Origin: an uncultured Thermoleophilia bacterium
GTDB lineage: Bacteria; Actinomycetota; Thermoleophilia; RBG-16-64-13
Direction: 5' to 3'
Length of the DNA stretch: 64,000 bases
Assembly (NCBI GenBank): GCA_963772095.1
Contig: CAVYVU010000019.1
Coordinates: forward strand, 12,239-76,238
The translations under genes and the position numbers were made by a program. Numbering within the stretch: position 1 is the stretch's first letter; every line of letters begins with the position of its first letter. The notes beneath the pieces are model-generated. The model had not been told where the DNA came from and ran no database searches. It saw only the letters and a program-made list of their open reading frames with translations. Positions 1 through 64,000 of the stretch are shown one piece after another.

Positions 1-359
1 TACAGGTTGGTGCTCCACTCCCCGGGCTCGAGGAAATCGAGTATCTCCCGCGCGAGGTCGAGAGGCAGAGGGTCGTGGTGGATGGTCCTGCCACTCGCGG
101 CCTCCCGGATCAGGGCGCCCTGGTAGGCCACCAACGGGCCGCTCAGCCCCAGCTCGCGGGCAAAAGGCAGGGCCGAGCAGAACATGCGGCCTGTGGCCAG
201 CACCGTGGGGATCCCGAGTCGGGCCAAGGCTTGGACCGTCCGGACTGTCAGAGGGCGAAGCCTATGCTGGTTGTCCAGAAGGGTGCCGTCGAGGTCCGCC
301 GCCACCAGTCGGACGCGAGGACGAGAGTGCTCAGATGTGTGTGGGCCGATAGGAGTCAA
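1..359 (-). CDS. Cof-type HAD-IIB family hydrolase (3' end outside window)
   Basis: Manual reverse translation from TTG at 359: ...VRLVAADLDGTLLD...VLATGRMF...LVAYQGALI..., containing HAD motif I (DxDGT) and motif II (ATGR). Not in the ORF track because it runs off the edge. Confidence 0.9.
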   Translation of the reverse strand, partial: MTPIGPHTSEHSRPRVRLVAADLDGTLLDNQHRLRPLTVRTVQALARLGIPTVLATGRMFCSALPFARELGLSGPLVAYQGALIREAASGRTIHHDPLPLDLAREILDFLEPGEWSTNL

Positions 360-416
360 CAATCGGGCGTGCCTCGGGTATCAAGATAATGGCGGGACGG
401 GCGATAGATTAGCAGA

Positions 417-1281
417 ATGATCACGTCAACCGACCAGACACTAAAGGTTGTGCCGCGGCTGTCCGTGGCGTCGTGCCCGCAATGCGGGGCCGCCGTGAGC
501 ATGCCCCACGACGCGGATTCGGTGGTCTGCCCCGCCTGCGGCTCCAGCCTCACCAAGGTGGGGGGCGTCCTGGTGCAAGTCGTTTCGGAACGGGTGGATG
601 TGACCCGAGCCCAAGCGGAGGATTGGCTCCGAGCATGGATCTCCAAGAGTGTGTCTCCGGGACTGTTACGCGGTCGGTCACGGGCAGAACAAACCTCGAC
701 GACGGTCGGAGATCTGCGTTTCTTCCCCTTCCTGAAGATCTCTGGAGCGAACGGCGAGAAGATCACACCGCTCGCCGCGCTGCCTTCCCCGTGGGTGGCC
801 GAGTTGGGGCACGCCCCTGGGCAGATGCTCGACGTGGCGGACCACGGTCAGGGGCTTGTGGCATCGCGCACCGCGGGACCGATGCCGGCCGGGCTGGCGC
901 CGACGGCGCCCGGCCCGGCGCTGACCCCACCAGACTTAGCACTGGTCGAAGAGACCCTGACGCATGCGCTGACCGACCCGGCTGTAAGCCGGGTGCTCGT
1001 CGAATATCGCGGCTACTATCCGGCAAAGTACTCGATGGGAGACGTGGACGGCCGACCCTACGCTGCGATCATCGCCGCGGGACAGGGGATCGTCTACGGT
1101 GAACGGCCGCCGAGGTCGTCGCCGAACGGCGCGAGACCAGGCAGTGTTTCTGGGCACCGCCGCGTTGTTGCTGGCAGAGGCCGCCTTTGTGCCGGGGCTG
1201 TATCTGCGCTTGATCGCCGTTCTGGTCACAGCCTTGGTGGCTTGGATCGTGGTGACGTGGACGGTGGTGCGCCATGGCTGA
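417..1281 (+). CDS. Zinc-ribbon membrane protein (YdjG-like), one probable frameshift at ~1110-1130
   Basis: N-terminal CPQC...CPAC ribbon. The alternative frame (ORF 1099..1281) gives two hydrophobic helices, and its stop overlaps the next ATG at 1274. Confidence 0.65.
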
Positions 1282-2377
1282 GGCAAGCGGCGGCGTAGCC
1301 GCCGTCGATTCCGGGCCGGCGGTTGAACCGGCGTCGGCTGTCGGTGCGGGGCCGGACCCGTTCGCCGGCGCAGGTCTCGGCGAGGAGCGCGAGCCGGTGC
1401 TTCACGCCACCTGCTGCCCGCAATGTGCGGGGCCTGTGCATACGGTTGGCGACACGCGCACCCTCAAGTGCGAACATTGCGGCGTCCGCCTCCTGGTGCT
1501 GACGAAAGGGGGCTGCGCCCGCTGGTTCTTCAGGCCGAGGGTGGAGCGCCTCCAGGCGGTCGCTCGGGCCACCGACTGGCTCGAGAAGCAGCCCGGCATA
1601 CTCGGGGCGGCTCGCCGGGCGCATTTCGTTGAGGCCAGGCTTCTCTACCTGCCCATCTGGGAATATCGGGCCCTGGTGACCGGGTGGGAGTTCGGGCAGA
1701 GGCTGCGGACCCGTCTCGTCTCCACACCACTATTGGACCCCGCGAAGAATATCCCTGGGCAGGACACGGTCGAACTGAAGGTCGCCCAGGAAAGCGTGCA
1801 AGAGGGCCAGCTCCACGAGCGTCGCTACTATGAGGCCGCGGCCGACCTGGGGGCTCTCGGAGTGAATCGCCCTCGCATCACCGGACGCGAGTTTGCCGTG
1901 CCGCTGCTTCCCGGCGAGATCGATGCGGACGCCTTCGTGCTCGAGGCCGAGGGCAGCGCAACCGAGATCGCCGACCAGGGGCGAAAAGTGGTATTGACCC
2001 CTGTCTCCGCCGCCAACTCCCCCGATACCCACCTTTTTGCGCTGCGGGAGTCCACCACCCTTCTCTACTATCCGCTGTGGTCTCTCCACTACGTCTTCGA
2101 GGATCGCCGGTACGCGGTGATGATCGACGGACGCAACGGGACGGTGTATTCCGGCCGGGCTCCGGCCTCGAATGCGGGCCGGGTGGCTGCGTTCATGGGC
2201 GGAGTGGCCCTTCTCGCCGTCATCGTAGCGGTCCTGGCCCACGCCGCGCCCGGATCCGGCGAGATGTCGTTATCCGCCGTGGCGGCCGGCGTGATAGTGT
2301 CTGCGGCAGCCCTAGTGTCCGCATGGCGTTTCCGCCTACAAGGGGAGGTGGAATACCACGAGCCCTTCTCCAGCTGA
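1274..2377 (+). CDS. Zinc-ribbon membrane protein (YdjG-like)
   Basis: CPQC...CEHC ribbon; YLPIW and YYPLW...YAVMIDGRNG motifs; two C-terminal TM helices. Confidence 0.75.
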   Translation: MAEASGGVAAVDSGPAVEPASAVGAGPDPFAGAGLGEEREPVLHATCCPQCAGPVHTVGDTRTLKCEHCGVRLLVLTKGGCARWFFRPRVERLQAVARATDWLEKQPGILGAARRAHFVEARLLYLPIWEYRALVTGWEFGQRLRTRLVSTPLLDPAKNIPGQDTVELKVAQESVQEGQLHERRYYEAAADLGALGVNRPRITGREFAVPLLPGEIDADAFVLEAEGSATEIADQGRKVVLTPVSAANSPDTHLFALRESTTLLYYPLWSLHYVFEDRRYAVMIDGRNGTVYSGRAPASNAGRVAAFMGGVALLAVIVAVLAHAAPGSGEMSLSAVAAGVIVSAAALVSAWRFRLQGEVEYHEPFSS

Positions 2378-3146
2378 GCTTGTCCCCCTGCTGTGCAGGA
2401 ACTGCGGTCTTCCCCTGGAGGGCGGTGACGACGCCGCCCTTTTTCTATGCCGCGCGTGCGGCTTGGTGCACGAGCCCGGCGACGAAGGCCTCACAGCCTT
2501 CCAGCCGCTCACTGCGGCTATAACCAGCGAGCTGGCGGTCCCCAGCGACGTACGCTATCTGGCTATATGGAGGTTCGTGGCTTCGCCTCAGGGCGGAGTG
2601 AGGACGGGCCAAGTGGCGCTGGCTCCCGACATGCAACTGCCGTCCGATCAGGCCTGGGAGGGGATCCGCAAGGCAGCCGCGCCCGGACCGCCCTACCTCT
2701 ACGTGCCTGCATTCGTTTTGACCCGAGCCGTGGTCCAGCAGCTGGGAGTCAGCTTGGTGATGGCTCAGCCGCAGCTGGAGTTGACGCCGGGGCTCCCGGC
2801 GGAGGCGCCCGCCCGCCCAGTACTGGTGCCCGCGCTCGGGGGGTCGTCGGGTAGCGCCCCGGCCGGCGCAGCCGCCGGTGCGGTCGGTGACGAAGGCGCC
2901 GACGAAGGCCCGGGCTTCGGCACCGTCTCCCCCGTGGTCGTAGGCAGGCAGGATGCCCGCGCCCTGGCCAACTTTGTCTATTTGGCCGTGGTGGCTCGCG
3001 AACTCCACGACCTGCTCTCCATCGAGTATCAGTTGGACCTGACGAAAGAGGAACTGGTTTTCCTTCCGGCGGTCTGGGACCTACGATATGTGTTGAACTC
3101 CAATTGGAGATTCCTACTTCGTGAATTCGACGACCTTGTGGCCTAG
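2358..3146 (+). CDS. Zinc-ribbon protein, probable ACG start
   Basis: The frame is open from 2316. A CRNC...CRAC ribbon lies upstream of the called TTG at 2463, and GGGGAGGTG lies 7 nt before ACG at 2358. Confidence 0.7.
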   Translation, partial: TSPSPAELVPLLCRNCGLPLEGGDDAALFLCRACGLVHEPGDEGLTAFQPLTAAITSELAVPSDVRYLAIWRFVASPQGGVRTGQVALAPDMQLPSDQAWEGIRKAAAPGPPYLYVPAFVLTRAVVQQLGVSLVMAQPQLELTPGLPAEAPARPVLVPALGGSSGSAPAGAAAGAVGDEGADEGPGFGTVSPVVVGRQDARALANFVYLAVVARELHDLLSIEYQLDLTKEELVFLPAVWDLRYVLNSNWRFLLREFDDLVA

Positions 3147-3168
3147 CTACAAAAGGAAAGGGGGCGTC

Positions 3169-3684
3169 ATGGCGGATATCGGGACAAGAATTGAAGAGAG
3201 CAAGAATTGGTTCGAAAGGGCCGCGCACCATCTGCCCGGGTATCGGGGATACAAGGACAAGGAATTGCGGCGCGAGGCCGACAAGATCGAGCGGCTCTAC
3301 GTGGCCGAGCGGCTGGAAGCGTGCCGGCACAAACTCGACGACGTGATGCTCGACCTGACCCGCCGGTCGGATCTCGATCCGATGGACGATCTGGACATCG
3401 CCCTTCGCAAGTTGCGTAAGGTGCGCGATCGCATCCAGTTCGCCGATTATGGCTACGCGGGGCTCTTCGACACGGTCAAGGTGGATGAGCCCGTCCTTGA
3501 CCAGCTGTACCAATACGACGTCCAGGTGCAGGAGCAGGCCCGGGCTCTGGAAGACTTCTGCAACGCGCTATCGGCGGACAGCCCCTCGCTCCGTCCCGAC
3601 ATCGAGCTGCTTGACGATAAAGTGAACGCCCTGGATGCTTTCTTCACCGAGCGAGAACATCTCATCACCGGAGCCGGGAGGTAG
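3169..3684 (+). CDS. Conserved alpha-helical hypothetical protein
   Basis: Purine-rich RBS before ATG 3169; charged helical sequence (LPGYRGYKDKELRREADK); 3 nt from the SPFH gene. Confidence 0.8.
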   Translation: MADIGTRIEESKNWFERAAHHLPGYRGYKDKELRREADKIERLYVAERLEACRHKLDDVMLDLTRRSDLDPMDDLDIALRKLRKVRDRIQFADYGYAGLFDTVKVDEPVLDQLYQYDVQVQEQARALEDFCNALSADSPSLRPDIELLDDKVNALDAFFTEREHLITGAGR

Positions 3685-3687
3685 ACC

Positions 3688-4899
3688 GTGGCCCTCATGA
3701 ACTTCATCGAGTTTGTCGACGAGCAGGGCGAGGAGATGGTCCATCGCATCCCCGAGCAGGGTTCGGGCGACTTCAAGGTGGGCTCCCAGTTGGTGGTCCG
3801 GGAAAACCAGTGGGCGGTCTTCTTTCGGGACGGCAAAGCCTACGACGTTTTTGGGCCGGGGCGGCACACCCTGGCCACTCAGAACATCCCCCTGCTCACC
3901 ACGGTGCTCACGCTGCCGCTCTTCGGCGACTCACCGTTTCGCAGCGAGGTCTACTTCGTCAGTCAGCGCACGTTCACGGACCTGAAGTGGGGCACGGCTG
4001 AGCCCATCCTTTTCCGGGATTCAGAATTCAAAATGATCCGTTTGCGTTCGAACGGCATCTACAGCATCCAGATCACCGACCCCAAGTTGTTCGTGCTCAA
4101 GATCGTGGGGACGCGCTCGATCTTTACCAACACCGAGATCGAGGACTTCCTCCGCGGGGTGATCGTGGGAAGGCTCGCGGATATCCTGGGTGAGCACCTC
4201 GATTCTGTGTTGGATCTGCCCCGTTACTTCGATGAACTGGGCGCGGGCCTGAAAGCGCGCATCAAGGACGACTTCGCCCAGTACGGTCTCGCCATCGTCG
4301 ACTTTCTGATCAACGCCATCTCGCCGCCGGACGAGGTGCAGAAGCGCATCGACGAACGCTCCGGAATGGAAGCCGTGGGTGGCATGGACCGCTACTTCCA
4401 GTTCAAGGCGGCGCAAGCGATCGGCGACTTGGCGCGCGGCGCCGGCTCCGGTGGCGGAGCCGGTGGCGGTGGTGGTGGTACGGGCAGCACGGTGGGTACC
4501 GCCGCGGCCGCGGGGCTTGGCCTCGGTACCGGCGCCGGCCTAGGCATGATGATCCCGGGCATGTTGCAGCAGGCCATGGCCGGAGGCGCGCAGCCCAAGG
4601 TGCGCTGCCCCAACTGCGGCAAGGACATCCCCTTCGGCAGCAAGTTCTGCCCGGAATGCGGCACGAACCTCTCCGCCACGATCACCTGTCCGCAGTGCAA
4701 GGCCACACTGCCGGTAGGTTCCAAGTTCTGTCCCAACTGTGGGTATCAGTTGACCGGCGGCGCGAAGCCGGCGGGTGAAAGCGCGGAGGGCGCCGCGGCG
4801 AGCGCGCCCGCCGACGCCGCTCCGCCAACCGACTCCGCCGATGCGGGCGCCCCGGCGGATGCCGGCGCCGACAAGCCCGCCGAACCGGAGACCAAATGA
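3688..4899 (+). CDS. SPFH/Band-7 domain protein (YdjI-like) with C-terminal double zinc ribbon
   Basis: GSQLVVRENQWAVFFRDGK...GPGRHTL...KWGT signature, Gly-rich linker, then CPNC/CPEC/CPQC/CPNC. Confidence 0.9.
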   Translation: MALMNFIEFVDEQGEEMVHRIPEQGSGDFKVGSQLVVRENQWAVFFRDGKAYDVFGPGRHTLATQNIPLLTTVLTLPLFGDSPFRSEVYFVSQRTFTDLKWGTAEPILFRDSEFKMIRLRSNGIYSIQITDPKLFVLKIVGTRSIFTNTEIEDFLRGVIVGRLADILGEHLDSVLDLPRYFDELGAGLKARIKDDFAQYGLAIVDFLINAISPPDEVQKRIDERSGMEAVGGMDRYFQFKAAQAIGDLARGAGSGGGAGGGGGGTGSTVGTAAAAGLGLGTGAGLGMMIPGMLQQAMAGGAQPKVRCPNCGKDIPFGSKFCPECGTNLSATITCPQCKATLPVGSKFCPNCGYQLTGGAKPAGESAEGAAASAPADAAPPTDSADAGAPADAGADKPAEPETK

Positions 4900-6845
4900 G
4901 ACCTTGGCGTAGGCTTGGACTGAGGCTTCGCTTGCGCGAGCGCGTCTGGCGGCGGTCCCGCGTCCGGGTCCGCGTGAGGCGGCGGGCGAGGGCAGGGCTC
5001 TGGCTCTGCGTGCCGGCCGCCCTCTTTGTCGCCTTTTTCATCGCGGCGCTCGTGATGCTGCCCGCTCCGGCGGCGCAGGCTCAGGCCAAGGAGTGGCAGA
5101 TAAGCAACATGGACGTCCTCCTGAACGTCCAGCAGAACGGCGACGCCGTGGTGGATGAGAACGTCACGTTCGCGTTCCAAGGCAACTTCCACTTTGTGTC
5201 GCGGTCAATCCCCACCCAGAACATGGATGGCATCGCCGACATCCAGGTGCTCCAGAACGGGGCGCCGCTGCCCAAAGTGTCCGCGAGCGACACCACCCCC
5301 GGCACCTGGAGCGCCTCGAAACAGGGCAACAACGAGATCATCCAGATCAACTTCGACATCACCGATGCCTCGGCCACGTGGACCTTCCACTACCGGGCCC
5401 AAGGGGTGATCCAGTTCTTCGACCAGGGCGACGAGCTGCGCTGGTACGTGTTCGACGCCGACACGCCGGTGACCATCGCGGCGGTGAAGGCCACGGTCAA
5501 GATCCCCGACTCGGTGGCCGCCGGCAAGATGACTTCAGCGGTGCAGGCGGACCCGAGCGTGCAGACGAGCGTCACCTCGCCCGCGGCTTCCACGATGGTC
5601 TACGAAGCAAAAGACATTCCCCCGTACACCAACTTCTGGATCGTCACCGGGTTCCCCAAAGGCATAGTCAAGTTCACCTGGACCGCCCGCCGCGTGGCGG
5701 CTTTCGCCGTGCCGAAGATCGGTTTCCTCTTGCCCATCATCGCGTTCTTGGCCATGCTGCTCATCTGGCGCAGGCGCGGACGCGACGCCCCGGCGCAGAC
5801 CTACGCCAAATACGTGACCGAGCCGCCATCCGACCTCCGACCGGGCTTGGCCGGCGCGCTCATCGACGAGAAGGTGGACACCAAAGAGGTGATATCCACC
5901 ATTGTCGACCTGGCCCACCGCGGCTACATCGAGATGACCGACGACAAGAAGGAAGGCCTCTTCGGCGGCACCCATACCACCTTCAAGCGGCTCAAGCCTC
6001 TGGACGATCTCCAGGGCTACGAGCGAGAGGTGGCGGACGCGCTGTTCAGCGCCAACGCTGATGAAGTCACCACCGACGATCTGCGCAATCATTTCTACGC
6101 CCACGTCGATCCCATATGCAGCGCGGTCTATCAAGAGGTCACCACGCAGGGCTTTTTCGCGCAGAATCCCAAAGACGTGCGCAACCATTGGCTGGGTTGG
6201 GGCTTCGGGGTGGCCGTCGTGCTCGGAGGGCTCACGGCACTGCTGGCGCTCACGCACGTTCCCGGCTGGGGCTACTTCCTGCTCGGTTCGATCGTCGCGT
6301 CGATAATCGTGTGGGCCTTCGCGCCGTTCATGCCGCACCGCACCGCCAAGGGCGCCCAGGAGCAGAAGAAGTGGCAGGCGTTCCGCAACTACCTGCACGA
6401 CCTCACGCGGTTCCAGGATCAGGCGGCTGCGAAGGAGACCTTCGAGAAATACCTGGCCTACGCCATAGCATTCGGCGTGGAGAAGGAGTGGGTACGGCGC
6501 TTCGAAGGGCTGAACGTTCCTCCGCCCATCTGGTATCACCCCATCTTCATCCCCGGTTGGGGATACGGCATGGGAGGTCAGATGGGTCCGGCCGGTGGTC
6601 CGATAGGCGGCGGCTTGGCCGGCGGGATCCCCGGTGGGGTAGGCGGTCCGGCCATACCGGGTGGCGGCTTCAACCTGGATACCATCTCGCATAGCCTGTT
6701 CGGCAGTCTCAACAACATGTCCAGCGTGCTGACCTCCGCGCCTTCCAGCACGGGCTCCGGCCGCGGAGCGTTCGGTGGGATGGGCGGCGGCTTCGGTGGC
6801 GGCTTTGGAGGTGGCGGTGGCGGAGGTGGTTTCCGCGCCGGCTGA
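4896..6845 (+). CDS. DUF2207 family membrane protein (start uncertain)
   Basis: Extracellular beta-rich N-domain (DELRWYVF), TM helices, TIVDLAHRGYI, YLAYAIAFGVEKEW and a Gly-rich GGGFGGGGGGG tail. Confidence 0.88.
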   Translation: MRPWRRLGLRLRLRERVWRRSRVRVRVRRRARAGLWLCVPAALFVAFFIAALVMLPAPAAQAQAKEWQISNMDVLLNVQQNGDAVVDENVTFAFQGNFHFVSRSIPTQNMDGIADIQVLQNGAPLPKVSASDTTPGTWSASKQGNNEIIQINFDITDASATWTFHYRAQGVIQFFDQGDELRWYVFDADTPVTIAAVKATVKIPDSVAAGKMTSAVQADPSVQTSVTSPAASTMVYEAKDIPPYTNFWIVTGFPKGIVKFTWTARRVAAFAVPKIGFLLPIIAFLAMLLIWRRRGRDAPAQTYAKYVTEPPSDLRPGLAGALIDEKVDTKEVISTIVDLAHRGYIEMTDDKKEGLFGGTHTTFKRLKPLDDLQGYEREVADALFSANADEVTTDDLRNHFYAHVDPICSAVYQEVTTQGFFAQNPKDVRNHWLGWGFGVAVVLGGLTALLALTHVPGWGYFLLGSIVASIIVWAFAPFMPHRTAKGAQEQKKWQAFRNYLHDLTRFQDQAAAKETFEKYLAYAIAFGVEKEWVRRFEGLNVPPPIWYHPIFIPGWGYGMGGQMGPAGGPIGGGLAGGIPGGVGGPAIPGGGFNLDTISHSLFGSLNNMSSVLTSAPSSTGSGRGAFGGMGGGFGGGFGGGGGGGGFRAG

Positions 6846-6895
6846 TCAGGAGAGTTCGTGATGAAGAGACCAAACGCTGCGGCTGGGAGGTCGCG

Positions 6896-7450
6896 ATGCG
6901 CAGCAGGATAATCGGGATCGTACTGATCGTCGTGAGTATAGGCATCGACGTCTGGCTGGGCACGGGCCTGGCCACGGGGTCGCGGGCGACGGGGATCGGG
7001 CTCGGGTTCGTGCTCTTCTCGCTGCCGTTCCTGGCGGTGGGCATCTACCTGCTGTTGAGTGCCCGCGGTGAGATCAAAGAGGAGAGCAAGGCCGACAAGG
7101 AGCGCAACATCCTCGACGCGGTGACGACCCGAGGCAAGGTGACCGTGGCCGACCTGGCCATCGAGGGCAATCTCACCCGCGACCAGGTGAAGGGCTACGT
7201 GTACGACCTCATCGGGAAGGACCTGTTCCGCGGATACGTGAACTGGGACCGCGGCGAGTTGGTCTCGGCCGAAGCGGCTCAGATCAAAGACGGCACCTGC
7301 CCTAATTGCGGTGGCCGCCTGGAGTTGGCAGGTAAAGGTCTTGTCCGTTGTCCGTATTGCGGCACTGAGATATACCTGTCCGGGCCGGCGTCGGCGTCCG
7401 CGCCGACGGCCGGGGCTTCGGGTCCCGCGGCGACTTCGAATCAGCGGTGA
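6896..7450 (+). CDS. Membrane protein with winged-helix (PCI-like) region and zinc ribbon
   Basis: GGGAGG RBS; two TM helices; GKVTVADLA...FRGYVNWDRGEL; CPNC...CPYC. Confidence 0.75.
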   Translation: MRSRIIGIVLIVVSIGIDVWLGTGLATGSRATGIGLGFVLFSLPFLAVGIYLLLSARGEIKEESKADKERNILDAVTTRGKVTVADLAIEGNLTRDQVKGYVYDLIGKDLFRGYVNWDRGELVSAEAAQIKDGTCPNCGGRLELAGKGLVRCPYCGTEIYLSGPASASAPTAGASGPAATSNQR

Positions 7451-7587
7451 CTGCCCCCGGCCGCGGCTTCGACTACGGACTCAGCGGCGGCTTTCGCCGC
7501 TTCTCCGGATGCGGCGCCGACCTCGCCCCCAGCGGCGCCGGCTGCTGACGACCAGCCCGCCGGCTCGTCCTCGCCAGGAGGTGCTTC

Positions 7588-7941
7588 GTGAAGCTCGCCT
7601 ACAAGATCTGGCTGGACTACAAGGGTCGAGCCTTCGGCTCGGGACCGGCGCGGCTCCTCGACGGTGTCGAGCGCACGGGCTCGCTGCGCAAAGCGGCCGC
7701 TGAGCTCGGCATGTCGTACAACAAGGCCTGGCGGATCCTCCACGCCGCCGAACAGAGGCTTGGCTTCCCGCTCCTGGAGCGGAGCGTCGGCGGGACCCTT
7801 GGCGGTGGCTCCGCGCTGACGCCGCGTGGGTTAGACCTGATGCGGCGGTACCGCGCGCTTCAGTCTGAAGCCGAAGTGGTGCTCAAAGAGGTGTTCGACC
7901 GGCACTTTTCGGACTGGGTGGATCCGGCCGAGGAGGGTTGA
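7588..7941 (+). CDS. modE: ModE-family regulator (DNA-binding domain only)
   Basis: FGSGPARLLDGVERTGSLRKAAAELGMSYNKAW...GGTLGGGSALT; AGGAGG RBS; no TOBE domains. Confidence 0.9.
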   Translation: MKLAYKIWLDYKGRAFGSGPARLLDGVERTGSLRKAAAELGMSYNKAWRILHAAEQRLGFPLLERSVGGTLGGGSALTPRGLDLMRRYRALQSEAEVVLKEVFDRHFSDWVDPAEEG

Positions 7942-8892
7942 AGGGCCGGGTCTGTGCTCAAGATGAAGCCAGAGAAGTGATGAGTCACCGGCGCTGATTG
8001 GCGCTTGCCGGTTGGCTCGTCACTTGATCTCCGTATCGTTCTTCTTGAATTACCTCGGGCTGCTTGATTGCCGGCAGCGTCTATGGCAAAGCCGTATTAC
8101 GCCCAGCGTTGGGATGACTGGGCACCAGCGCCGAGCAGACTGTTTGTGAACTCTGGGAGCACTGCCTGCGGGCTAGTGATTCCGAAGTTGAAATGGAGTT
8201 TAGGAACCCTACAACCCTGCCTGTAAACGGCATGTTTTGTTCGGCGTGGACACAATACGGACACGCAAGAGCGCATTTCGCTCGTCTATTGTGGACCTCC
8301 GGCCCTGACCAGCCGCCCGCGATTGCCAGCAAAAGGGGAGTTTAGTCTCGCGTGCGAATCGCCGATAATAACCCTTGACGGGGTGAAGCCTAGGCTTCAT
8401 ACTCACGTCAGCTACTATTGCCCCTCTTCCCAACTACTAATGGAAGAGGGGCATATTTCTTTTGTGGAGGGGGACACTGACCCGAAAGTAACAGCGGTCC
8501 TTGCTTGATGTGGTCGAAGAGTGAAGAAGCGTCTCAAGCTAGCCTGCTGACACTCGTCACGAGCTCCATGCTTAGCTTCAGTCGAAAGTCCCGCGCTCAA
8601 GCATTGGACCGATGCCGCTTGGCTTTCGGACAGGACGCGCATCGTGGAAATGCTCTTCTGGTGTCCCCTGCAAAACGCCTTTATTCCGTGCCATGAAGTT
8701 CGCCAACGCGAGGGCATGCAAGTACTCTTGCCCGAAGTCAAGCGGGATTAGAGGCACTTTATGAGCATTCCGATTTTGTGCGGGATTTCGAGCGACCGCT
8801 ATTCGACCAGGCTGTTAGCAGCGGGTAACCATCCCTTTCGGCGCTCCCATGGCCCATTGTGAGCGATGCCAGCCGACTGATACGCTTCAGCC

Positions 8893-8982
8893 ATGAACGA
8901 AAACCTCCTCTCTTACGGCGACAACCTGGACGTTCCGAAGCGTCACGTCGTCGAGGCGTCCGGGGACACCTGGCAGTGGTGA
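8893..8982 (+). pseudogene. Internally deleted relic of a site-specific DNA methyltransferase
   Basis: Translates MNENLLSYGDNLDVPKRHVVEASGDTWQW*. This resembles the MTase N-terminus (YYGDNLDVL) joined to the AFEDTWxW motif, with the DPPF segment missing. Confidence 0.6.
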
Positions 8983-9701
8983 CCAGGGAATACATCCTGT
9001 CTGAGATAAGGCGCACAACCGCTGCGAACAGTGGCCAGCCCCTGGGCCGTGACCGTTTCGAGGCCGAGACAGGTATACGAGAGACCGACTGGAGCGGCAG
9101 ATACTGGGCCAGATGGAGCGACGCCGTGCGCGAGGCTGGGTACACGCCGAATGTGATGCAAACGGCACTGCCCACTGAACTTCTTTTGGAGAAGCTAGTC
9201 TCAGTAACCCAGGAGTTGCATCGGTTTCCCACCAACAGCGAACTCGGGATGAAGTCAAGGTCAGACCCGACGTTTCCAAATCCAAAGACTTTTCAGCGCC
9301 TCGGCAGCAAGGCGAAGCGCGCTTCGTTAGTGCTGCAATACTGTGATTCGCGAGCGGACCTAGACGAAGTCGCTGAGCTTTGCCGACCGATTGCGGCTGC
9401 TGTGGTGCCGGAGCCTGCGGGCAGCGATGATTCGAGTGTCGAAATCGCGGGATTCGTCTATCTGTTGAGGTTGGGCAAGTACTACAAGATCGGCCGTAGT
9501 GTCTGCGCTGAGAAACGAGCGTACGAGGTCCAGCTTGTCTTGCCTGAGGAACTGAAACTAGTGCACAAGATTATGACGGATGACCCCGTTGGAATCGAAG
9601 CCTACTGGCATTCGAGATTCGCTTACCGGCGGCTCCGAGGGGAATGGTTCAACCTCACCGCAGAGGACGTTAGAGTGTTTCGCCGTAGGAAGTTCATGTA
9701 A
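8979..9701 (+). CDS. GIY-YIG-like (T5orf172/Mug113-type) nuclease domain protein
   Basis: C-terminal GFVYLL..YYKIGRS...EAYWHSRF..RRLRGEWFNL; N-terminal repeat-like WARWSDAVREAG; GTG start overlaps the relic's TGA. Confidence 0.8.
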   Translation: MTREYILSEIRRTTAANSGQPLGRDRFEAETGIRETDWSGRYWARWSDAVREAGYTPNVMQTALPTELLLEKLVSVTQELHRFPTNSELGMKSRSDPTFPNPKTFQRLGSKAKRASLVLQYCDSRADLDEVAELCRPIAAAVVPEPAGSDDSSVEIAGFVYLLRLGKYYKIGRSVCAEKRAYEVQLVLPEELKLVHKIMTDDPVGIEAYWHSRFAYRRLRGEWFNLTAEDVRVFRRRKFM

Positions 9702-10354
9702 CACTCGCCGTGGCTGACCTGCTGAGCGGCACTGACTACCCGTCGCGGTTTGGAAACGTGACCTTCAAGCGAGCACCAAGGGCGCACGAGCAGTTTGAGC
9801 AGTTGCCGTTCGGGAGTGACCCCAAAGACTAGAGTGCGTCGGATTCTTTGAGGTACACGGTATTGGACGCCGCGTTTTGCATGTGCCGACGCCGGTCGGC
9901 TTCGCTGTAGACACGGCGGGTGTGCGGCTCGCTTGTCCGAATGGGACGTCGAGAACGGCGTCGGGGTGTCGCGGATTATCTCTTCGACTTGTGCGGCAGG
10001 CGGTCCCAGGCCGCCCGCTCCGCTTCGTGAGGTCCAGCGGTTGCGGCTCCTTGAGGATGATGAGTCTTGTACAGTTCGATCAGGCGTTCGTAATCGACTG
10101 TCCTCAGTCATGCAGCCTCCTTTTTCGGCTGATCTTTGGTTCCCACATTGCGCGTTTCCGGCCCAAACCGGCTATCAGGCCAGGACCTTCTGCGCCCAGG
10201 TTAAGCGGCGCGACCGCCGGGCAGGAAGGCTCGATGGAGGCGCGGATCGCAGACCACCACCCAGCATGCGTGCCAGGCCCCAGCGCTCCAAGGGTGGGAC
10301 CGGCCAAGCGATAGCCATACCCCCGCAACGCCAGTTGGCCCTACCCCCCGCCCA

Positions 10355-10378
10355 CGTTATACTCCAGCACAGACAACG
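10355..10378. promoter_or_regulatory. ModE-type operator (box 1)
   Basis: CGTTATAC-N8-AGACAACG, about 100 nt upstream of the DUF364 gene. Confidence 0.65.
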
Positions 10379-10481
10379 AAGGCGCGGACGACGCAGGTTG
10401 TTCCCCCGCCGGGCGACGGCGCGGGCCAACCGAAGTTGTTCGCCTCGCCGGGAGCGAGCGACAGCTGAGAGGGCACCAGAC

Positions 10482-11264
10482 ATGACCGACAGCTGGACCA
10501 TCTACGATCGGCTTCTCGAGGAGTTGCCCGATAGCGGCATCGCCGATGCCTGCCTGGTGGGCAGGACCTGGACGCTCGTTCGCTCCGATGGCGTGGGCAT
10601 GGCGAAGAGCTTCCGCGACCCGGGACAGGCGCGCACGCTGAAATCTCCCATCGCCGGCACCCCGCGCAAAGAGTTGGCCGCTTACCTGAGAAGCTGGAAC
10701 CTGTTCGAGGCTGCTGTAGGTCTTGCCGCTGTCAATTCGTTCTTCAATGAGCCCGCCCGGGTCGAGAGTTGGCTGGGCCGGCCGTTGGCCGAGGTCGCAT
10801 CTGGTCCCGTGTTCGCGAAGATGGGGCCGGAGCTGGAGGGCAAGAAGGTCGTCGTTGTCGGCCACTTTCCCGATCTGGGCCAGCTCGCGGACCATTGCGA
10901 ACTCACCATCCTGGAGAGGAACCCTCAAAAAGGCGACCTGCCAGATTTTGCCGCCGAATATGTTCTACCGAGACAGGATTTCGTGTTCATCACCGGGACC
11001 GCTCTCATGAACAAGACCCTGCCCCGTCTGCTGGAGCTGGCTGCGCAGGCCCACGTGGTGCTGGTGGGACCGAGCGTGCCTCTCACCCCGCTCTGGTTCG
11101 ATTGGGGAGTGGACGTCCTCGCGGGGACCGTAGTGACGGACTCGGCGAGAGCCTGGGAGGCCACCCAGGAGGGCGGCAATCGAAGCGTCTTCGAGAACGG
11201 CGCGTCGATGGTGCACATTCGTCGGGGCGATGTGGCTCCGCGGACTGCGAGTCGACGTGTCTAG
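10482..11264 (+). CDS. DUF364 family protein (Rossmann-like, putative metal/cofactor binding)
   Basis: SWNLFEAAVGLAAVNS, KKVVVVGHFP, DFVFITGTALMNKTLPRLLEL, VLVGPSVP. Confidence 0.88.
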   Translation: MTDSWTIYDRLLEELPDSGIADACLVGRTWTLVRSDGVGMAKSFRDPGQARTLKSPIAGTPRKELAAYLRSWNLFEAAVGLAAVNSFFNEPARVESWLGRPLAEVASGPVFAKMGPELEGKKVVVVGHFPDLGQLADHCELTILERNPQKGDLPDFAAEYVLPRQDFVFITGTALMNKTLPRLLELAAQAHVVLVGPSVPLTPLWFDWGVDVLAGTVVTDSARAWEATQEGGNRSVFENGASMVHIRRGDVAPRTASRRV

Positions 11265-11268
11265 CGGC

Positions 11269-12375
11269 ATGATCGGGGCTGACCGGGCGGCGGACGAGAA
11301 CGCGACCCACGCCGGGGCGGCCGTTGGTCCCACGCCCGCGCCTGGGCTCCGCGCTCGCTTCAGGGTGGCCGCGGTGCGTTTGCGGCTGCCGGCCCTCATC
11401 ATCGTGCCCATCCTCGTCTTCGTACTGTCTCTGACCTTCGGGCGGTACCACGTCTCCATCCCGGAGCTGTTCCGGCTGTTCGGCACCAAGCTCGGCCTGG
11501 TGCACACCGCGGTGCCGGCGAACGTCAGCACGGTGATACTCAACGTCCGTCTGCCGCGGATCGTGGCTGCGATGCTGATCGGGGCGGGGCTCTCGATATC
11601 GGGCGGCGCGTACCAGGGCATGTTCCGCAACCCGTTGGTGTCGCCCGACATCCTGGGGGCCTCAGCGGGCGCGGGGTTCGGGGCGGCGCTCGGCATAATG
11701 CTGTCAAAAAGCGTTTTCGTCACTCAAATCCTGGCGCTTGCTTTTGGCCTTGCGGCGGTGCTCGTCACGTACATGTTGGCGGGGCGGCTGCGGCGGGGAG
11801 ATCCCACACTGTTTCTGGTGCTCACGGGGATCTTGGTGGGCACCGTCTTCACCTCGCTCATCTCGGTGCTGAAAGTCCTCGCCGATCCTTACGACAAGCT
11901 TCCGGCCATCACCTTCTGGCTGATGGGGAGCCTGGCCGCGATCAACAGGCAGGACTTGCTGATCCTTGCCGGGCCCATGGTGGTGGGCGGGACGGCGCTC
12001 CTGCTCGTCCGTTGGCACTTGAACCCCCTGTCGTTCGGGGACGAGGAGGCGCAGGCGATGGGCGCGGAGACCGGCAAGATGCGGATAATCGTGATCGGCG
12101 CCTGCACGCTGATGACGGCGGCCGCTGTGAGTGTGGCCGGGATCATCGGCTGGGTGGGGCTGATCATGCCGCACCTGGCTCGCGGCCTGGTGGGTCCCGA
12201 CTACGGGCGGCTCCTGCCGGTTTCGGCGGTGCTGGGCGGCGTCTACCTGGTGTTGGTGGACGACCTGGCGCGTATGGCCGGGCCGCTCGAGATGCCCCTG
12301 GGCATCTTGACCGCGCTCATCGGCGCGCCGTTCTTCATTTTTCTGCTCGCCCGCACCAGGAGGGCGTGGGCGTGA
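11269..12375 (+). CDS. FecCD/BtuC-type (type II) ABC permease
   Basis: VRLPRIVAA, YQGMFRNPLVSPDILG, DEEAQAMG, GIIGWVGLIMPH. Confidence 0.93.
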   Translation: MIGADRAADENATHAGAAVGPTPAPGLRARFRVAAVRLRLPALIIVPILVFVLSLTFGRYHVSIPELFRLFGTKLGLVHTAVPANVSTVILNVRLPRIVAAMLIGAGLSISGGAYQGMFRNPLVSPDILGASAGAGFGAALGIMLSKSVFVTQILALAFGLAAVLVTYMLAGRLRRGDPTLFLVLTGILVGTVFTSLISVLKVLADPYDKLPAITFWLMGSLAAINRQDLLILAGPMVVGGTALLLVRWHLNPLSFGDEEAQAMGAETGKMRIIVIGACTLMTAAAVSVAGIIGWVGLIMPHLARGLVGPDYGRLLPVSAVLGGVYLVLVDDLARMAGPLEMPLGILTALIGAPFFIFLLARTRRAWA

Positions 12376-13157
12376 TCCTCGAGCTAAGAGACATCGCCTG
12401 CGGCTACGGGCAGCGGACGGTGCTGAGCGGGGTGAGCCTCTCCATCGAGCCCGGCGAGAACCTATGCCTGCTCGGCCCTAATGGCGTGGGCAAGACCACG
12501 CTGTTCCGCACCATCTTGGGGGCCATCCAGCCCCAACGTGGCGAGGTGCTGGTGGATGGCAAGAGCATCCTCACTCTTCCCCGCCGGCGGCGCGCCCGTC
12601 TCCTCGCCTACGTCCCCCAAGCCCACACGGCGCCATTCCCCTTCCACGTGCTCGACGTGGTGCTCACCGGCCGCACGGCGCACATCCCGCTCACGTCCAG
12701 CCCTTCCACCCACGACGAGTCGGTGGCCCGAGCATCCTTGGACAGGATGGGCATCGAGGACCTCGCGGACCGGCCGTATACGGAACTGAGTGGCGGCGAG
12801 CGACAGCTGGTCTTGATCGCGCGGGCCCTGGCGCAGGAGCCTCGCGTGCTCATCATGGACGAGCCGTCTTCCCACCTCGACTTCGGCAATCAGGCCCGGC
12901 TGTTGTCGTTGATCAGATCCCTCGTTCACGAGCGGGATCTGGCCGTGCTGATGTCGTCACACTTCCCCAACCACGCCTTCGCCTGCGCCTCGAAGGTCGG
13001 CCTGATCAAGGATGGCAGGCTGATCGCTCTGGGCGATCCGGGCACGGTGCTTACCGAGGCCAGTCTCGAGGACATCTACGGCATCCCCGTCCGCATCCTC
13101 GAGGGTGACCCGCTCACCGATCCTTCGCTGAAGGTCTGCGCGGCCCGCACCGTCTGA
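12372..13157 (+). CDS. Type II ABC transporter ATPase
   Basis: GPNGVGKTT, LSGGERQ, IMDEPSSHLD; GTGA overlap with the permease. Confidence 0.93.
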   Translation: MILELRDIACGYGQRTVLSGVSLSIEPGENLCLLGPNGVGKTTLFRTILGAIQPQRGEVLVDGKSILTLPRRRRARLLAYVPQAHTAPFPFHVLDVVLTGRTAHIPLTSSPSTHDESVARASLDRMGIEDLADRPYTELSGGERQLVLIARALAQEPRVLIMDEPSSHLDFGNQARLLSLIRSLVHERDLAVLMSSHFPNHAFACASKVGLIKDGRLIALGDPGTVLTEASLEDIYGIPVRILEGDPLTDPSLKVCAARTV

Positions 13158-13254
13158 GCCGGTCCGCTCCCCGGCGGGCCCGGCGGGTGCTTCGTGGCGG
13201 CCGATGCTTCATGCGCAACACTTCGCGGGCCTCTTGCCTTGCGGCCTCACAAAC

Positions 13255-13278
13255 CGTTATACTGCGAAACGGATTACG
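13255..13278. promoter_or_regulatory. ModE-type operator (box 2)
   Basis: CGTTATAC-N8-GGATTACG, 50 nt upstream of the substrate-binding protein start. Confidence 0.65.
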
Positions 13279-13328
13279 ACCTGGACGTGATCCCACGGTT
13301 CGCAACAAACCCGCAAGAGGGGAAACAA

Positions 13329-14557
13329 GTGGCCTCAAGGCAGCAGTCGATACCGAGTTCCGGTGGTGATGGGACAAGGACGGCTTCACGAGGGCGTCGC
13401 CGGATGACGCCTCTCGGAGTGTCGGCCCTCACGTCCCTGGTGGTCGTGCTGCTTGTCGTCGGCATCGCGGCGGTGGGCTGCGGTTCGTCGGCGGACACTG
13501 CCGGGACGCAAACCACCGGCAGCAGCCCCACCACGGCGGCCGGAGCGGCTCAAAGCAAAGTGACCATCACCGACCAAGCCGGGCGCAAGGTCACCATCCC
13601 CGACCCGATCAAGACCGTCTACTGCACGAGCCCGATGGGCACGAACCTCATTTACACGCTGGCCCCCGACATGCTCGTGGGCTGGAACATCTCGCCCACC
13701 GCCCTCGAGAAGGAGTACATCCCGGCGAAGTACCGGAACGTGGTGGGGCTGGGCGGGTGGTTCGGCAAGAACACCACCGGCAACGTGGAGGAGATCATCA
13801 AGCGGGCTCCGGATGTGGTGCTTCGATCTCGGCACGCTCGACTCCAGCTCGATCTCCGAGGCCGACCGCATCCAGGGCCTGCTCAACATCCCGGTGATCA
13901 TGGTCGACGGTAGTCTGGCCAAGACCGCGGAAACCTACCGGTACCTCGGCAAGCTGCTGGGCGTGGAGTCGAGAGGCGGAGGAGCTGGCCCAATACGCGG
14001 ACAAGATCTTGCAGGAAGCCGCGGCTAACAAGGCCAAGATCGCCGGATTCCAGACCGGGTCAGCGTCTACTACGCCGAGGGCGCGAAAGGCCTGAACACG
14101 GATCCCGAAGGCTCCGAGCACACCGAGGTGCTCGGTCTGATCGGGGCGAAGAACATCGCGCAGGTCCCGGTCGACCAGGCCGGCTACGGGATGTCCCCGG
14201 TCTCGCTGGAGCAGGTCATCGCCTGGGATCCCGCGGTGATCCTGGTGGCGAGCGACCCGGCCAACGAGAGTCAGGCCTACGACTTGATAACCAAGGGCAG
14301 CGACTGGGCGAACATCACGGCTGTCAAGACCAAGCAGGTCTATCAGATCCCGCACGGTCCTTTCGACTGGTTCGACCGTCCGCCCTGCGTCGGCCGGCTG
14401 CTGGGGATGGAGTGGCTGGGCAACCTGCTGTACCCGGACGTTTACAAGCTGGACATCAAGGCGGAGGTCAAGAACTTCTACAAAGTCTTCTATCACTACG
14501 ATCTGACCGACGACGCAACTGAGCAGTTTGATGGCAAGGGCATTACGCGCGCAGTGA
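13329..14557 (+). CDS. Type II ABC substrate-binding lipoprotein (about 4 frameshifts, likely errors)
   Basis: Lipobox AVGC, ITDQAGRKVTIP, NVEEII, VSLEQVIAWDP and VYQIPHGPFDWFDRPP spread over three ORF fragments; reconstructed stop at 14557. Confidence 0.8.
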
Positions 14558-14633
14558 CAGTGATGCACGGCGTGGCTCTGGCGCCTCGGGCGCCGGGGCA
14601 TGTGTTGACAAAAAGTCGAGGAGGAGGTTTTCG

Positions 14634-15161
14634 GTGAGTCCACGTTTTCGGAAGAACCTGGTAGCCATGGCGGTGCTCATGGCCGCTTTGGCGCTGGTTT
14701 TCGTTGTTGGGTGCGGTGGCTCGAGCGCCACCACGACGACTGTGGCCCCTGTCACCACTACGACCGCCGCCTCGACGGATACCACGGGCGGATCCGCGAG
14801 CGCCGCCAGCGGCACCATCACGGTCAAGGGCGCCGTGGACAACCCGGTGACGCTCAGCGCTGCCGACCTCCAGAAGATGACGGTCGTCAAGATCACCGCC
14901 GACCACCCGAAGCTGGGGACGCAAAACTACTCCGGGGTGCGTTTCAGCGAACTCCTGACTCTTTTCAAAGTCAAGTCCAGCGCGACGGTGGTTGACATCG
15001 GCGCGACGGACGGCTATATGGCCGAGATCGCCATCGCAGACATCCAGAAGACGCCGGATGCCCTCCTTGCCATCGGCGACGACGGCAAGCTCAACACCGT
15101 CATGCCGGGGATGCAGGGCAAGGCGTGGGTCAAAGACGCCGTGACGATGGAGTTCAAATAG
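14634..15161 (+). CDS. Lipoprotein with a small molybdopterin-oxidoreductase (sulfite-oxidase-fold) domain
   Basis: Lipobox VVGC, Thr-rich linker, then ITVKGAVDNPVTLS..DL, YSGVRFSELL, ATDGY, WVKD. Confidence 0.75.
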   Translation: MSPRFRKNLVAMAVLMAALALVFVVGCGGSSATTTTVAPVTTTTAASTDTTGGSASAASGTITVKGAVDNPVTLSAADLQKMTVVKITADHPKLGTQNYSGVRFSELLTLFKVKSSATVVDIGATDGYMAEIAIADIQKTPDALLAIGDDGKLNTVMPGMQGKAWVKDAVTMEFK

Positions 15162-15204
15162 CCATGACCGCTCCGTGCACCGGGAAAGGGAGCGTTCGGT
15201 AGCG

Positions 15205-16299
15205 ATGCGACAGACCGCCTGGCGCTCGACTCTGCTGCTCCTCCTGGCGCTCCTCCTGGCGCTGTCGGCTGCCGGGCTTGCCGCGGGGTGTGGTGCGGCC
15301 AGCAGCGAGGTCGGCCCCGCCACGACCGGCACCCCCGGTGCAGCTTTTGCCACATCGGCCGCCGGGTCGGCCTCCACCCCGGCGGCGAACACCGCGGCCC
15401 AGGCGCAGGTTCTGCAAGTGATCGGGCCGGCAGGCGAGAAGTCCTTCACGGTCGCCGACCTGGAGAAGATGCCGGCTATTGAGGGCTACGGCGGCTACAC
15501 GTGCCCGCCTCAACCGGGAGTGACAGGGCCCGCCAAGTACAAGGGCGTCGCCCTCGAGCAGTTGCTGAAGGCAGTCGGCGGGCTGCCGGCCGACAGTGCT
15601 GTGAGTCTGGCGGCCAGCGATGGCTACGTCATGACGTTCACCACGGATCAGATCCTGAAGGGAAGCTTCACCACGTACGATCCGGTGAAGGGAACGCCTC
15701 AGCAGACCAACGTGCCGGTGCGACTCATGCTCACCTACCAGAGCGAGGGCAAGCCGCTGGACGCCGATGAGGGCCCATTCCGGCTGCTCTTTGTCACCGA
15801 CAAGCCCGAGCAGGTGGTCGAGGGGTTCCTGTGTGTGAAGTGGACCAAACGGATCAAGGTGCAAAGTCTTGCGGCCGATTGGACGCTGCAATTGAGCGGC
15901 GCCAAGAGCATGGTGCTGGACCGAGGTTCTTTCGCGGCGATCGTCAGCGCCGCCAACCTCCAGACGTCGTGGAAAGACATAAACGGCAGAACGTGGACCG
16001 GCATTCCATTGTGGGTCTTGGTGGGGCTGATCGACGGCAAGACGAACGTCGATGCCGGATCGTTCGACAAAGATCTTGCCGCCGCCGGCTACCAGATCCA
16101 GGTAATTGACACGGATGGCGCGAGCGTGACGCTCGATTCGGCCAAGATCGCCATGAGCAACGACTACATCGTCGCCAACGCCATGGAAGGGAACCCCCTG
16201 GGAGACAGTGAGTTCCCGCTCCGGCTCGTCGGCGCCGGTCCCACCAACGCCCAAATGGTGAATGGTATCAAGGAAATACGGCTGCTTCTGCCCCACTAG
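15205..16299 (+). CDS. Lipoprotein with two molybdopterin-oxidoreductase-like domains
   Basis: Lipobox AAGC; YKGVALEQLL...ASDGY...GPFRL...CVKW and WTGIPLW...DTDG...FPLRLVG. Confidence 0.72.
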   Translation: MRQTAWRSTLLLLLALLLALSAAGLAAGCGAASSEVGPATTGTPGAAFATSAAGSASTPAANTAAQAQVLQVIGPAGEKSFTVADLEKMPAIEGYGGYTCPPQPGVTGPAKYKGVALEQLLKAVGGLPADSAVSLAASDGYVMTFTTDQILKGSFTTYDPVKGTPQQTNVPVRLMLTYQSEGKPLDADEGPFRLLFVTDKPEQVVEGFLCVKWTKRIKVQSLAADWTLQLSGAKSMVLDRGSFAAIVSAANLQTSWKDINGRTWTGIPLWVLVGLIDGKTNVDAGSFDKDLAAAGYQIQVIDTDGASVTLDSAKIAMSNDYIVANAMEGNPLGDSEFPLRLVGAGPTNAQMVNGIKEIRLLLPH

Positions 16300-16359
16300 G
16301 CCGCGGCCGGTGGGAGAATGAAGCTCCCACAGAAGAACGAGAGTAGGCGGGAGGCCGCG

Positions 16360-16905
16360 ATGCGCACATTAGAGGAAGATCTCGCTGCTGCCCAGACTTT
16401 CCACGGGCACCTGTGCCACGGCATGGTGATGGGGGTGCGGATGGCCCGTTACGGTTGCCGCGCGCTGGGGATAGAAGACCCGCGCAGCTACCGGGACCTG
16501 ATCGTGTACGTGGAAATGGACCGTTGTGCCACGGACGCAGTGAGCGTGGTGGCCGGCGTCACCCTCGGCCGGCGGCGACTCAAATGGATCGACTACGGCA
16601 AGATGGCTGCCACCTTCGTAGACATAGCCACCGATCGTGCCGTCCGCTTGGCGCCCAGGCCTGAAGTGCCGCACGCGGGAGCGGACGACGATCCCCTGAC
16701 CTTATGGAGTGACTGGACGGACGACCAATTGTTCAGCTGCACGCCGGTCACGTTGATCGTCCCGGAGGAAGACCGGCCCGGTGCCCCTTTGAGCAACGTG
16801 CACTGCGCTCGCTGTAACGAGAAGATCCAGGATCGCCGCGAGGTCGTGCGCGACGGGGAAGCCCTCTGCCGCGCATGCGCCAACGGGGCGTACTACCAGA
16901 GTTGA
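16360..16905 (+). CDS. FmdE family protein with C-terminal zinc finger
   Basis: FHGHLCHGMVMG, EMDRCATDA, DYGKMAATF, CARC...CRAC. Confidence 0.9.
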   Translation: MRTLEEDLAAAQTFHGHLCHGMVMGVRMARYGCRALGIEDPRSYRDLIVYVEMDRCATDAVSVVAGVTLGRRRLKWIDYGKMAATFVDIATDRAVRLAPRPEVPHAGADDDPLTLWSDWTDDQLFSCTPVTLIVPEEDRPGAPLSNVHCARCNEKIQDRREVVRDGEALCRACANGAYYQS

Positions 16906-16984
16906 GGGAACCAGTGTTGGAAAGCGCGTCGTCACGGCCGTGGGCCGTTTGTCCCAAGAAAGGGTTGCTTCGGCTCAGAAGTAG

Positions 16985-17010
16985 GCGTTATACTGCGCAC
17001 GGTATAACGC
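16985..17010. promoter_or_regulatory. ModE-type operator (box 3, perfect inverted repeat)
   Basis: GCGTTATAC-N8-GTATAACGC immediately upstream of modA. Confidence 0.85.
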
Positions 17011-17032
17011 AAGCCTAAGCAAGGAGTCCCAG

Positions 17033-17944
17033 ATGCAGAGTAAGTTCTTCCGCAGAACCCTTCCCGTGGCCGTTGTGTTCGCGCTGCTGGTGATCCTGGC
17101 ATTTGCGCTGGCTGCCTGCGGGTCGGCGACGAATAGCAGTTCCACCGTCTCGTCCGCTGTCGCCACCACCGTCGCGTCAGTGACGACGGCCCCGCCGACG
17201 ACAGCTCCCCCCACGACCACCGCCACCCCCACCACAAGCGCGGCCGTCCAGCCTCTGCTCGTGTCGGCGGCCGCCAGTCTCCGGAACGCCTTCGCTGAGA
17301 TAGGCAAGGTCTTCGACCAGGCGAACAACGCGAAGACCACCTTCAACTTCGACGCCTCCGGCACCTTGCAGAAGCAGATCGAAGGCGGGGCGCCGGTAGA
17401 CGTGTTCGCCTCCGCGGCTCCCACCCAGGTGAACAACCTGCTGAAGGAGAACCTGGTCGATCCGGCTTCGGTCAAGACCTTCGCCAGTAACGAGATCGTC
17501 CTCGTCGTTCCGGCGGGCTCGAAGCTGGGCATCACGAGCTTCCAGGACCTCACCAAGGCCAACGTCAAGAAGATCGCCACCGGCGACCCGGCGGTGGCTC
17601 CCCACGGCAAGGCCGCCATTGAGATCCTCACCAAGTTGAACCTGCTCACCGCTGTCAAGCCCAAGCTCATTTATGCGCCGAACGTCTCGCAGACGCTGGA
17701 CTACGTGGTCCGCGGAGAGGTAGACGCCGGCATCCTGTTCGTCACCGATGCCAAGGCCGGGGGCGACAAAGTCAAAGTGGTGGCCACCTCCGATCCGAGC
17801 TGGCACAGCCCGATCGCGTACGTCATGGCTGTCGCGGCCAGCAAGGTCAAGACCCTAGGCCAGGCCTTCATCGACTACGTCGCCAGCCCGGCTGGCCAGG
17901 CGGTCCTGCAAAAATACGGGTTCTTGAGCCCGCCGGCTAACTAG
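17033..17944 (+). CDS. modA: Molybdate ABC substrate-binding lipoprotein
   Basis: SAAASL, ASGTLQKQIEGGAPVDVFASA, APHGKAA. Confidence 0.95.
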   Translation: MQSKFFRRTLPVAVVFALLVILAFALAACGSATNSSSTVSSAVATTVASVTTAPPTTAPPTTTATPTTSAAVQPLLVSAAASLRNAFAEIGKVFDQANNAKTTFNFDASGTLQKQIEGGAPVDVFASAAPTQVNNLLKENLVDPASVKTFASNEIVLVVPAGSKLGITSFQDLTKANVKKIATGDPAVAPHGKAAIEILTKLNLLTAVKPKLIYAPNVSQTLDYVVRGEVDAGILFVTDAKAGGDKVKVVATSDPSWHSPIAYVMAVAASKVKTLGQAFIDYVASPAGQAVLQKYGFLSPPAN

Positions 17945-17990
17945 GAGCAAGAAGAGCCATGTCACATGCAGGGGAAAGGGTGCGAGTGCG

Positions 17991-18662
17991 ATGAGCGTGC
18001 TCTTTCCCCTGCGTCTTTCTCTGCAGGTTGCCGTCTGCGCCACCGCGGTCACGTTGCTCCTGGGCATACCCCTCGCCTATATATTGGCTCGGAAGCGTTT
18101 CAAAGGCAGGGAGCTACTCGACCTTTTCCTGACAATACCCATGGTGCTCCCGCCGGTGGTCACGGGTTACTTCCTGGTGCTCCTGATAGGCCGCAACGGC
18201 GTTCTCGGGAAGGCCCTCTATGCCCTCACCGGCCATGAGGTCAGTTTGCTCTTCACCTGGTACGCTGCTGTGATCGCCTCGTTTATCGTGTCCTTCCCGT
18301 TCATGATCAAGACCGCGCGGGCCTCGATGGAATCCGTTGATCAAGAACTCGTGAACGCCTCATACATGCTCGGCCGTTCCGAGACCCAGACCGCTCTGCG
18401 TATCGTCATCCCTCTCTCTGCAAGAGGGATCATAGCCGGGGGGACTCTGGCCTTCGCCCGAGCCATGGGTGAGTTCGGAGCCACCATCATGGTGGCCGGC
18501 AATATCCCCGGCAAGACCAACACCATGCCTATCGCCATCTTTAGCGAGACCCAAGGCGGGTCTTGGGGGGCGGGGCTGTGGATGGTGCTGGTACTCGTCT
18601 TCGTCTCGGGAGCCGTGATGTACATCTCAAATCGTCTTGGGCGGAGGGCGGTACCGGCATGA
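17991..18662 (+). CDS. modB: Molybdate ABC permease
   Basis: PMVLPPVVTG, FARAMGEFGATIMVAGNIPG. Confidence 0.95.
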   Translation: MSVLFPLRLSLQVAVCATAVTLLLGIPLAYILARKRFKGRELLDLFLTIPMVLPPVVTGYFLVLLIGRNGVLGKALYALTGHEVSLLFTWYAAVIASFIVSFPFMIKTARASMESVDQELVNASYMLGRSETQTALRIVIPLSARGIIAGGTLAFARAMGEFGATIMVAGNIPGKTNTMPIAIFSETQGGSWGAGLWMVLVLVFVSGAVMYISNRLGRRAVPA

Positions 18663-19405
18663 GGACGGAACCGCGACTAGACGTCCGGCTCTTCAAGGAA
18701 GTGGAGGGCTTCACCCTCGATGTCTCGTGGCAGATCTCGAACGAGCTGGCGGTCCTCTTCGGCTACTCGGGCTCCGGCAAATCCATGACCCTTCGCATGA
18801 TCGCGGGCCTGGTCAAGCCTGACGCCGGTCGGGTGACGCTTGATGGCGAGGTTCTTCTGGATAGCCAAGAGCGTTGCTGGGTCCCGCCTCAGGCGCGGCA
18901 GTTCGGTTACGTTGGCCAGGATCTGGCGTTGTTCCCACACATGAACGTCGCGGCCAATATCGCCTATGGGCTTAGGGGGGTCAGCAGGGACGAACAACAT
19001 GAGCGCGTCGGTAAGTTGCTGGAGCTATTCCATCTCATCGGGCTGGGGAAGCGGTTGCCTCGGGAGATATCCGGTGGCCAGCGACAACGCGTGGCCCTGG
19101 CGAGAGCGCTCGCTCGTGGCCCCAAAGCCTTACTCCTCGACGAGCCGTTTTCGTCGCTCGACGTGCCGTTGAAGAACGAGCTCTGGGATGTGATCCGAGA
19201 GGTGCGCGAGAAATTCCATATCCCAATTCTCCTCGTCACCCACGACCCCTTCGATGCGCGGACGATGGCGGACCGGATTATTGTCTACCGCTCTGGGAAG
19301 GTGGTCCGGAGCGGACCCCCGGGGGAGGTCCTTCGTCACCCGGATTCCCCGGAGATCGACACTCTCCTCACCGGTTGGAAGGAAACGACGGTAGGGATAG
19401 CGTAG
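18659..19405 (+). CDS. modC: Molybdate ABC ATPase
   Basis: GYSGSGKS, ISGGQRQRVALARAL, LLDEPFSSLD. Confidence 0.92.
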   Translation: MRTEPRLDVRLFKEVEGFTLDVSWQISNELAVLFGYSGSGKSMTLRMIAGLVKPDAGRVTLDGEVLLDSQERCWVPPQARQFGYVGQDLALFPHMNVAANIAYGLRGVSRDEQHERVGKLLELFHLIGLGKRLPREISGGQRQRVALARALARGPKALLLDEPFSSLDVPLKNELWDVIREVREKFHIPILLVTHDPFDARTMADRIIVYRSGKVVRSGPPGEVLRHPDSPEIDTLLTGWKETTVGIA

Positions 19406-19486
19406 CAGCAGCTTCACGATGCGGCAGGCGTTTCCTCTGCTGGGAAGTCGACGCAATGTGCAGTCCAACTGGGATCGAGGTTCGTC

Positions 19487-20359
19487 GTGCAAGATGGTCT
19501 GTCTCGCCAGTCAGCAGTACATTTCTCCGACCAGGATCTGGACGCATATATCCTAGAGGATTGCCCTTACGGGGACTTGACGACGCACCTGCTCGGCATC
19601 GGTGCGGTGAGCGGCCGCATCACCTTCGCAACGCGTAACGAGACCGTCATTTGCTGTACTGAGGAGGCGGCCCGGCTGCTCGAACGGGTCGGGTGCGAGG
19701 TGATCCACGCCGAGCCCAGCGGTCTCGCCTTGCCGCCGGGACGGACTTTCCTGGAAGCCACCGGGAGCGGCGCGGCCCTTCACATGGGCTGGAAAGTGGC
19801 GGTCAACCTGCTCGAGGCGGCGAGCGGGATCGCAACTCGGACCCGGGGGATCGTCGATCGGGTGCATGCCGTGGATCCGTCGGTGGAAGTGGTGGCTACC
19901 CGCAAGGTCTTTCCGGGAACTAAACGCGTCGCGATAAAGGCCGTCTTCGCCGGAGGAGCGCTGCCGCACCGCTTGGGACTCTCGGAGACTATCCTCGTCT
20001 TCCCTCAGCATGTAGCCCTGCTTGGAGGTCTCGAAGCCGCGCTTGAGCGAATCCGGGAGCTGAAAAGCCGGTCTCGGGAAAAGAAAGTCGGAGTCGAGGT
20101 CGATAATCTGAAGGACGCGGTCCTGGTCGCCCAGGCAGGCGCGGACGTTATTCAAGTGGATAAGATGGACCCCACTGGGTTGGCTAGGCTCGTCGAGGCG
20201 GTTCGGGCAGCAGCGCCTTCGGCAGTCATCGCGGCCGCGGGCGGCGTCAACGAACTGAACGCCTCGGTCTATGCGGCCACTGGAGCGGATGTCCTGGTGA
20301 CGTCCGCGATGTACTGGGGTAAGCCGGCCGATATCGGGGCGACGATCTCTCCGACATGA
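19487..20359 (+). CDS. modD: ModD protein (QPRTase-like)
   Basis: EDCPYGDLTT, SGIATRT, TRKVFPGTK, HRLGLSETILVF. Confidence 0.9.
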   Translation: MQDGLSRQSAVHFSDQDLDAYILEDCPYGDLTTHLLGIGAVSGRITFATRNETVICCTEEAARLLERVGCEVIHAEPSGLALPPGRTFLEATGSGAALHMGWKVAVNLLEAASGIATRTRGIVDRVHAVDPSVEVVATRKVFPGTKRVAIKAVFAGGALPHRLGLSETILVFPQHVALLGGLEAALERIRELKSRSREKKVGVEVDNLKDAVLVAQAGADVIQVDKMDPTGLARLVEAVRAAAPSAVIAAAGGVNELNASVYAATGADVLVTSAMYWGKPADIGATISPT

Positions 20360-21117
20360 CGGACACGCGCGGCAAGATCTACGTCATCACAGGCGGCCGT
20401 GGCGCAGGCAAGAGCACGCTCTGCGCGAGGGTGGTCGAGGCGGCGCGCCGGCGTGACCTGTCAGTGGCCGGCGTGCTCACGGAGAGAGATGCCGCCGCAC
20501 CGGTAGAGAGCTCGGAAGAGGCCACGGCAATGAGGGAATCCCCGCCAGCCGGCCCCGCCGCGCTGCGGGGGGCGGCCGGCGGTCAGCGCTATCTCGTAGA
20601 TCTGGGCACCGGTGAGCGGATGGCCTTGGGTCGCGTTTCCACCGCGAACGAACGGGCGGCGGCGGACGGGGGTGCCGCGCCGAACTTGCATGTCGCGGCT
20701 GACGGGCATGTCGCGCCGGACGGGCGTATGGCGGCCGAGGAGCGCGCCATGGCGGACGACACGGTGTCGGCACCGGGCGGCGACAAACTCACCCCCGGTT
20801 TCCGGTTCGATCCCGAGGTCTTCGAGCGCGGAGCGCAGGCCCTGGCCCACGCGACCCCTTGCGATCTTCTTGTGGTGGACGAGCTCGGTCCTATCGAGCT
20901 TCTGGGTGGCCGAGGGTGGGCCAACGCACTGGAGATTCTTCCTTTGGGTGATTTCGGAGCGGCGCTCGTCGTCTGCCGTCCGGAGTTGTTGGAGGCCCTC
21001 GAAACCAAACTGGGGGTTGTACCGCCGGACCGGAAGACCGTCGTGGTCGTGACGGAGGAGAACAGGGACACGCTCGCCGGCGAACTCGGACGCAATGTGG
21101 GTGGCGGGATCAGCTAG
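20356..21117 (+). CDS. P-loop NTPase (DUF2478/THEP1-like)
   Basis: GGRGAGKST, LLVVDELGPIEL..G.GW. Confidence 0.8.
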   Translation: MTDTRGKIYVITGGRGAGKSTLCARVVEAARRRDLSVAGVLTERDAAAPVESSEEATAMRESPPAGPAALRGAAGGQRYLVDLGTGERMALGRVSTANERAAADGGAAPNLHVAADGHVAPDGRMAAEERAMADDTVSAPGGDKLTPGFRFDPEVFERGAQALAHATPCDLLVVDELGPIELLGGRGWANALEILPLGDFGAALVVCRPELLEALETKLGVVPPDRKTVVVVTEENRDTLAGELGRNVGGGIS

Positions 21118-21706
21118 TCAGCACGTCCGGCGCCAGCTGGCGCTTCAGCCGTTCGAGCGCCCGGAACTGAAGCGCCTTCACTGCGCCTTCGGTCTTATCC
21201 ATGAGCGTCGCGACTTCCTGGATGGACAGGTTGAAGAAGAACCGGCAGCCCACGACCTGTCGCTGCTCGTCGGTCAGCTGCCGCAGCGCCGCCCAGAGGC
21301 TCCGCCGCCGGTCGTCCTCGATAAGGAGCGTTTCCGGATCGTCGGCTGGATCGACGGTGGCCAACATCTCCGCCTCGGCGTCGTCCTGGATGGGCAGACG
21401 GCGTTTGCGGTAGTAGTCGATGACGCAGTTCCTGGCGATCGTGTAAAGCCAGGTGGAGAATTGGGCCGGAGACGGCTCGTAGCGGCCGATGGCCGCGTAG
21501 GCTTTCTCAAAAATGGTGTTGGTCAGGTCTTCCGCTTCTTGATATCCCGACACGCGAGCGGAGACGAACTGGAGGATCGGGGGAAAATAGTGGCGGTAGA
21601 GATCGCTAAAAGCGGTCACGTCCAGCTGGCTGGCCTGCACTGCCAACTCCCGGACCTGCTCCGTGCTCGGGCGCGGTTTTCGTGTGCGTGCACATAATGC
21701 TGTCAT
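21110..21706 (-). CDS. ECF sigma-70 factor
   Basis: AEDLTNTIF, FSTWLYTIARN, TEGAVKALQFRA. Confidence 0.93.
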   Translation of the reverse strand: MTALCARTRKPRPSTEQVRELAVQASQLDVTAFSDLYRHYFPPILQFVSARVSGYQEAEDLTNTIFEKAYAAIGRYEPSPAQFSTWLYTIARNCVIDYYRKRRLPIQDDAEAEMLATVDPADDPETLLIEDDRRRSLWAALRQLTDEQRQVVGCRFFFNLSIQEVATLMDKTEGAVKALQFRALERLKRQLAPDVLTS

Positions 21707-21784
21707 ACAGCAAGTATCGGCCCCGGAAGGCGCAGACTTGAGGAGAGAGAGCGGAGAGGCGGACCCCCCGGGAGCGGCCGGAGC

Positions 21785-23650
21785 TTAGAAGTTGGTGGTG
21801 GTGGACGACTGGCCGGTCGTCGTGGTGTGGCCAGTGGTGCTGGTCGATCCGCCGGGAAGAGTGGTGCTGGTGGTCGTGGTCACCGTACTCACCGCTATGG
21901 TCTTCGGGACCATGGGATACGTGCTGATGAAGGTGTCCGTCGAACGCACGGATCCGTCTTGGTTCAGCACCGTCCGCACGACCTTGCACTGCATGCCTTG
22001 CTGGCCGTTTGTCTTTACCACCGACGTGCCGGGACCGAGCGTCGGGTCGAGGGTGGTAACGGTTGTCTTCCCAGCCACGTTGTAGAAACCACTGGTGGTG
22101 TAAGTCACCTTGCGGTGGGGGTTGGTGCCGTAAAGAGTGAACGTCGTCTTGATCCCGTTCGAGGTGCCCTTGACCAGAATGTAGTGGTCGGTGTCGTTGA
22201 CCCAGCGCAGGTTCGGGCCACCGGCCGAGACCGTCGCGTCGCGGCCCTGCGGATAGTGGCTGATGTAGATGGAATGGTTGTGCCGCTCGGTCACCTTGAG
22301 GCCGGCAAAGAACACAGCGTTGTATAGCGTGGTGGACACTTGACAGATGCCGCCGCCGAAGACGTCTTCCAGCTTGCCAGGGCCGACGATTCCCGGTGCC
22401 GTCAGATAGCCTCGGGCAGCCGTGCGCGGCCCGATCTGCTGATCGAAGTTGTACTCGTCGCCTGGGGCCAGGATGACGTTGCTCGCATATTCCGTGGTGA
22501 TTCTGACATTGTGTTGCCGGTTCGGCGTGCCCACGTACGGAGGAGTCGAGTAGCTGCTGATCTTCTCCACGATGCCCATGGCCTGGGCTTCTTCAGTGGT
22601 CAGATTCGCTGGGCTGGTAGTCACCTGCACCTGGGCCGTGCGATCGGAAGTCTGCTGGGCAGCGGTAGTAAGGGCCTCGGCAGTCTTCTCTGGGTCCAGA
22701 GCCGTGCCATCGACCGAAGGCACCACGGAGACGGAATCGCCGTCGCTGCTCACCTCGAAAGTCGCATCCGTAGGCTTGGTGGCGACATCGGGAGCGATGC
22801 CGTCCAAGAAGTCCTTCATCTTCGTGGCGGAGATGAAGGGCACCAGTGTGGAGACACCGCCCTGTGTGGTGTCGGTCATATCCATGAAGTTGACGATCTG
22901 ATCGGGCGTGAGAGTCCAGCTCTTGGAGTCGCTCTGCAAAACGACATCGGCGCTGATCATCGTTTTTGCGGCGTCCACCGCTTTCTGAGTGTCTTGGGCT
23001 ACGACCGCGGGGGTCTCCACTTTCATCGGCACGGGCACCTCCGTGGCATGGAAAGTGAAGAGCAAGGCTTTGAGCTGCTGGCGAAGCTTATCCCGGTCGA
23101 CCACACTGCCGGGTTTGTCCTCGATCACGGTGATCTTGCCGTCCTTGATGGTCAGTCCGGCGTTCACCGCGGGAACGTCGAGCACCTTGGCCACGCTCGC
23201 GATGAGGGCGTCCATCTTCGCGGAGTCCACGGTGCCTTTGATCGGGACGTCGACGTGGTGGAAGAACAGTCTGAACCGATGGCCGATGCTGGCTATGAAG
23301 TTCCCGGCGCGAGAGGCATCCATGGCGGCGGCGACAGTGCCGGCGGCATCCACCTGAGTCCCGGCGACATCCGGCATCACCGGCCAATTCTTCTTGGGAC
23401 TGGTGAGCAAGATCTGGTTGGTCTGGGAATCGTCGATAAGCTTGGTGAGCTTTGCGACTGCCTCATCGCGGGTGAGGCCCCCCATATTGTGACCGGAGAT
23501 GCTGACGCCGGCGTGGATCTTGTTGTAGTAGACCCCCGCGTCGACTAGGATGGCCAGCACGCAAAGCGCTATAACAACGCCTAGAGCTATTAGTATCCAA
23601 GTGACCCAGCTACTGCGCCGGATTTTTTGGGCAAGGTTCAGCTTCGTCAA
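21785..23650 (-). CDS. VanW family protein with peptidoglycan-binding repeats
   Basis: GGGICQVSTTLYNA, ERHNHS, GRDATV; N-terminal TM helix. Confidence 0.92.
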   Translation of the reverse strand: MTKLNLAQKIRRSSWVTWILIALGVVIALCVLAILVDAGVYYNKIHAGVSISGHNMGGLTRDEAVAKLTKLIDDSQTNQILLTSPKKNWPVMPDVAGTQVDAAGTVAAAMDASRAGNFIASIGHRFRLFFHHVDVPIKGTVDSAKMDALIASVAKVLDVPAVNAGLTIKDGKITVIEDKPGSVVDRDKLRQQLKALLFTFHATEVPVPMKVETPAVVAQDTQKAVDAAKTMISADVVLQSDSKSWTLTPDQIVNFMDMTDTTQGGVSTLVPFISATKMKDFLDGIAPDVATKPTDATFEVSSDGDSVSVVPSVDGTALDPEKTAEALTTAAQQTSDRTAQVQVTTSPANLTTEEAQAMGIVEKISSYSTPPYVGTPNRQHNVRITTEYASNVILAPGDEYNFDQQIGPRTAARGYLTAPGIVGPGKLEDVFGGGICQVSTTLYNAVFFAGLKVTERHNHSIYISHYPQGRDATVSAGGPNLRWVNDTDHYILVKGTSNGIKTTFTLYGTNPHRKVTYTTSGFYNVAGKTTVTTLDPTLGPGTSVVKTNGQQGMQCKVVRTVLNQDGSVRSTDTFISTYPMVPKTIAVSTVTTTTSTTLPGGSTSTTGHTTTTGQSSTTTNF

Positions 23651-23796
23651 AAAGGTCCTACACTCCCTAAATCGAGGATGTCACAGGATAGCAGATGCCT
23701 CCGGCCGTCGGAAGGTTCCGGGGGAACAAAGTCTAGATTCTCGCGCGTCGGTCCAACTCCTGTGTCTGGACTCCTGCTGTCTGGTGAGAGCGACCT

Positions 23797-25093
23797 ATGA
23801 CCCCACGTGACGATATATCGCGGGTGGATGAAGCCGTCGGTCAGGCTTTGGCGAGCCGCTTGATCGAGCGTGGCCAGGCCCAACGTGTGCGCATCGTGGC
23901 GCGACTGGCCGGCACCGTCGATCCCGCGAATGGGCGGACGCGAACTGTATCGGCAGCGTCGCTTGCGGACGACCTGCGGATCTCCCCGGCCACCATCCAC
24001 GAACATGTCATCCAGCTTGGCGATCTGGGCTTCGACATCGAAGCAGTCCCCGGGGGTGGATATCGTCTCGGTTCCCCGTTCTCCGACCTGCTGGTGGGGG
24101 AAGCAGTGCTGTCTCTCCTGCTCGGCGCTCAGGAGAGGGCCGCCGGCACGACTGGCGCCGACGGGACGATTCGCGCCGACGGAACGGCTGGGGTCGACGG
24201 CGACGATCGGAGACGGCTCTGGGGCGGGCGCGAGCTTCTGGCCGGGGGCGGTCGGGTGCTTGCGTGAGGGCAAGTTCCTGGCTGGTCTGCCCTACCATTA
24301 CGAAGCCTGCACGGAGTCCACCAACCGTCAGTTGAAGGCGATGGCATCCTCGGGGCTGGCGTCTGGAGCCCTCGCCGTGACCGACCATCAGGGCGGCGGC
24401 CGTGGGCGGCTCGGCCGCCGCTGGATCAGCGAGCCCGGCAAGGACCTGACCTTCTCCGTCCTTCTGCGCCCGAGGTTGATGCCGGGGCAAGCGCATCTGC
24501 TGTCTCTCGCCGCGGCGGTGGCTGTGGCGGAAACCCTCGAGGGCCTGCCGGGGCTGCAGGCTGGGTCGGGCGCCCGGCCTGTGGTGGCCGTGAAATGGCC
24601 CAACGATGTCCTTCTCGCCGGCAAAAAAGTGTGCGGGATCCTCTTGGAAGGTTCCATGGACACGGACCGACTCCACTGGGCGGTCGCCGGACTGGGCCTG
24701 AATGTGAACGGGGTGCCGGAGGTCGCGTTGAAGGCTAGCGGCGAAGATCGTTTCGGACGGGTCGCGTCGGTCTCGCTCTCCGAACACTTGGGGCGCGAAG
24801 TTCCCCGGGGCCGGCTTCTTGCCCGGCTGCTCGAACGACTCACCGTGCGCTGGGGCGAACTCGACTCAGGGCTCCCGTCGCCCGGATACGTGGACCTGAG
24901 GACCGCGTTGCGCGAGCGCGACGCTCTGGCAGGGTCGTCCGTACTCGTATGCTCGGGGATGCGGGAGGGAGAAGTGGTTGCATCGGGAGTCGCGGAAGGG
25001 ATCGGTCCTGGGGGCGAGCTGCTCGTGAGAGAGCGCTCGGGTGCTATAAGAGCAGTGATCGCCGGGGAGGTGACCGTGGCGCCCGCGCCGTGA
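23797..25093 (+). CDS. birA: Bifunctional biotin repressor/ligase BirA (frameshift at ~24200)
   Basis: HTH in the first frame; STN, QGGGRGRLGRRW, KWPND and KVCGIL in the second frame; bioY adjacent. Confidence 0.88.
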
Positions 25094-25192
25094 TGGCGCC
25101 CGCGCCCCGAACCATGGGCCCGGCGAGATTGACAGCGGCGGGCACGCCCGCTTAGACTACACCAACCTGTCGCGACCACGGGAGAAGAACCG

Positions 25193-25867
25193 ATGAGCAG
25201 ACTTTCTATCAACATCCGGCCCTCGATCCGGCCCTCGACTGTAAAGTCTCAGGCAGTCACGCTCCCGGCCGGCGCGGCAGTGGACGGTTCCCGGTGGGCG
25301 GCGCGGGGCTGGCCGCTGAAGGTGGCGCTGAGCGTGACGTTCGTGGGTCTGTTAGCGGCCAGCGCGTGGGTGTCCGTCCCGTTCTTCCCGGTGCCGCTCA
25401 CATTGCAGACCCTCGCGGTCCTTCTGGCCGGTGCGACCCTGGGGCCGGTCTTGGGCGCGTCGACGGTGTTCTCGTACGTGACGCTCGGGCTCATGGGTGC
25501 GCCCGTGTTCCACAACGGGACCGGCGGCCCCGCCATATTGTTCGGCCCCACCGGGGGCTATTTGTTCGGTTTTGTGGCCGCGGCATTCGTGATGGGGCTG
25601 GCGGTGTCCCGCGCGCGCCGGGTGGATGCGCCGGGGACGTGGCGTGGGCTGCTTTACCTGGCGGCCGGCGCGGTGGCGGCGAGTGCTGTGATCTACGCCG
25701 TCGGGGTGCCGTGGCTGAGCTTGTTCCCCGGGATGGGGCTGCAGAGGGCGGCCGCGGTGGGCATGGTCCCCTTCTTGCTGGGCGACGCGCTGAAGGCAGC
25801 CGTTGCCGTGGGTGCGGTTCGCACGGGGGCGTCCTTGCGGGGACGCATGAGCGGGGGTCTCTTCTGA
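25193..25867 (+). CDS. bioY: Biotin transporter BioY
   Basis: PVPLTLQTL, GAPVF, GPTGGYLFGF, PFLLGDALK. Confidence 0.93.
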   Translation: MSRLSINIRPSIRPSTVKSQAVTLPAGAAVDGSRWAARGWPLKVALSVTFVGLLAASAWVSVPFFPVPLTLQTLAVLLAGATLGPVLGASTVFSYVTLGLMGAPVFHNGTGGPAILFGPTGGYLFGFVAAAFVMGLAVSRARRVDAPGTWRGLLYLAAGAVAASAVIYAVGVPWLSLFPGMGLQRAAAVGMVPFLLGDALKAAVAVGAVRTGASLRGRMSGGLF

Positions 25868-25958
25868 TCCAAAAGGCTTCCCGAGGCTTCCCACGCCTCG
25901 CCGGTCTCGCTATGCTACAGGCGAGCGCTCACAGTGGCAGAAGGGAACGAGCAAGAAT

Positions 25959-26963
25959 TTGACCGTCCTTCAGGCTTTTATCCTGGGGATCGTTCAGGGT
26001 TTCACGGAGTTCCTTCCCGTGTCGAGTTCTGGGCACCTGGTGCTCGTGCCGGAGTTCTTCAACGTCCCGGCTCCGGCGCTCGGGTTCGACATCCTCCTGC
26101 ACGTAGCCACATTGGTGGCGGTGTTCGGATACTTCATCCAGGACATCGCGAAGATGGCGGTCGCGCTTGTGGCGCCCCGGCGGATGGAACGGGAGAAGGC
26201 GCGATTCTGGCGGCGGCTTCTGCTGTGGCTGGTGATCGGTTCGGTCCCGGCGGGCATCGCGGGCGTGGTCTTCGCGAAGTTCTTCGAAGGCCTCTTCACA
26301 AGCACTATGTCCGTGGGTATCTTCCTGATGATCACCGGGTGTCTGCTCTGGGGCGCCGACGTCGCGCTGCAGCGCAAGGGACCGGACAAAGTCTTTGACG
26401 GCCACGGGAGCGGCGCGGTCGGACGCGGTGTCCGGCGGGTCGAGCCGGCCGATGGGGTGACGAGAACCAGTACGTCGGCGGGCATCGTTGCAGGGGGCGT
26501 TCTCACAGCGCGCGTTCCCACCTCAAACGGCTTGGAGAGCAAGGCAGCCGTGGGGAGCGCATCCAGCTGGAGGTCGCGGCGGCTGGGAAGCATGCGGGCG
26601 GTAGATGCCTTGATCATCGGCTGCTTCCAGGCGCTGGCGATCGCACCCGGGCTGAGCCGCTCGGGGGCCACCATCTCGGCCGGCGTCTATCTGGGCTTCG
26701 ACCGGCAGACGGCGGCGCGGTTCTCCTTCCTGCTCAGCATTCCCGCGATCCTGGGTGCGGCACTCGTTCACGTCAACGACATCAGCGGCGCATTCACGGG
26801 CGCTACCGGCGGGGCCTATGCGGTGGGTGCTGTGGCTGCCCTCGTTTCCGGGCTCATCGCGGTGTTCTTCATGATGCGCTATTTGAGACAGCACCGCCTG
26901 CGCCTTTTCGCCGTCTATACCTTGTTATTGGGGGCCTTTGTCGTAGTGTTGTCGGCTGTTTGA
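25959..26963 (+). CDS. uppP: Undecaprenyl-diphosphate phosphatase with an internal insertion
   Basis: QGFTEFLPVSSSGH, PGLSRSGATI, AARFSFLLSIP. Confidence 0.93.
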   Translation: MTVLQAFILGIVQGFTEFLPVSSSGHLVLVPEFFNVPAPALGFDILLHVATLVAVFGYFIQDIAKMAVALVAPRRMEREKARFWRRLLLWLVIGSVPAGIAGVVFAKFFEGLFTSTMSVGIFLMITGCLLWGADVALQRKGPDKVFDGHGSGAVGRGVRRVEPADGVTRTSTSAGIVAGGVLTARVPTSNGLESKAAVGSASSWRSRRLGSMRAVDALIIGCFQALAIAPGLSRSGATISAGVYLGFDRQTAARFSFLLSIPAILGAALVHVNDISGAFTGATGGAYAVGAVAALVSGLIAVFFMMRYLRQHRLRLFAVYTLLLGAFVVVLSAV

Positions 26964-26973
26964 TGGAGGCCCT

Positions 26974-28392
26974 ATGAGGATCGGGACTCTTCCTCGACCA
27001 TGGACGCGAGCACGGGTGCAACTAGGGCTGTGCGCTGCGCTTGTACTGGTCTTCTTCATAGTCTGGACGGGAGTGGCCTCGGCGGCCTCGGCCTCGGTGC
27101 TCTACCGCGGGGCGAAAGACCGCAAGCAGATCGCCCTTACCTTCGACGACAACACCTCCACCCAGCACGGGCTGGCGACACTGCACGTTCTCGAGAAATA
27201 CAAGGTCCACGCGACTCTATTCGTGATCGGCAACGCGGTGGCGAGCTACGCGTCGCTCAGCCGGGAGATCGCTGTCGGGGTGGGCGAAGGTCTGTTCGAG
27301 GTAGGCGACCACACGTGGTCGCATCCGGAGTTGACCAAGGTGTCGGCCGCGACCGTCGCGAGTCAGATCGGCGGGGGGACGGCGGCTTTCACCAAGTTCA
27401 CGGGCGTTCGCACGGTTCCGCTGTTCAGGCCGCCATACGGCTCCACGAATTCCATCGTAGCGGCTGTCGCCGGCGAAAAGGGCTTTACGGATGTGGTGCT
27501 GTGGGACGTTGACCCGAGGGACTGGGCGGGCGGCTCCGGCAAGAGCATCGAGGACGCGGTGGTGAGTCACGCCCACAACGGCGCCGTGGTGGTGATGCAC
27601 CTTTCCGCGCCGCACACGGCCGAAGCTTTGCCGGGGATCATCGCGCGGCTGCGGGCCAAGGGATACGAACTGGTGAGCATCTCCGAGATGATCAAAGGCG
27701 ACCGGACCTTCATCGACACGAGCGAGAGCACCGAGACCGGGAAGGCCGTCGTGCGGGTGGCGAAGGCCGGCATCATGTCCGGATACGACGCCAATTACTT
27801 CGGACCGGGCGACACCATCACCCGCGGTCAGGTGGCGAAAGTCGCGGTGCTCACCGGTGGACTGCACACTCCCGAGATGAGCGACGTAACGGCGCCCGTG
27901 TTCGTGGACGTGAAGCCTCACAAAGATAGCCAGGGAAACTGGCTGGTCTATCCGTTCGACTACATTGAGGAGGCCGCTGCCGCTCACGTGATCGAGGGCG
28001 TCTCCGCCGCGGACGGCACACTTCGCTTCAATCCCGCGGGCACCATCAGCAGGCTGCAACTGGCGCAGATCCTCGCCCGCATGGCAAGGCAACTGAAGGG
28101 TTATCCGGAGGCGGAGCCAAGCACGCCTCCGCCCGATACGCCGCCGTCCGATTCCCCGACCACGGATACGCCGAGTACTTCGCCGAGCGCCGGGGCCGCG
28201 GCCACAGAACCGACCTTCAGCGACGTCCCCGAGTACGCGCGGGCAGACGTGGCTCTGGTTGCACAATTGAAGTTGATGACCGGATACAGCGACGGGACGT
28301 TCGGCACAGAGACGGGAGCGACCCGCGGGCTGGTGGCTCTGACGATGAGCCGCTTCCTGGATCTGGCCGCCTATCAGCCGACCGCCGGCTGA
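26974..28392 (+). CDS. Polysaccharide deacetylase with SLH domains
   Basis: ALTFDD, DHTWSHP, FRPPYG, WDVDPRDW; SLH-like IMSGY..FGPGDTITRGQ, FNPAGTISRLQ, LMTGYSDGTF. Confidence 0.88.
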   Translation: MRIGTLPRPWTRARVQLGLCAALVLVFFIVWTGVASAASASVLYRGAKDRKQIALTFDDNTSTQHGLATLHVLEKYKVHATLFVIGNAVASYASLSREIAVGVGEGLFEVGDHTWSHPELTKVSAATVASQIGGGTAAFTKFTGVRTVPLFRPPYGSTNSIVAAVAGEKGFTDVVLWDVDPRDWAGGSGKSIEDAVVSHAHNGAVVVMHLSAPHTAEALPGIIARLRAKGYELVSISEMIKGDRTFIDTSESTETGKAVVRVAKAGIMSGYDANYFGPGDTITRGQVAKVAVLTGGLHTPEMSDVTAPVFVDVKPHKDSQGNWLVYPFDYIEEAAAAHVIEGVSAADGTLRFNPAGTISRLQLAQILARMARQLKGYPEAEPSTPPPDTPPSDSPTTDTPSTSPSAGAAATEPTFSDVPEYARADVALVAQLKLMTGYSDGTFGTETGATRGLVALTMSRFLDLAAYQPTAG

Positions 28393-28496
28393 CGGCTTCG
28401 TCATGAGCGGCCCGTCGTGACCGGCAAGCGCATCCGGCAGAGCGCGACCCACGTAATCCGGCACGTCCCCAGGCAGCGGACCGGTCGCCGCGCGGC

Positions 28497-29867
28497 CTAG
28501 ACAGGGTTGGCGGGTGGCACTGTCTCCTGTGACGACGGCGCTGCGTTCGCAGGCTTAGCCTTCGCCTGAGCGTCCGCCTCATCCACAGCGCCGCCGGCAG
28601 CCTCTACCTTGGGCACCACCGGGCTGACTGCTGGTTCGGACACACTCGGGCTCGAGCCGGGTGCTCCGGTCGCGGGGGGTGCAGCCGGGAGGCTCACGCT
28701 GACCTCGAGACCGCCGGCCGCAGGCGCCGTCACGGTCACCGTGCCGCCATGCGCTGTAGCCACCGCCTTGACTATGGACATGCCCAATCCCACCCCGCCG
28801 GTCTTACGGCTGCGGGAGCGGTCGGGGCGGTAGAACCTGTCGAACAGACGCTCCGCATCTTCGGGAGGCACGACCGGGCCGCTGTTCGCCACGGTCAGCG
28901 ACGCCTGGTTGCCCTGGATCGCTGTTTTGACGCTGAACCAACCTCCGGCCTGGTTATGCCGGATAGCGTTCTCCACCAAGTTGCCGACGAGCCGTTCCAA
29001 GAGTGCGGGGTCGCCTTTGACTGGGGCACTCTGGAGGTCGAGTTCGAGACTCAGGCCGAGCTCGTCCGCTTGCTGCGAGTGCATCTCCACGATCTGCCGC
29101 GCCAGATCGGAGAGGTCTACTTCATTGAGGGCTAAGGCGGTGTCTGTCCGAGCAAGGACCAGGAGACCGTCGATGAGCCGCTCGCTGCGGCTGACGGCGT
29201 CGCGCACTGCCTCGCCCATAGCGTTGAGTTCCTCATGATCGATCTCGGGGTCGGCCAAGGCGACGTCGATCTCCGTGCGGATAATGGTGAGGGGCGTGCG
29301 CATCTCGTGAGAGGCGTTGGCCACGAAGTCCTTCTGAGCTTGAAACGCGGTATCCAGCCGGCCGAGCATCTCGTCGAAGGTGTCCGCGAGATCCTTCAAC
29401 TCATCCCGGGGCCCCTTCAGACCGATCCGCTCGTGCAGCGTGGATTCCGAAAGGCGCCGCGCGGTATTTGTCATCTGCTTCAAAGGCCGCAGCATCCTTC
29501 CGGATACCAACCAGCCCAGCCCAAGGGAGACCATCGCCATGACGGCCAGCGCCACCCCCGACATCAACATCAACTGGCGCAGCGCCTCGTCGTGGAGCTC
29601 CCTTTGTACCTCATCGATGAGGCGGCCGACCGGCACCCCGTTCACGAGAATCCGTTCGTCGGGGTTGAAACCGAACGGCGCAGTCCTCGGATCAAGGAGC
29701 TGCGGTGGGATGTGGAGCCTCTGGGCTACGACGGCTCTGGCCTTATCAGGCGAGGAAGCCAGGCTGTCTCTCACCAGGAAGAAGTTGAGAGTGAGCATCA
29801 GGATCCCGACGATGATGAACAACCCTCCGTACCAGAGGGTCAGGCGAAGCCGGATGGTGAATCTCAT
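28497..29867 (-). CDS. HAMP sensor histidine kinase (CutS-like)
   Basis: FVANASHEMRTPL, NLVENAIRHN, GVGLGMSIV. Confidence 0.93.
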   Translation of the reverse strand: MRFTIRLRLTLWYGGLFIIVGILMLTLNFFLVRDSLASSPDKARAVVAQRLHIPPQLLDPRTAPFGFNPDERILVNGVPVGRLIDEVQRELHDEALRQLMLMSGVALAVMAMVSLGLGWLVSGRMLRPLKQMTNTARRLSESTLHERIGLKGPRDELKDLADTFDEMLGRLDTAFQAQKDFVANASHEMRTPLTIIRTEIDVALADPEIDHEELNAMGEAVRDAVSRSERLIDGLLVLARTDTALALNEVDLSDLARQIVEMHSQQADELGLSLELDLQSAPVKGDPALLERLVGNLVENAIRHNQAGGWFSVKTAIQGNQASLTVANSGPVVPPEDAERLFDRFYRPDRSRSRKTGGVGLGMSIVKAVATAHGGTVTVTAPAAGGLEVSVSLPAAPPATGAPGSSPSVSEPAVSPVVPKVEAAGGAVDEADAQAKAKPANAAPSSQETVPPANPV

Positions 29868-30583
29868 GGTCTCTCAGGTTCCGAAGTCTCGTCGGCGGCG
29901 GCGTCCGCGCTCCCTACCGTCGTGGCTCCCTCCACCCTGTATCCGACACCCTGGACGGTGTCGATGATCGGCGGCTCAGCCAGCTTGCGGCGCAAAGTCA
30001 TGATGGTGACCCTCACGACGTTGGTGAAGGGGTCCGTGTTCTCGTCCCAGACTTTTTCCAGGAGCTCTTCGGCGCTCACCACTCGGCCCTCCGCGGCCAG
30101 CAAGACCTCGAGCAAGCCGAATTCCTTCTTGGTGAGTCCGAGATCGCGTCCGCCCCGTTCGGCCACTCGCCGTGCCGGATCGAGGGTGACGTCTCCCACC
30201 ACGAGCATCGGCGGGATGGGGGTGACGGCCCGGCGCCCAAGCGCGCGGATGCGGGCGATCAACTCTTCCAGAGCGAAGGGTTTGGGCAAGTAGTCGTCGG
30301 CGCCCAGGTCGAGGCCGGTGACTCGATCCTCGATCGACCCCGCGGCCGTGAGCATGAGGATACGGGCCATGCAATGGCGCTCCGTGAGCTTGCGGCAGAC
30401 CTCATCCCCATGGACGAGGGGAAGATTACGATCGAGGACGATCACGTCGTAGCTATTGGTGGCAGCCTTCACCAGCGCGGCCTTGCCGTCCAGCGCGACA
30501 TCCACCGCCATGCCGACCCGCCGCAGCCCCCGCGCGATCGTTGAAGCGAGCCGCTCCTCATCTTCAACCAAGAGGACCCGCAC
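29864..30583 (-). CDS. OmpR-family response regulator (CutR-like)
   Basis: MRVLLVEDE, VLDRNLP, ADDYLPKPF, LRRKL. Confidence 0.95.
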   Translation of the reverse strand: MRVLLVEDEERLASTIARGLRRVGMAVDVALDGKAALVKAATNSYDVIVLDRNLPLVHGDEVCRKLTERHCMARILMLTAAGSIEDRVTGLDLGADDYLPKPFALEELIARIRALGRRAVTPIPPMLVVGDVTLDPARRVAERGGRDLGLTKKEFGLLEVLLAAEGRVVSAEELLEKVWDENTDPFTNVVRVTIMTLRRKLAEPPIIDTVQGVGYRVEGATTVGSADAAADETSEPERP

Positions 30584-30908
30584 TTAACTACCCCTCCCTG
30601 CGTTAACCGTAATGACCTTCTATGGTTCGCGGAGATGATACACGTCGGAAGTGAGTGTAGAGCCCGGGTCATAAGGCGGCCGTAAAAGCCGGAAAAGGCC
30701 CGCAACCGGCCAGCTGACACTGGCGGGTGAACCCCAGGGTAAATGGGGGACAAGTCCTTACGTGCGTCTTATAACCCTTGCGCTATGCTGCGCCAAGTGA
30801 AGACGGTCCATTAGCTGCCGATCGCCCAATTGGGCTTTCGGGCATTTGGGTATTGTTGCCAGATCAAGTAGTGAATTGGAAGACAAATCTCCGGGGAGGC
30901 ATTCGATA

Positions 30909-32159
30909 ATGAGACCCAGCGGGATCGGCTCCGAGAGCCACAGGACCAAGAAACGGATTCGGACCACCATAGTGGCGTCGCTGGCCGCGGTGATCGTGAT
31001 CGTCGTGCTTGCTTTTGCCCTGGCAGGCTGCTCCGTCGTCATGGGAGGTGGCACTACTACCACCGCCCCAGCCACTTCGGCCACCACGGCGGGCACCGGC
31101 ACGACCAGCGCGAGCAACAGCGCGACGTCTGTCACCACGGGCGGTACCGTTGCCACCCTTCCGGCCACAGTCAACGGGGTTGCTCTCGCAAGTCCCGCTA
31201 AGTCTGTGGCGACCCAACTTGGACCCAGTGTGGTGAACATCAAGGTCACCGCGAACGTCCAAGCGGGGGGCTTCTTCGGCAACCAGCCCTATTCCGCGGA
31301 GGCTTCCGGGGTGATCTACAGCTCGGACGGCATGATCATCACCAACGATCACGTGGTGACCGTGGATACCACCGGACAGCTCGTGGACAGCGTGCAGGTG
31401 ACCTTGGCGACCGGCGAGGTTCTGCCCGCCAAGATTATCGGTCACGATCCGCTCACCGACCTCGCCGTGATAAAGGTCACCTCCAGCAAGCCCTTGCCCG
31501 CCGCGACCTTCGACACCAGCCAGGCGGTCGTGGGGGACTATGCCATCGCCCTCGGGAGTCCACTGGGATTCGCAAACTCGGTGACCATGGGGATCGTTTC
31601 CGGTCTCAACAGATCGCTCGACCAACTCACCGGGAGCTCGTCGGCAGCGGCCTATGTCGACCTCATACAGACGGATGCGGCCATCAGTCCGGGTAACTCC
31701 GGGGGTGCTCTGGCCGATGCAGCCGGACGAGTGATCGGCATCAACGTGGCCTACGCGCCGCCCAGCTCCACAGGCGCAGAGAACATAGGCTTCGCCATCC
31801 CCGCCCTGCTCGCGACCAACATCGCCGACCAGATAATCAAGACCGGCAAAGCTAGCCACGTTTACCTGGGCGTCTCCACCCAGACGGTCACCACCGATCT
31901 TCAGAAGCAGTTCAACCTCAGCCGGTCCACCGGGGCCCTTATCGCACAGGTGAGCGCGAACTCGCCGGCCAGCAAAGCCGGTCTCAAGCAAGGCGACATC
32001 ATCATCAAGATCGACAATAAGGACGTGGCCAATAGCTCGGACGTGTTGGTGGATCTGCGGAGCGATACCCCAGGTAGCACGGTGCAAGTGACCGTAGATC
32101 GCAGCGGCTCGACGATGACCATCCCCGTTGTGGTGCAGGAGCGTCCCGCCGGTACATAG
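30909..32159 (+). CDS. HtrA-family serine protease lipoprotein with PDZ domain
   Basis: TNDHVV, TDLAVIKV, QTDAAISPGNSGG; lipobox LAGC. Confidence 0.93.
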   Translation: MRPSGIGSESHRTKKRIRTTIVASLAAVIVIVVLAFALAGCSVVMGGGTTTTAPATSATTAGTGTTSASNSATSVTTGGTVATLPATVNGVALASPAKSVATQLGPSVVNIKVTANVQAGGFFGNQPYSAEASGVIYSSDGMIITNDHVVTVDTTGQLVDSVQVTLATGEVLPAKIIGHDPLTDLAVIKVTSSKPLPAATFDTSQAVVGDYAIALGSPLGFANSVTMGIVSGLNRSLDQLTGSSSAAAYVDLIQTDAAISPGNSGGALADAAGRVIGINVAYAPPSSTGAENIGFAIPALLATNIADQIIKTGKASHVYLGVSTQTVTTDLQKQFNLSRSTGALIAQVSANSPASKAGLKQGDIIIKIDNKDVANSSDVLVDLRSDTPGSTVQVTVDRSGSTMTIPVVVQERPAGT

Positions 32160-32254
32160 CCCTCAGGGCCACGCTGTCAAGCGCCGCCGGGCCGGCGCAA
32201 GATGACGGCACTCCGCCCCCACCGGGCGGTAGAGATATAGGAAGGAGCGGGGCT

Positions 32255-32557
32255 TCAGCGGATGCTGAAGCCCCGCTCGCCTTTCGGAGTCTCGTCGTAG
32301 ATCTCCACCCGGGTCACCAGGGCGCGGTCGGGGCCGCGGTGGGTCCAAGTGACCACTTCATCGACCGCGTCGGGCGGTCCTTCGTAGACCACCTCCACTC
32401 GCCCGTCCGGGAGGTTGCGCACCCAGCCGCCCACGCCGTGCGCCGTGGCGAAGTGGTGGGCGGTGTCGCGGAACCACACCCCCTGCACTCTTCCCTCCAC
32501 GAAAAGGTGCACGCGGACGACCGGGGGAACGCCAGCTTTGTCTTCGAGTTCGGCCAC
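32255..32557 (-). CDS. acyP: Acylphosphatase
   Basis: GRVQGVWFR, GWVRNLPDGRVE. Confidence 0.92.
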   Translation of the reverse strand: MAELEDKAGVPPVVRVHLFVEGRVQGVWFRDTAHHFATAHGVGGWVRNLPDGRVEVVYEGPPDAVDEVVTWTHRGPDRALVTRVEIYDETPKGERGFSIR

Positions 32558-32591
32558 TCCTAGTCTCTCGCCCCCCGGGATCCGATCGAGC

Positions 32592-33194
32592 TTATCCTTT
32601 GAGGATGCGCAGGCCCTTGTGCTTGCGATTGCGCCTACGGCGGATGCGGTAGGTGAGCAAGAAGGAGAACAGCGCCGCGAGAGCACCTATGAGGGGCAGA
32701 AGCACGAAGAACAAGGTCCCCACCAGAGTAACGAAATCCTCATAGACGCTCATGAGGAGTAGGGGACCGATGTCGGACTTGCTCGCATCGGGGCGCATGG
32801 CGGCGCGGGCACGGTCGGCGAGGCCGGCGATGACCAAGCCGAGCACTCCGCACACGCTCATGGCGACCCAGCCTTGCGGTGCCATGGCCGCGGCGAACAC
32901 CATGCCGCCCATGAGGATCTTGATGGGCTGCATCACTTGGTCGCGGACTGTTGTGAAGGAGGGCACCTTGTCCAGCGAAAGCTCGATCACCGCCAGCGCG
33001 AACAGCAGGGAGATGACCCAGGTCTTTTCGAGAAAGGCAAACGGGGTGCCACTAAGGGTGGGGGCGCTGAAGAAACTCAGCCGAGAATAGAGCGCGAGGA
33101 ACGCCACCGGGAGGAACGCGCGAAGTCCCGCGAGCACGGCAAGGCCGGCGCCCATGCACGCCCGCGCGTAGATGCTGTTGAACACGACGTCCAT
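32592..33194 (-). CDS. DUF4126 family membrane protein
   Basis: GLRAFLP, ELSLDKVP, SVYED; multiple TM helices. Confidence 0.8.
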   Translation of the reverse strand: MDVVFNSIYARACMGAGLAVLAGLRAFLPVAFLALYSRLSFFSAPTLSGTPFAFLEKTWVISLLFALAVIELSLDKVPSFTTVRDQVMQPIKILMGGMVFAAAMAPQGWVAMSVCGVLGLVIAGLADRARAAMRPDASKSDIGPLLLMSVYEDFVTLVGTLFFVLLPLIGALAALFSFLLTYRIRRRRNRKHKGLRILKG

Positions 33195-33240
33195 ACCGGC
33201 AAAAAGAGTAACACGGGGGACAAGCCCGGTTCGGGCGTCG

Positions 33241-33280
33241 ATAGAAAGATTCCGGGCCTCGCGAAGCGGCGAGGCCCGGA
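33241..33280 (-). terminator. Intrinsic terminator after the nitroreductase gene
   Basis: 12-bp stem TCCGGGCCTCGC/GCGAGGCCCGGA followed on the minus strand by ATCTTTCTAT. Confidence 0.55.
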
Positions 33281-33295
33281 CAGGGAGGGGCGGAC

Positions 33296-33895
33296 TTAGG
33301 CGAGGATCTCGGACACCGGATAACGGCGTTTAGGCACGGGCTTATCAGCGGCGTACCCCAGCGACACCATCGCCGTGGGAGTGAGGTTCGCCGGCAGACC
33401 GAGGATGCGGGAGAACTCGGGCGGTTTGAACGCGGTCATGGGACAGGAACCGAGGCCGAGCGAGTACGCGCCGTTCACGGCATTGCCGAGGGCGATGTGC
33501 ACCTGGCACTGCGACCAGTGGAGCAGTTGCTCGGGGCTGAAACTTGCGGTGACGTCCCGCGACAGGCCGACCATCGCCGTGCGCATCTCGTCCGGAGCTC
33601 CCGCGGCCTGCAGCGACTTGTCCATCTTATCGATGAGCGTGACGTAGTCTGTGTCGGCGCACAGCACCAGGAGATGCGAGCAGTCGCGCACCTGCACCTG
33701 GTTGAACGTGGCGGCAAAAAGCTCGGACAAGACCTTAGGATCGGAAACGACCTTGATCTTCCAGGGTTGGAGGTTGATAGCCGACACCGAGCACCCGATG
33801 ATCGCGAGCAACTCCTGGATGGTGTCTTCGGGGATCTTCCTGTCCTCGTACTGCCTGCACGCGTAGCGCTGCCGAACGATGTCCTTGAACTCCAT
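33296..33895 (-). CDS. Nitroreductase family protein
   Basis: RYACRQY, SAINLQPW, GLGSCPM, SLGY. Confidence 0.92.
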   Translation of the reverse strand: MEFKDIVRQRYACRQYEDRKIPEDTIQELLAIIGCSVSAINLQPWKIKVVSDPKVLSELFAATFNQVQVRDCSHLLVLCADTDYVTLIDKMDKSLQAAGAPDEMRTAMVGLSRDVTASFSPEQLLHWSQCQVHIALGNAVNGAYSLGLGSCPMTAFKPPEFSRILGLPANLTPTAMVSLGYAADKPVPKRRYPVSEILA

Positions 33896-34296
33896 GTAGC
33901 CTCTCTCCAAGTGCGATTCTGAAAACAACACGGCACACTATACAAAAGAAAGCATGGTTTTTGCAAATCTTGTCGGCTGGGACCCACGAGGGAGCGGCAC
34001 GCGGCGGCCAGTCTCGCACCTGCACTCAGCTCACCGCCTGGCCGACCCTCCCTGAGTCTCGATGCGGCTCGCGCCGGCGGGCGGCCGTCAGGGGCTCCCA
34101 TAGGCGAGCCGTGAAGGGGCGCGATCGCTGGCGGTCGCACGGGACTGGCAGCGGCGGCGACAGAGAAACGACCGGCGTGGGGGCCGGGGTGCTAAAATCT
34201 CCAGGCCGGTCGCGCCGTCCGTTTGCCGAGTCGTTGAACTGTCAGGTCGGATGTGCGCGCCGCGCGCCAGATTCAATCACCGCCGCACCCCGCCGC

Positions 34297-34372
34297 GCCC
34301 TCGTAGCTCAGGGGATAGAGCAGAGGTTTCCTAAACCTCGTGTCGCAAGTTCGAGTCTTGCCGAGGGCACCA
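34297..34372 (+). tRNA. tRNA-Arg(CCT)
   Basis: Cloverleaf with acceptor GCCCTCG/CGAGGGC, anticodon loop TTCCTAA, T-loop TTCGAGT and encoded CCA. Confidence 0.97.
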
Positions 34373-34439
34373 ATTCTTCCCTGCAAAAAGGGGCACAAAC
34401 TTGGACGTTGGCGTCGAGGAAAGTCCGGGGTGTGGCGGT

Positions 34440-34462
34440 TTGACAGCCAACTTGACAGCCAA
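34440..34462. repeat. Tandem 11-bp direct repeat (possible integrase arm sites)
   Basis: TTGACAGCCAA-C-TTGACAGCCAA, about 70 nt past the tRNA. Confidence 0.6.
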
Positions 34463-34497
34463 AGCTCAATATCACTCGCATTATCACCAGTCAAACC

Positions 34498-34522
34498 GGG
34501 GGCGGAAACGCCCCCTCTCTTT
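34498..34522 (+). terminator. Intrinsic terminator downstream of the tRNA
   Basis: GGGGGCG-GAAA-CGCCCCC-TCTCTTT. Confidence 0.55.
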
Positions 34523-34982
34523 GCCCCGAGAGGGCCATCTGCAGCACCCTACGCCAGCCCGTCGCCTCATGCGCCTACTCGTGTTTGTTTTGTTTAGGGG
34601 CCATGCACAGCACTAGGCAGGGCTTGTTTGCGGCCCACGTGCGATGGCACTACCCCACCCCAGCATGAACAAAGCATCGTCCCACCCCCCCAGGGACGGA
34701 TGTTAACCAGAATGCGCGTTCTAGGTTCGGCTCAGGACCGTCATTATCAAGCGTCCGAGTGAACGGGATATCTTTAAGCGTCACGCAAACTCGTTTGTAT
34801 TTTCTTCCTATGCTATTTTCTTCTCACTTTTGCCCTACGGAGCGACACGTTCAAAATATGATAGTTATCGCTCGTCGTAAACGCGCGCATGCAGCTGGTC
34901 ACTATCTATTCGGTTTAGGCCAAGGTCGTGAGCGGGCATGAAAGTCAGGATGTGAGATTCACAGTATCGTGTGAGGGGCTTC

Positions 34983-35824
34983 ATGCGAGTGGCGTACATC
35001 GTGTTGTGTCACAGAGGGCCAGACCAAGTCGCTCGCCTAGTGGGCAGGCTTACAGACGAGAGCTCGCGTATTTGGCTTCACGTCGATGCCCGCGCGGACG
35101 ACGTCGCTCGCTGCCTGAGGACACGGCTCGCCAAGATGAAGAACGTATCGTTTACAACGAGAACCCGGGTCTACTGGGGAAGCTGGAATGTCGTGAGAGC
35201 CACGCTGATCGCCTTGCGCGCGGCAGCGGGCAGCGGGTGGCCCTTCGACTATGCGATTCTCCTTAGTGGACAGGACTATCCTGTGGTGGGCCCAGCTCAG
35301 ATCAGGAGCGCCTCGAAGCTGCCGGAGGGAAATCTTTCATCGATTGCCGGGATCTCGAGGCAACCTGGCCCCTCGCGTTCAATCGGACTGTGCAACGACA
35401 TGTGACGGTGCCCAGCCGTGGGCTGAGAAGACTCGATTGGCTGCCCGCCCGTCGTCCACCCCGTGGCGCGAGATTGTACGGAGGCTCGACGTGGTGGGCT
35501 CTTTCGCGCGCATCCGTTGACTACCTTCTTGACCCCTCGTCACCCTCGCGTGCGCTCGCTAGGTACATGCGAGCTTCAGCGTGCGCTGACGAGGCGTTCT
35601 TCCAGACCGCGCTCATGAACTCGGATCAGGCTACCTGTATTGAAAACTGGTGTCCGACGTATGTTGACTGGAGGCCGTCGGACCTGAGTCATCCGGCCAC
35701 CTTAACGAGCGACGACTTTGAGGCGATCATCGGTTCAGGCTGTCTTCTCGCACGAAAATTCGACGTCTCAGTCGATGCCCGCATCCTGGACATGCTCGAC
35801 GACTATGCCAGGTACGAGGGCTGA
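34983..35824 (+). CDS. Core-2/I-branching (GT14-like) glycosyltransferase (frameshift at ~35310)
   Basis: AYIVLCH, LHVDA, VYWG, LLSGQDYP, YGGSTWWALSR, DEAFFQT, LLARKFD. Confidence 0.85.
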
Positions 35825-35872
35825 CAACGCCTTTCGCAGTCGCCTACCCATACGCAGGAGAAGAAGAACGAC

Positions 35873-36799
35873 ATGGCCATAGACAAGTCTTTGAGACGCA
35901 TTCTGCCCCGGCGCGTCAAGACGTTCATTCGGACGATGCCGAGCCCGCATGCAGTCAAACGAACCAACGGGAAGATAATTGAGCTGCAGGAAAGCATGCG
36001 GAGAATGATGCCTCAGCCACGGCTCGTCAATTTCGAACTGAACATTTTGGATCACTGTAATCTTTGCTGCAAGGGCTGCGACCATTTCGCCCCAATTGCG
36101 CGCGAGCGTTTCGTGTCATTAGAGGACATCACGAGCGACCTCGCGAGAATGTCGAAGCTCTTTGACGCCGACGTAGACCGCATCGAGGTTCTGGGCGGTG
36201 AACCTTTGCTCCATCCCCAGTTGGGACAAATCCTCGCCGAGGCGCGCAAGCATTTTCCTGAAACGCAGATCCGGCTTGTGACAAACGGCATTCTCCTGAT
36301 GAAGCAGGAGGAAACATTCTGGACTGTCTGCCGTGCAAACCGTATTGTGATTGTGGCTACAAAATATCCAATACTTCTCGACTATAGTGCTATTTCACAG
36401 ATGGCTCAAGCTAATGATGTCATGTTTGAATACTATGGCGACACCGGCAAGACTATAAAGACAAGCCGGAAATTTCCCATAGATATATCGGGAAACCAAG
36501 ACCCAAGAACAAGCTTTATGCATTGCTGGCAGGCAAATAGCAATGTAATGCTTATGGAAGGACGGATATATACTTGTGTAATTGCACCAAACATCCATAT
36601 TTTCAATGAAGCTTACGGCACGATGATACCAGTGACCGACGCTGATTATCTGGACATTCATGAGGCTGAGGGAAGAGGGGAAATCCTGGACTTTCTCTCC
36701 AAACCCAAACCCTTATGTTCTTACTGTAATGTTCGCGAACGATCTTGGGGGCTTCTGTGGGAGCGCTCACGCCGGGAGATGAGCGAATGGACAGTGTAG
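35873..36799 (+). CDS. Radical SAM protein
   Basis: CNLCCKGC, GGEPLLHP, VTNG; extra C-terminal Cys residues (HCW, TC, CSYC). Confidence 0.9.
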   Translation: MAIDKSLRRILPRRVKTFIRTMPSPHAVKRTNGKIIELQESMRRMMPQPRLVNFELNILDHCNLCCKGCDHFAPIARERFVSLEDITSDLARMSKLFDADVDRIEVLGGEPLLHPQLGQILAEARKHFPETQIRLVTNGILLMKQEETFWTVCRANRIVIVATKYPILLDYSAISQMAQANDVMFEYYGDTGKTIKTSRKFPIDISGNQDPRTSFMHCWQANSNVMLMEGRIYTCVIAPNIHIFNEAYGTMIPVTDADYLDIHEAEGRGEILDFLSKPKPLCSYCNVRERSWGLLWERSRREMSEWTV

Positions 36800-36988
36800 G
36801 ACGTATGCGCCAGTTTTGTGAACTGATGCTCAGCGAACTTGCGTTGGGCGCAATGCTTGTCAGGTCATCTTGACGAAAAACGCGCAGGTGTACAGGTCTG
36901 CAGCCATGCATAATGTGTAAAGTAAAGTAGTTTCAATATGTGGAACGGCAAAGGGGGCCGTATAGGAGCCAAAGTGCTACCGAATATG

Positions 36989-37203
36989 TGTAGTGCTCCC
37001 CCCAGATCAAGCCACCAGTTGCACTTGCTGACGTGCTCGATACTGCCGCGGACTTAGATAACCTAAGCTTTGATTGGGCCGCTCTTCTTTTCGCCGTCCA
37101 GCGCTGGACGTTCTCCGGGAACTCTTCGGACATCGTCGCCACCCCCTGGTCTGATTGGACCATGTCTTAGGGGTGGCTTCAATCTGGAGGGGAGCAGGAT
37201 ACA
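36989..37203 (-). mobile_element. Internally deleted IS3-family element (215 bp)
   Basis: Imperfect terminal IRs TGTAGTGCTCCCC and TGTATCCTGCTCCCC. OrfA N-terminus (VQRWTAKRRAA) is joined to the OrfB C-terminus (ERPNQSLGYLSP). Confidence 0.8.
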
Positions 37204-37317
37204 TCGGCTCTCGCACTATCATATGACGTGGGCCAATGAATGGGGTCAGGCCACACCCACGGGTCTGGTGTTCCACGATCTCATCAGCGAATTGTGATGG
37301 ACTAGAGGAGGACTACC

Positions 37318-37959
37318 GTGAAGATCGCTCTGATCGGCGCAACCGGATTCGTCGGCTCTGCCCTCCGCGATGAGGCGCTCAGCCGCAAGCACGAAGTGAC
37401 CGCGATCGTCCGTCACCCGGAAAAACTCCCCGTCCATGTCGACCTCACGGCGAAGAAGGTCGACGTGCTCGATATCGATGGCCTGGCGAAGATCCTCGCC
37501 GGTCACGATGCGGTCATCAGCGCGTTCAGCGCCGATCGCGACTCCCCGACCAAGCTCGAAGACCACGTGGCCGGAGCCAAGGCGATCATCGCGGCGACCA
37601 AGAAGGCCGGCGTCAAACGTCTCCTAGTGGTGGGTGGAGCGGCCAGCCTCGAGGTTGCCCCGGGACATCAGCTCTACGATCAGCCTGACTTCCCCCCGGA
37701 ATGGAAGGCTGGAGCAGGGGGGACGCGCGAGTTCCTCCACCTACTACGCAAGGAACCGGACCTGGATTGGACCTTCCTTAGCCCGGCCGCCATCTTCGAC
37801 CAGGGCGAACGCACCGGAAAGTTCCGCCTGGGCGGAGATCAGCTCCTCGTGGACGCGAAGGGCGAGTGCCGGATATCGGTGCAGGACTACGCCGTCGCCA
37901 TGATCGACGAGCTGGAGAGGCCCGAGCATATCCGGCAGCGCTTCTGCGTCGCCTACTGA
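37318..37959 (+). CDS. NAD(P)-dependent oxidoreductase (YwnB-like)
   Basis: IGATGFVG, RLLVVGGAASL, DWTFLSP, ISVQDYAVA; GGAGG RBS. Confidence 0.93.
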   Translation: MKIALIGATGFVGSALRDEALSRKHEVTAIVRHPEKLPVHVDLTAKKVDVLDIDGLAKILAGHDAVISAFSADRDSPTKLEDHVAGAKAIIAATKKAGVKRLLVVGGAASLEVAPGHQLYDQPDFPPEWKAGAGGTREFLHLLRKEPDLDWTFLSPAAIFDQGERTGKFRLGGDQLLVDAKGECRISVQDYAVAMIDELERPEHIRQRFCVAY

Positions 37960-38220
37960 GTTCGTCTGGTTAGTCGACACCTCGAAGGGTTCGATGGAGA
38001 CGGCCCGGCCGCAGCCCGTCTCTCTTCCAATGAAGGTTAGTGGTGTGAGACCCGGTGTACGCCCGAGTAGGATATTCCTACACCTCGCGTCGCGCGGGGA
38101 ACGTCAGAAGACCATCCCCACCTCAGATAGAGGTTAACTCTTCACCCCTTGACCCCGTGAACTTGCCCTACCGCCATAGCTTCAGTGGTAACACATGCAC
38201 AAGATGGGACCGGTACTAGA

Positions 38221-38868
38221 TCAGACCCCATCTCCTGGTCGCAGCACCAGTGCCGCGCTCGTCAAGTTGAGCATGTTCCGCGGGAAAGGGAGCAGGAGCC
38301 GGATTTCGTAGGGCGCGGTGGATCCGTCCTCGCGCGGGGAGCCACCCTGAATCAACCCTTTGCATGCGATCAGTCTCTTGTATGTCGCGTAGGCCTGAAG
38401 GCACGCCTTCTGAATGGCGGGCGCTTCATCGCGAGGGATGTAACCCACATAGTCAAGGTCTTCCCGATGAAACACCGCGACCTTGACCGCGTTCTTATCG
38501 TGCTCGTTATCGGGCTCAGGGAAAAGAATGGCGTTCACCCATTCATGCACACCGCCGCCCGCATCCCGTTCCACTCCGGCTACCACTCGCTGAAACGCCT
38601 CTTGCCGGTCTCCCTCGCCCGTTACCTCTTGGAACCAGAAGCCTCCATATTTCGCTTTACGCTGTGTCTCCTGTCCGCAACGCACACAATAGCGAAAGCC
38701 GGGCTGAACCCACCCGCAGGTACGGCAAGCGTCAGGGTGCTTACCCCCATCTGCTTGCCACTTACCTGACCGGAAGGTGTCTATCCGATACATGAGGTGC
38801 TGGTCCTCCAGCAGAACCGTCGTCGGCTCACTTTCGCCCTCATTCTTTGTTCGCCGGAACAGTCCCAT
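38221..38868 (-). CDS. HIRAN domain protein with zinc ribbon
   Basis: EPDNEHDKNAVKV...VGYIPR (HIRAN); CRTC...CVRC. Confidence 0.8.
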   Translation of the reverse strand: MGLFRRTKNEGESEPTTVLLEDQHLMYRIDTFRSGKWQADGGKHPDACRTCGWVQPGFRYCVRCGQETQRKAKYGGFWFQEVTGEGDRQEAFQRVVAGVERDAGGGVHEWVNAILFPEPDNEHDKNAVKVAVFHREDLDYVGYIPRDEAPAIQKACLQAYATYKRLIACKGLIQGGSPREDGSTAPYEIRLLLPFPRNMLNLTSAALVLRPGDGV

Positions 38869-38947
38869 GAGTCCAGTCCTCCCCAAGGTTTCACTGCCGC
38901 CTCAGTTCGTTGGGCGTTCCACCGCAAGACGTGGACCGCTCCGAGGA

Positions 38948-39238
38948 CTATAACCCAACTCCCCGTCTAAGTGGTCTCTCGTCTCTTCGCTCCACTGCCC
39001 AGCAGATGCGAGATCGTGCCAGCCGAGCCAGCGAAAGAGAGGCGACCACAGACACGGCAAGTGGAATGGTGACCAGGAGAACATAGCGCAGAGGCAATCC
39101 AGCCCAGCTGAGCATGAACCCGTACCCCACGTAGGCCAGAACTGCGACGAACGCGAGCGCAGAAAGGACCGCGACGGAAAGCAGAGTCCATTCCGCCAGT
39201 CGATGTCTACTGCAATATCGGGGGACGGGTCGGTTCAC
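38948..39238 (-). CDS. Possible small two-TM membrane protein
   Basis: Two hydrophobic stretches; no recognised motif. Confidence 0.35.
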   Translation of the reverse strand: MNRPVPRYCSRHRLAEWTLLSVAVLSALAFVAVLAYVGYGFMLSWAGLPLRYVLLVTIPLAVSVVASLSLARLARSRICWAVERRDERPLRRGVGL

Positions 39239-39522
39239 GTTTCAATGATAGGCCGCCAGAACCAGCCGGACCAGCTTCATTGCCTCTGGTGAGCCGCCAA
39301 GCTGCGTCCTAAGCCAGGTCGGCGAGGTGGTTAACCCGTCCGCGCGGGGCACAATCTCCTCCCTGCCGGACACGTGAGGAAGTGAGGGCGTAGGATGAAG
39401 TGCGGAGGGCGCCATCAAGCAGATCCACTGGGAGTCCGGAACCATGCGTCTTAAGCTCAAGTCGATCAGGCTAAAATCGACGAGAACGAACTGATTGAGT
39501 GAATCAGAGAGGAGCCACCCGC

Positions 39523-39840
39523 ATGCCTGTCAACCTCTCTATCAAGAACGTGCCCGACGACGTCGCCCGCGGACTTCGCAGCCGGGCGGCCTCCAACCAA
39601 CGGTCGCTTCAGGAGGAATTGCTGGAGATCCTGAAGCAGGCGGCCAAGGACCAGGGTCCGGTCACGATCGACGGCCTGCTGGCGAGTGCCCAGCGGAAGA
39701 AGCCGGCCCTCGACGAGGCGGCCTCCAGGGTGCTGGCGGCGCAGGACGCGGAGCAGGAGAGAATGGCTCAGCGCTTTCAGGACCTGATGGCTCGACCCGC
39801 TGACGCCGGCCCGGGCGAACGATCCGGCGGGAAGCAGTAG
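39523..39840 (+). CDS. Arc/FitA-like ribbon-helix-helix protein
   Basis: NLSIKNVPDDV...RAASNQRSLQEEL; GAGGAG RBS. Confidence 0.8.
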   Translation: MPVNLSIKNVPDDVARGLRSRAASNQRSLQEELLEILKQAAKDQGPVTIDGLLASAQRKKPALDEAASRVLAAQDAEQERMAQRFQDLMARPADAGPGERSGGKQ

Positions 39841-40133
39841 AAAGGCCGCTGAGCCGGCCCACCAAACGTGTGGGACCCCAACCGCGACATTTACCGGGCA
39901 TATATCTAGCCGGTTTCGTGCGGAGGCATCACCGGGACCTGCGTCTAGCCTCGCCCCGCAACCCATGAGCTTCGACGGCGCAGCAAGTGCGGGCAAGGAG
40001 CTTCGCGCCGCCCTTGCTTTAGCGAACCACTGCGGGGGCCGATACAGCCAGAGAAACAATCGACACGGCGCCTCCAAGTGAACTGGCGTTGTGAGACGGA
40101 TGCTCGTTCGGTATCAAGAGCATCACCGAGAGG

Positions 40134-42871
40134 ATGGCCTCGAAGAGCATGGCCGCAGCCGACGGCACAGCAAAGAGTGTGGCGGAGTCGCCATCGACTG
40201 AAGCCGCGATCATCGGCACCGACGTTACCGGGCGCCAGCGCATGGAGGAATCGCTTCGCCTTACCCAGTTCTCCGTTGAGCACGCGGCTGATTCAATCTC
40301 CTGGCTGACTCGCGACGGGCGGTTCGTGGACGTCAATGAATCCTTCTGTCGCCATTTGGGCTATTCCCGGGCAGACCTTCTGAATATGGCAATCGGCGAA
40401 GTCAACCTCACTCGTACGCCGGAAAACTGGAGTCGCCACTGGGAAAGAGTGAGGCAATTGGGATCTCTCACCTTCGAAGTCGAGCACCGAAGGGCTGATG
40501 GGGGCCTGTGTCAGATGGAGGTGACGGCGAACCACGTCGTCTTCGGCGGCAATGAATACCACTGTTCTTTCGCTCGCGATATCAGCGAACGTAAGCGCGG
40601 AGAAAAGGAGTTGGCGAAAAGCGAGCGCCACTTCAGAAGCCTGATCGAGCACGCCGCCGATGCGATCTACTTGGTTAGCCTGGAGGAGGGCAGGATCCTT
40701 GCCTGCAACGAGCAGGCCTGCAGGGACACCGGATACAGCCGGGAAGAACTCCTTCGCATGTCTGCCTCGGACATCGAGGTCAGCAAGGCCAGGGATGAAG
40801 TCGAGGCGATGCACCTCTCTCTGAGGCCGGGGACCGCTCGCACCTTAGAGGGAGTCCACAAGCGCAAAGATGGGTCCACTTTCCCGGTCGAGATACGTTT
40901 CGCCTTAATGGAGGAAGGGGATCCGCAACTCATCCTCTCCATGATCCGCGACATAACGGAGCGCAAGCAGATGGAAGAGGCTTTGCGCCTGACTCAGTTC
41001 TCGGTGGACCACGCGGCGGATCAAGTGTACTGGACAAGCCCCGAGGGGCGCTTTCTCTACGTGAACGATTCCGTCTGTAGCCGTCTCGGCTATACCCGGG
41101 AGGAACTGCTGGGAATGTCGGTGGAGGACATCACCGTGCGGATGCTGCCCGAAGAATGGTCCGCCCGCTGGGAGTTGATCAAGGCACAAGGATCAGTGAC
41201 CTTCGAGAGAGAGCACCGGACGAAGAGTGGGGAGACCTTTCCGGTCGAGATCACCGCCACTCACTTCGAGTATGCGGGTCGAGATCACAATTGTGCCTTT
41301 GTGCGTGACATCACCGAGCGCAACCGGGCGGAAAAGTCGCTGAGAGAGAGCGAGGCCAAGACGCGCAGCATCCTGGACAACATCGGCATCGGCGTGGCCC
41401 TCATCAGTCCCGAGATGGAGATTCTCGAGCTGAACCGCCGGATGCGCGAGTGGTTTCCCGCCGTCGATCCGGGTCAACACCCGATCTGTTACCACGCGTT
41501 CAACGATCCGCCGCGCGAGGTGGTGTGCGACTACTGCCCGACCTGCAAGACACTGCAGGACGGCCTGGTCCACGAAGCCACGACACAAACGCCGCAGGCA
41601 GGTGGCGTACGCAATTACCGCGTCGTTTCTTCTCCTATCCTCAACGCGTCGGGCGAGGTTACGGCGGCGATCGAGATGGTCGAGGACATCACCGAGAAAC
41701 TTTCCCTGGAGTCCCAGCTCCGGCAGGCCCAGAAGATGGAATCGGTCGGCCGCCTGGCCGGCGGCGTGGCCCATGACTTCAACAACATGCTGGGGGTGAT
41801 CCTCGGCCACACGGAACTGGCCCTGGCCAGCAGATGGACCCGGCCCAGCCGCTCTATGCCGACCTTGCAGGAAATCCAGAAGGCGGCCGAGCGCTCCGCC
41901 GACCTGACCCGCCAACTGCTGGCCTTTGCCCGCAAGCAGACCATCGCTCCCAAGGTGCTGGACCTGAACGAGACCGTGGCAGGGCATGCTCAAGATGCTG
42001 CGAGCGGCTGATCGGCGAGGACATCGATCTCGTCTGGCTGCCGGGCACGAGTCTGTGGCCGGTCAAGATGGATCCCTCCCAGATCGACCAGATCCTGGCC
42101 AACCTGTGCGTCAACGCCCGGGACGCCATCGCCGGCGTCGGCAAGATCACCATCGAAACGGAGAACAGCACCTTCGATGAGGCCTACTGCGCCGACTCAT
42201 CGCGGGCTTCTGCCCGGGCGACGTATGTGATGCTGGCCGTGAGCGACAACGGCTGCGGCATGGATAAGGAGACCCTGGCGCAGATCTTCGAGCCGTTCTT
42301 CACCACCAAGGACATGGGCAAGGGCACCGGTCTCGGACTGGCCACGGTCTACGGCATCGTCAAGCAGAACAACGGCTTCATCAACGTCGTACAGCGAACC
42401 GGGCGCAGGGGACGACGTTCACGATCTACCTGCCCGGCATGTAGCCAAGGCCGAGCAGATGCAGCAAGGAAGGCAGGATGACGCCCGCGGCACGGGGCCA
42501 GGAAACCATCCTGCTGGTGGAAGACGAACCGGCCATCCTGAAAATGACCACGAGGATGCTCGAAAGTCAGGGCTACACCGTGCTGGCCGCAAGCACCCCG
42601 GGCGAGGCCATCCGCCTGGCCCGGGAGCACGCCGGCGAGATCTCATCTGCTCATGACCGACGTAGTCATGCCCGAGATGAACGGCCGGGACCTGGCCAAG
42701 AACCTGCTGTCTCTCTACCCAGGACTCAGGCGCCTGTTCATGTCCGGCTATACCGCCAACGTCATCGCCCATCACGGCGTACTGGACGAAGGCGTGAATT
42801 TCATCCAGAAGCCCTTCTCCGCACAAGACTTGGCCACCCAGGTTCGGCGGGCGCTGGATAGCGAAGAGTGA
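40134..42871 (+). CDS. Multi-PAS hybrid histidine kinase/response regulator (several frameshifts)
   Basis: Four PAS modules, [31 protein letters not shown], receiver ILLVEDE...TDVVMP...QKPF. Confidence 0.88.
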
Positions 42872-43048
42872 GAGGCGTCTTGGCGCGCGTGGACTGTGGG
42901 TTATTCAGAAGGGTCGTCATCCACTATGTGCGTTGTGCGACGCCCGCTGGTGTCACGCTCGTATGGACTACAGCGCGCGTATGTCTTACGCTTGCGCTTG
43001 GATGGTCGGTGAATGCGGAGCCCAGGGCTGCGATAGGGGAGGGATCCG

Positions 43049-43971
43049 ATGTTTTGCTCGAGCTGTGGCAATACGATCGATGAAGGATCGGCATTCTGCA
43101 AAGAATGCGGGGCGCCTGCCCCCCAGGTCCAGAGGACGGGGGAGCCGCCGGGCTGGAGTCCGGACTTGACGCGACCCAAGTCAGGTCAGCCGCATCCTCT
43201 GAGCCGCCCGGAGCCCGCTCAGTGCCGCCACCGCCGATTAGCTATGCGCCGCCTCCACCGCCTCTCTCGGGAAATACACCAGGGTGGCAGGCACCGCCGC
43301 CACGCCGGCGTGCCGGGCTGATCGTAGGCATCGTGGTGGCTGCAGTCATTGTTCTGGCCGGGGCCGGGGTGGGCGCATACTTCGGCCTGCGTGGCAGTGA
43401 TTCTGGCCAGACGGCCTCCTCATTAACGACTGTCTTCACCGAGTCCTCCAACACCACTTCGGCCGAGGTATCCACCACCGTCACCCTCCCGGAAAACAGC
43501 TCCAGCACCATCGTGAGCGCCACCACCTCCTCGGCTCCCTCGACCACCACGACGCTTCTTTCTACCACCACCACGACCCTGGCTCCTCCTCCCGACCCGC
43601 GCCTTCACACGCCCGCGTCCGGCACGGCCGAACGAAAGGCCATCCTGGATGCGCTCCGGGTGCCCGTTGAGAAGGAGCTGAACCAATCGGTGGTCTTCGT
43701 GATCGACACCATCAAGGTTAAGAGCGATTTTGCTTTTGTGCTGGGCCAGTCGGTTCAGCCGAGCGGCGCCCCCATCGACTACTCGAAGACTCCCTACCTT
43801 GAAGCGGTGCAAGCCGGTGCTTTCAGTGATGAAGCGATCGGGCTTCTGCACTGGAGCGGCGGTTCTTGGAAGGTGCTCATCTACAACGTCGGCGCTACCG
43901 ACGTCGCCTGGCTCGACTGGGCCCAACAATATGGCGCTCCCCAGGCGATCTTCCCCCCACTGGGGGACTAG
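43049..43971 (+). CDS. Zinc-ribbon / Pro-rich / TM / Thr-rich surface protein (frameshift at ~43130)
   Basis: MFCSSCG...FCKECG, then a TM helix and a C-terminal domain with ERKAILDALR; strong RBS. Confidence 0.75.
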
Positions 43972-44199
43972 GAAGAGATACATAGATTGAGGCCTCGGGT
44001 TCGATTCGTCATCCCTCGAAGGCCTGAAAACCTCTTCTTGTCCCTACCCATACCCCCACCCGGGCGATACATCGTGGTACCAAATGGACAAGATGGGCCG
44101 GGAACGGGCTCGTGGGGGCCACCGCTGGGTCACATTTCTGCCGCTGCCGGACATATGACGCATGGGTAACGGTTCTGTCGTCGTGGACTGGAGAGTCCA

Positions 44200-44385
44200 G
44201 TGGACTTGTGGGGTATCCCAATACTAGGGGTCGCGGTTGCGGCAGTCGTCTACGGAATCGTTACGCACAGGCGTTGGTTGTGGGCCATCTCCGGGGCCTA
44301 CATCGCGGTTTCGGTCTTAGCTTTCCTTTTGTTGGGCTTAGGCCACGGTGGAGCCGGCTTCGTCGTTCAGGGCGTTACCCACTAG
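44200..44385 (+). CDS. Small two-TM membrane protein
   Basis: 61 aa, two hydrophobic helices, GGAG RBS. Confidence 0.5.
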   Translation: MDLWGIPILGVAVAAVVYGIVTHRRWLWAISGAYIAVSVLAFLLLGLGHGGAGFVVQGVTH

Positions 44386-44539
44386 CTCCTCCAAGGGTCG
44401 CGGTCCGCACTCACCGCCATCTCCTGCCGTCGCTGCCGGACGACGAGATTCAGCGGGAATCCTCTGGCGGCACAATTTGGCGCCCAAGTCCCGAAGCCAT
44501 CGAGTAAAATGGCACCAGCCAATGCACCAGGGGGAGCCA

Positions 44540-47500
44540 GTGAATCCCAAGCCCGCTGCACGAAAGCGCTTCACCGGGCCGGCCGCTGCCGCGGAACCAC
44601 CGGACCCGGCCGTCTTTCCGCGTCGTCGGTATCGGTGCCTCAGCCGGCGGCCTGGAAGCATTCACCGAGCTCCTGCGCGGCGTCCCGTCGAACACGGGGA
44701 TGGCATTCGTATTTGTGCAGCACCTCGACCCCACTCACAGGAGCGCCCTTACCGAGCTGCTCGCCCGGGGGACGACTATGCCGGTGGTCGAGGCGGGTGA
44801 CGGCCAAATGATAGTTCCCAATTTCGTCTACGTGATACCGGCTGGTAAGGATATGACCATGGTGCGCGGCATGCTTAAGCTGGCTCCGCGGCCCTCCTCC
44901 GGTCCCCATCTTCCCATCAACTTGTTCCTTGATTCTCTCGCTCGCGATCGCAAGACCGAGGCCATCGCCGTCATCCTTTCCGGTACGGCCGCCGACGGAG
45001 CCGAGGGGGTGCAGGCGGTAAAGATTGCAGGTGGCATGACTCTCGTGCAGGAGCCGGCTACCGCCAAGTATCCCAGCATGCCCGACAGCGCCATCGCTAC
45101 CGGGGCGGTGGACTTCGTGCTGCCCATTGCGCTCCTAGCAAGACAACTGGTGGCAATCGCCCAGCACTCGGGACCGCAGCACATCGGGCGACCCGTCACT
45201 GGGGAGGAGGCTTCCCTCGTCGTCCTCCCGGATGATCCCGACGTAGCTGAGGTGCTGGCCCTCGTCCGTGCCGCAACGTCGGCCGATTTCACCCACTATA
45301 AGCAGAGCACCGTGTTGCGCCGGATCACCCGCCGCCTGATGCTGCGCGACGTGCCGGATCTCCGGCAGTACGCAGACCTCCTGCGCAAAGACCCCGCTGA
45401 GCTCGAAGCCCTCTACCAGGACCTCCTTATCAGGGTGACCAGTTTCTTCAGGCAACCCCAGGTCTTCGAGGCACTTACAGAGAGGTTCTTCCACCAGCTC
45501 AAGGGCACAAGAGCGGGCGAGCAGGTGAGGTTCTGGGTCCCGGGATGCGCGACCGGCGAAGAGGCGTACTCCCTAGCGATCGCGTGGGCTGAGTATGCTG
45601 GCGGGACCCGGCTTGACAGGACGTCGCTCCAGATCTTCGCCAGCGACATAAACCAGAAGGTGATCGACAAGGCAAGGTCGGGGGTGTATCCCGCGAGCAT
45701 CGTTTCAGACGTCTCTCCCGAGCGGCTCGCGCGGTTCTTCACCCCGGTCGAGAACGGGTATCAGATAGTCAAGGACATCCGGGACACCTGCGTGTTCGCC
45801 AAGCACGATCTGACTCGAGATCCTCCGTTTTCCAAGCTCGACCTCATAAGTGTCAGGAATGTCCTCATCTATCTGGGCCCGCTTCTTCAGCAGAGGGTCA
45901 TGCATCTTCTGCACTTCGCGCTTGTGCCCGGGGGGCTTCTTCTTCTCGGGGAGTCCGAATCAATAGGCCGCTATCCCGATCTCTTCTCTCTCGTTGACAA
46001 GAAAGCCCGGCTCTACACGCGCAGGAACGGCCTCGCCGCCCTGGCGCCCAATGTCCCCACGCCTATTACCCGAGGCGAAGCCACGCCAATACCCAGCGCC
46101 CCATCCAAAGAGTTCGACCCCTCCGAAGAGGCGGACCGGATCGTCCTTGAGAAATACGCTCCGGTAGGGGTGATCGTCGACGCGAACCTGAATGTGCGCC
46201 AGTTCCGCGGTCGCACTGGTGCCTATCTTGAGCTGGGGCCGGGACGGGTGACCTCCGACCTTCTTCGCCTCGCGCGCCAGGGGCTCTCGAGCGAAATTGC
46301 GCGAGCTCTTCGCGAAGCGACAAAGGCCCAGATGCCCCTTCGCCGTGAAAACATACGCATCCTTCGGAACGACCAAGCGGTTGTCGTCGGTTTCGATGTC
46401 GTTCCCCTCAAGTCCGCGAGCGAAGAAGCCTTGTTCCTTGTCCTCTTTCACGACATGCCTTCGGCCGGCGAAGAAGAGTCGGGCCTGGAACTCACTCGTC
46501 CCCCGGACACCCCCGACGACGCCACCCGTATGGCAGACCTCGAGCGAGACCTAAGCGACTTGAGGGAATATGCTCGCGCCGTCCTTGAGGACAAAGAATC
46601 GGCAAATGAAGAGCTTCGCTCGGCCAACGAGGAGCTTCAATCGGGCAACGAGGAGCTGCAAAGCCTCAACGAAGAGTTGGAAACGGCCTCCGAAGAGGTG
46701 CAGTCGGCCAACGAGGAACTGCGGACGCTAAATGAAGAGCTGCACTCCCTGAACGACCAGTTCGCCAGGGTCAATGATGAGCTGCGGGACGGGAACGCCA
46801 GGCTGCAAGAACTGAACGCCGCTCTCGAGAGCCGTGAGTTGGATCTCAAGAATGCCCGAGACTACGCTCGGACGGTCATCGACACCGTGAGAGAACCCCT
46901 CGTGGTGCTGGGCCCTGACCTTCGCGTGGTCTCGGCTAACCCTTCTTTCCACGCCACGTTTGATACAAGCGCTGCAGAAACCTTGGGGCAGCCGTTCTTC
47001 GAGCTCGAGGCTGGGCAGTGGGACGGCCCGGAGCTTCGAGAAGCCATACAGCGCGCTTCAGCCGAAGGTGCGGACTTTCAGGATCTCATTGTTGAGCGGG
47101 ACTTTGCCCGGCTCGGCCGGCGCACCATGCTTCTTTCCGGTCGCTCCATTCACACGGGAAAGCCGGGAGTCGCGAACCTCCTTTTGGCCGTCGAGAACAT
47201 CACCGAGCGCGCACGGGAGGAGGCCTCCCTTCGGCTCACCCAGCTTTCGGTGGACCGGTCGGCAGACCTGGTCCACTGGGTCGCCCCCGACGGCCGGGTG
47301 CTCTACGCCAGCGATTCTTCCTGTCAGCGCCTTGGATACTCCCACCAGGAGATACTCGCCGCGACCGTTTTTGACCTTGATTCCACCATGACGCCCGAAA
47401 TATGGCCGAAACACCGGCAAGAACTGAAAAGCCGGGGCTCCATGACCTTTGAGTCTGTCCACCGCACAAAGCAGGGCGAGTTCTTCCCGGTGGAAGTAAG

Positions 47501-48734
47501 CGTCAGCCACATGGAATCGGGCGGTGAGGAGTACATCGTCGCCTTTGCCCGCGACATCACCGAGCGCAAGCGGACAGAGGAGGCGCTCAGAGAGAGCGAG
47601 GAGCGTTATCGGTCGCTGTTTGAACACATGCTGGAGGGGTTCGCCTACTGCCAGATGCTCTACGGCGACGATGGTCGTCCCTTGGACTGGATCTATCTCG
47701 CTGTGAACCGCGCCTTCGGGGAGTTGACCGGATTAGAAGACGTGGTCGGAAAGAAAGTCACCGAGATCTTCCCAGGGATAAGAGAGGAGTCTCCCGAACT
47801 GTTCGACATCTACGCCCGAGTGGCGTGCGGGGGCAAGTCGGAGAGATTCGAGATTGACTTCACTCCGATATCCAAGTGGCTCGATGTCGGGGTGTCCAGC
47901 CCTCGCGAAGGCTACTTTGTCGCAGTCTTTCAAGATGTCACCGAGCGTAAGCGCGCCGAAGAGGAACAAAGGGGTATTGCTCAGCGCCTCCAAGAGGCGC
48001 TCCTTGACATCCCCCAGCAGGCAAGTGGGGTCGAGTTCGGCCATCTCTATCGCTCCGCTACCCAAGGGGCGTCGGTGGGCGGCGACTTCCACGACGTGTT
48101 TCGGGTGAAGGCCGGGCGCCTCGCGGTCCTCATTGGGGACGTCTCCGGCCACGGGGTGGAGGCGGCGAGGATCGCGACCCTCGTCAAAGACGTGGTGCAC
48201 GCCTTTGCTCACCAGTTCCGCCGCCCGAGCGTGATCCTCGGCAAGACGAACGAGCTTCTGATAGAGAAACAAACCCCAGGCTTCGTCACTCTCTTTTTGG
48301 GCATCCTCGACCCCGAGGACGGGACTCTCACTTACGCCTCGGCCGGGCACCCCAACGCCCTATTGCGCGAGGGGAGTGGCGAGGTCGAGCTTCTGGAGGC
48401 CGGTTCGCTCCCCTTGGGCATTTTCGACAAGCAGTCGTGGAAAGAGAGCCGGATCCAACTCGAGGACCAGGACCTACTTTTCCTCTATACGGACGGAGTC
48501 ATCGAAGCTCGCCGGGATGGCGAGTTCTTCGGTCAAGAGGGTCTGATGGAAGTTCTCAAGCGTTGGTCCGAACGGTCTCCTGAGCTTCTCCCGGAGGCTG
48601 TGCTTGCCGAGGTACTCGCCTTTTCCGGAGGAGTGCTCACTGACGATGTGGCTATGCTTGCCCTCCGCCTCACGGAAGACGTCGGTCGGAGGCGAGCCAA
48701 GAAGGAAGGGCGACAAGAGAAACCGCCGGGCTGA
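44540..48734 (+). CDS. CheB-CheR-PAS-PP2C(SpoIIE) fusion protein (frameshift at ~44620)
   Basis: GASAGG, QHLDP and SGTAADG (CheB); VTSFFR and GCATGEEAYS (CheR); NEEL coiled coil; PAS domains; GGDFHD, GDVSGHG, YTDG and DDVAML (PP2C). Confidence 0.92.
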
Positions 48735-48815
48735 GGACGTCTTGCCTAACCGGCATGCGACATTCTGACAAAGCGAGCACCGGCGACATCAGCGTTTCCC
48801 GGGTCCGGCCTACCG

Positions 48816-49013
48816 CTACCCCTGCATAGCCCTCGCGGTTCTTTCCTTCTCCTTGAAAACCTTGCAGTTGGGCCGCATCTCTACCAGCTCCGCCGCCCGG
48901 CTCGATACCTCGAACAGCGACCTGTATGTGCCGGTTGGCTTCTTGGCCCCGTCACGCCTGAGTTCCCAACGGCCATCGGACAGCTTGGTGATGCGGTAGA
49001 CACTTGCACACAT
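48816..49013 (-). CDS. Small DUF2188-like protein
   Basis: GRWELRRDGAKKPTG pattern; GGAGG RBS. Confidence 0.55.
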   Translation of the reverse strand: MCASVYRITKLSDGRWELRRDGAKKPTGTYRSLFEVSSRAAELVEMRPNCKVFKEKERTARAMQG

Positions 49014-49314
49014 GGTGTCCTCCGATCCTCAGCGCAGCGACTTTTGGTCACTAAGGACAGGATAGTTCTGGTTGATGTATTCGGGCAAGTCGCCTAGCGT
49101 CAAGATGGCCGTAGCTGATCGTTCCGCGTGACGGTGTCGGATCGCCTGGCCGGGCTCCAACTCGCGCCGGCCTTTGCTTCTTGTAATTATGCGCTCCGCG
49201 CGTTCGTATGGGTTGACATGGGAGGCAATGGAAGGCTTTGAGTCCTTGCGTTTAGGATGGGCAGTGCTCAGAGCCAGCGGAGAGGGGCACCAGGGCTTGG
49301 TTGAGCGTCGACGA

Positions 49315-49656
49315 TCAACCTCGGTCGATGGCCTCAAGAGCCTCCTCCATGGTGGAGAAAAGGCGAAAGTTCCTGATTGCCGGGAGGCCGGTGATATCCA
49401 GGAGCCGTCGTACCCGAGGAACCGGCCGTACGATAGCGAGCCAGCCTCGGTCATTCATGCCTTCAAGGACATCGATAACGAGGGTCAGTATCCCGCCGTC
49501 CACGAACGTCACCGCTTGGAAGTCCAGGGCAAGAGAGGACGCGCTTCGCAGGCACTCCTCGATGGTGTCGGCCAGCTCGCCCGCGTTCGTGCGGTCAAAG
49601 TCTCCTGAGAGCGCGAGAAGGCAGGTCCCATTGCGGATCTCAAACGTAATGGTCAC
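49315..49656 (-). CDS. STAS anti-sigma factor antagonist
   Basis: LSGDFD, LDFQAVTFVDGG, VRRLLDITGL; GAGGAG RBS. The usual phospho-acceptor Ser (D-S-x-G) reads D-G-G. Confidence 0.82.
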   Translation of the reverse strand: MTITFEIRNGTCLLALSGDFDRTNAGELADTIEECLRSASSLALDFQAVTFVDGGILTLVIDVLEGMNDRGWLAIVRPVPRVRRLLDITGLPAIRNFRLFSTMEEALEAIDRG

Positions 49657-49779
49657 TATTACTCCTCGTACGCGTCCTACTCCGCTGGAGCGTATCACTT
49701 TCCTTAGGACGAACTTGGACGGACTAGGCCACCCCGACGGCGAGGCTCTTGCCAGGGAGACCTTCCCCCTTTGTCACCA

Positions 49780-50000
49780 GCTGCCTCGGGTCCATTCGCG
49801 CTTTCGTGTGGACATGGCGCACCCCGGATCGCTTCACCGTCGATGTGTTCCAGGCGGGCGAGTCTCGGACGAAGAGCGGCCAGCAAAGGCACCATCGGGG
49901 GATGGGCCTGCCTCTCATGGTGGCCTCCGCTGATGAGGTGACCGTTGCGCCCCTGCCCGAAGGTGGGACACAGGTCTGGTTGTCGGTCTTTCTCAAGTAG
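49780..50000 (+). pseudogene. C-terminal remnant of an RsbW-like anti-sigma HATPase
   Basis: HRGMGLPLMVASADEVTV...GGTQV; no recognisable N-box or start. Confidence 0.5.
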
Positions 50001-50193
50001 AGCGAGCCCACGTCTGGCGGGGCGTGCTCTGGCGGCGACAGCGGTGTGGACGGTGCCGCGTTCTACCAAGGCCTTGTGCCAGGGTTCGCCTCGAATGCAT
50101 CGCCATTCCTGGCCGCCCTTGTGGCCGCTCCTCTAGGCGAAGCCCGGCCTGACTGGCTGCCCGGGAGAGGCAAAGGGGCGAGTCGGCCGATGC

Positions 50194-50640
50194 TCAGGTG
50201 ACCAATTTCTCCCCGAAGGCCCTGCCGTAGTCGTGGCACGCGCGCATGCCTTCTTGCGTGCCCACATTGGCTTCCAGAAGCTTGAAGGAGCCGAGGTCGA
50301 ATGGCCGCATCTTATACACGTACTCCATGGTGTCGAAAATCATAGCCGGTGCGTCACCGCTATGGGTATACGCGCCGAAGGCACCCGCCAGTTTTCCCTC
50401 AAGATCGGCCCCCCGTGCCAAGAAGAGCAGACTCTTCATGGGCCCCGCTATGTCCCTGTGGAACGTGGGCGAACCGAAGATGTAGCCGTCATAGCCGCAC
50501 ATGTCATCGACTGTCGCGATATCGGATGCCTTCTTGGTGATTGCTTCCTGCTCGGCGAAGCGCACGCCTTCAGCAATGTACTCGGCCATCTTTTGGGTTC
50601 TTCCGGTCAATGAAAAGTAGACGATAAGGACTTTGCCCAT
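50194..50640 (-). CDS. Flavodoxin-domain protein
   Basis: YFSLTGRTQKMA, FGSPTF, GAFGAYTHSG. Confidence 0.9.
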   Translation of the reverse strand: MGKVLIVYFSLTGRTQKMAEYIAEGVRFAEQEAITKKASDIATVDDMCGYDGYIFGSPTFHRDIAGPMKSLLFLARGADLEGKLAGAFGAYTHSGDAPAMIFDTMEYVYKMRPFDLGSFKLLEANVGTQEGMRACHDYGRAFGEKLVT

Positions 50641-50784
50641 TTCGTTCCTCCCAGAAGATTGCACGTGTTTGACCGATTGCCGGCCTGATGAGTAACCTCA
50701 GGCCTCCATCCGAGCTTGGCGACGAGAGAATTGGAGGTCATGGGGGCTTGTTGTCGTGCGACTCGTCCCCAGACCGTTCCGCGA

Positions 50785-51045
50785 TCAGACAGAGCCCAGA
50801 GCCCAGGGGTCCTGTTTCGCACTCCAATCGGCGTTCGCTCGAAAGAGCAGGTCTTCCTGTTCTCCTGCATCCAGCGAGGCGAGCCAGTCGAGGACCGCGG
50901 AACTCTCGCAGTCCGGCCCGTAGCGACTACACAAGTCGTCGTTTATGGCCTCTGGGACTCTCACTAGATCGGTGGCCGTCCAGGGACCGCTGGACAAGGA
51001 CCTGAGAGCTTCCTCGACGATCTTTTCGTAGCGACGCAGGGGCAT
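50785..51045 (-). CDS. Hypothetical protein
   Basis: GGGAGG RBS; plausible 86-aa helical ORF. Confidence 0.5.
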   Translation of the reverse strand: MPLRRYEKIVEEALRSLSSGPWTATDLVRVPEAINDDLCSRYGPDCESSAVLDWLASLDAGEQEDLLFRANADWSAKQDPWALGSV

Positions 51046-51476
51046 CGTCTCACCGTCCCTCCCGCCAAGACTGAGTACTTGTGTCGCTCTGTTTCCCGGT
51101 AAGTGCGCGGAAGAAACCAGGACTGGGCGTCCGACTCGGATCTTTGGCAAAAGGCCGCCGGATGTAGCTGCCCTGACGACGCTAGGGAATACCCCGCCTC
51201 GGCCCGCGTCATGTTGCGGACCGCCAGGCTGGTGGAGGCGTCGCTCCAGGCGTCAGCCGGCTAGTCAGCGGTCGGCGTAGCTCAGCCGTACTCGAGGTCG
51301 GGAGTCCGTAGAACGTGGAGTCGGCCCCGACGGCATCGAAATAGCCGGCTCCTCGACCAATCCATAAGTACAACTCTTTCCGGGCAAATACTGGCCGCAT
51401 GGACAAACCACCCCGCGGTAACTGCTGCTACGCTAAGCGGTCCACGGACTGAAAAGAGCAGCCGATAGGAGACAAG

Positions 51477-51663
51477 CTGAGTAGCGAGCACCTCCGTCGC
51501 ATCGTCGAGGAGAAGCAGATCAAGATCAAGTTCATCGCCCTCTGGTCTGCGGACGTCCCCGGCTTTCTTAAGAGCTTCGCCATCACCCCGGGCGGGCTTG
51601 AAGGGGCTTTTGAGGAAAGGCAAGGGCTTTGATGGTTGCCCCATCGATGGTCTGCGATTCTAA
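51477..51663 (+). pseudogene. glnA: 5' relic of type I glutamine synthetase
   Basis: Manual translation: EHLRRIVEEKQIKIKFIALWSADVPGFLKSFAITPGGLEGAFEE/GKGFDGCPIDGL, resembling the GS I N-terminus (KFIRLWFTD..G.LKSFAI...GFDGSSI.G). AGGAG RBS precedes CTG. Confidence 0.75.
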
Positions 51664-52239
51664 TCAGCCGACCGGCTCCGCCGCCGTCGCCGCTGTCGTC
51701 ACGGTCTTCGTGTGTGCCAATTGCGCCCGTCCGGGCCAGACGCCAGACTCCGCCGGCCGGTCGCGTCCGAACGTCCCGAGCTTCGACTGGCCCTTCCCGG
51801 TGCGGGAAGTGCTGGTGCCTTGCACGGGGCGGATCCAGCCGGAGCACGTTCTCAAGGCGTTCGAGTCCGGCGCCGACGTGGTCTGCGCGGTCGCTTGCGA
51901 GGAGGACAACTGCCACTACCTGGAAGGCAGCGAGCGCTGCGCTCGCCGGGTGGACTATCTCCGTACCATCCTCGATGAGATCGGGCTGGGAGGCGAGCGT
52001 CTGATGCTCTTCCACCTGCCCGGCACGCGCGGCCGAAGACACGGCGCTGGGCGCCGGGAGACGCCGCGCCGGTCTGCGCGGCCGACGCCGCGGACGCCCC
52101 GGCTCGCCGCCATCCGCGATGCAGTGTTGCAGGCCCTGGACGGCCTGGCCCCCAACCCCCTTGACACCGGCCCGTGGCCGAAGCGGCCGAGGAGCCCTAC
52201 CAAGAAGTGGATACCAGCGATGACGCCAATGAAGACTAA
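51632..52239 (+). CDS. mvhD: MvhD-type [2Fe-2S] hydrogenase iron-sulfur subunit (frameshifts)
   Basis: VFVCANC, VPCTGRI, AFESGAD, ACEEDNCHYLEG; reconstructed acidic tail ends at TAA 52239, overlapping the next ATG. Confidence 0.85.
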
Positions 52240-53085
52240 GTTCGGCCAGGCACTGACCTCCGGCCGGCTGGTTCTCACCGCCGAGTGCCTGCCGCCGCGC
52301 AGTGGCGGCGCGGAGGCCGTCAAGAGGCTCTCGACCGCGCTGCCGCCCGGCCTGGACGCGGTGGTGGTGGCGGACAACCCCGACGAGATCCACGGTTCGG
52401 CCCTGGCGTGTGCCGCCCTCCTGGCCCGCGAAGGCCGCGACGCGGTGCTGTCCATGTCGACCCGCGACCGCAACCGCATCGCCCTGGAGAGCGACGCCTT
52501 GGGAGCCGCGGCCCTGGGTATCGGCGCCATCCTCTGCCTGAGCGGCAACCACCAGTCTCTGGGGGTTTGTCCCGCAGGCGGCCGGTGCCAACGACATCGA
52601 CTCCATCCAGCTCACCCAGGCCCTGAAGGGTCTGGACCTTCCGGAGATGCTGGTCGGGGCGGTGGCCCATCCCTACCAGCAGCCTCTGGAGCTGAACCTG
52701 CTCCGGCTCAAGAAGAAGATCGCGGCCGGGGCGGACTTCCTGCTCACGCGAGCCGGTCTTCGACCTGGCCGGGTTCACTCTGTGGATGGACGCGGTTCGA
52801 GCAGCCGGGCTGGACAAGCGGACTGCGATCATCGCCAGCGTGCTGCCCTTGACCAGCGTGGAGCAGGCCGAGTCCCTGCGGCAGCGGCAGACCTACGGAC
52901 CGCTGGATGAAGCCGTGATCGCCCGGTTGGGCAAGGCCTCCGACCCGGCCAAGGAGGGCCTGGCCATGGCAGCCGAGATGGCCGCCCAGCTCAAGACGGT
53001 CCCCGGCGTCCGTGGCATCCACATCCTCAGCGGCGGGTGCGAAGCGCTGGCCGGCGAAGTGATCGAAGCAGCGGGATTGGCGTAA
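52229..53085 (+). CDS. metF: Methylenetetrahydrofolate reductase-like flavoprotein (frameshifts)
   Basis: TAECLPP, TRDRNRIALESD, KKIAAGADFLLT, GVRGIHI. Confidence 0.8.
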
Positions 53086-53098
53086 GGCGAGATCGGCT

Positions 53099-54527
53099 AT
53101 GCCCGACCGCTACCACATCCACACCGTTCCGACGGCCCCGCGGTTCCACCGCGTGGGCAAGTTCGGCAACGTCGACTGGCGCGAGGACTGCTCCCGCTGC
53201 ACCAACTGCGTCAAGCTGCGCTGCCTCTACGACGTGTACCGGCACGAGGCGGCCTACAACCGCGACCCGCTGGCCTCGGTCGAGACGCTCAACGAATGCA
53301 AGGCCTGCCTCTCCTGCGTGCAGGGCTGCACCAAGGGCCTGCTGAGCGTCTCGGTCAACCCGGAGTTCCTGGACATGGGCGACGAGTACTGGACGCCCGA
53401 CATCCTGCTCACCACCTGGAACCAGTCCGACGCCGGCAGGATCCCCGTCTCCGGCGCCGGCTATCGCGGGCGATTCCACGGCCCCGGCTTCGACTCCATC
53501 TGGACGGACATGTCGGAGATCGTCCGCCCCACCCGCGACGGCATCCACGGGCGCGAGTACATCTCCACCTCGGTGGACATCGGCCCCAAGCCCATGCGCC
53601 TGCGGTTCGCGCCCGACGGCAAGCTGCTCACTCCGCCCTCCCATCTGCTGGAGATCCAGCTCCCGGCGATCCTGGACATGCCGGGCTGGCCGGTGGAGAG
53701 CGAACACCTGGCCGCTGCCCGCGCCGCGGCGGCCGAGGAACTCAACTCCCTGGCCGTGATGCCGGCGGCCGAAGCCTCCGAGCTGCCGCCCGAGCAACTG
53801 CCGTTCGTCGTGCCCGTGCGTCGGCAAGGACGAGATCGAGCGGCGCCGGGACGTCCTCGGAGCCGTGCGCATGGCGCAAGTGATGGACGGTCCGGATGCG
53901 GCGGACCTGGCCGGCCAGGCTGCAAGCCGCTCAACCCGCAGTTGATCGTCTCTGTCCGCATGGCGCTGCGCCCCGCGACCGCCGACCGCGTCGTCGAGCT
54001 GGGGCGGGCGGGCGTCAAGGTCTTCCACCTCTGCGCCGACCAGCACGGGCGCGAGCGCCTGGAGGACGGGCGGCCCGGCCGGCACATCAAGGACGCCCTC
54101 CGCGAGGTCCACGGGCGACTGGTCAAGGAGGGGCTGCGCGACGAGGTCACGCTTGATCGTCTCCGGCGGCATCGCCCTGGCCGAGCACATGGCCAAGGCG
54201 ATCATCTGCGGGGCCGACCTGGTGGCCGTGGACACGCCGCTCCTGGTGGCTCTGGGCTGCCGCGTCTGCCGCGACGGCCGCCAGTGCGACGCCGGAAACG
54301 CCTGCCCGGCCGAGATCGGCTCCGTCGACTCCGCCTACGCCGCCCAGCGCATGGTCAATCTCATGGGCGCGTGGCACAGCCAGCTGATCGAGGTGCTGGG
54401 CGCCATGGGCATCCGCGAAGTCCGCCGCCTGCGCGGCGAAGTGGGACGAGCCATCTTCATGGAAGACATCGAGAAGGAGGCATTCGGCGATCTGGCTCGC
54501 GTGTCTCAGGCTGAGGTGCGCGCATGA
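53099..54527 (+). CDS. 4Fe-4S plus divergent glutamate synthase FMN-barrel-like protein (frameshifts)
   Basis: CSRCTNC and CKACLSCVQGC; GPGFDSIWTD; SGGIALAEHMAKAIICGAD; terminal Cys cluster. Confidence 0.8.
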
Positions 54528-56211
54528 CGACCGACGCTGCCACTATTCCGGTCGAAGTTCCGGTTGAGCGAGCTGCCGCCGTTCCGGTCGAGGTCCGGGT
54601 GGAGCCGGCGGAGGCATCGGCTGCCCGTTTGGGCAACAGCGACTGGCCGCACGAGCACGTCGCGCGGGAGATCCGCCCGGCGCCCGACCGCTACCGCAAC
54701 GTCTTGGGCAAGTACAAGATCGACCGCCTGGCCCGCTGCGTCTCCTGCGGCCGGTGCGTCGAGGTCTGCCAGTACGGCGTGCACGTCAAGCCCGAGGGCT
54801 ACGCGTTCACGCTGCGGCCGCAGGACCATCTGTGCATCGGCCCGGAGTGCGCCGAGACGGACCAGTCCTGCGTCGCCCAGTGCCCGCAGAAGGCGCTCAC
54901 GATGCGGCGCAACCCCAGCGCCGACTGCATGGGCGATCCGCGCTGGTCGAGCGACCTGATCCTCTCCACCTGGCATCAGGCCGCCACCGGGCACGCCGCG
55001 CCGCCGCATCTCGAAGCACCGGCACGGCGCCTCGGGCGGCGGGTTCGACCGGCTCCGCTTCAAGTTCGAAGCCGCGAAGTCCCGAGCGGCGGCGGCCAAG
55101 GCGGCTCAGTTCGGGGAACCGGCTCCGGTTGCCGCGGCCCAGTCGCCGCCGCCGACATCGACACGAGCCTGGACCTGAACCAGCGCGGCGACGGCCGGCC
55201 GCAGGTGCACATCGACATTCCCGTGTACGGCGGCGGGATGAGCTTCGGCTCGGTGAGCATCCACACCATCCTGGCCAAGGCCCGCGCGGCCGCGGCCTGG
55301 AACAGCTTCACCTGCACCGGCGAGGGCGGCTATCACGACCGCCTGCAGGCCCTACGACGACCACGTGATCACGCAGGTGGCCACGGGCCTCTTCGGCGTG
55401 CGCGAGGAGACCATCCAGCGCGTGCGGATCGTGGAGTTCAAGTACGCGCAGGGCGCCAAGCCGGGCCTGGGCGGGCACCTGCTGGGCGACAAGAACACTC
55501 CGCCGGTGGCCCGCATGCGCGAGGCCGTGGCCGGCAACGCTCTGTTCAGCCCGTTCCCCTTCCACAGCGTCTACAGCGTCGAGGACCACAAGAAGCACCT
55601 CGACTGGATCAAGGAAGTGAACCCCGACTGCCTGGTGAGCGTGAAGGTCTCGACGCCCACCGACGTGGACATGGTGGCGGTCGGCAGCTACTACGCCGGG
55701 GCGCACATCATCCACCTGGACGGCAGCTACGGCGGCACCGGCGCGGCGCCCGACATCGCCAAGAAGAACATCGCCATGCCCATCGAGTACGCCATCCCCA
55801 AGGTGCACAAGTTCCTGGTGGCCGAGGGCATCCGCGACAAGATCACGCTGATCGCCTCCGGCGGCATCCGCACGGCCTACGACGCCTTGAAGGCCATCGC
55901 CCTGGGCGCCGACGGCGTGGTGATCGGCACGGCCGAGATGGTGGCCCTGGGCTGCGTGCGCTGCGCCTGCTGCGAGAGCGGCCGCGGCTGCCCGCGCGGC
56001 ATCGCCACCACCGACCCCGAACTGATGATGCAGATGAGCCTGGAGTGGGCCACACAGCGGCTGATCAACCTGCACAACGCCTGGCGCGAGCAGATGCTGG
56101 CCGTGCTCGCGCGCCTGGGGATGACGTCGATCCGCGAGCTGCGCGGCCGCAGCGACGTGCTGTGCTACCTCAGCGACGAGCCGGCCATGGCCGGAGGAGG
56201 TGTCCCCGTGA
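54524..56211 (+). CDS. 4Fe-4S plus FMN-binding glutamate synthase subunit (GltB2-type; frameshifts)
   Basis: CVSCGRCVEVC; MSFGS, TGEGG, QVATGLFG, EFKYAQGAKPGLGGHL, DGSYGGTGAAP, SGGIRT, CVRCACCESGRGCP. Confidence 0.9.
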
Positions 56212-58857
56212 GCGACTTCGCCGAACGCCTGCTGGCCAGCCGGTCGCAGGTCTACTCGGGTCCGGACCAGCCGGTCGGATCCGAAGCCGGCGGAGGAAGG
56301 CGGCTGCGGCGTCACCGGCTTTGCCTGCACCGTGCCGGTGAAAGGGCGAGTTCATCTACGAGCCCTCCATCCAGATGCAGAACCGCGGCAACGGCAAGGG
56401 CGGCGGCATCGCGGCGGCGGGCCTCGTCCCCGAGCAACTGGGCATCTCCGACGAGGTGCTCGAGAGCCACTACCTGCTCCAGATCGCCCTGCTCGATCCC
56501 GACTGTCACGCCGAGCTGGAGCGGCAGTTCATCCTGCCCAACTTCGACATCGCGCTGTCCACCCGGCAGCCGCACATCGACGACTACCGCGACATCCCCG
56601 GCCTGGAGGTCCGCCCGCCGGACGTGCACCGCTACGTGGTGCGCGCGAAGCCGGGCGTCCTGAAGGCCTTCGCCGAGACGGCGGGGCTGCAAGATCTCGC
56701 GCCGCGCGCGCTCGAGGACGAGTTCGTCTGGCGCAACTCCTACCAGCTCAACGACGCCTTCTACGCCTCGCTGGGCGAGAAGCGGGCCTTCGTGCTCTCG
56801 CATTCGCGGAACCTGCTGGTCTTCAAGATGGTGGGCTACGCCGAGCAGAACGTGGAGTACTACCAGCTCCAGGACTTCAAGGCCCACGTCTGGATCGCCC
56901 ACCAGCGCTATCCCACCAAGGGCCGCGTGTGGCACCCCGGCGGCGCGCACCCGTTCGTCGGCGTGAACGAGGCGCTGGTCCACAACGGCGACTTCGCCAA
57001 CTACCACTCGGTCTGCGAGTACCTGCGCCAGCGCAACATCCGGCAGCAGTTCCTCACCGACACCGAGGTGTCGGTGCAGCTCTTCGACCTGTGGGACCGC
57101 GTCTACCACTATCCGCTGGAGTACATCATCGAGGCGCTGGCCCCCACCACCGAGCTGGACTTCGACCAGTTGCCGCCCGAGAAGCAGGCTCATCTACCGG
57201 CAGATCCAGGCGACCCACATCCACGCGTCGCCGGACGGTCCGTGGTTCTTCATCATCGCCCGCAGCCAGGGCGACCGGTTCCAGCTGCTGGGCATCACCG
57301 ACACGGCCATGCTGCGGCCGCAGGTCTTCGCGCTCTCCGACAGCGGCGAGGTGCAGATCGGCCTGATCTGCTCGGAGAAGCAGGCCATCGACGCCACGCT
57401 GCGCAGCCTGGCCGAGGAGGATCCGCGCTTCTGCCCGGTGGCCGACAAGTACTGGAACGCCCGCGGCGGCTCCTCCACCGACGGCGGCGCCTTCATCTTC
57501 ACCGTGGCGCCGGGCAACAACGGCGACAGCGGACAGATGCGACTCTCCTGCACCGACAAGTTCGGCCGCGAGGTCAAGGTCGAGACGGGCACGGTCCGCT
57601 GCGACCTGCCGCGACGGCCGTGCGACGCGACGGTCCAGGACGCGTCGAACGACATCTGCCCCGCCGAGGCGGTGAGCTCGGACGACATCCAGGACAAGCT
57701 GCGCCGAGGCGAGGTCGACGCCCTCTTCGCGGAGGTGCAGGACATCGCCGTCCTGGCCGGCCGGCCAGCTGCGGCGGTTCTGCCAGACGCGTGCTCGCGG
57801 GCGCGGACAACGCCAAGTCGCGCGCCACGGCCATCGAGCTGCTCACGAAGCTTCACGACCGGCGCTTCCCGACCGGCGACAAGCGCCGCGCAACCGTCGT
57901 CCAGGTGCTCGAGGAGACGCTCGACCAGCTCTTCGACACCGCTCCGCTCTTCGGCGAGCCGCCACGCGGTTTCTGGCGGCGGATCACCTGGGACACGCGC
58001 GATCAGCCTGGCGGCCCCGCAGCCCGGCGAGGAGCTGCTTGTGCATCGACCGCCAGGGCTTCCCGCCCGAGGGCGACGACTGCGACGCGGTCCTGCTGCG
58101 CAAGGCCTACCAGGCGGGTTGGAAGCGGTTCATCGTCTATCGCCTGCGCGGGCAGCGCTTCCACGGAGCGGGCCTGGGCGCGGCCACCGACGGCGTGCGC
58201 ATCGACCTCTACGGCTCCAACGGCGACTACACCGCCAGCGGCATGGACGGCCTGGAGATGCACATCCACGGCAACGCCCAGGACCAGGTGGCCCAGATCG
58301 CCAAGCGCGGCAAGCTGGTGATCTACGGCGACGTGGGACAGACCTTCATGTACGGCGCCAAGGGCGGCGAGGTGTTCGTCCTGGGCAACGGCGCCGGCCG
58401 GCCGCTGATCAACGCCGTGGGACGGCCGCGCGTGGTCATCAACGGCACCTGCCTGGACTTCCTGGCGGAGTCGTTCATGGCCGGGGATCCGCTGACCGGC
58501 GGCGGCTTCGTCATCCTGAACGGCATCGAGTTCGACGGAAGCGGCCGCATCGTTCCCCAGGCGACGCCGTACCCGGGCAGCAACCTGTTCTCGCTGGCCA
58601 GCGGCGGCGCCATCTACATCCGCGACCCGCACCACAAGGTGGTCGAGCGCCAGCTCAACGGCGGGGTGTTCTCCCCCTTGGACGACAAGGACTGGCGGTT
58701 GATCCGCGGCTATCTGGAGGAGAACGAGCGGCTCTTCGGCATCCGGGTGGAGGACCTGCTGACGGTGGACGGCGAGCTCCGGGCCCCGCAGGACGTCTAC
58801 CGCAAGGTCAGCGCGGTCAAGCTGTCGGTGCTGGCCGGCTCGGAGGAGAAGAAATGA
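56208..58857 (+). CDS. Class II glutamine amidotransferase fused to a GXGXG domain (GltB1+GltB3; frameshifts)
   Basis: GGAGGAGG RBS; EEGGCGV (Ntn Cys), HQRYPT, GAHPF, HNGD, TDTEV, DGPW; C-terminal GQRFHG, GDVGQTFMYGAKGG, ASGGAIY. Confidence 0.88.
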
Positions 58858-59423
58858 CCCCGGTGACCGTAGAGATCGAAGAGATCGGCGGCAGCCTGGC
58901 CGGCGAGGTGAAGGCCTCGAGCGGCGCCTCGCCCATGAGCTGCTACCAGTGCACGAAGTGCTCCAGCGGCTGCCCCGTCGCCGGCCGCGGCGATCTCAAG
59001 CCGCACGAACTCGTCCGGCTGGTGCAGATGGACCAGCGCGAGGCGGTGCTCGGCAGCCGCTTCATCTGGGAGTGCACGTCGTGCCAGACCTGCGTCACCC
59101 GCTGTCCCGCAGAAGGTGGACATCGCCGCCATGAACGACGCGCTGCGGGCGCTCAGCCTGCGCGAGAGGAATGGCGGCCGCGGGCACGGCCGTTCCCGGT
59201 CTTCAACGAGACCTTCCTGAACAGCGTCCGCAAGCGCGGCCGCGTGCACGAGCTGGGCCTGATGGCGGCTTTCAAGCTGCGCACCAGGCGGCTCTTCGAG
59301 GACTTCGACAAGGCCCCCATGATGCTGAAGAAAGGCAAGCTGCCCCTGCTGGGGGCGCGGGTCGGCGGGCGGCGCGAGCGCGAGAAGCTGTTCCGCCGGG
59401 CAGCCCAGGGAGGCAAGCCGTGA
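58854..59423 (+). CDS. hdrC: Heterodisulfide reductase subunit C-like (frameshifts)
   Basis: CYQCTKCSSGCP, WECTSCQTCVTRCP, GRVHE. Confidence 0.9.
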   Translation: MTPVTVEIEEIGGSLAGEVKASSGASPMSCYQCTKCSSGCPVAGRGDLKPHELVRLVQMDQREAVLGSRFIWECTSCQTCVTRCPAEGGHRRHERRAAGAQPAREEWRPRARPFPVFNETFLNSVRKRGRVHELGLMAAFKLRTRRLFEDFDKAPMMLKKGKLPLLGARVGGRREREKLFRRAAQGGKP

Positions 59424-60303
59424 GGTACGCGTTCTTCCCCGGCTGCTCGCTGGACGGCACGGCCAAGGACTTCCATCGCTCGACGCTGGCGGTGGCGGCC
59501 AAGCTGGGGCTGGAGCTGCCCGAGCTGGAGGACTGGATCTGCTGCGGTTCCACCGCCGCCCACAGCAGCGACCCGCTGCTGGCCGACGCGCTGCCGGCGC
59601 AGAACCTGCGCGCCGCCCGCGGCCAGACGGTCGCGGTGGCCTGCGCCGCCTGCTACAGCCGTTTGAAGATGGCCAACCACCACATCGCCGGCGACGCCGC
59701 CGTGCGGGCCAAGGTCGCCCAGGTGGTCGGCGGCGACTACGACGGCCTGACGCCGGTCCGGCACCTGCTGGAGATCCTGGGCCGGGACATCGGCGCGCGG
59801 AGATCGCCGCGGCCATCCGCCGCCCGCTGACCGGGCTGAAGGTGGCCTGCTACTACGGCTGCCTGCTGTCGCGTCCGCCGGAGGTCACGCAGTTCGACGA
59901 CGCCGAGAACCCCACGCTGATGGACCAGCTCCTCGAGACCGCCGGGGCCACGCCCGTGGACTGGCCGCACAAGACCGAGTGCTGCGGGGCGAGCTTCTCC
60001 ATCACCGACTCGAGCATCGTCCTCGAGCTGACCGACCAGATCCTGTCGATGGCCCAGGCCGCCGGGGTGGACTGCATCGTCACCGCCTGCCCGCTCTGCC
60101 AGCTCAACCTGGACATGCGGCAGAAGGACATCGAGGCCAAGTACGGGCGCCGGTACAACCTGCCGGTCTTCTACTTCACGCAACTGCTGGGTCTGGCCAT
60201 GGGCTGCTCGGCGAGCGAGTTGTCGCTCGACAGCCTGGTCGTGGACCCGCAGGCGCTGCTGGAATCCAAAGGGCTTCGGCGGAACGCCGGCTCAGCCGGT
60301 TGA
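59420..60303 (+). CDS. hdrB: Heterodisulfide reductase subunit B-like (frameshift at ~59800)
   Basis: FPGC, DWICCG, CAACY, YYGCLL, TECCG, CPLCQLNLD. Confidence 0.92.
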
Positions 60304-60329
60304 GGCGCGAACAACGGCGAGGCACGACG

Positions 60330-63300
60330 ATGAGCGGAAACAACGGAGGCAACGGGAACGGACAACGACGGCAACGGCGCGGCAGCGCCGGCATGGCGAC
60401 CGAGCCGGTCGGCGCCGTGATGGTCTGCGGCGCCGGCATCACCGGCATCCAGGCCTCGCTGGACCTGGCCGAGAGCGGCTTCAAGGTCTACCTGGTGGAC
60501 TCCTCGCCGGCCATCGGCGGGCGGATGGCCCAGCTGGACAAGACCTTCCCCACCGGCGACTGCGCCATGTGCATCCTCTCGCCCAAGCTGGTGGAGTGCG
60601 CCCGCAACAAGAACATCGAGATCATCACGCTGGCCGACGTCCAGGGCATCTCCGGCGAGCCGGGCAACTTCAAGGTGAAGCTCCGCCAGAACCCGCGCTA
60701 CGTCGATCTGGAGAAGTGCAACGCCTGCGGCGACTGCATCGAGGCCTGCCCGGTCGACCTGCCCAACGAGTTCGACCGCCGGCTGGGCACCCGCAAGGCG
60801 ATCTTCCGCCCCTACCCGCAGGCCATCCCCAACGTCTTCGGCATCTCCAAGGCCGCCGGGCGCGCGCCCTGCAAGGCCTCCTGCCCCGCCGGCGTCAACG
60901 CCCAGGGCTACGTGGCTCTGATCGCCGCGGGCAAGTTCAAGGAGGCCTACGAGCTGGTCCGCGAGCGCTGCCCGCTCCCGGCCGCCTGCGGCCGCGTCTG
61001 CCAGCATCCCTGCGAGGACCACTGCAACCGCGGCGAGATCGACGAGGCCGTCTCGGTGCGCGATCTCAAGCGGTTCGTCGCCGACTACATCGAGTCGAAC
61101 CCCGACGAGTATCCGCCGGCCAAGCCCGCGGCCGCCAAGCTGGACGCCAAGGTGGCCGTCATCGGCGGCGGCCCGGCCGGCCTGACCGCGGCCTCCGACC
61201 TGGCCCTGCTGGGCTACGGCGTGACCCTGTTCGAGGCCCAGCCGCACCTGGGCGGCATGCTGCGCTACGGCATCCCGAGCTACCGCCTGCCCAAGGACGT
61301 CCTGGACAAGGAGATCCAGTACATCCTCGACCTGGGCGTCGAGGCCAAGACGAGCACGCCGCGTCGCCGACCCGAGGAGCCTGCTGGAGTCCGGCTTCAA
61401 AGCCGTGTTCGCGGCCCCGGGCGCCTGGATCAGCCGCAAGCTGGGCATCGCCGGCGAGGACGCCCCGGGCGTCTGGGCGGGTCTCGAGTTCCTGCGCCGG
61501 GTCAACAGCGGCGAGACGCCCGCGCTCGGCTCGAACGTGCTGGTCATCGGCGGCGGCGACGTGGCCATGGACGCCGCGCGCTGCGCCCGCCGGCTGCCCG
61601 GCGTGTCACTCGGTGCACCTGGCCTGTCTCGAGAGCCGCGCGGAGATGCCGGCCCACTCCTGGGAGGCCGCCGAGGCGCTCGAGGAAGGCGTCGTCTTCC
61701 ACAACAGCCTGGGGCCGACCCGGATCGAGACGAGCGGCGGCAAGGTGACCGGGCGTCTCCTTCCGCGCCTGCACCAGCGTGTTCGACGAGGAGGGGCGGT
61801 TCGATCCCGCAGTTCGACGACCCGAAGACCGACGATCCTCGCGGCCGACACGGTGATCGTGACCATCGGCCAGGGGATCGACGCGGCCGGACTGGGCGTG
61901 GCCACCGGCCCGGGCGGGCGGATCGTGGCCGACAAGGACACGCTCGCCACCAGCGTCCCGGGCCTGTTCGCCGGCGGCGACGCGGTGCTCGGGCCGGCCT
62001 CCATGGTCGACGCCATGGCCCAGGGCCACAAGGCCGCCGAGGCCATCGACGCCTACCTCCGCGGCGCCAAGCTGGCCCAGGCCCCGGCTTCCGCTCCGGC
62101 GGAGACGGCCAAGAACCCCAGGCCCGACGCCCCTCGGCAGGAGCGGGTGAAGATGCCGCAGGCCGACCCGGCCGGGCGCGTGGGCGGCTTCACCGAGATC
62201 GACCAGGGCTACAGCGCGGAGCAGGCCGTCGCCGAGGCCAAGCGTTGCCTGGCCTGCGGTCTGTGCAGCGAGTGCATGCAGTGCGTCAAGGCCTGCTCGG
62301 CCGGCGCGGTCTGCCACGACCAGCAGCCGACCGAGATCGAGATCGACGCCGGCAGCGTGATCCTCACCCCCGGCTTCGAGGAGTTCCAGGCGTCGCTGCG
62401 CGGCGAGTTCGGCCACGGGCGCTACGCCAACGTGCTCTCCAGCGTGCAGTTCGAGCGCATGCTCTCGGCCGCGGGCCCCACCGGCGGACACGTCCAGCGG
62501 CCCTCGGACGGCGGCGAGGTGAAGACGCATCGCCTTCATCCAGTGCGTGGGCAGCCGCGACGCCGCCCGCGGCAACGGCTACTGCTCGTCCATCTGCTGC
62601 ATGAGCGCCACCAAGGAGGCCATGGTCGCCCTGGAGCACGCCCACGGCCAGAGACCTGGACGTCTCCATCTTCTGCATGGACGTGCGCGCCTTCGGCAAG
62701 GAGTTCGACAGCTACGTCAACCGCGCCCGCGACGAGCACGGCGTGAAGTACATCCGGGCCATCCCCTCGCGCGTGGTCGAGATGCCCGGCACGAAGAACC
62801 CGCGCGTCCGCTACTTCGACGAGGACGGGCGTCGAGCAGCAGCAGGAATTCGACCTGGTGGTGCTCAGCGTGGGGATGCAGGTTCCCGCCAGCGTCCGGG
62901 AGACGGCCGGACGGCTGGGGCTGGATCTCAACGAGTTCGGCTTCGCCCAGACCGAGCGGCTGGCGCCGCTGGCGACCTCCAAGCCCGGCCTCTACGTGGC
63001 CGGAGCGTTCCAGGAGCCCAAGGACATCCCCGAGTCGGTGGCCCAGGCCTCGGCGGCGGCGGCCTGCGCCATGGACCAGCTGGCCCCGGCGCGCGGCACG
63101 CTGATCCAGCGCCACGAGTACCCCTGGGAGCGCGACATCACCGACGAGGCGCCGCGGGTGGGCGTGTTCATCTGCCACTGCGGCCAGAACATCGCCTCGG
63201 TCATCGACGTGGAGCAGGTGGCCGAGAAGGCGGCCACGCATGCCCAACGTCTGCCACGCCGAAGCCAGCCTCTACACCTGCTCCGACACCAACCAGCAGC

Positions 63301-64000
63301 ACATCAAGGACATGATCAAGAAGCACCGGCTCAACCGGCTGGTGGTGGCCTCCTGCTCGCCGCGGACGCACGAGATCCTCTTCCAGGAGACGCTGCGCGA
63401 GAGCGGGCTCAACCAGTACCTGTTCGCGATGACCAACATCCGCGACCAGGGCTCCTGGGTCCACAAGGACGACCCCGTCGGCGGCGACCGACAAGGCCGT
63501 CGACCTCATGGCCATGGCCGTGGCGCGGGCGCGGCATCTGAAGGCGCTGCAGACCGGGCAACTGCCGGTGACGGCCTCGGCGCTCATCCTGGGCGGCGGA
63601 CTGGCCGGCATGACCGCGGCGCTGGGCATCGCCGACCAGGGCTTCGAGGTGCACCTGGTCGAGAAGGAGCCGGCTCTGGGCGGCCTCCTGCGCCACATTC
63701 ACACCACGCTCGAGGGGGCCGACGTCGAGGCCTACCTGCGCCAACTGGTGGACAAGGTCCAGGCCCACCCCGGTATCGACGTCTACCTGAACGCCACGCC
63801 CGCGAGCATCAGCGGACACGTGGGCAACTTCAAGAGCGTCCTCAACGTGGCGGGGCGCGAGCTGCCGATCAGCCACGGCGTGATCATCGTCGCCACGGGC
63901 GGCCAGGAGCGGCCCACCGAGCTGTACCTGCACGGCAAGAACCCGCACGTGACCACGCAGAGCAAGCTGGAGGCGGTGCTGGCCGGCGGCGATCTTCCGC
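60330..64000 (+). CDS. hdrA: Large HdrA-like flavoprotein (HdrL-type) with inserted GltD-like module and a second HdrA unit; 3' end outside window, many frameshifts
   Basis: GGRMAQLDKTFPTGDCAMC; APCKASCP...GRVCQHPCE; GGGPAG; GGGDVAMD; QCVGSRD; YCSSICC; GVFICHCG; SCSPRTHE. Confidence 0.9.

Follow-up and report, generated by a model that had tools for sequence, protein, structure and literature searches.

Ten genes of an uncultured Thermoleophilia bacterium form one tightly coupled operon, and their sequences lead us to propose, tentatively, that it encodes an NADPH- and ferredoxin-linked, Hdr-type split glutamate synthase complex. The DNA analyzed (the window) is a stretch of 64,000 nt of contig CAVYVU010000019.1 (positions 12,239-76,238; assembly GCA_963772095.1). 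A literature search found no paper describing a split glutamate synthase together with Hdr, MvhD and MetFV-like proteins, in agreement with an earlier note on this DNA, which knew of no such combination.

Gene order and integrity of the operon

Pfam and tblastn searches recovered the gene run mvhD1, metF-like, gltB-like1, gltB2, GATase-GXGXG, hdrC, hdrB, hdrL, mvhD2 and metV (Table 1). The eight genes from mvhD to hdrA that the earlier note had placed in one run were all found, on the + strand and about where it had located them. The run does not stop at hdrA, as had been supposed, but extends about 2 kb beyond the window end, where the contig carries mvhD2 and metV, to ~65992 in window coordinates. 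The tight coupling seen in the note was confirmed by ATGA overlaps of stop and start codons at 54524 and 58854, a GTGA overlap at 59420 and a spacing of 13 nt between the metF stop codon and the next ATG. Terminator-like sites were not above chance (4 observed, 4.9 expected).

Table 1. Genes of the operon, in window coordinates
Gene	Position	Strand	Description
mvhD1	51632..52175	+	divergent MvhD/FlpD-type [2Fe-2S] protein, first operon gene
metF-like	52220..53085	+	MTHFR-fold TIM barrel
gltB-like 1	53099..54527	+	Fe-S flavoprotein, GltB2 paralogue
gltB2	54524..56200	+	ferredoxin-like N-terminal domain and glutamate synthase FMN (synthase) domain
GATase-GXGXG fusion	56186..58857	+	class-II (Ntn) glutamine amidotransferase and GXGXG beta-helix
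hdrC-like	58854..59423	+	2x[4Fe-4S] protein
hdrB-like	59420..60303	+	two CCG domains
hdrL	60330..64000, on to ~64840 past window	+	giant HdrA, GltD-like insert, second HdrA-like half
mvhD2	~64894-65322, outside window		after hdrL; tblastn 94% identity
metV	~65325-65992, outside window		after mvhD2; tblastn 85-89% identity

The frames of the operon are broken in the window by about 36 single-base insertions, nearly all of them extra bases absent from the sequences of relatives; the earlier note had also remarked on these frameshifts. The 3' part of mvhD1 is garbled by extra bases near 52027, 52062, 52097 and 52170, and metF-like is spread over three frames by extra bases near 52574 and 52750. 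Breaks were located near 53819-53933 and 54151 in gltB-like 1, near 55014, 55143 and 55345 in gltB2, and near 56193, 56284, 56350, 57187, 57748, 57789, 58005 and 58041 in the fusion gene. In the hdrC-like gene three insertions, near 59105, 59166 and 59198, bring the frame back after a garbled stretch, and the hdrB-like gene has two extra bases near 59791.

The number of breaks within 14 kb could suggest a truly decayed pseudo-operon, and so could the split matches in two relatives, G007 (same genus) and G017 (same family), although the gene is intact in three of the five related genomes holding it. We nevertheless consider decay very improbable. The breaks are almost wholly +1 insertions: comparison with the intact relative L002 revealed 36 internal single-base extras and 1 single-base loss, and a five-way alignment contained 28 one-base insertions and 0 losses unique to the window. 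At 9 extra-base sites the public contigs of relatives omit one letter. Third-position GC remains at 0.9-1.0 throughout all frame segments, and the intact proteins of L002 and L004 map colinearly onto the window with 74-94% identity per piece. NAPRTase, pheA and serS are split elsewhere in the genome, the essential serS by similar patches. Since almost every break is one additional base found in this assembly alone, and serS is split likewise, the broken frames are most likely sequencing or assembly errors and not pseudogenes.

Components of the predicted complex

The earlier note described archaeal-type glutamate synthases as split into GATase, FMN and GXGXG parts; all three are present, but GATase and GXGXG form a single fused gene, encoding about 865-880 aa in relatives. 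The window copy matched Pfam GATase_6 (31.2 bits) and GXGXG (52.7 bits), and the nearest intact fusion protein (P0001, 876 aa) showed 95% identity across the GXGXG part. The GATase motifs CGVTGF, HQRYPTKG and HNGDFAN are retained, the first preceded by a leader of about 31 residues in all four homologues read. In the PDB this domain best matched GlmS (20.6 bits), being remote from the GltS amidotransferase domains of known structure, and no archaeal-type GltS subunit was found among the solved structures searched.

The gltB2 gene matched Pfam Glu_synthase with 260.3 bits (window ORF 55365-56663), together with Fer4; its L002 orthologue reached 298.2 bits, and the L006 orthologue matched residues 857-1172 of Azospirillum GltB with 183 bits. 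GltB2 keeps the GltS synthase motifs AQGAKPGxGG, GGTGA and LGC...CP, with Leu in place of Arg in the motif QVA(S/T)G(R/L)FGV. In BLASTP, gltB-like 1 was 40% identical to GltB2 over the C-terminal 146 residues and 31% identical in the N-terminal Cys-rich part; it has 12 invariant Cys, an invariant 40-residue block and a predicted FMN-type TIM-barrel core. Both paralogues carry ferredoxin-like domains and an additional Cys cluster. The Azospirillum NADPH-GltS alpha/beta enzyme (PDB 1EA0, 2VDC, 6S6S) and archaeal-type split GltS have the same three parts (Ntn amidotransferase, FMN synthase, GXGXG), and a GltD-like NADPH module like that of the former is also found here, inserted in a giant HdrA. 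The operon differs from known GltS in the amidotransferase-GXGXG fusion, the missing central domain, GltB-like1 as an ever-present, divergent second FMN/Fe-S paralogue, and MvhD, MetF and MetV as constant neighbours. The cluster is not the sole candidate GOGAT in carrier genomes: three of the five checked encode an additional GltB of ~1500 aa, and the window genome has a second Glu_synthase-domain gene (465 bits) on contig C27, about 1.4 kb from glnA.

Matches of the Hdr and Glt parts to NCBIfam models were all below equivalog cut-offs. The hdrC-like protein matched Pfam Fer4_8, Fer4_17 and Fer4_9 and TIGR03290 (62.9 bits, below the 160-bit cut-off), with 74% tblastn identity over residues 1-188. 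The hdrB-like CCG matches (44.6 and 46.2 bits) lie in two ORFs, and TIGR03288 scored 179 bits (below the 345-bit cut-off), with tblastn identity of 88-89%. For hdrL, Pfam Fer4_20, Pyr_redox_2 and NAD_binding_8 were found; NCBIfam HdrA2 scored 928 bits against a cut-off of 1100, and PRK12771, an NAD(P)-binding model, 520 bits against a cut-off of 516; tblastn pieces map up to 64839. The HdrL insert is a GltD-like NAD(P)H/FAD/2x[4Fe-4S] module, the only one in the operon, which encodes no free GltD-like subunit. Its second Rossmann motif reads GGGDVA; GXGXXG has been linked to NAD and GXGXXA to NADP (PMC12054007), and the module probably binds NADPH.

A comparable HdrL, with HdrA joined to a GltD-like NAD(P)H domain and followed by mvhD, is described in Desulfobacterium autotrophicum HRM2 (PMC2702500), and a GltD insert also characterizes type III HdrA of methane-metabolising archaea (PMC12054007); by the descriptions seen, those loci adjoin dsr, fdh or hdrABC and not GltS large-subunit genes. 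In NfnAB, too, a GltD-like FAD/2x[4Fe-4S] module hands NADPH electrons to unrelated partners and is reported as the site of bifurcation (PMC8097209). Here, in contrast, the module is embedded in HdrA-type flavoprotein halves, and the likely exergonic partner would be glutamate synthase instead of NAD+.

The mvhD1 product matched Pfam FlpD with 89.6 bits (residues 24-136 of ORF 51629-52852). Pfam MTHFR was found in the metF-like window ORFs as two weak fragments under the 24-bit cut-off (17.1 and 15.7 bits) and in the intact L002 orthologue with 59.3 bits; tblastn with the L002 protein gave three pieces of 80-81% identity covering residues 1-286. Where MTHFRs carry RGD, MetF of the window clade has SGN, with Asn at the position of the folate-site Asp. 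MetV matched DUF5981 (123.6 bits).

Conservation and genomic context

In a search of one-genome-per-species contigs, 214 of 285 candidate stretches encoded a relative, and intact colinear operons were found in Actinomycetota, Acidobacteriota, Myxococcota, Desulfobacterota and Planctomycetota. The genes mvhD, metF, metV and both gltB genes adjoin the fusion gene in 46 of 47 fully flanked loci, and 39 of the 47 also hold hdrL. The glt and hdr/mvhD/metF genes are thus co-conserved, as the earlier note's proposal supposed. Its reading was upheld in part, with one change: it is MetFV and MvhD, rather than Hdr, that invariably accompany the Glt module. In 8 of 47 loci no hdr gene is adjacent, and in 8 of 47 the Hdr part lacks hdrCB. 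Among the loci that extend 5 kb or more upstream, 61 of 63 have an mvhD1 orthologue as the first gene of the cluster. Lineages differ in where metV and metF stand with respect to the glt block; Desulfobacterales-type loci have the order mvhD-metV-metF-gltBl1-gltB2-GATase/GXGXG, with hdr absent nearby.

Near the cluster, amt was found in 10 of 80 loci, P-II in 8, sigma-54 activators in 13 and glnA-like genes in 4, with 1 weak match besides. The sequence TGGCAY-N5-TTGC occurred at 20 sites in 2.85 Mb, 12 of them no more than 500 nt upstream of the operon start, and Acidobacteriota loci combine sigma-54 promoters with activators. These nitrogen-gene neighbours span several phyla but only a minority of loci, and none was found beside the window copy. 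The presence of amt, P-II, glnA and sigma-54 elements nevertheless lends support to a glutamate synthase function.

Proposed function and alternative explanations

From these observations we infer which substrates are used, that the proteins may join in one bifurcating complex, and what part MetFV may play. The operon products would form a soluble Fe-S flavoprotein assembly, with a split glutamate synthase of the archaeal type at its catalytic end. The Ntn amidotransferase domain would lose its leader and then hydrolyse glutamine, and the ammonia would pass to the FMN site of GltB2, where 2-oxoglutarate would be aminated and reduced to glutamate. Electrons would arrive through Fe-S chains instead of a free GltD, from the GltD-like, probably NADPH-binding module within HdrL. 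With HdrA-type flavins, MvhD and HdrCB, this module is laid out as in a flavin-based electron-bifurcating enzyme, and the strongly exergonic glutamate synthase reaction may drive ferredoxin reduction or take electrons from ferredoxin and NADPH jointly. The MetFV-like pair could form a second flavin/Fe-S arm, either holding a methylene-/methyl-THF site or, in clades such as that of the window that have lost the catalytic Asp, acting as an electron-transfer adaptor. MetFV is a constant partner, yet the glutamate synthase model does not require it.

A complex centred on MTHFR is one alternative. In Moorella thermoacetica a MetFV-HdrABC-MvhD methylene-THF reductase has been proposed to be bifurcating (Mock et al. 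2014, cited in PMC7325909 and PMC6085437), with its second acceptor reported as unknown. The present operon likewise unites MetF, MetV (DUF5981), MvhD, HdrA, HdrB and HdrC, and the Glt module might be the second redox partner, with methyl-/methylene-THF redox directly coupled to 2-oxoglutarate amination or glutamate oxidation. The association of MetF, MetV and MvhD with Glt, steadier than that of Hdr, agrees with such a function, as do the DUF5981 score of MetV and the hdr-free Desulfobacterales-type loci, whose MetF keeps the Glu/Asp pair and scores 135.6 bits with Pfam MTHFR. On the other hand, the RGD-aligned Asp is replaced in 28 of 58 MetF-like sequences, with Asn in the window clade, and the canonical Glu/Asp pair is missing from 29 of 58. 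Other MetF genes are present in all five carrier genomes checked, at least one outscoring the cluster copy in four, and the CODH/ACS marker CdhC was detected in only two of the five and lacking in three. Glutamate synthesis, a biosynthetic flux, would probably also be too small as a catabolic electron sink. The operon further departs from that of Moorella in its three inserted glutamate synthase-type genes, its giant HdrL-form HdrA and its two mvhD genes. We regard an MTHFR-centred function as unlikely. We likewise give only a small chance to separate enzymes that are co-regulated and merely share an operon, namely a split glutamate synthase using ferredoxin or NADPH, a MetFV reductase and an HdrL/HdrBC/MvhD module. 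The modular occurrence of Hdr and hdrCB and the lineage-dependent order of metV and metF are consistent with such independence; co-occurrence in 46 of 47 loci, in five phyla or more, and the overlap of stop codons with start codons argue against it. So does the confinement of the GltD-like subunit to the HdrL insert, and the glt block is always headed by MvhD, a family described as adaptors bound to HdrA (PMC2702500).

The earlier note had offered an N-methylglutamate synthase-like (MgsABC) route as its own alternative. The MgsABC subunits are homologous to the same three GltB domains, and the Mgs reaction is redox-neutral. An MgsABC-like reaction that supplies the folate pool from methylamine or gamma-glutamylmethylamide, or a reaction on another amide/2-oxo-acid pair, would fit this three-part homology, the folate enzyme homologue in the operon, the invariant block of GltB-like1 and the Arg to Leu change in GltB2. 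We disfavour it as improbable, since only 4 of 80 loci have a GS/GmaS-like gene close by (2 of these with amt or P-II), no sarcosine-oxidase-like (mgd) family is among the annotated conserved flank families, and the flanking genes are those of ammonium transport and P-II and not of methylamine use. Both GltB paralogues moreover bear Fe-S domains for external electrons. The MgsABC system resembles the present one in its three-part GltB-domain homologue and its C1/folate link, but the mgsABC-gmaS operon beside mgdABCD (PMC6237917) is a context not seen here, where Fe-S domains and redox partners are found instead. As a split glutamate synthase complex, the operon may connect nitrogen assimilation with energy conservation in bacteria of anoxic soils.

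Extent and gene content of the operon

The earlier note had described one tightly coupled gene run across 51632-64000. Pfam matches on the open frames of the window, together with the intact proteins of relatives, which are colinear with it (74-94% identity per piece in one related locus), confirmed a single run of genes on the same strand. The extent given there stands as far as the window reaches and had to be enlarged beyond it: the window spans 12239-76238 of contig C19 of G000, on which hdrL, the giant hdrA with a GltD-like insert, continues to about window coordinate 64840, and since mvhD2 and metV follow it there, the unit comprises ten genes, namely mvhD1, metF-like, gltB-like1, gltB2, the GATase-GXGXG fusion gene, hdrC, hdrB, hdrL, mvhD2 and metV. 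Compared with the MetFV-HdrABC-MvhD reductase of the Moorella type, the operon has the full gene set of that enzyme plus three glutamate-synthase-type genes.

The genes are closely packed. A gap of 13 nt separates metF from the start codon (ATG) that follows, and neighbouring genes overlap as ATGA at 54524 and 58854 and as GTGA at 59420. Terminator-like sites in the operon numbered 4, against 4.9 expected from shuffled sequences, and a scan for sigma-70 promoters and terminators gave nothing above chance. The features discussed here are located in the table. The flavodoxin-like frame upstream of the operon may encode a redox partner or have no connection with it, and does not belong to the families conserved in operon flanks. 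The flanks of the window copy also hold a ZnuA/ABC transporter.

Positions of the operon, its neighbours and related features (window coordinates unless a locus, L, or a contig, C, of the assembly G000 is given)
Feature	Position	Strand	Observation
Signalling protein	44700-48734	+	Intact, 1344 aa: CheB methylesterase, CheR methyltransferase, several PAS, SpoIIE-type phosphatase
Flavodoxin-like ORF	50194-50664	-	Small; Flavodoxin_1, 28.8 bits; about 1 kb upstream of the operon, opposite strand
Operon, part in window	51632-64000	+	
mvhD1	Window	+	FlpD/MvhD Pfam, 89.6 bits
mvhD2	Downstream of hdrL, outside window		Second, canonical mvhD; orthologue in related locus L004, 163.9 bits to FlpD
metV	Downstream of mvhD2, outside window		Orthologue matches DUF5981 (MetV C-terminal domain) at 123.6 bits
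Single letters absent from relatives' contigs	55345/6, 56195, 56350, 57189, 58005, 61608, 62525, 62653, 63234		One letter at each site
GltB-like1 invariant block	Residues 116-155 of L003:6898-8334		40 residues, alignment A2
Run of N	L002 ~2930-2960		Inside the metF-like gene of Actinobacteria bacterium RBG_16_64_13, the closest named relative
Sigma-54 motifs	37-480 nt upstream of mvhD1		In L019, L025-L027, L031, L041-L043, L052, L053, L068
DUF3786 protein	L057:3253-3864	-	118.8 bits; just upstream of the Desulfobacterales-type operon
Glutamine synthetase and Glu_synthase-domain gene	G000:C27:51467-54918	-	316-aa open frame, about 1.4 kb from a 541-aa frame (465 bits)
Split or fused genes	L084 (C28:135500-142000)		Seryl-tRNA synthetase, NAPRTase (nicotinate phosphoribosyltransferase), prephenate dehydratase (Pfam)
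GC-rich patches with dense frame switches	C28:126-161 kb, C10:70-98 kb, C16:336-364 kb, C1:112-133 kb		

Predicted glutamate synthase, Hdr and MetFV proteins

GltB2 carries a ferredoxin-like domain followed by the FMN synthase domain PF01645 (260.3 bits in the window piece, 298.2 in its L002 counterpart; cut-off 20.4). It aligned with residues 857-1172 of Azospirillum GltB at 183 bits and kept the motifs AQGAKPGxGG, SPxPxHxxYSxED, GGTGA, GG(I/L)(R/K)T and the Cys-rich LGC...CP, with an Arg to Leu change in QVA(S/T)G(R/L)FGV. Judged from these predictions, GltB2 contains a true synthase domain. The fusion protein unites the class-II amidotransferase (GATase_6, 31.2 bits in the window, cut-off 27) and the GXGXG beta-helix PF01493 (52.7 bits in the window and 46 in L002, cut-off 32.5) in one polypeptide. 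It has the Ntn amidotransferase motifs HQRYPTKG and HNGDFAN, and the best solved-structure match of the amidotransferase domain was GlmS, at just 20.6 bits. A leader of about 31 residues precedes CGVTGF in all four homologues read, from which we infer that the leader would be processed to expose the catalytic Cys. In bacterial GltB, too, Cys1 is exposed by processing.

GltB-like1 is a paralogue of GltB2 (31% identity in the N-terminal Cys-rich part and 40% in the last 146 residues). Its 12 invariant cysteines form two ferredoxin-type motifs and a third group. The block PVSGAGYRG...WTDMSEIVRPTRDGIHGREYI was fully conserved across 43 sequences of several phyla whose remaining parts are 41-89% identical, and it matched no Pfam family; it may be an interface or a novel active site. 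The predicted structure (mean pLDDT 74) has a generic FMN-type TIM barrel as its core, with flavocytochrome b2, IMPDH and mandelate/lactate oxidases as top Foldseek matches, and the invariant block (residues 117-153) lies below pLDDT 50. The only Protein Atlas clusters retrieved bore the label "glutamate synthase family". A predicted complex of GltB-like1, MetF-like and MvhD1 had a median score of 0.54, compared with 0.42 when an unrelated protein replaced MetF, and these scores argue neither for nor against binding.

The hdrC-like gene of the window encodes a dicluster Fer4_8/17 protein and the hdrB-like gene a protein with two CCG domains, as judged by Pfam. All NCBIfam equivalog scores fell below their cut-offs (HdrA2 928 vs 1100, HdrB 179 vs 345, HdrC 62.9 vs 160), and the predicted HdrABC-MvhD proteins are of the same kind as the methanogen enzyme but distinct from it. 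HdrL consists of an HdrA N-terminus, the GltD-like insert (residues 169-675) and a second HdrA-like half. The insert scored 520 bits with PRK12771 (cut-off 516), and gltA/gltD models gave 203-289 bits over residues 169-675. Fer4_20 and Pyr_redox_2 lie within the HdrA matches and mvhD2 lies downstream, as in the HdrL of PMC2702500, where an Hdr/glutamate-synthase fusion precedes mvhD. In PMC12054007, a type III HdrA that contains a GltD insert is listed as rare, and a rule is given relating the Rossmann-motif pattern to the cofactor. The second Rossmann motif of the window insert is GGGDVA, which, by that rule, suggests that the insert binds NADPH. The GltD module is common to GltS, DPD and the bifurcating Nfn, according to passages of PMC8097209.

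Both members of a MetFV pair were found, MetF of L002 matching PF02219 at 59.3 bits (cut-off 24) and MetV matching PF12225/DUF5981 at 123.6 bits (cut-off 23). The MetF pieces of the window reached just 17.1 and 15.7 bits with the Pfam MTHFR family because of the frame breaks discussed below. Since the metF-like gene of L002 contains a run of N, the related locus L003 was taken as the MetF reference. The MetF-like protein retains the fold and the TQxxFD motif. The catalytic Glu and Asp of MTHFR, which we take to be Glu28 and Asp120 of E. coli, are retained as a pair in 29 of 58 MetF-like sequences; the window and its clade have SGN, with Asn for Asp, where MTHFRs have RGD, the column having been assigned from a profile alignment with human MTHFR that is weak in that stretch.

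Frame breaks, distribution and nitrogen context

The GC codon-position signal of the window operon switches frame every few hundred bases, with third-position GC of 0.9-1.0 per segment. The DNA of the cluster was 86.3% identical to L002 over 14,458 columns, and the pairwise comparison revealed 36 internal single extra bases, 1 single loss and 2 double extra bases in the window, the remaining gaps being multiples of three or intergenic. A five-way alignment of 54661-65993 gave 28 one-base insertions and no one-base deletions unique to the window, compared with 0-1 unique one-base insertions and 0-3 unique one-base deletions in the four references; an identical base adjoined only 8 of the 28 insertions. 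Nine sites had one letter absent from the contigs of relatives, which are short there and stem from DNA (three runs) and RNA (one library). The share of sampled words present in any one public sequencing run was at most 0.13. Of 1482 contigs aligned, 155 came from the RNA library X17 at ≥99% likeness, with DNA carry-over possible.

Of 1719 same-strand phase changes across the genome, 996 were flagged by a codon-phase HMM; the model is crude, more sensitive in GC-rich DNA and prone to over-calling, and was used only to choose regions for a Pfam check. Four further GC-rich patches with dense frame switches were found, and in one of them three genes are split or fused across frames. rpoB is intact in this assembly, and three related genomes carry an unbroken fusion gene, as open frames of 884-906 aa. 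The frame breaks might mark a true pseudo-operon, which we regard as highly improbable; since the indels unique to the window are one-sided, the relatives lack the extra letters and other genes of the assembly are split too, the breaks are very probably assembly errors in a real, intact operon. The assembly thus carries patches of single-base insertions that make gene calls in its GC-rich regions unreliable. Fragmented tblastn matches were also observed in hdrL, metF or gltB genes of six compared loci (L039, L009, L025, L030, L049 and L050); consensus errors seem to arise readily in this GC-rich operon, and not in a single assembly only.

Among named organisms, Thermoleophilia and Actinobacteria MAGs have the rpoB genes closest to that of this genome (80-90% identity). 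The fusion gene was present in 5 of 24 other genomes of the window's family and in none of 16 searched in other families of the class, indicating that the operon is an accessory trait. It is widespread: the GXGXG part was matched by 7376 of 8000 scored database proteins (more than 7000 of them metagenomic), the best 120 matches being mostly 860-900 aa long and 83-95% identical, and in a one-genome-per-species collection 214 of 285 candidate stretches encoded a relative, that is, at least 214 species-level genomes. The operon proteins are 74-90% identical across Actinomycetota, Acidobacteriota and Myxococcota. Cluster GC was above that of the flanks in 59 of 61 loci and tracked host GC from 44% to 71%; a recent horizontally acquired island was rejected because cluster GC follows host GC across loci.

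Gene order was compared in the 80 best loci, from Actinomycetota, Bryobacteraceae and other Acidobacteriota, Myxococcales/Anaeromyxobacteraceae, Desulfobacterales, Syntrophobacteraceae, Dehalococcoidia and Planctomycetota. Layouts were counted in the 47 loci whose sequence extends from the fusion gene by at least 5 kb on the upstream side and 7.5 kb on the downstream side; loci were picked by similarity of the fusion protein, so that the counts describe that family. The layout of the window was found in 30 loci, including nine with hdrB masked by an over-long hdrL reference and one with an extra hdrL-like match upstream. Eight had hdrL without hdrCB, and one had metV and metF after hdrL. The Desulfobacterales-type order mvhD-metV-metF-gltBl1-gltB2-fusion, with no adjacent hdr, occurred in six, one of them with an hdrL-like piece upstream. 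In the last two, metV alone follows the fusion gene in one, and the other (L060) holds the three glt genes only. The co-conservation across lineages on which the earlier proposal depended was thus borne out, with mvhD, metF, metV, gltB-like1 and gltB2 together in 46 of 47 loci and hdrL in the operon in 39. By this comparison of predicted genes, the glutamate synthase parts, the GltD-like NADPH module, the HdrA halves, the two MvhD, HdrCB and MetFV are shown to be co-inherited and translationally coupled.

Ammonium transporter genes (amt) were found near the operon in 10 of the 80 loci, P-II in 8, and a glutamine-synthetase-like gene in 4, plus one weak match; in one Desulfobacteraceae locus, amt, P-II and a GS-like gene precede the operon. 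A sigma-54 activator gene lies near 13 of 80 loci, and a divergent LysR regulator in eight Bryobacterales-type loci. The sigma-54 promoter motif TGGCAY-N5-TTGC occurred 20 times in 2.85 Mb of loci on both strands, and 12 of these sites precede an operon by no more than 500 nt. The Acidobacteriota loci with canonical sigma-54 promoter motifs have a sigma-54 activator gene 1-3 kb upstream, the N-terminal sensor part of which has a weak KaiC-like match. The flanks of the window copy held no amt, P-II, glnA-like, sigma-54 or LysR neighbour, and those of Myxococcales, Bryobacteraceae and Desulfobacterales loci hold unrelated genes (radical SAM, TPR, PrmA, ABC, DctP and DUF3786). The operon is shown to be often under a predicted nitrogen-type regulation, and the nitrogen-gene context speaks for the predicted glutamate synthase reaction, Gln + 2-oxoglutarate + 2e- -> 2 Glu.

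A GltB of about 1500 aa was also encoded in 3 of 5 carrier genomes checked. Further MetF genes were present in all five, at least one of them outscoring the cluster copy in four; the cluster MetF of a Desulfosarcinaceae genome scored 135.6 bits. CdhC, the marker of CODH/ACS, turned up in two of the five. In the genome of the window, which is 66% complete, another MetF lies on contig C13, and the two genes on contig C27 look like a separate GS-GOGAT-type pair. Since the carriers have other GltB and MetF genes and CdhC occurs in two of five, the operon is an additional system, neither the sole route to glutamate or methyl-THF nor tied to the Wood-Ljungdahl pathway.

Candidate mechanism and its meaning

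The operon combines, in its predicted proteins, known kinds of enzyme (GltS and Hdr/MetFV complexes) in a new arrangement. The earlier note had known of no characterised complex that combines them, and in the running text of openly available papers the search met no account of glutamate-synthase large-subunit genes with MetFV, MvhD and Hdr and no described bifurcating GOGAT; the exact phrase "electron-bifurcating glutamate synthase" had no match there. Excerpts of PMC9012536 report F420-linked glutamate synthases in archaea. The functional interpretation offered by that note, a split glutamate synthase coupled to Hdr/MvhD with a MetF-like subunit, is plausible and partly supported by the comparative evidence.

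Several readings of the predicted proteins have to be weighed. The best one, to which we hold tentatively, is an Hdr-type glutamate synthase driven by NADPH through HdrL, with possible bifurcation. It is rather doubtful that all ten gene products form one soluble super-complex, a bifurcating glutamate synthase coupling NADPH oxidation to 2-oxoglutarate amination and ferredoxin reduction, with the MetFV arm leading to methylene-/methyl-THF. An MTHFR-centred complex, with the Glt module as its partner reaction, is unlikely; the metVF-mvhD-hdrABC clusters of PMC7325909 and PMC6085437, whose second acceptor is there called unknown, leave room for it, and half of the MetF-like sequences speak against it, as they lack the canonical Glu/Asp pair. 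Equally unlikely are separate enzymes that merely share an operon, an arrangement that the loci without adjacent hdr genes would allow and that has to be set beside the joint conservation of the five other families in nearly all loci.

Another substrate, for instance in an Mgs-like reaction akin to the methylamine route that the earlier note had raised as its alternative, appears quite improbable. The split synthase parts would suit such an enzyme, but the mgsABC operon with gmaS and the adjacent mgdABCD described in excerpts of PMC6237917 have no counterpart here: a GS-like match was present in just 4 of 80 loci, in two of these beside amt or P-II, and no mgd-like family was seen among the conserved flank families annotated, which represent a subset of the flank ORFs.

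In the NADPH-driven glutamate synthase that we tentatively prefer, glutamine would be hydrolysed at Cys1 and the ammonia would reach the FMN site of GltB2, while electrons from NADPH would enter at HdrL and travel over Fe-S clusters. The acceptor couple of glutamate synthase lies about 0.2 V above NAD(P)H, and an electron split at the HdrA flavin would therefore be feasible, one electron pair going downhill to glutamate synthesis and the other uphill to ferredoxin. In a reverse mode, NADPH and ferredoxin would both feed the glutamate-synthase reaction. The MetFV arm might be a second high-potential site, or a mere adaptor in the clades without the Asp.

With NAD(P)H as donor, glutamate synthase lets a large redox span go unused, and anaerobes near the thermodynamic limit could regain that span by bifurcation. 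The operon is a concrete, widespread and strongly conserved candidate for a bifurcating GOGAT. If the proposed mechanism is true, it would also supply a concrete candidate for the partner reaction of MetFV-Hdr-MvhD complexes. The carriers typically come from metagenomes of peat, fen, permafrost and wetland, habitats in which nitrogen and energy are both scarce, and a bifurcating glutamate synthase would let these bacteria of anoxic peat and wetland obtain low-potential reducing power at the expense of ammonium assimilation.
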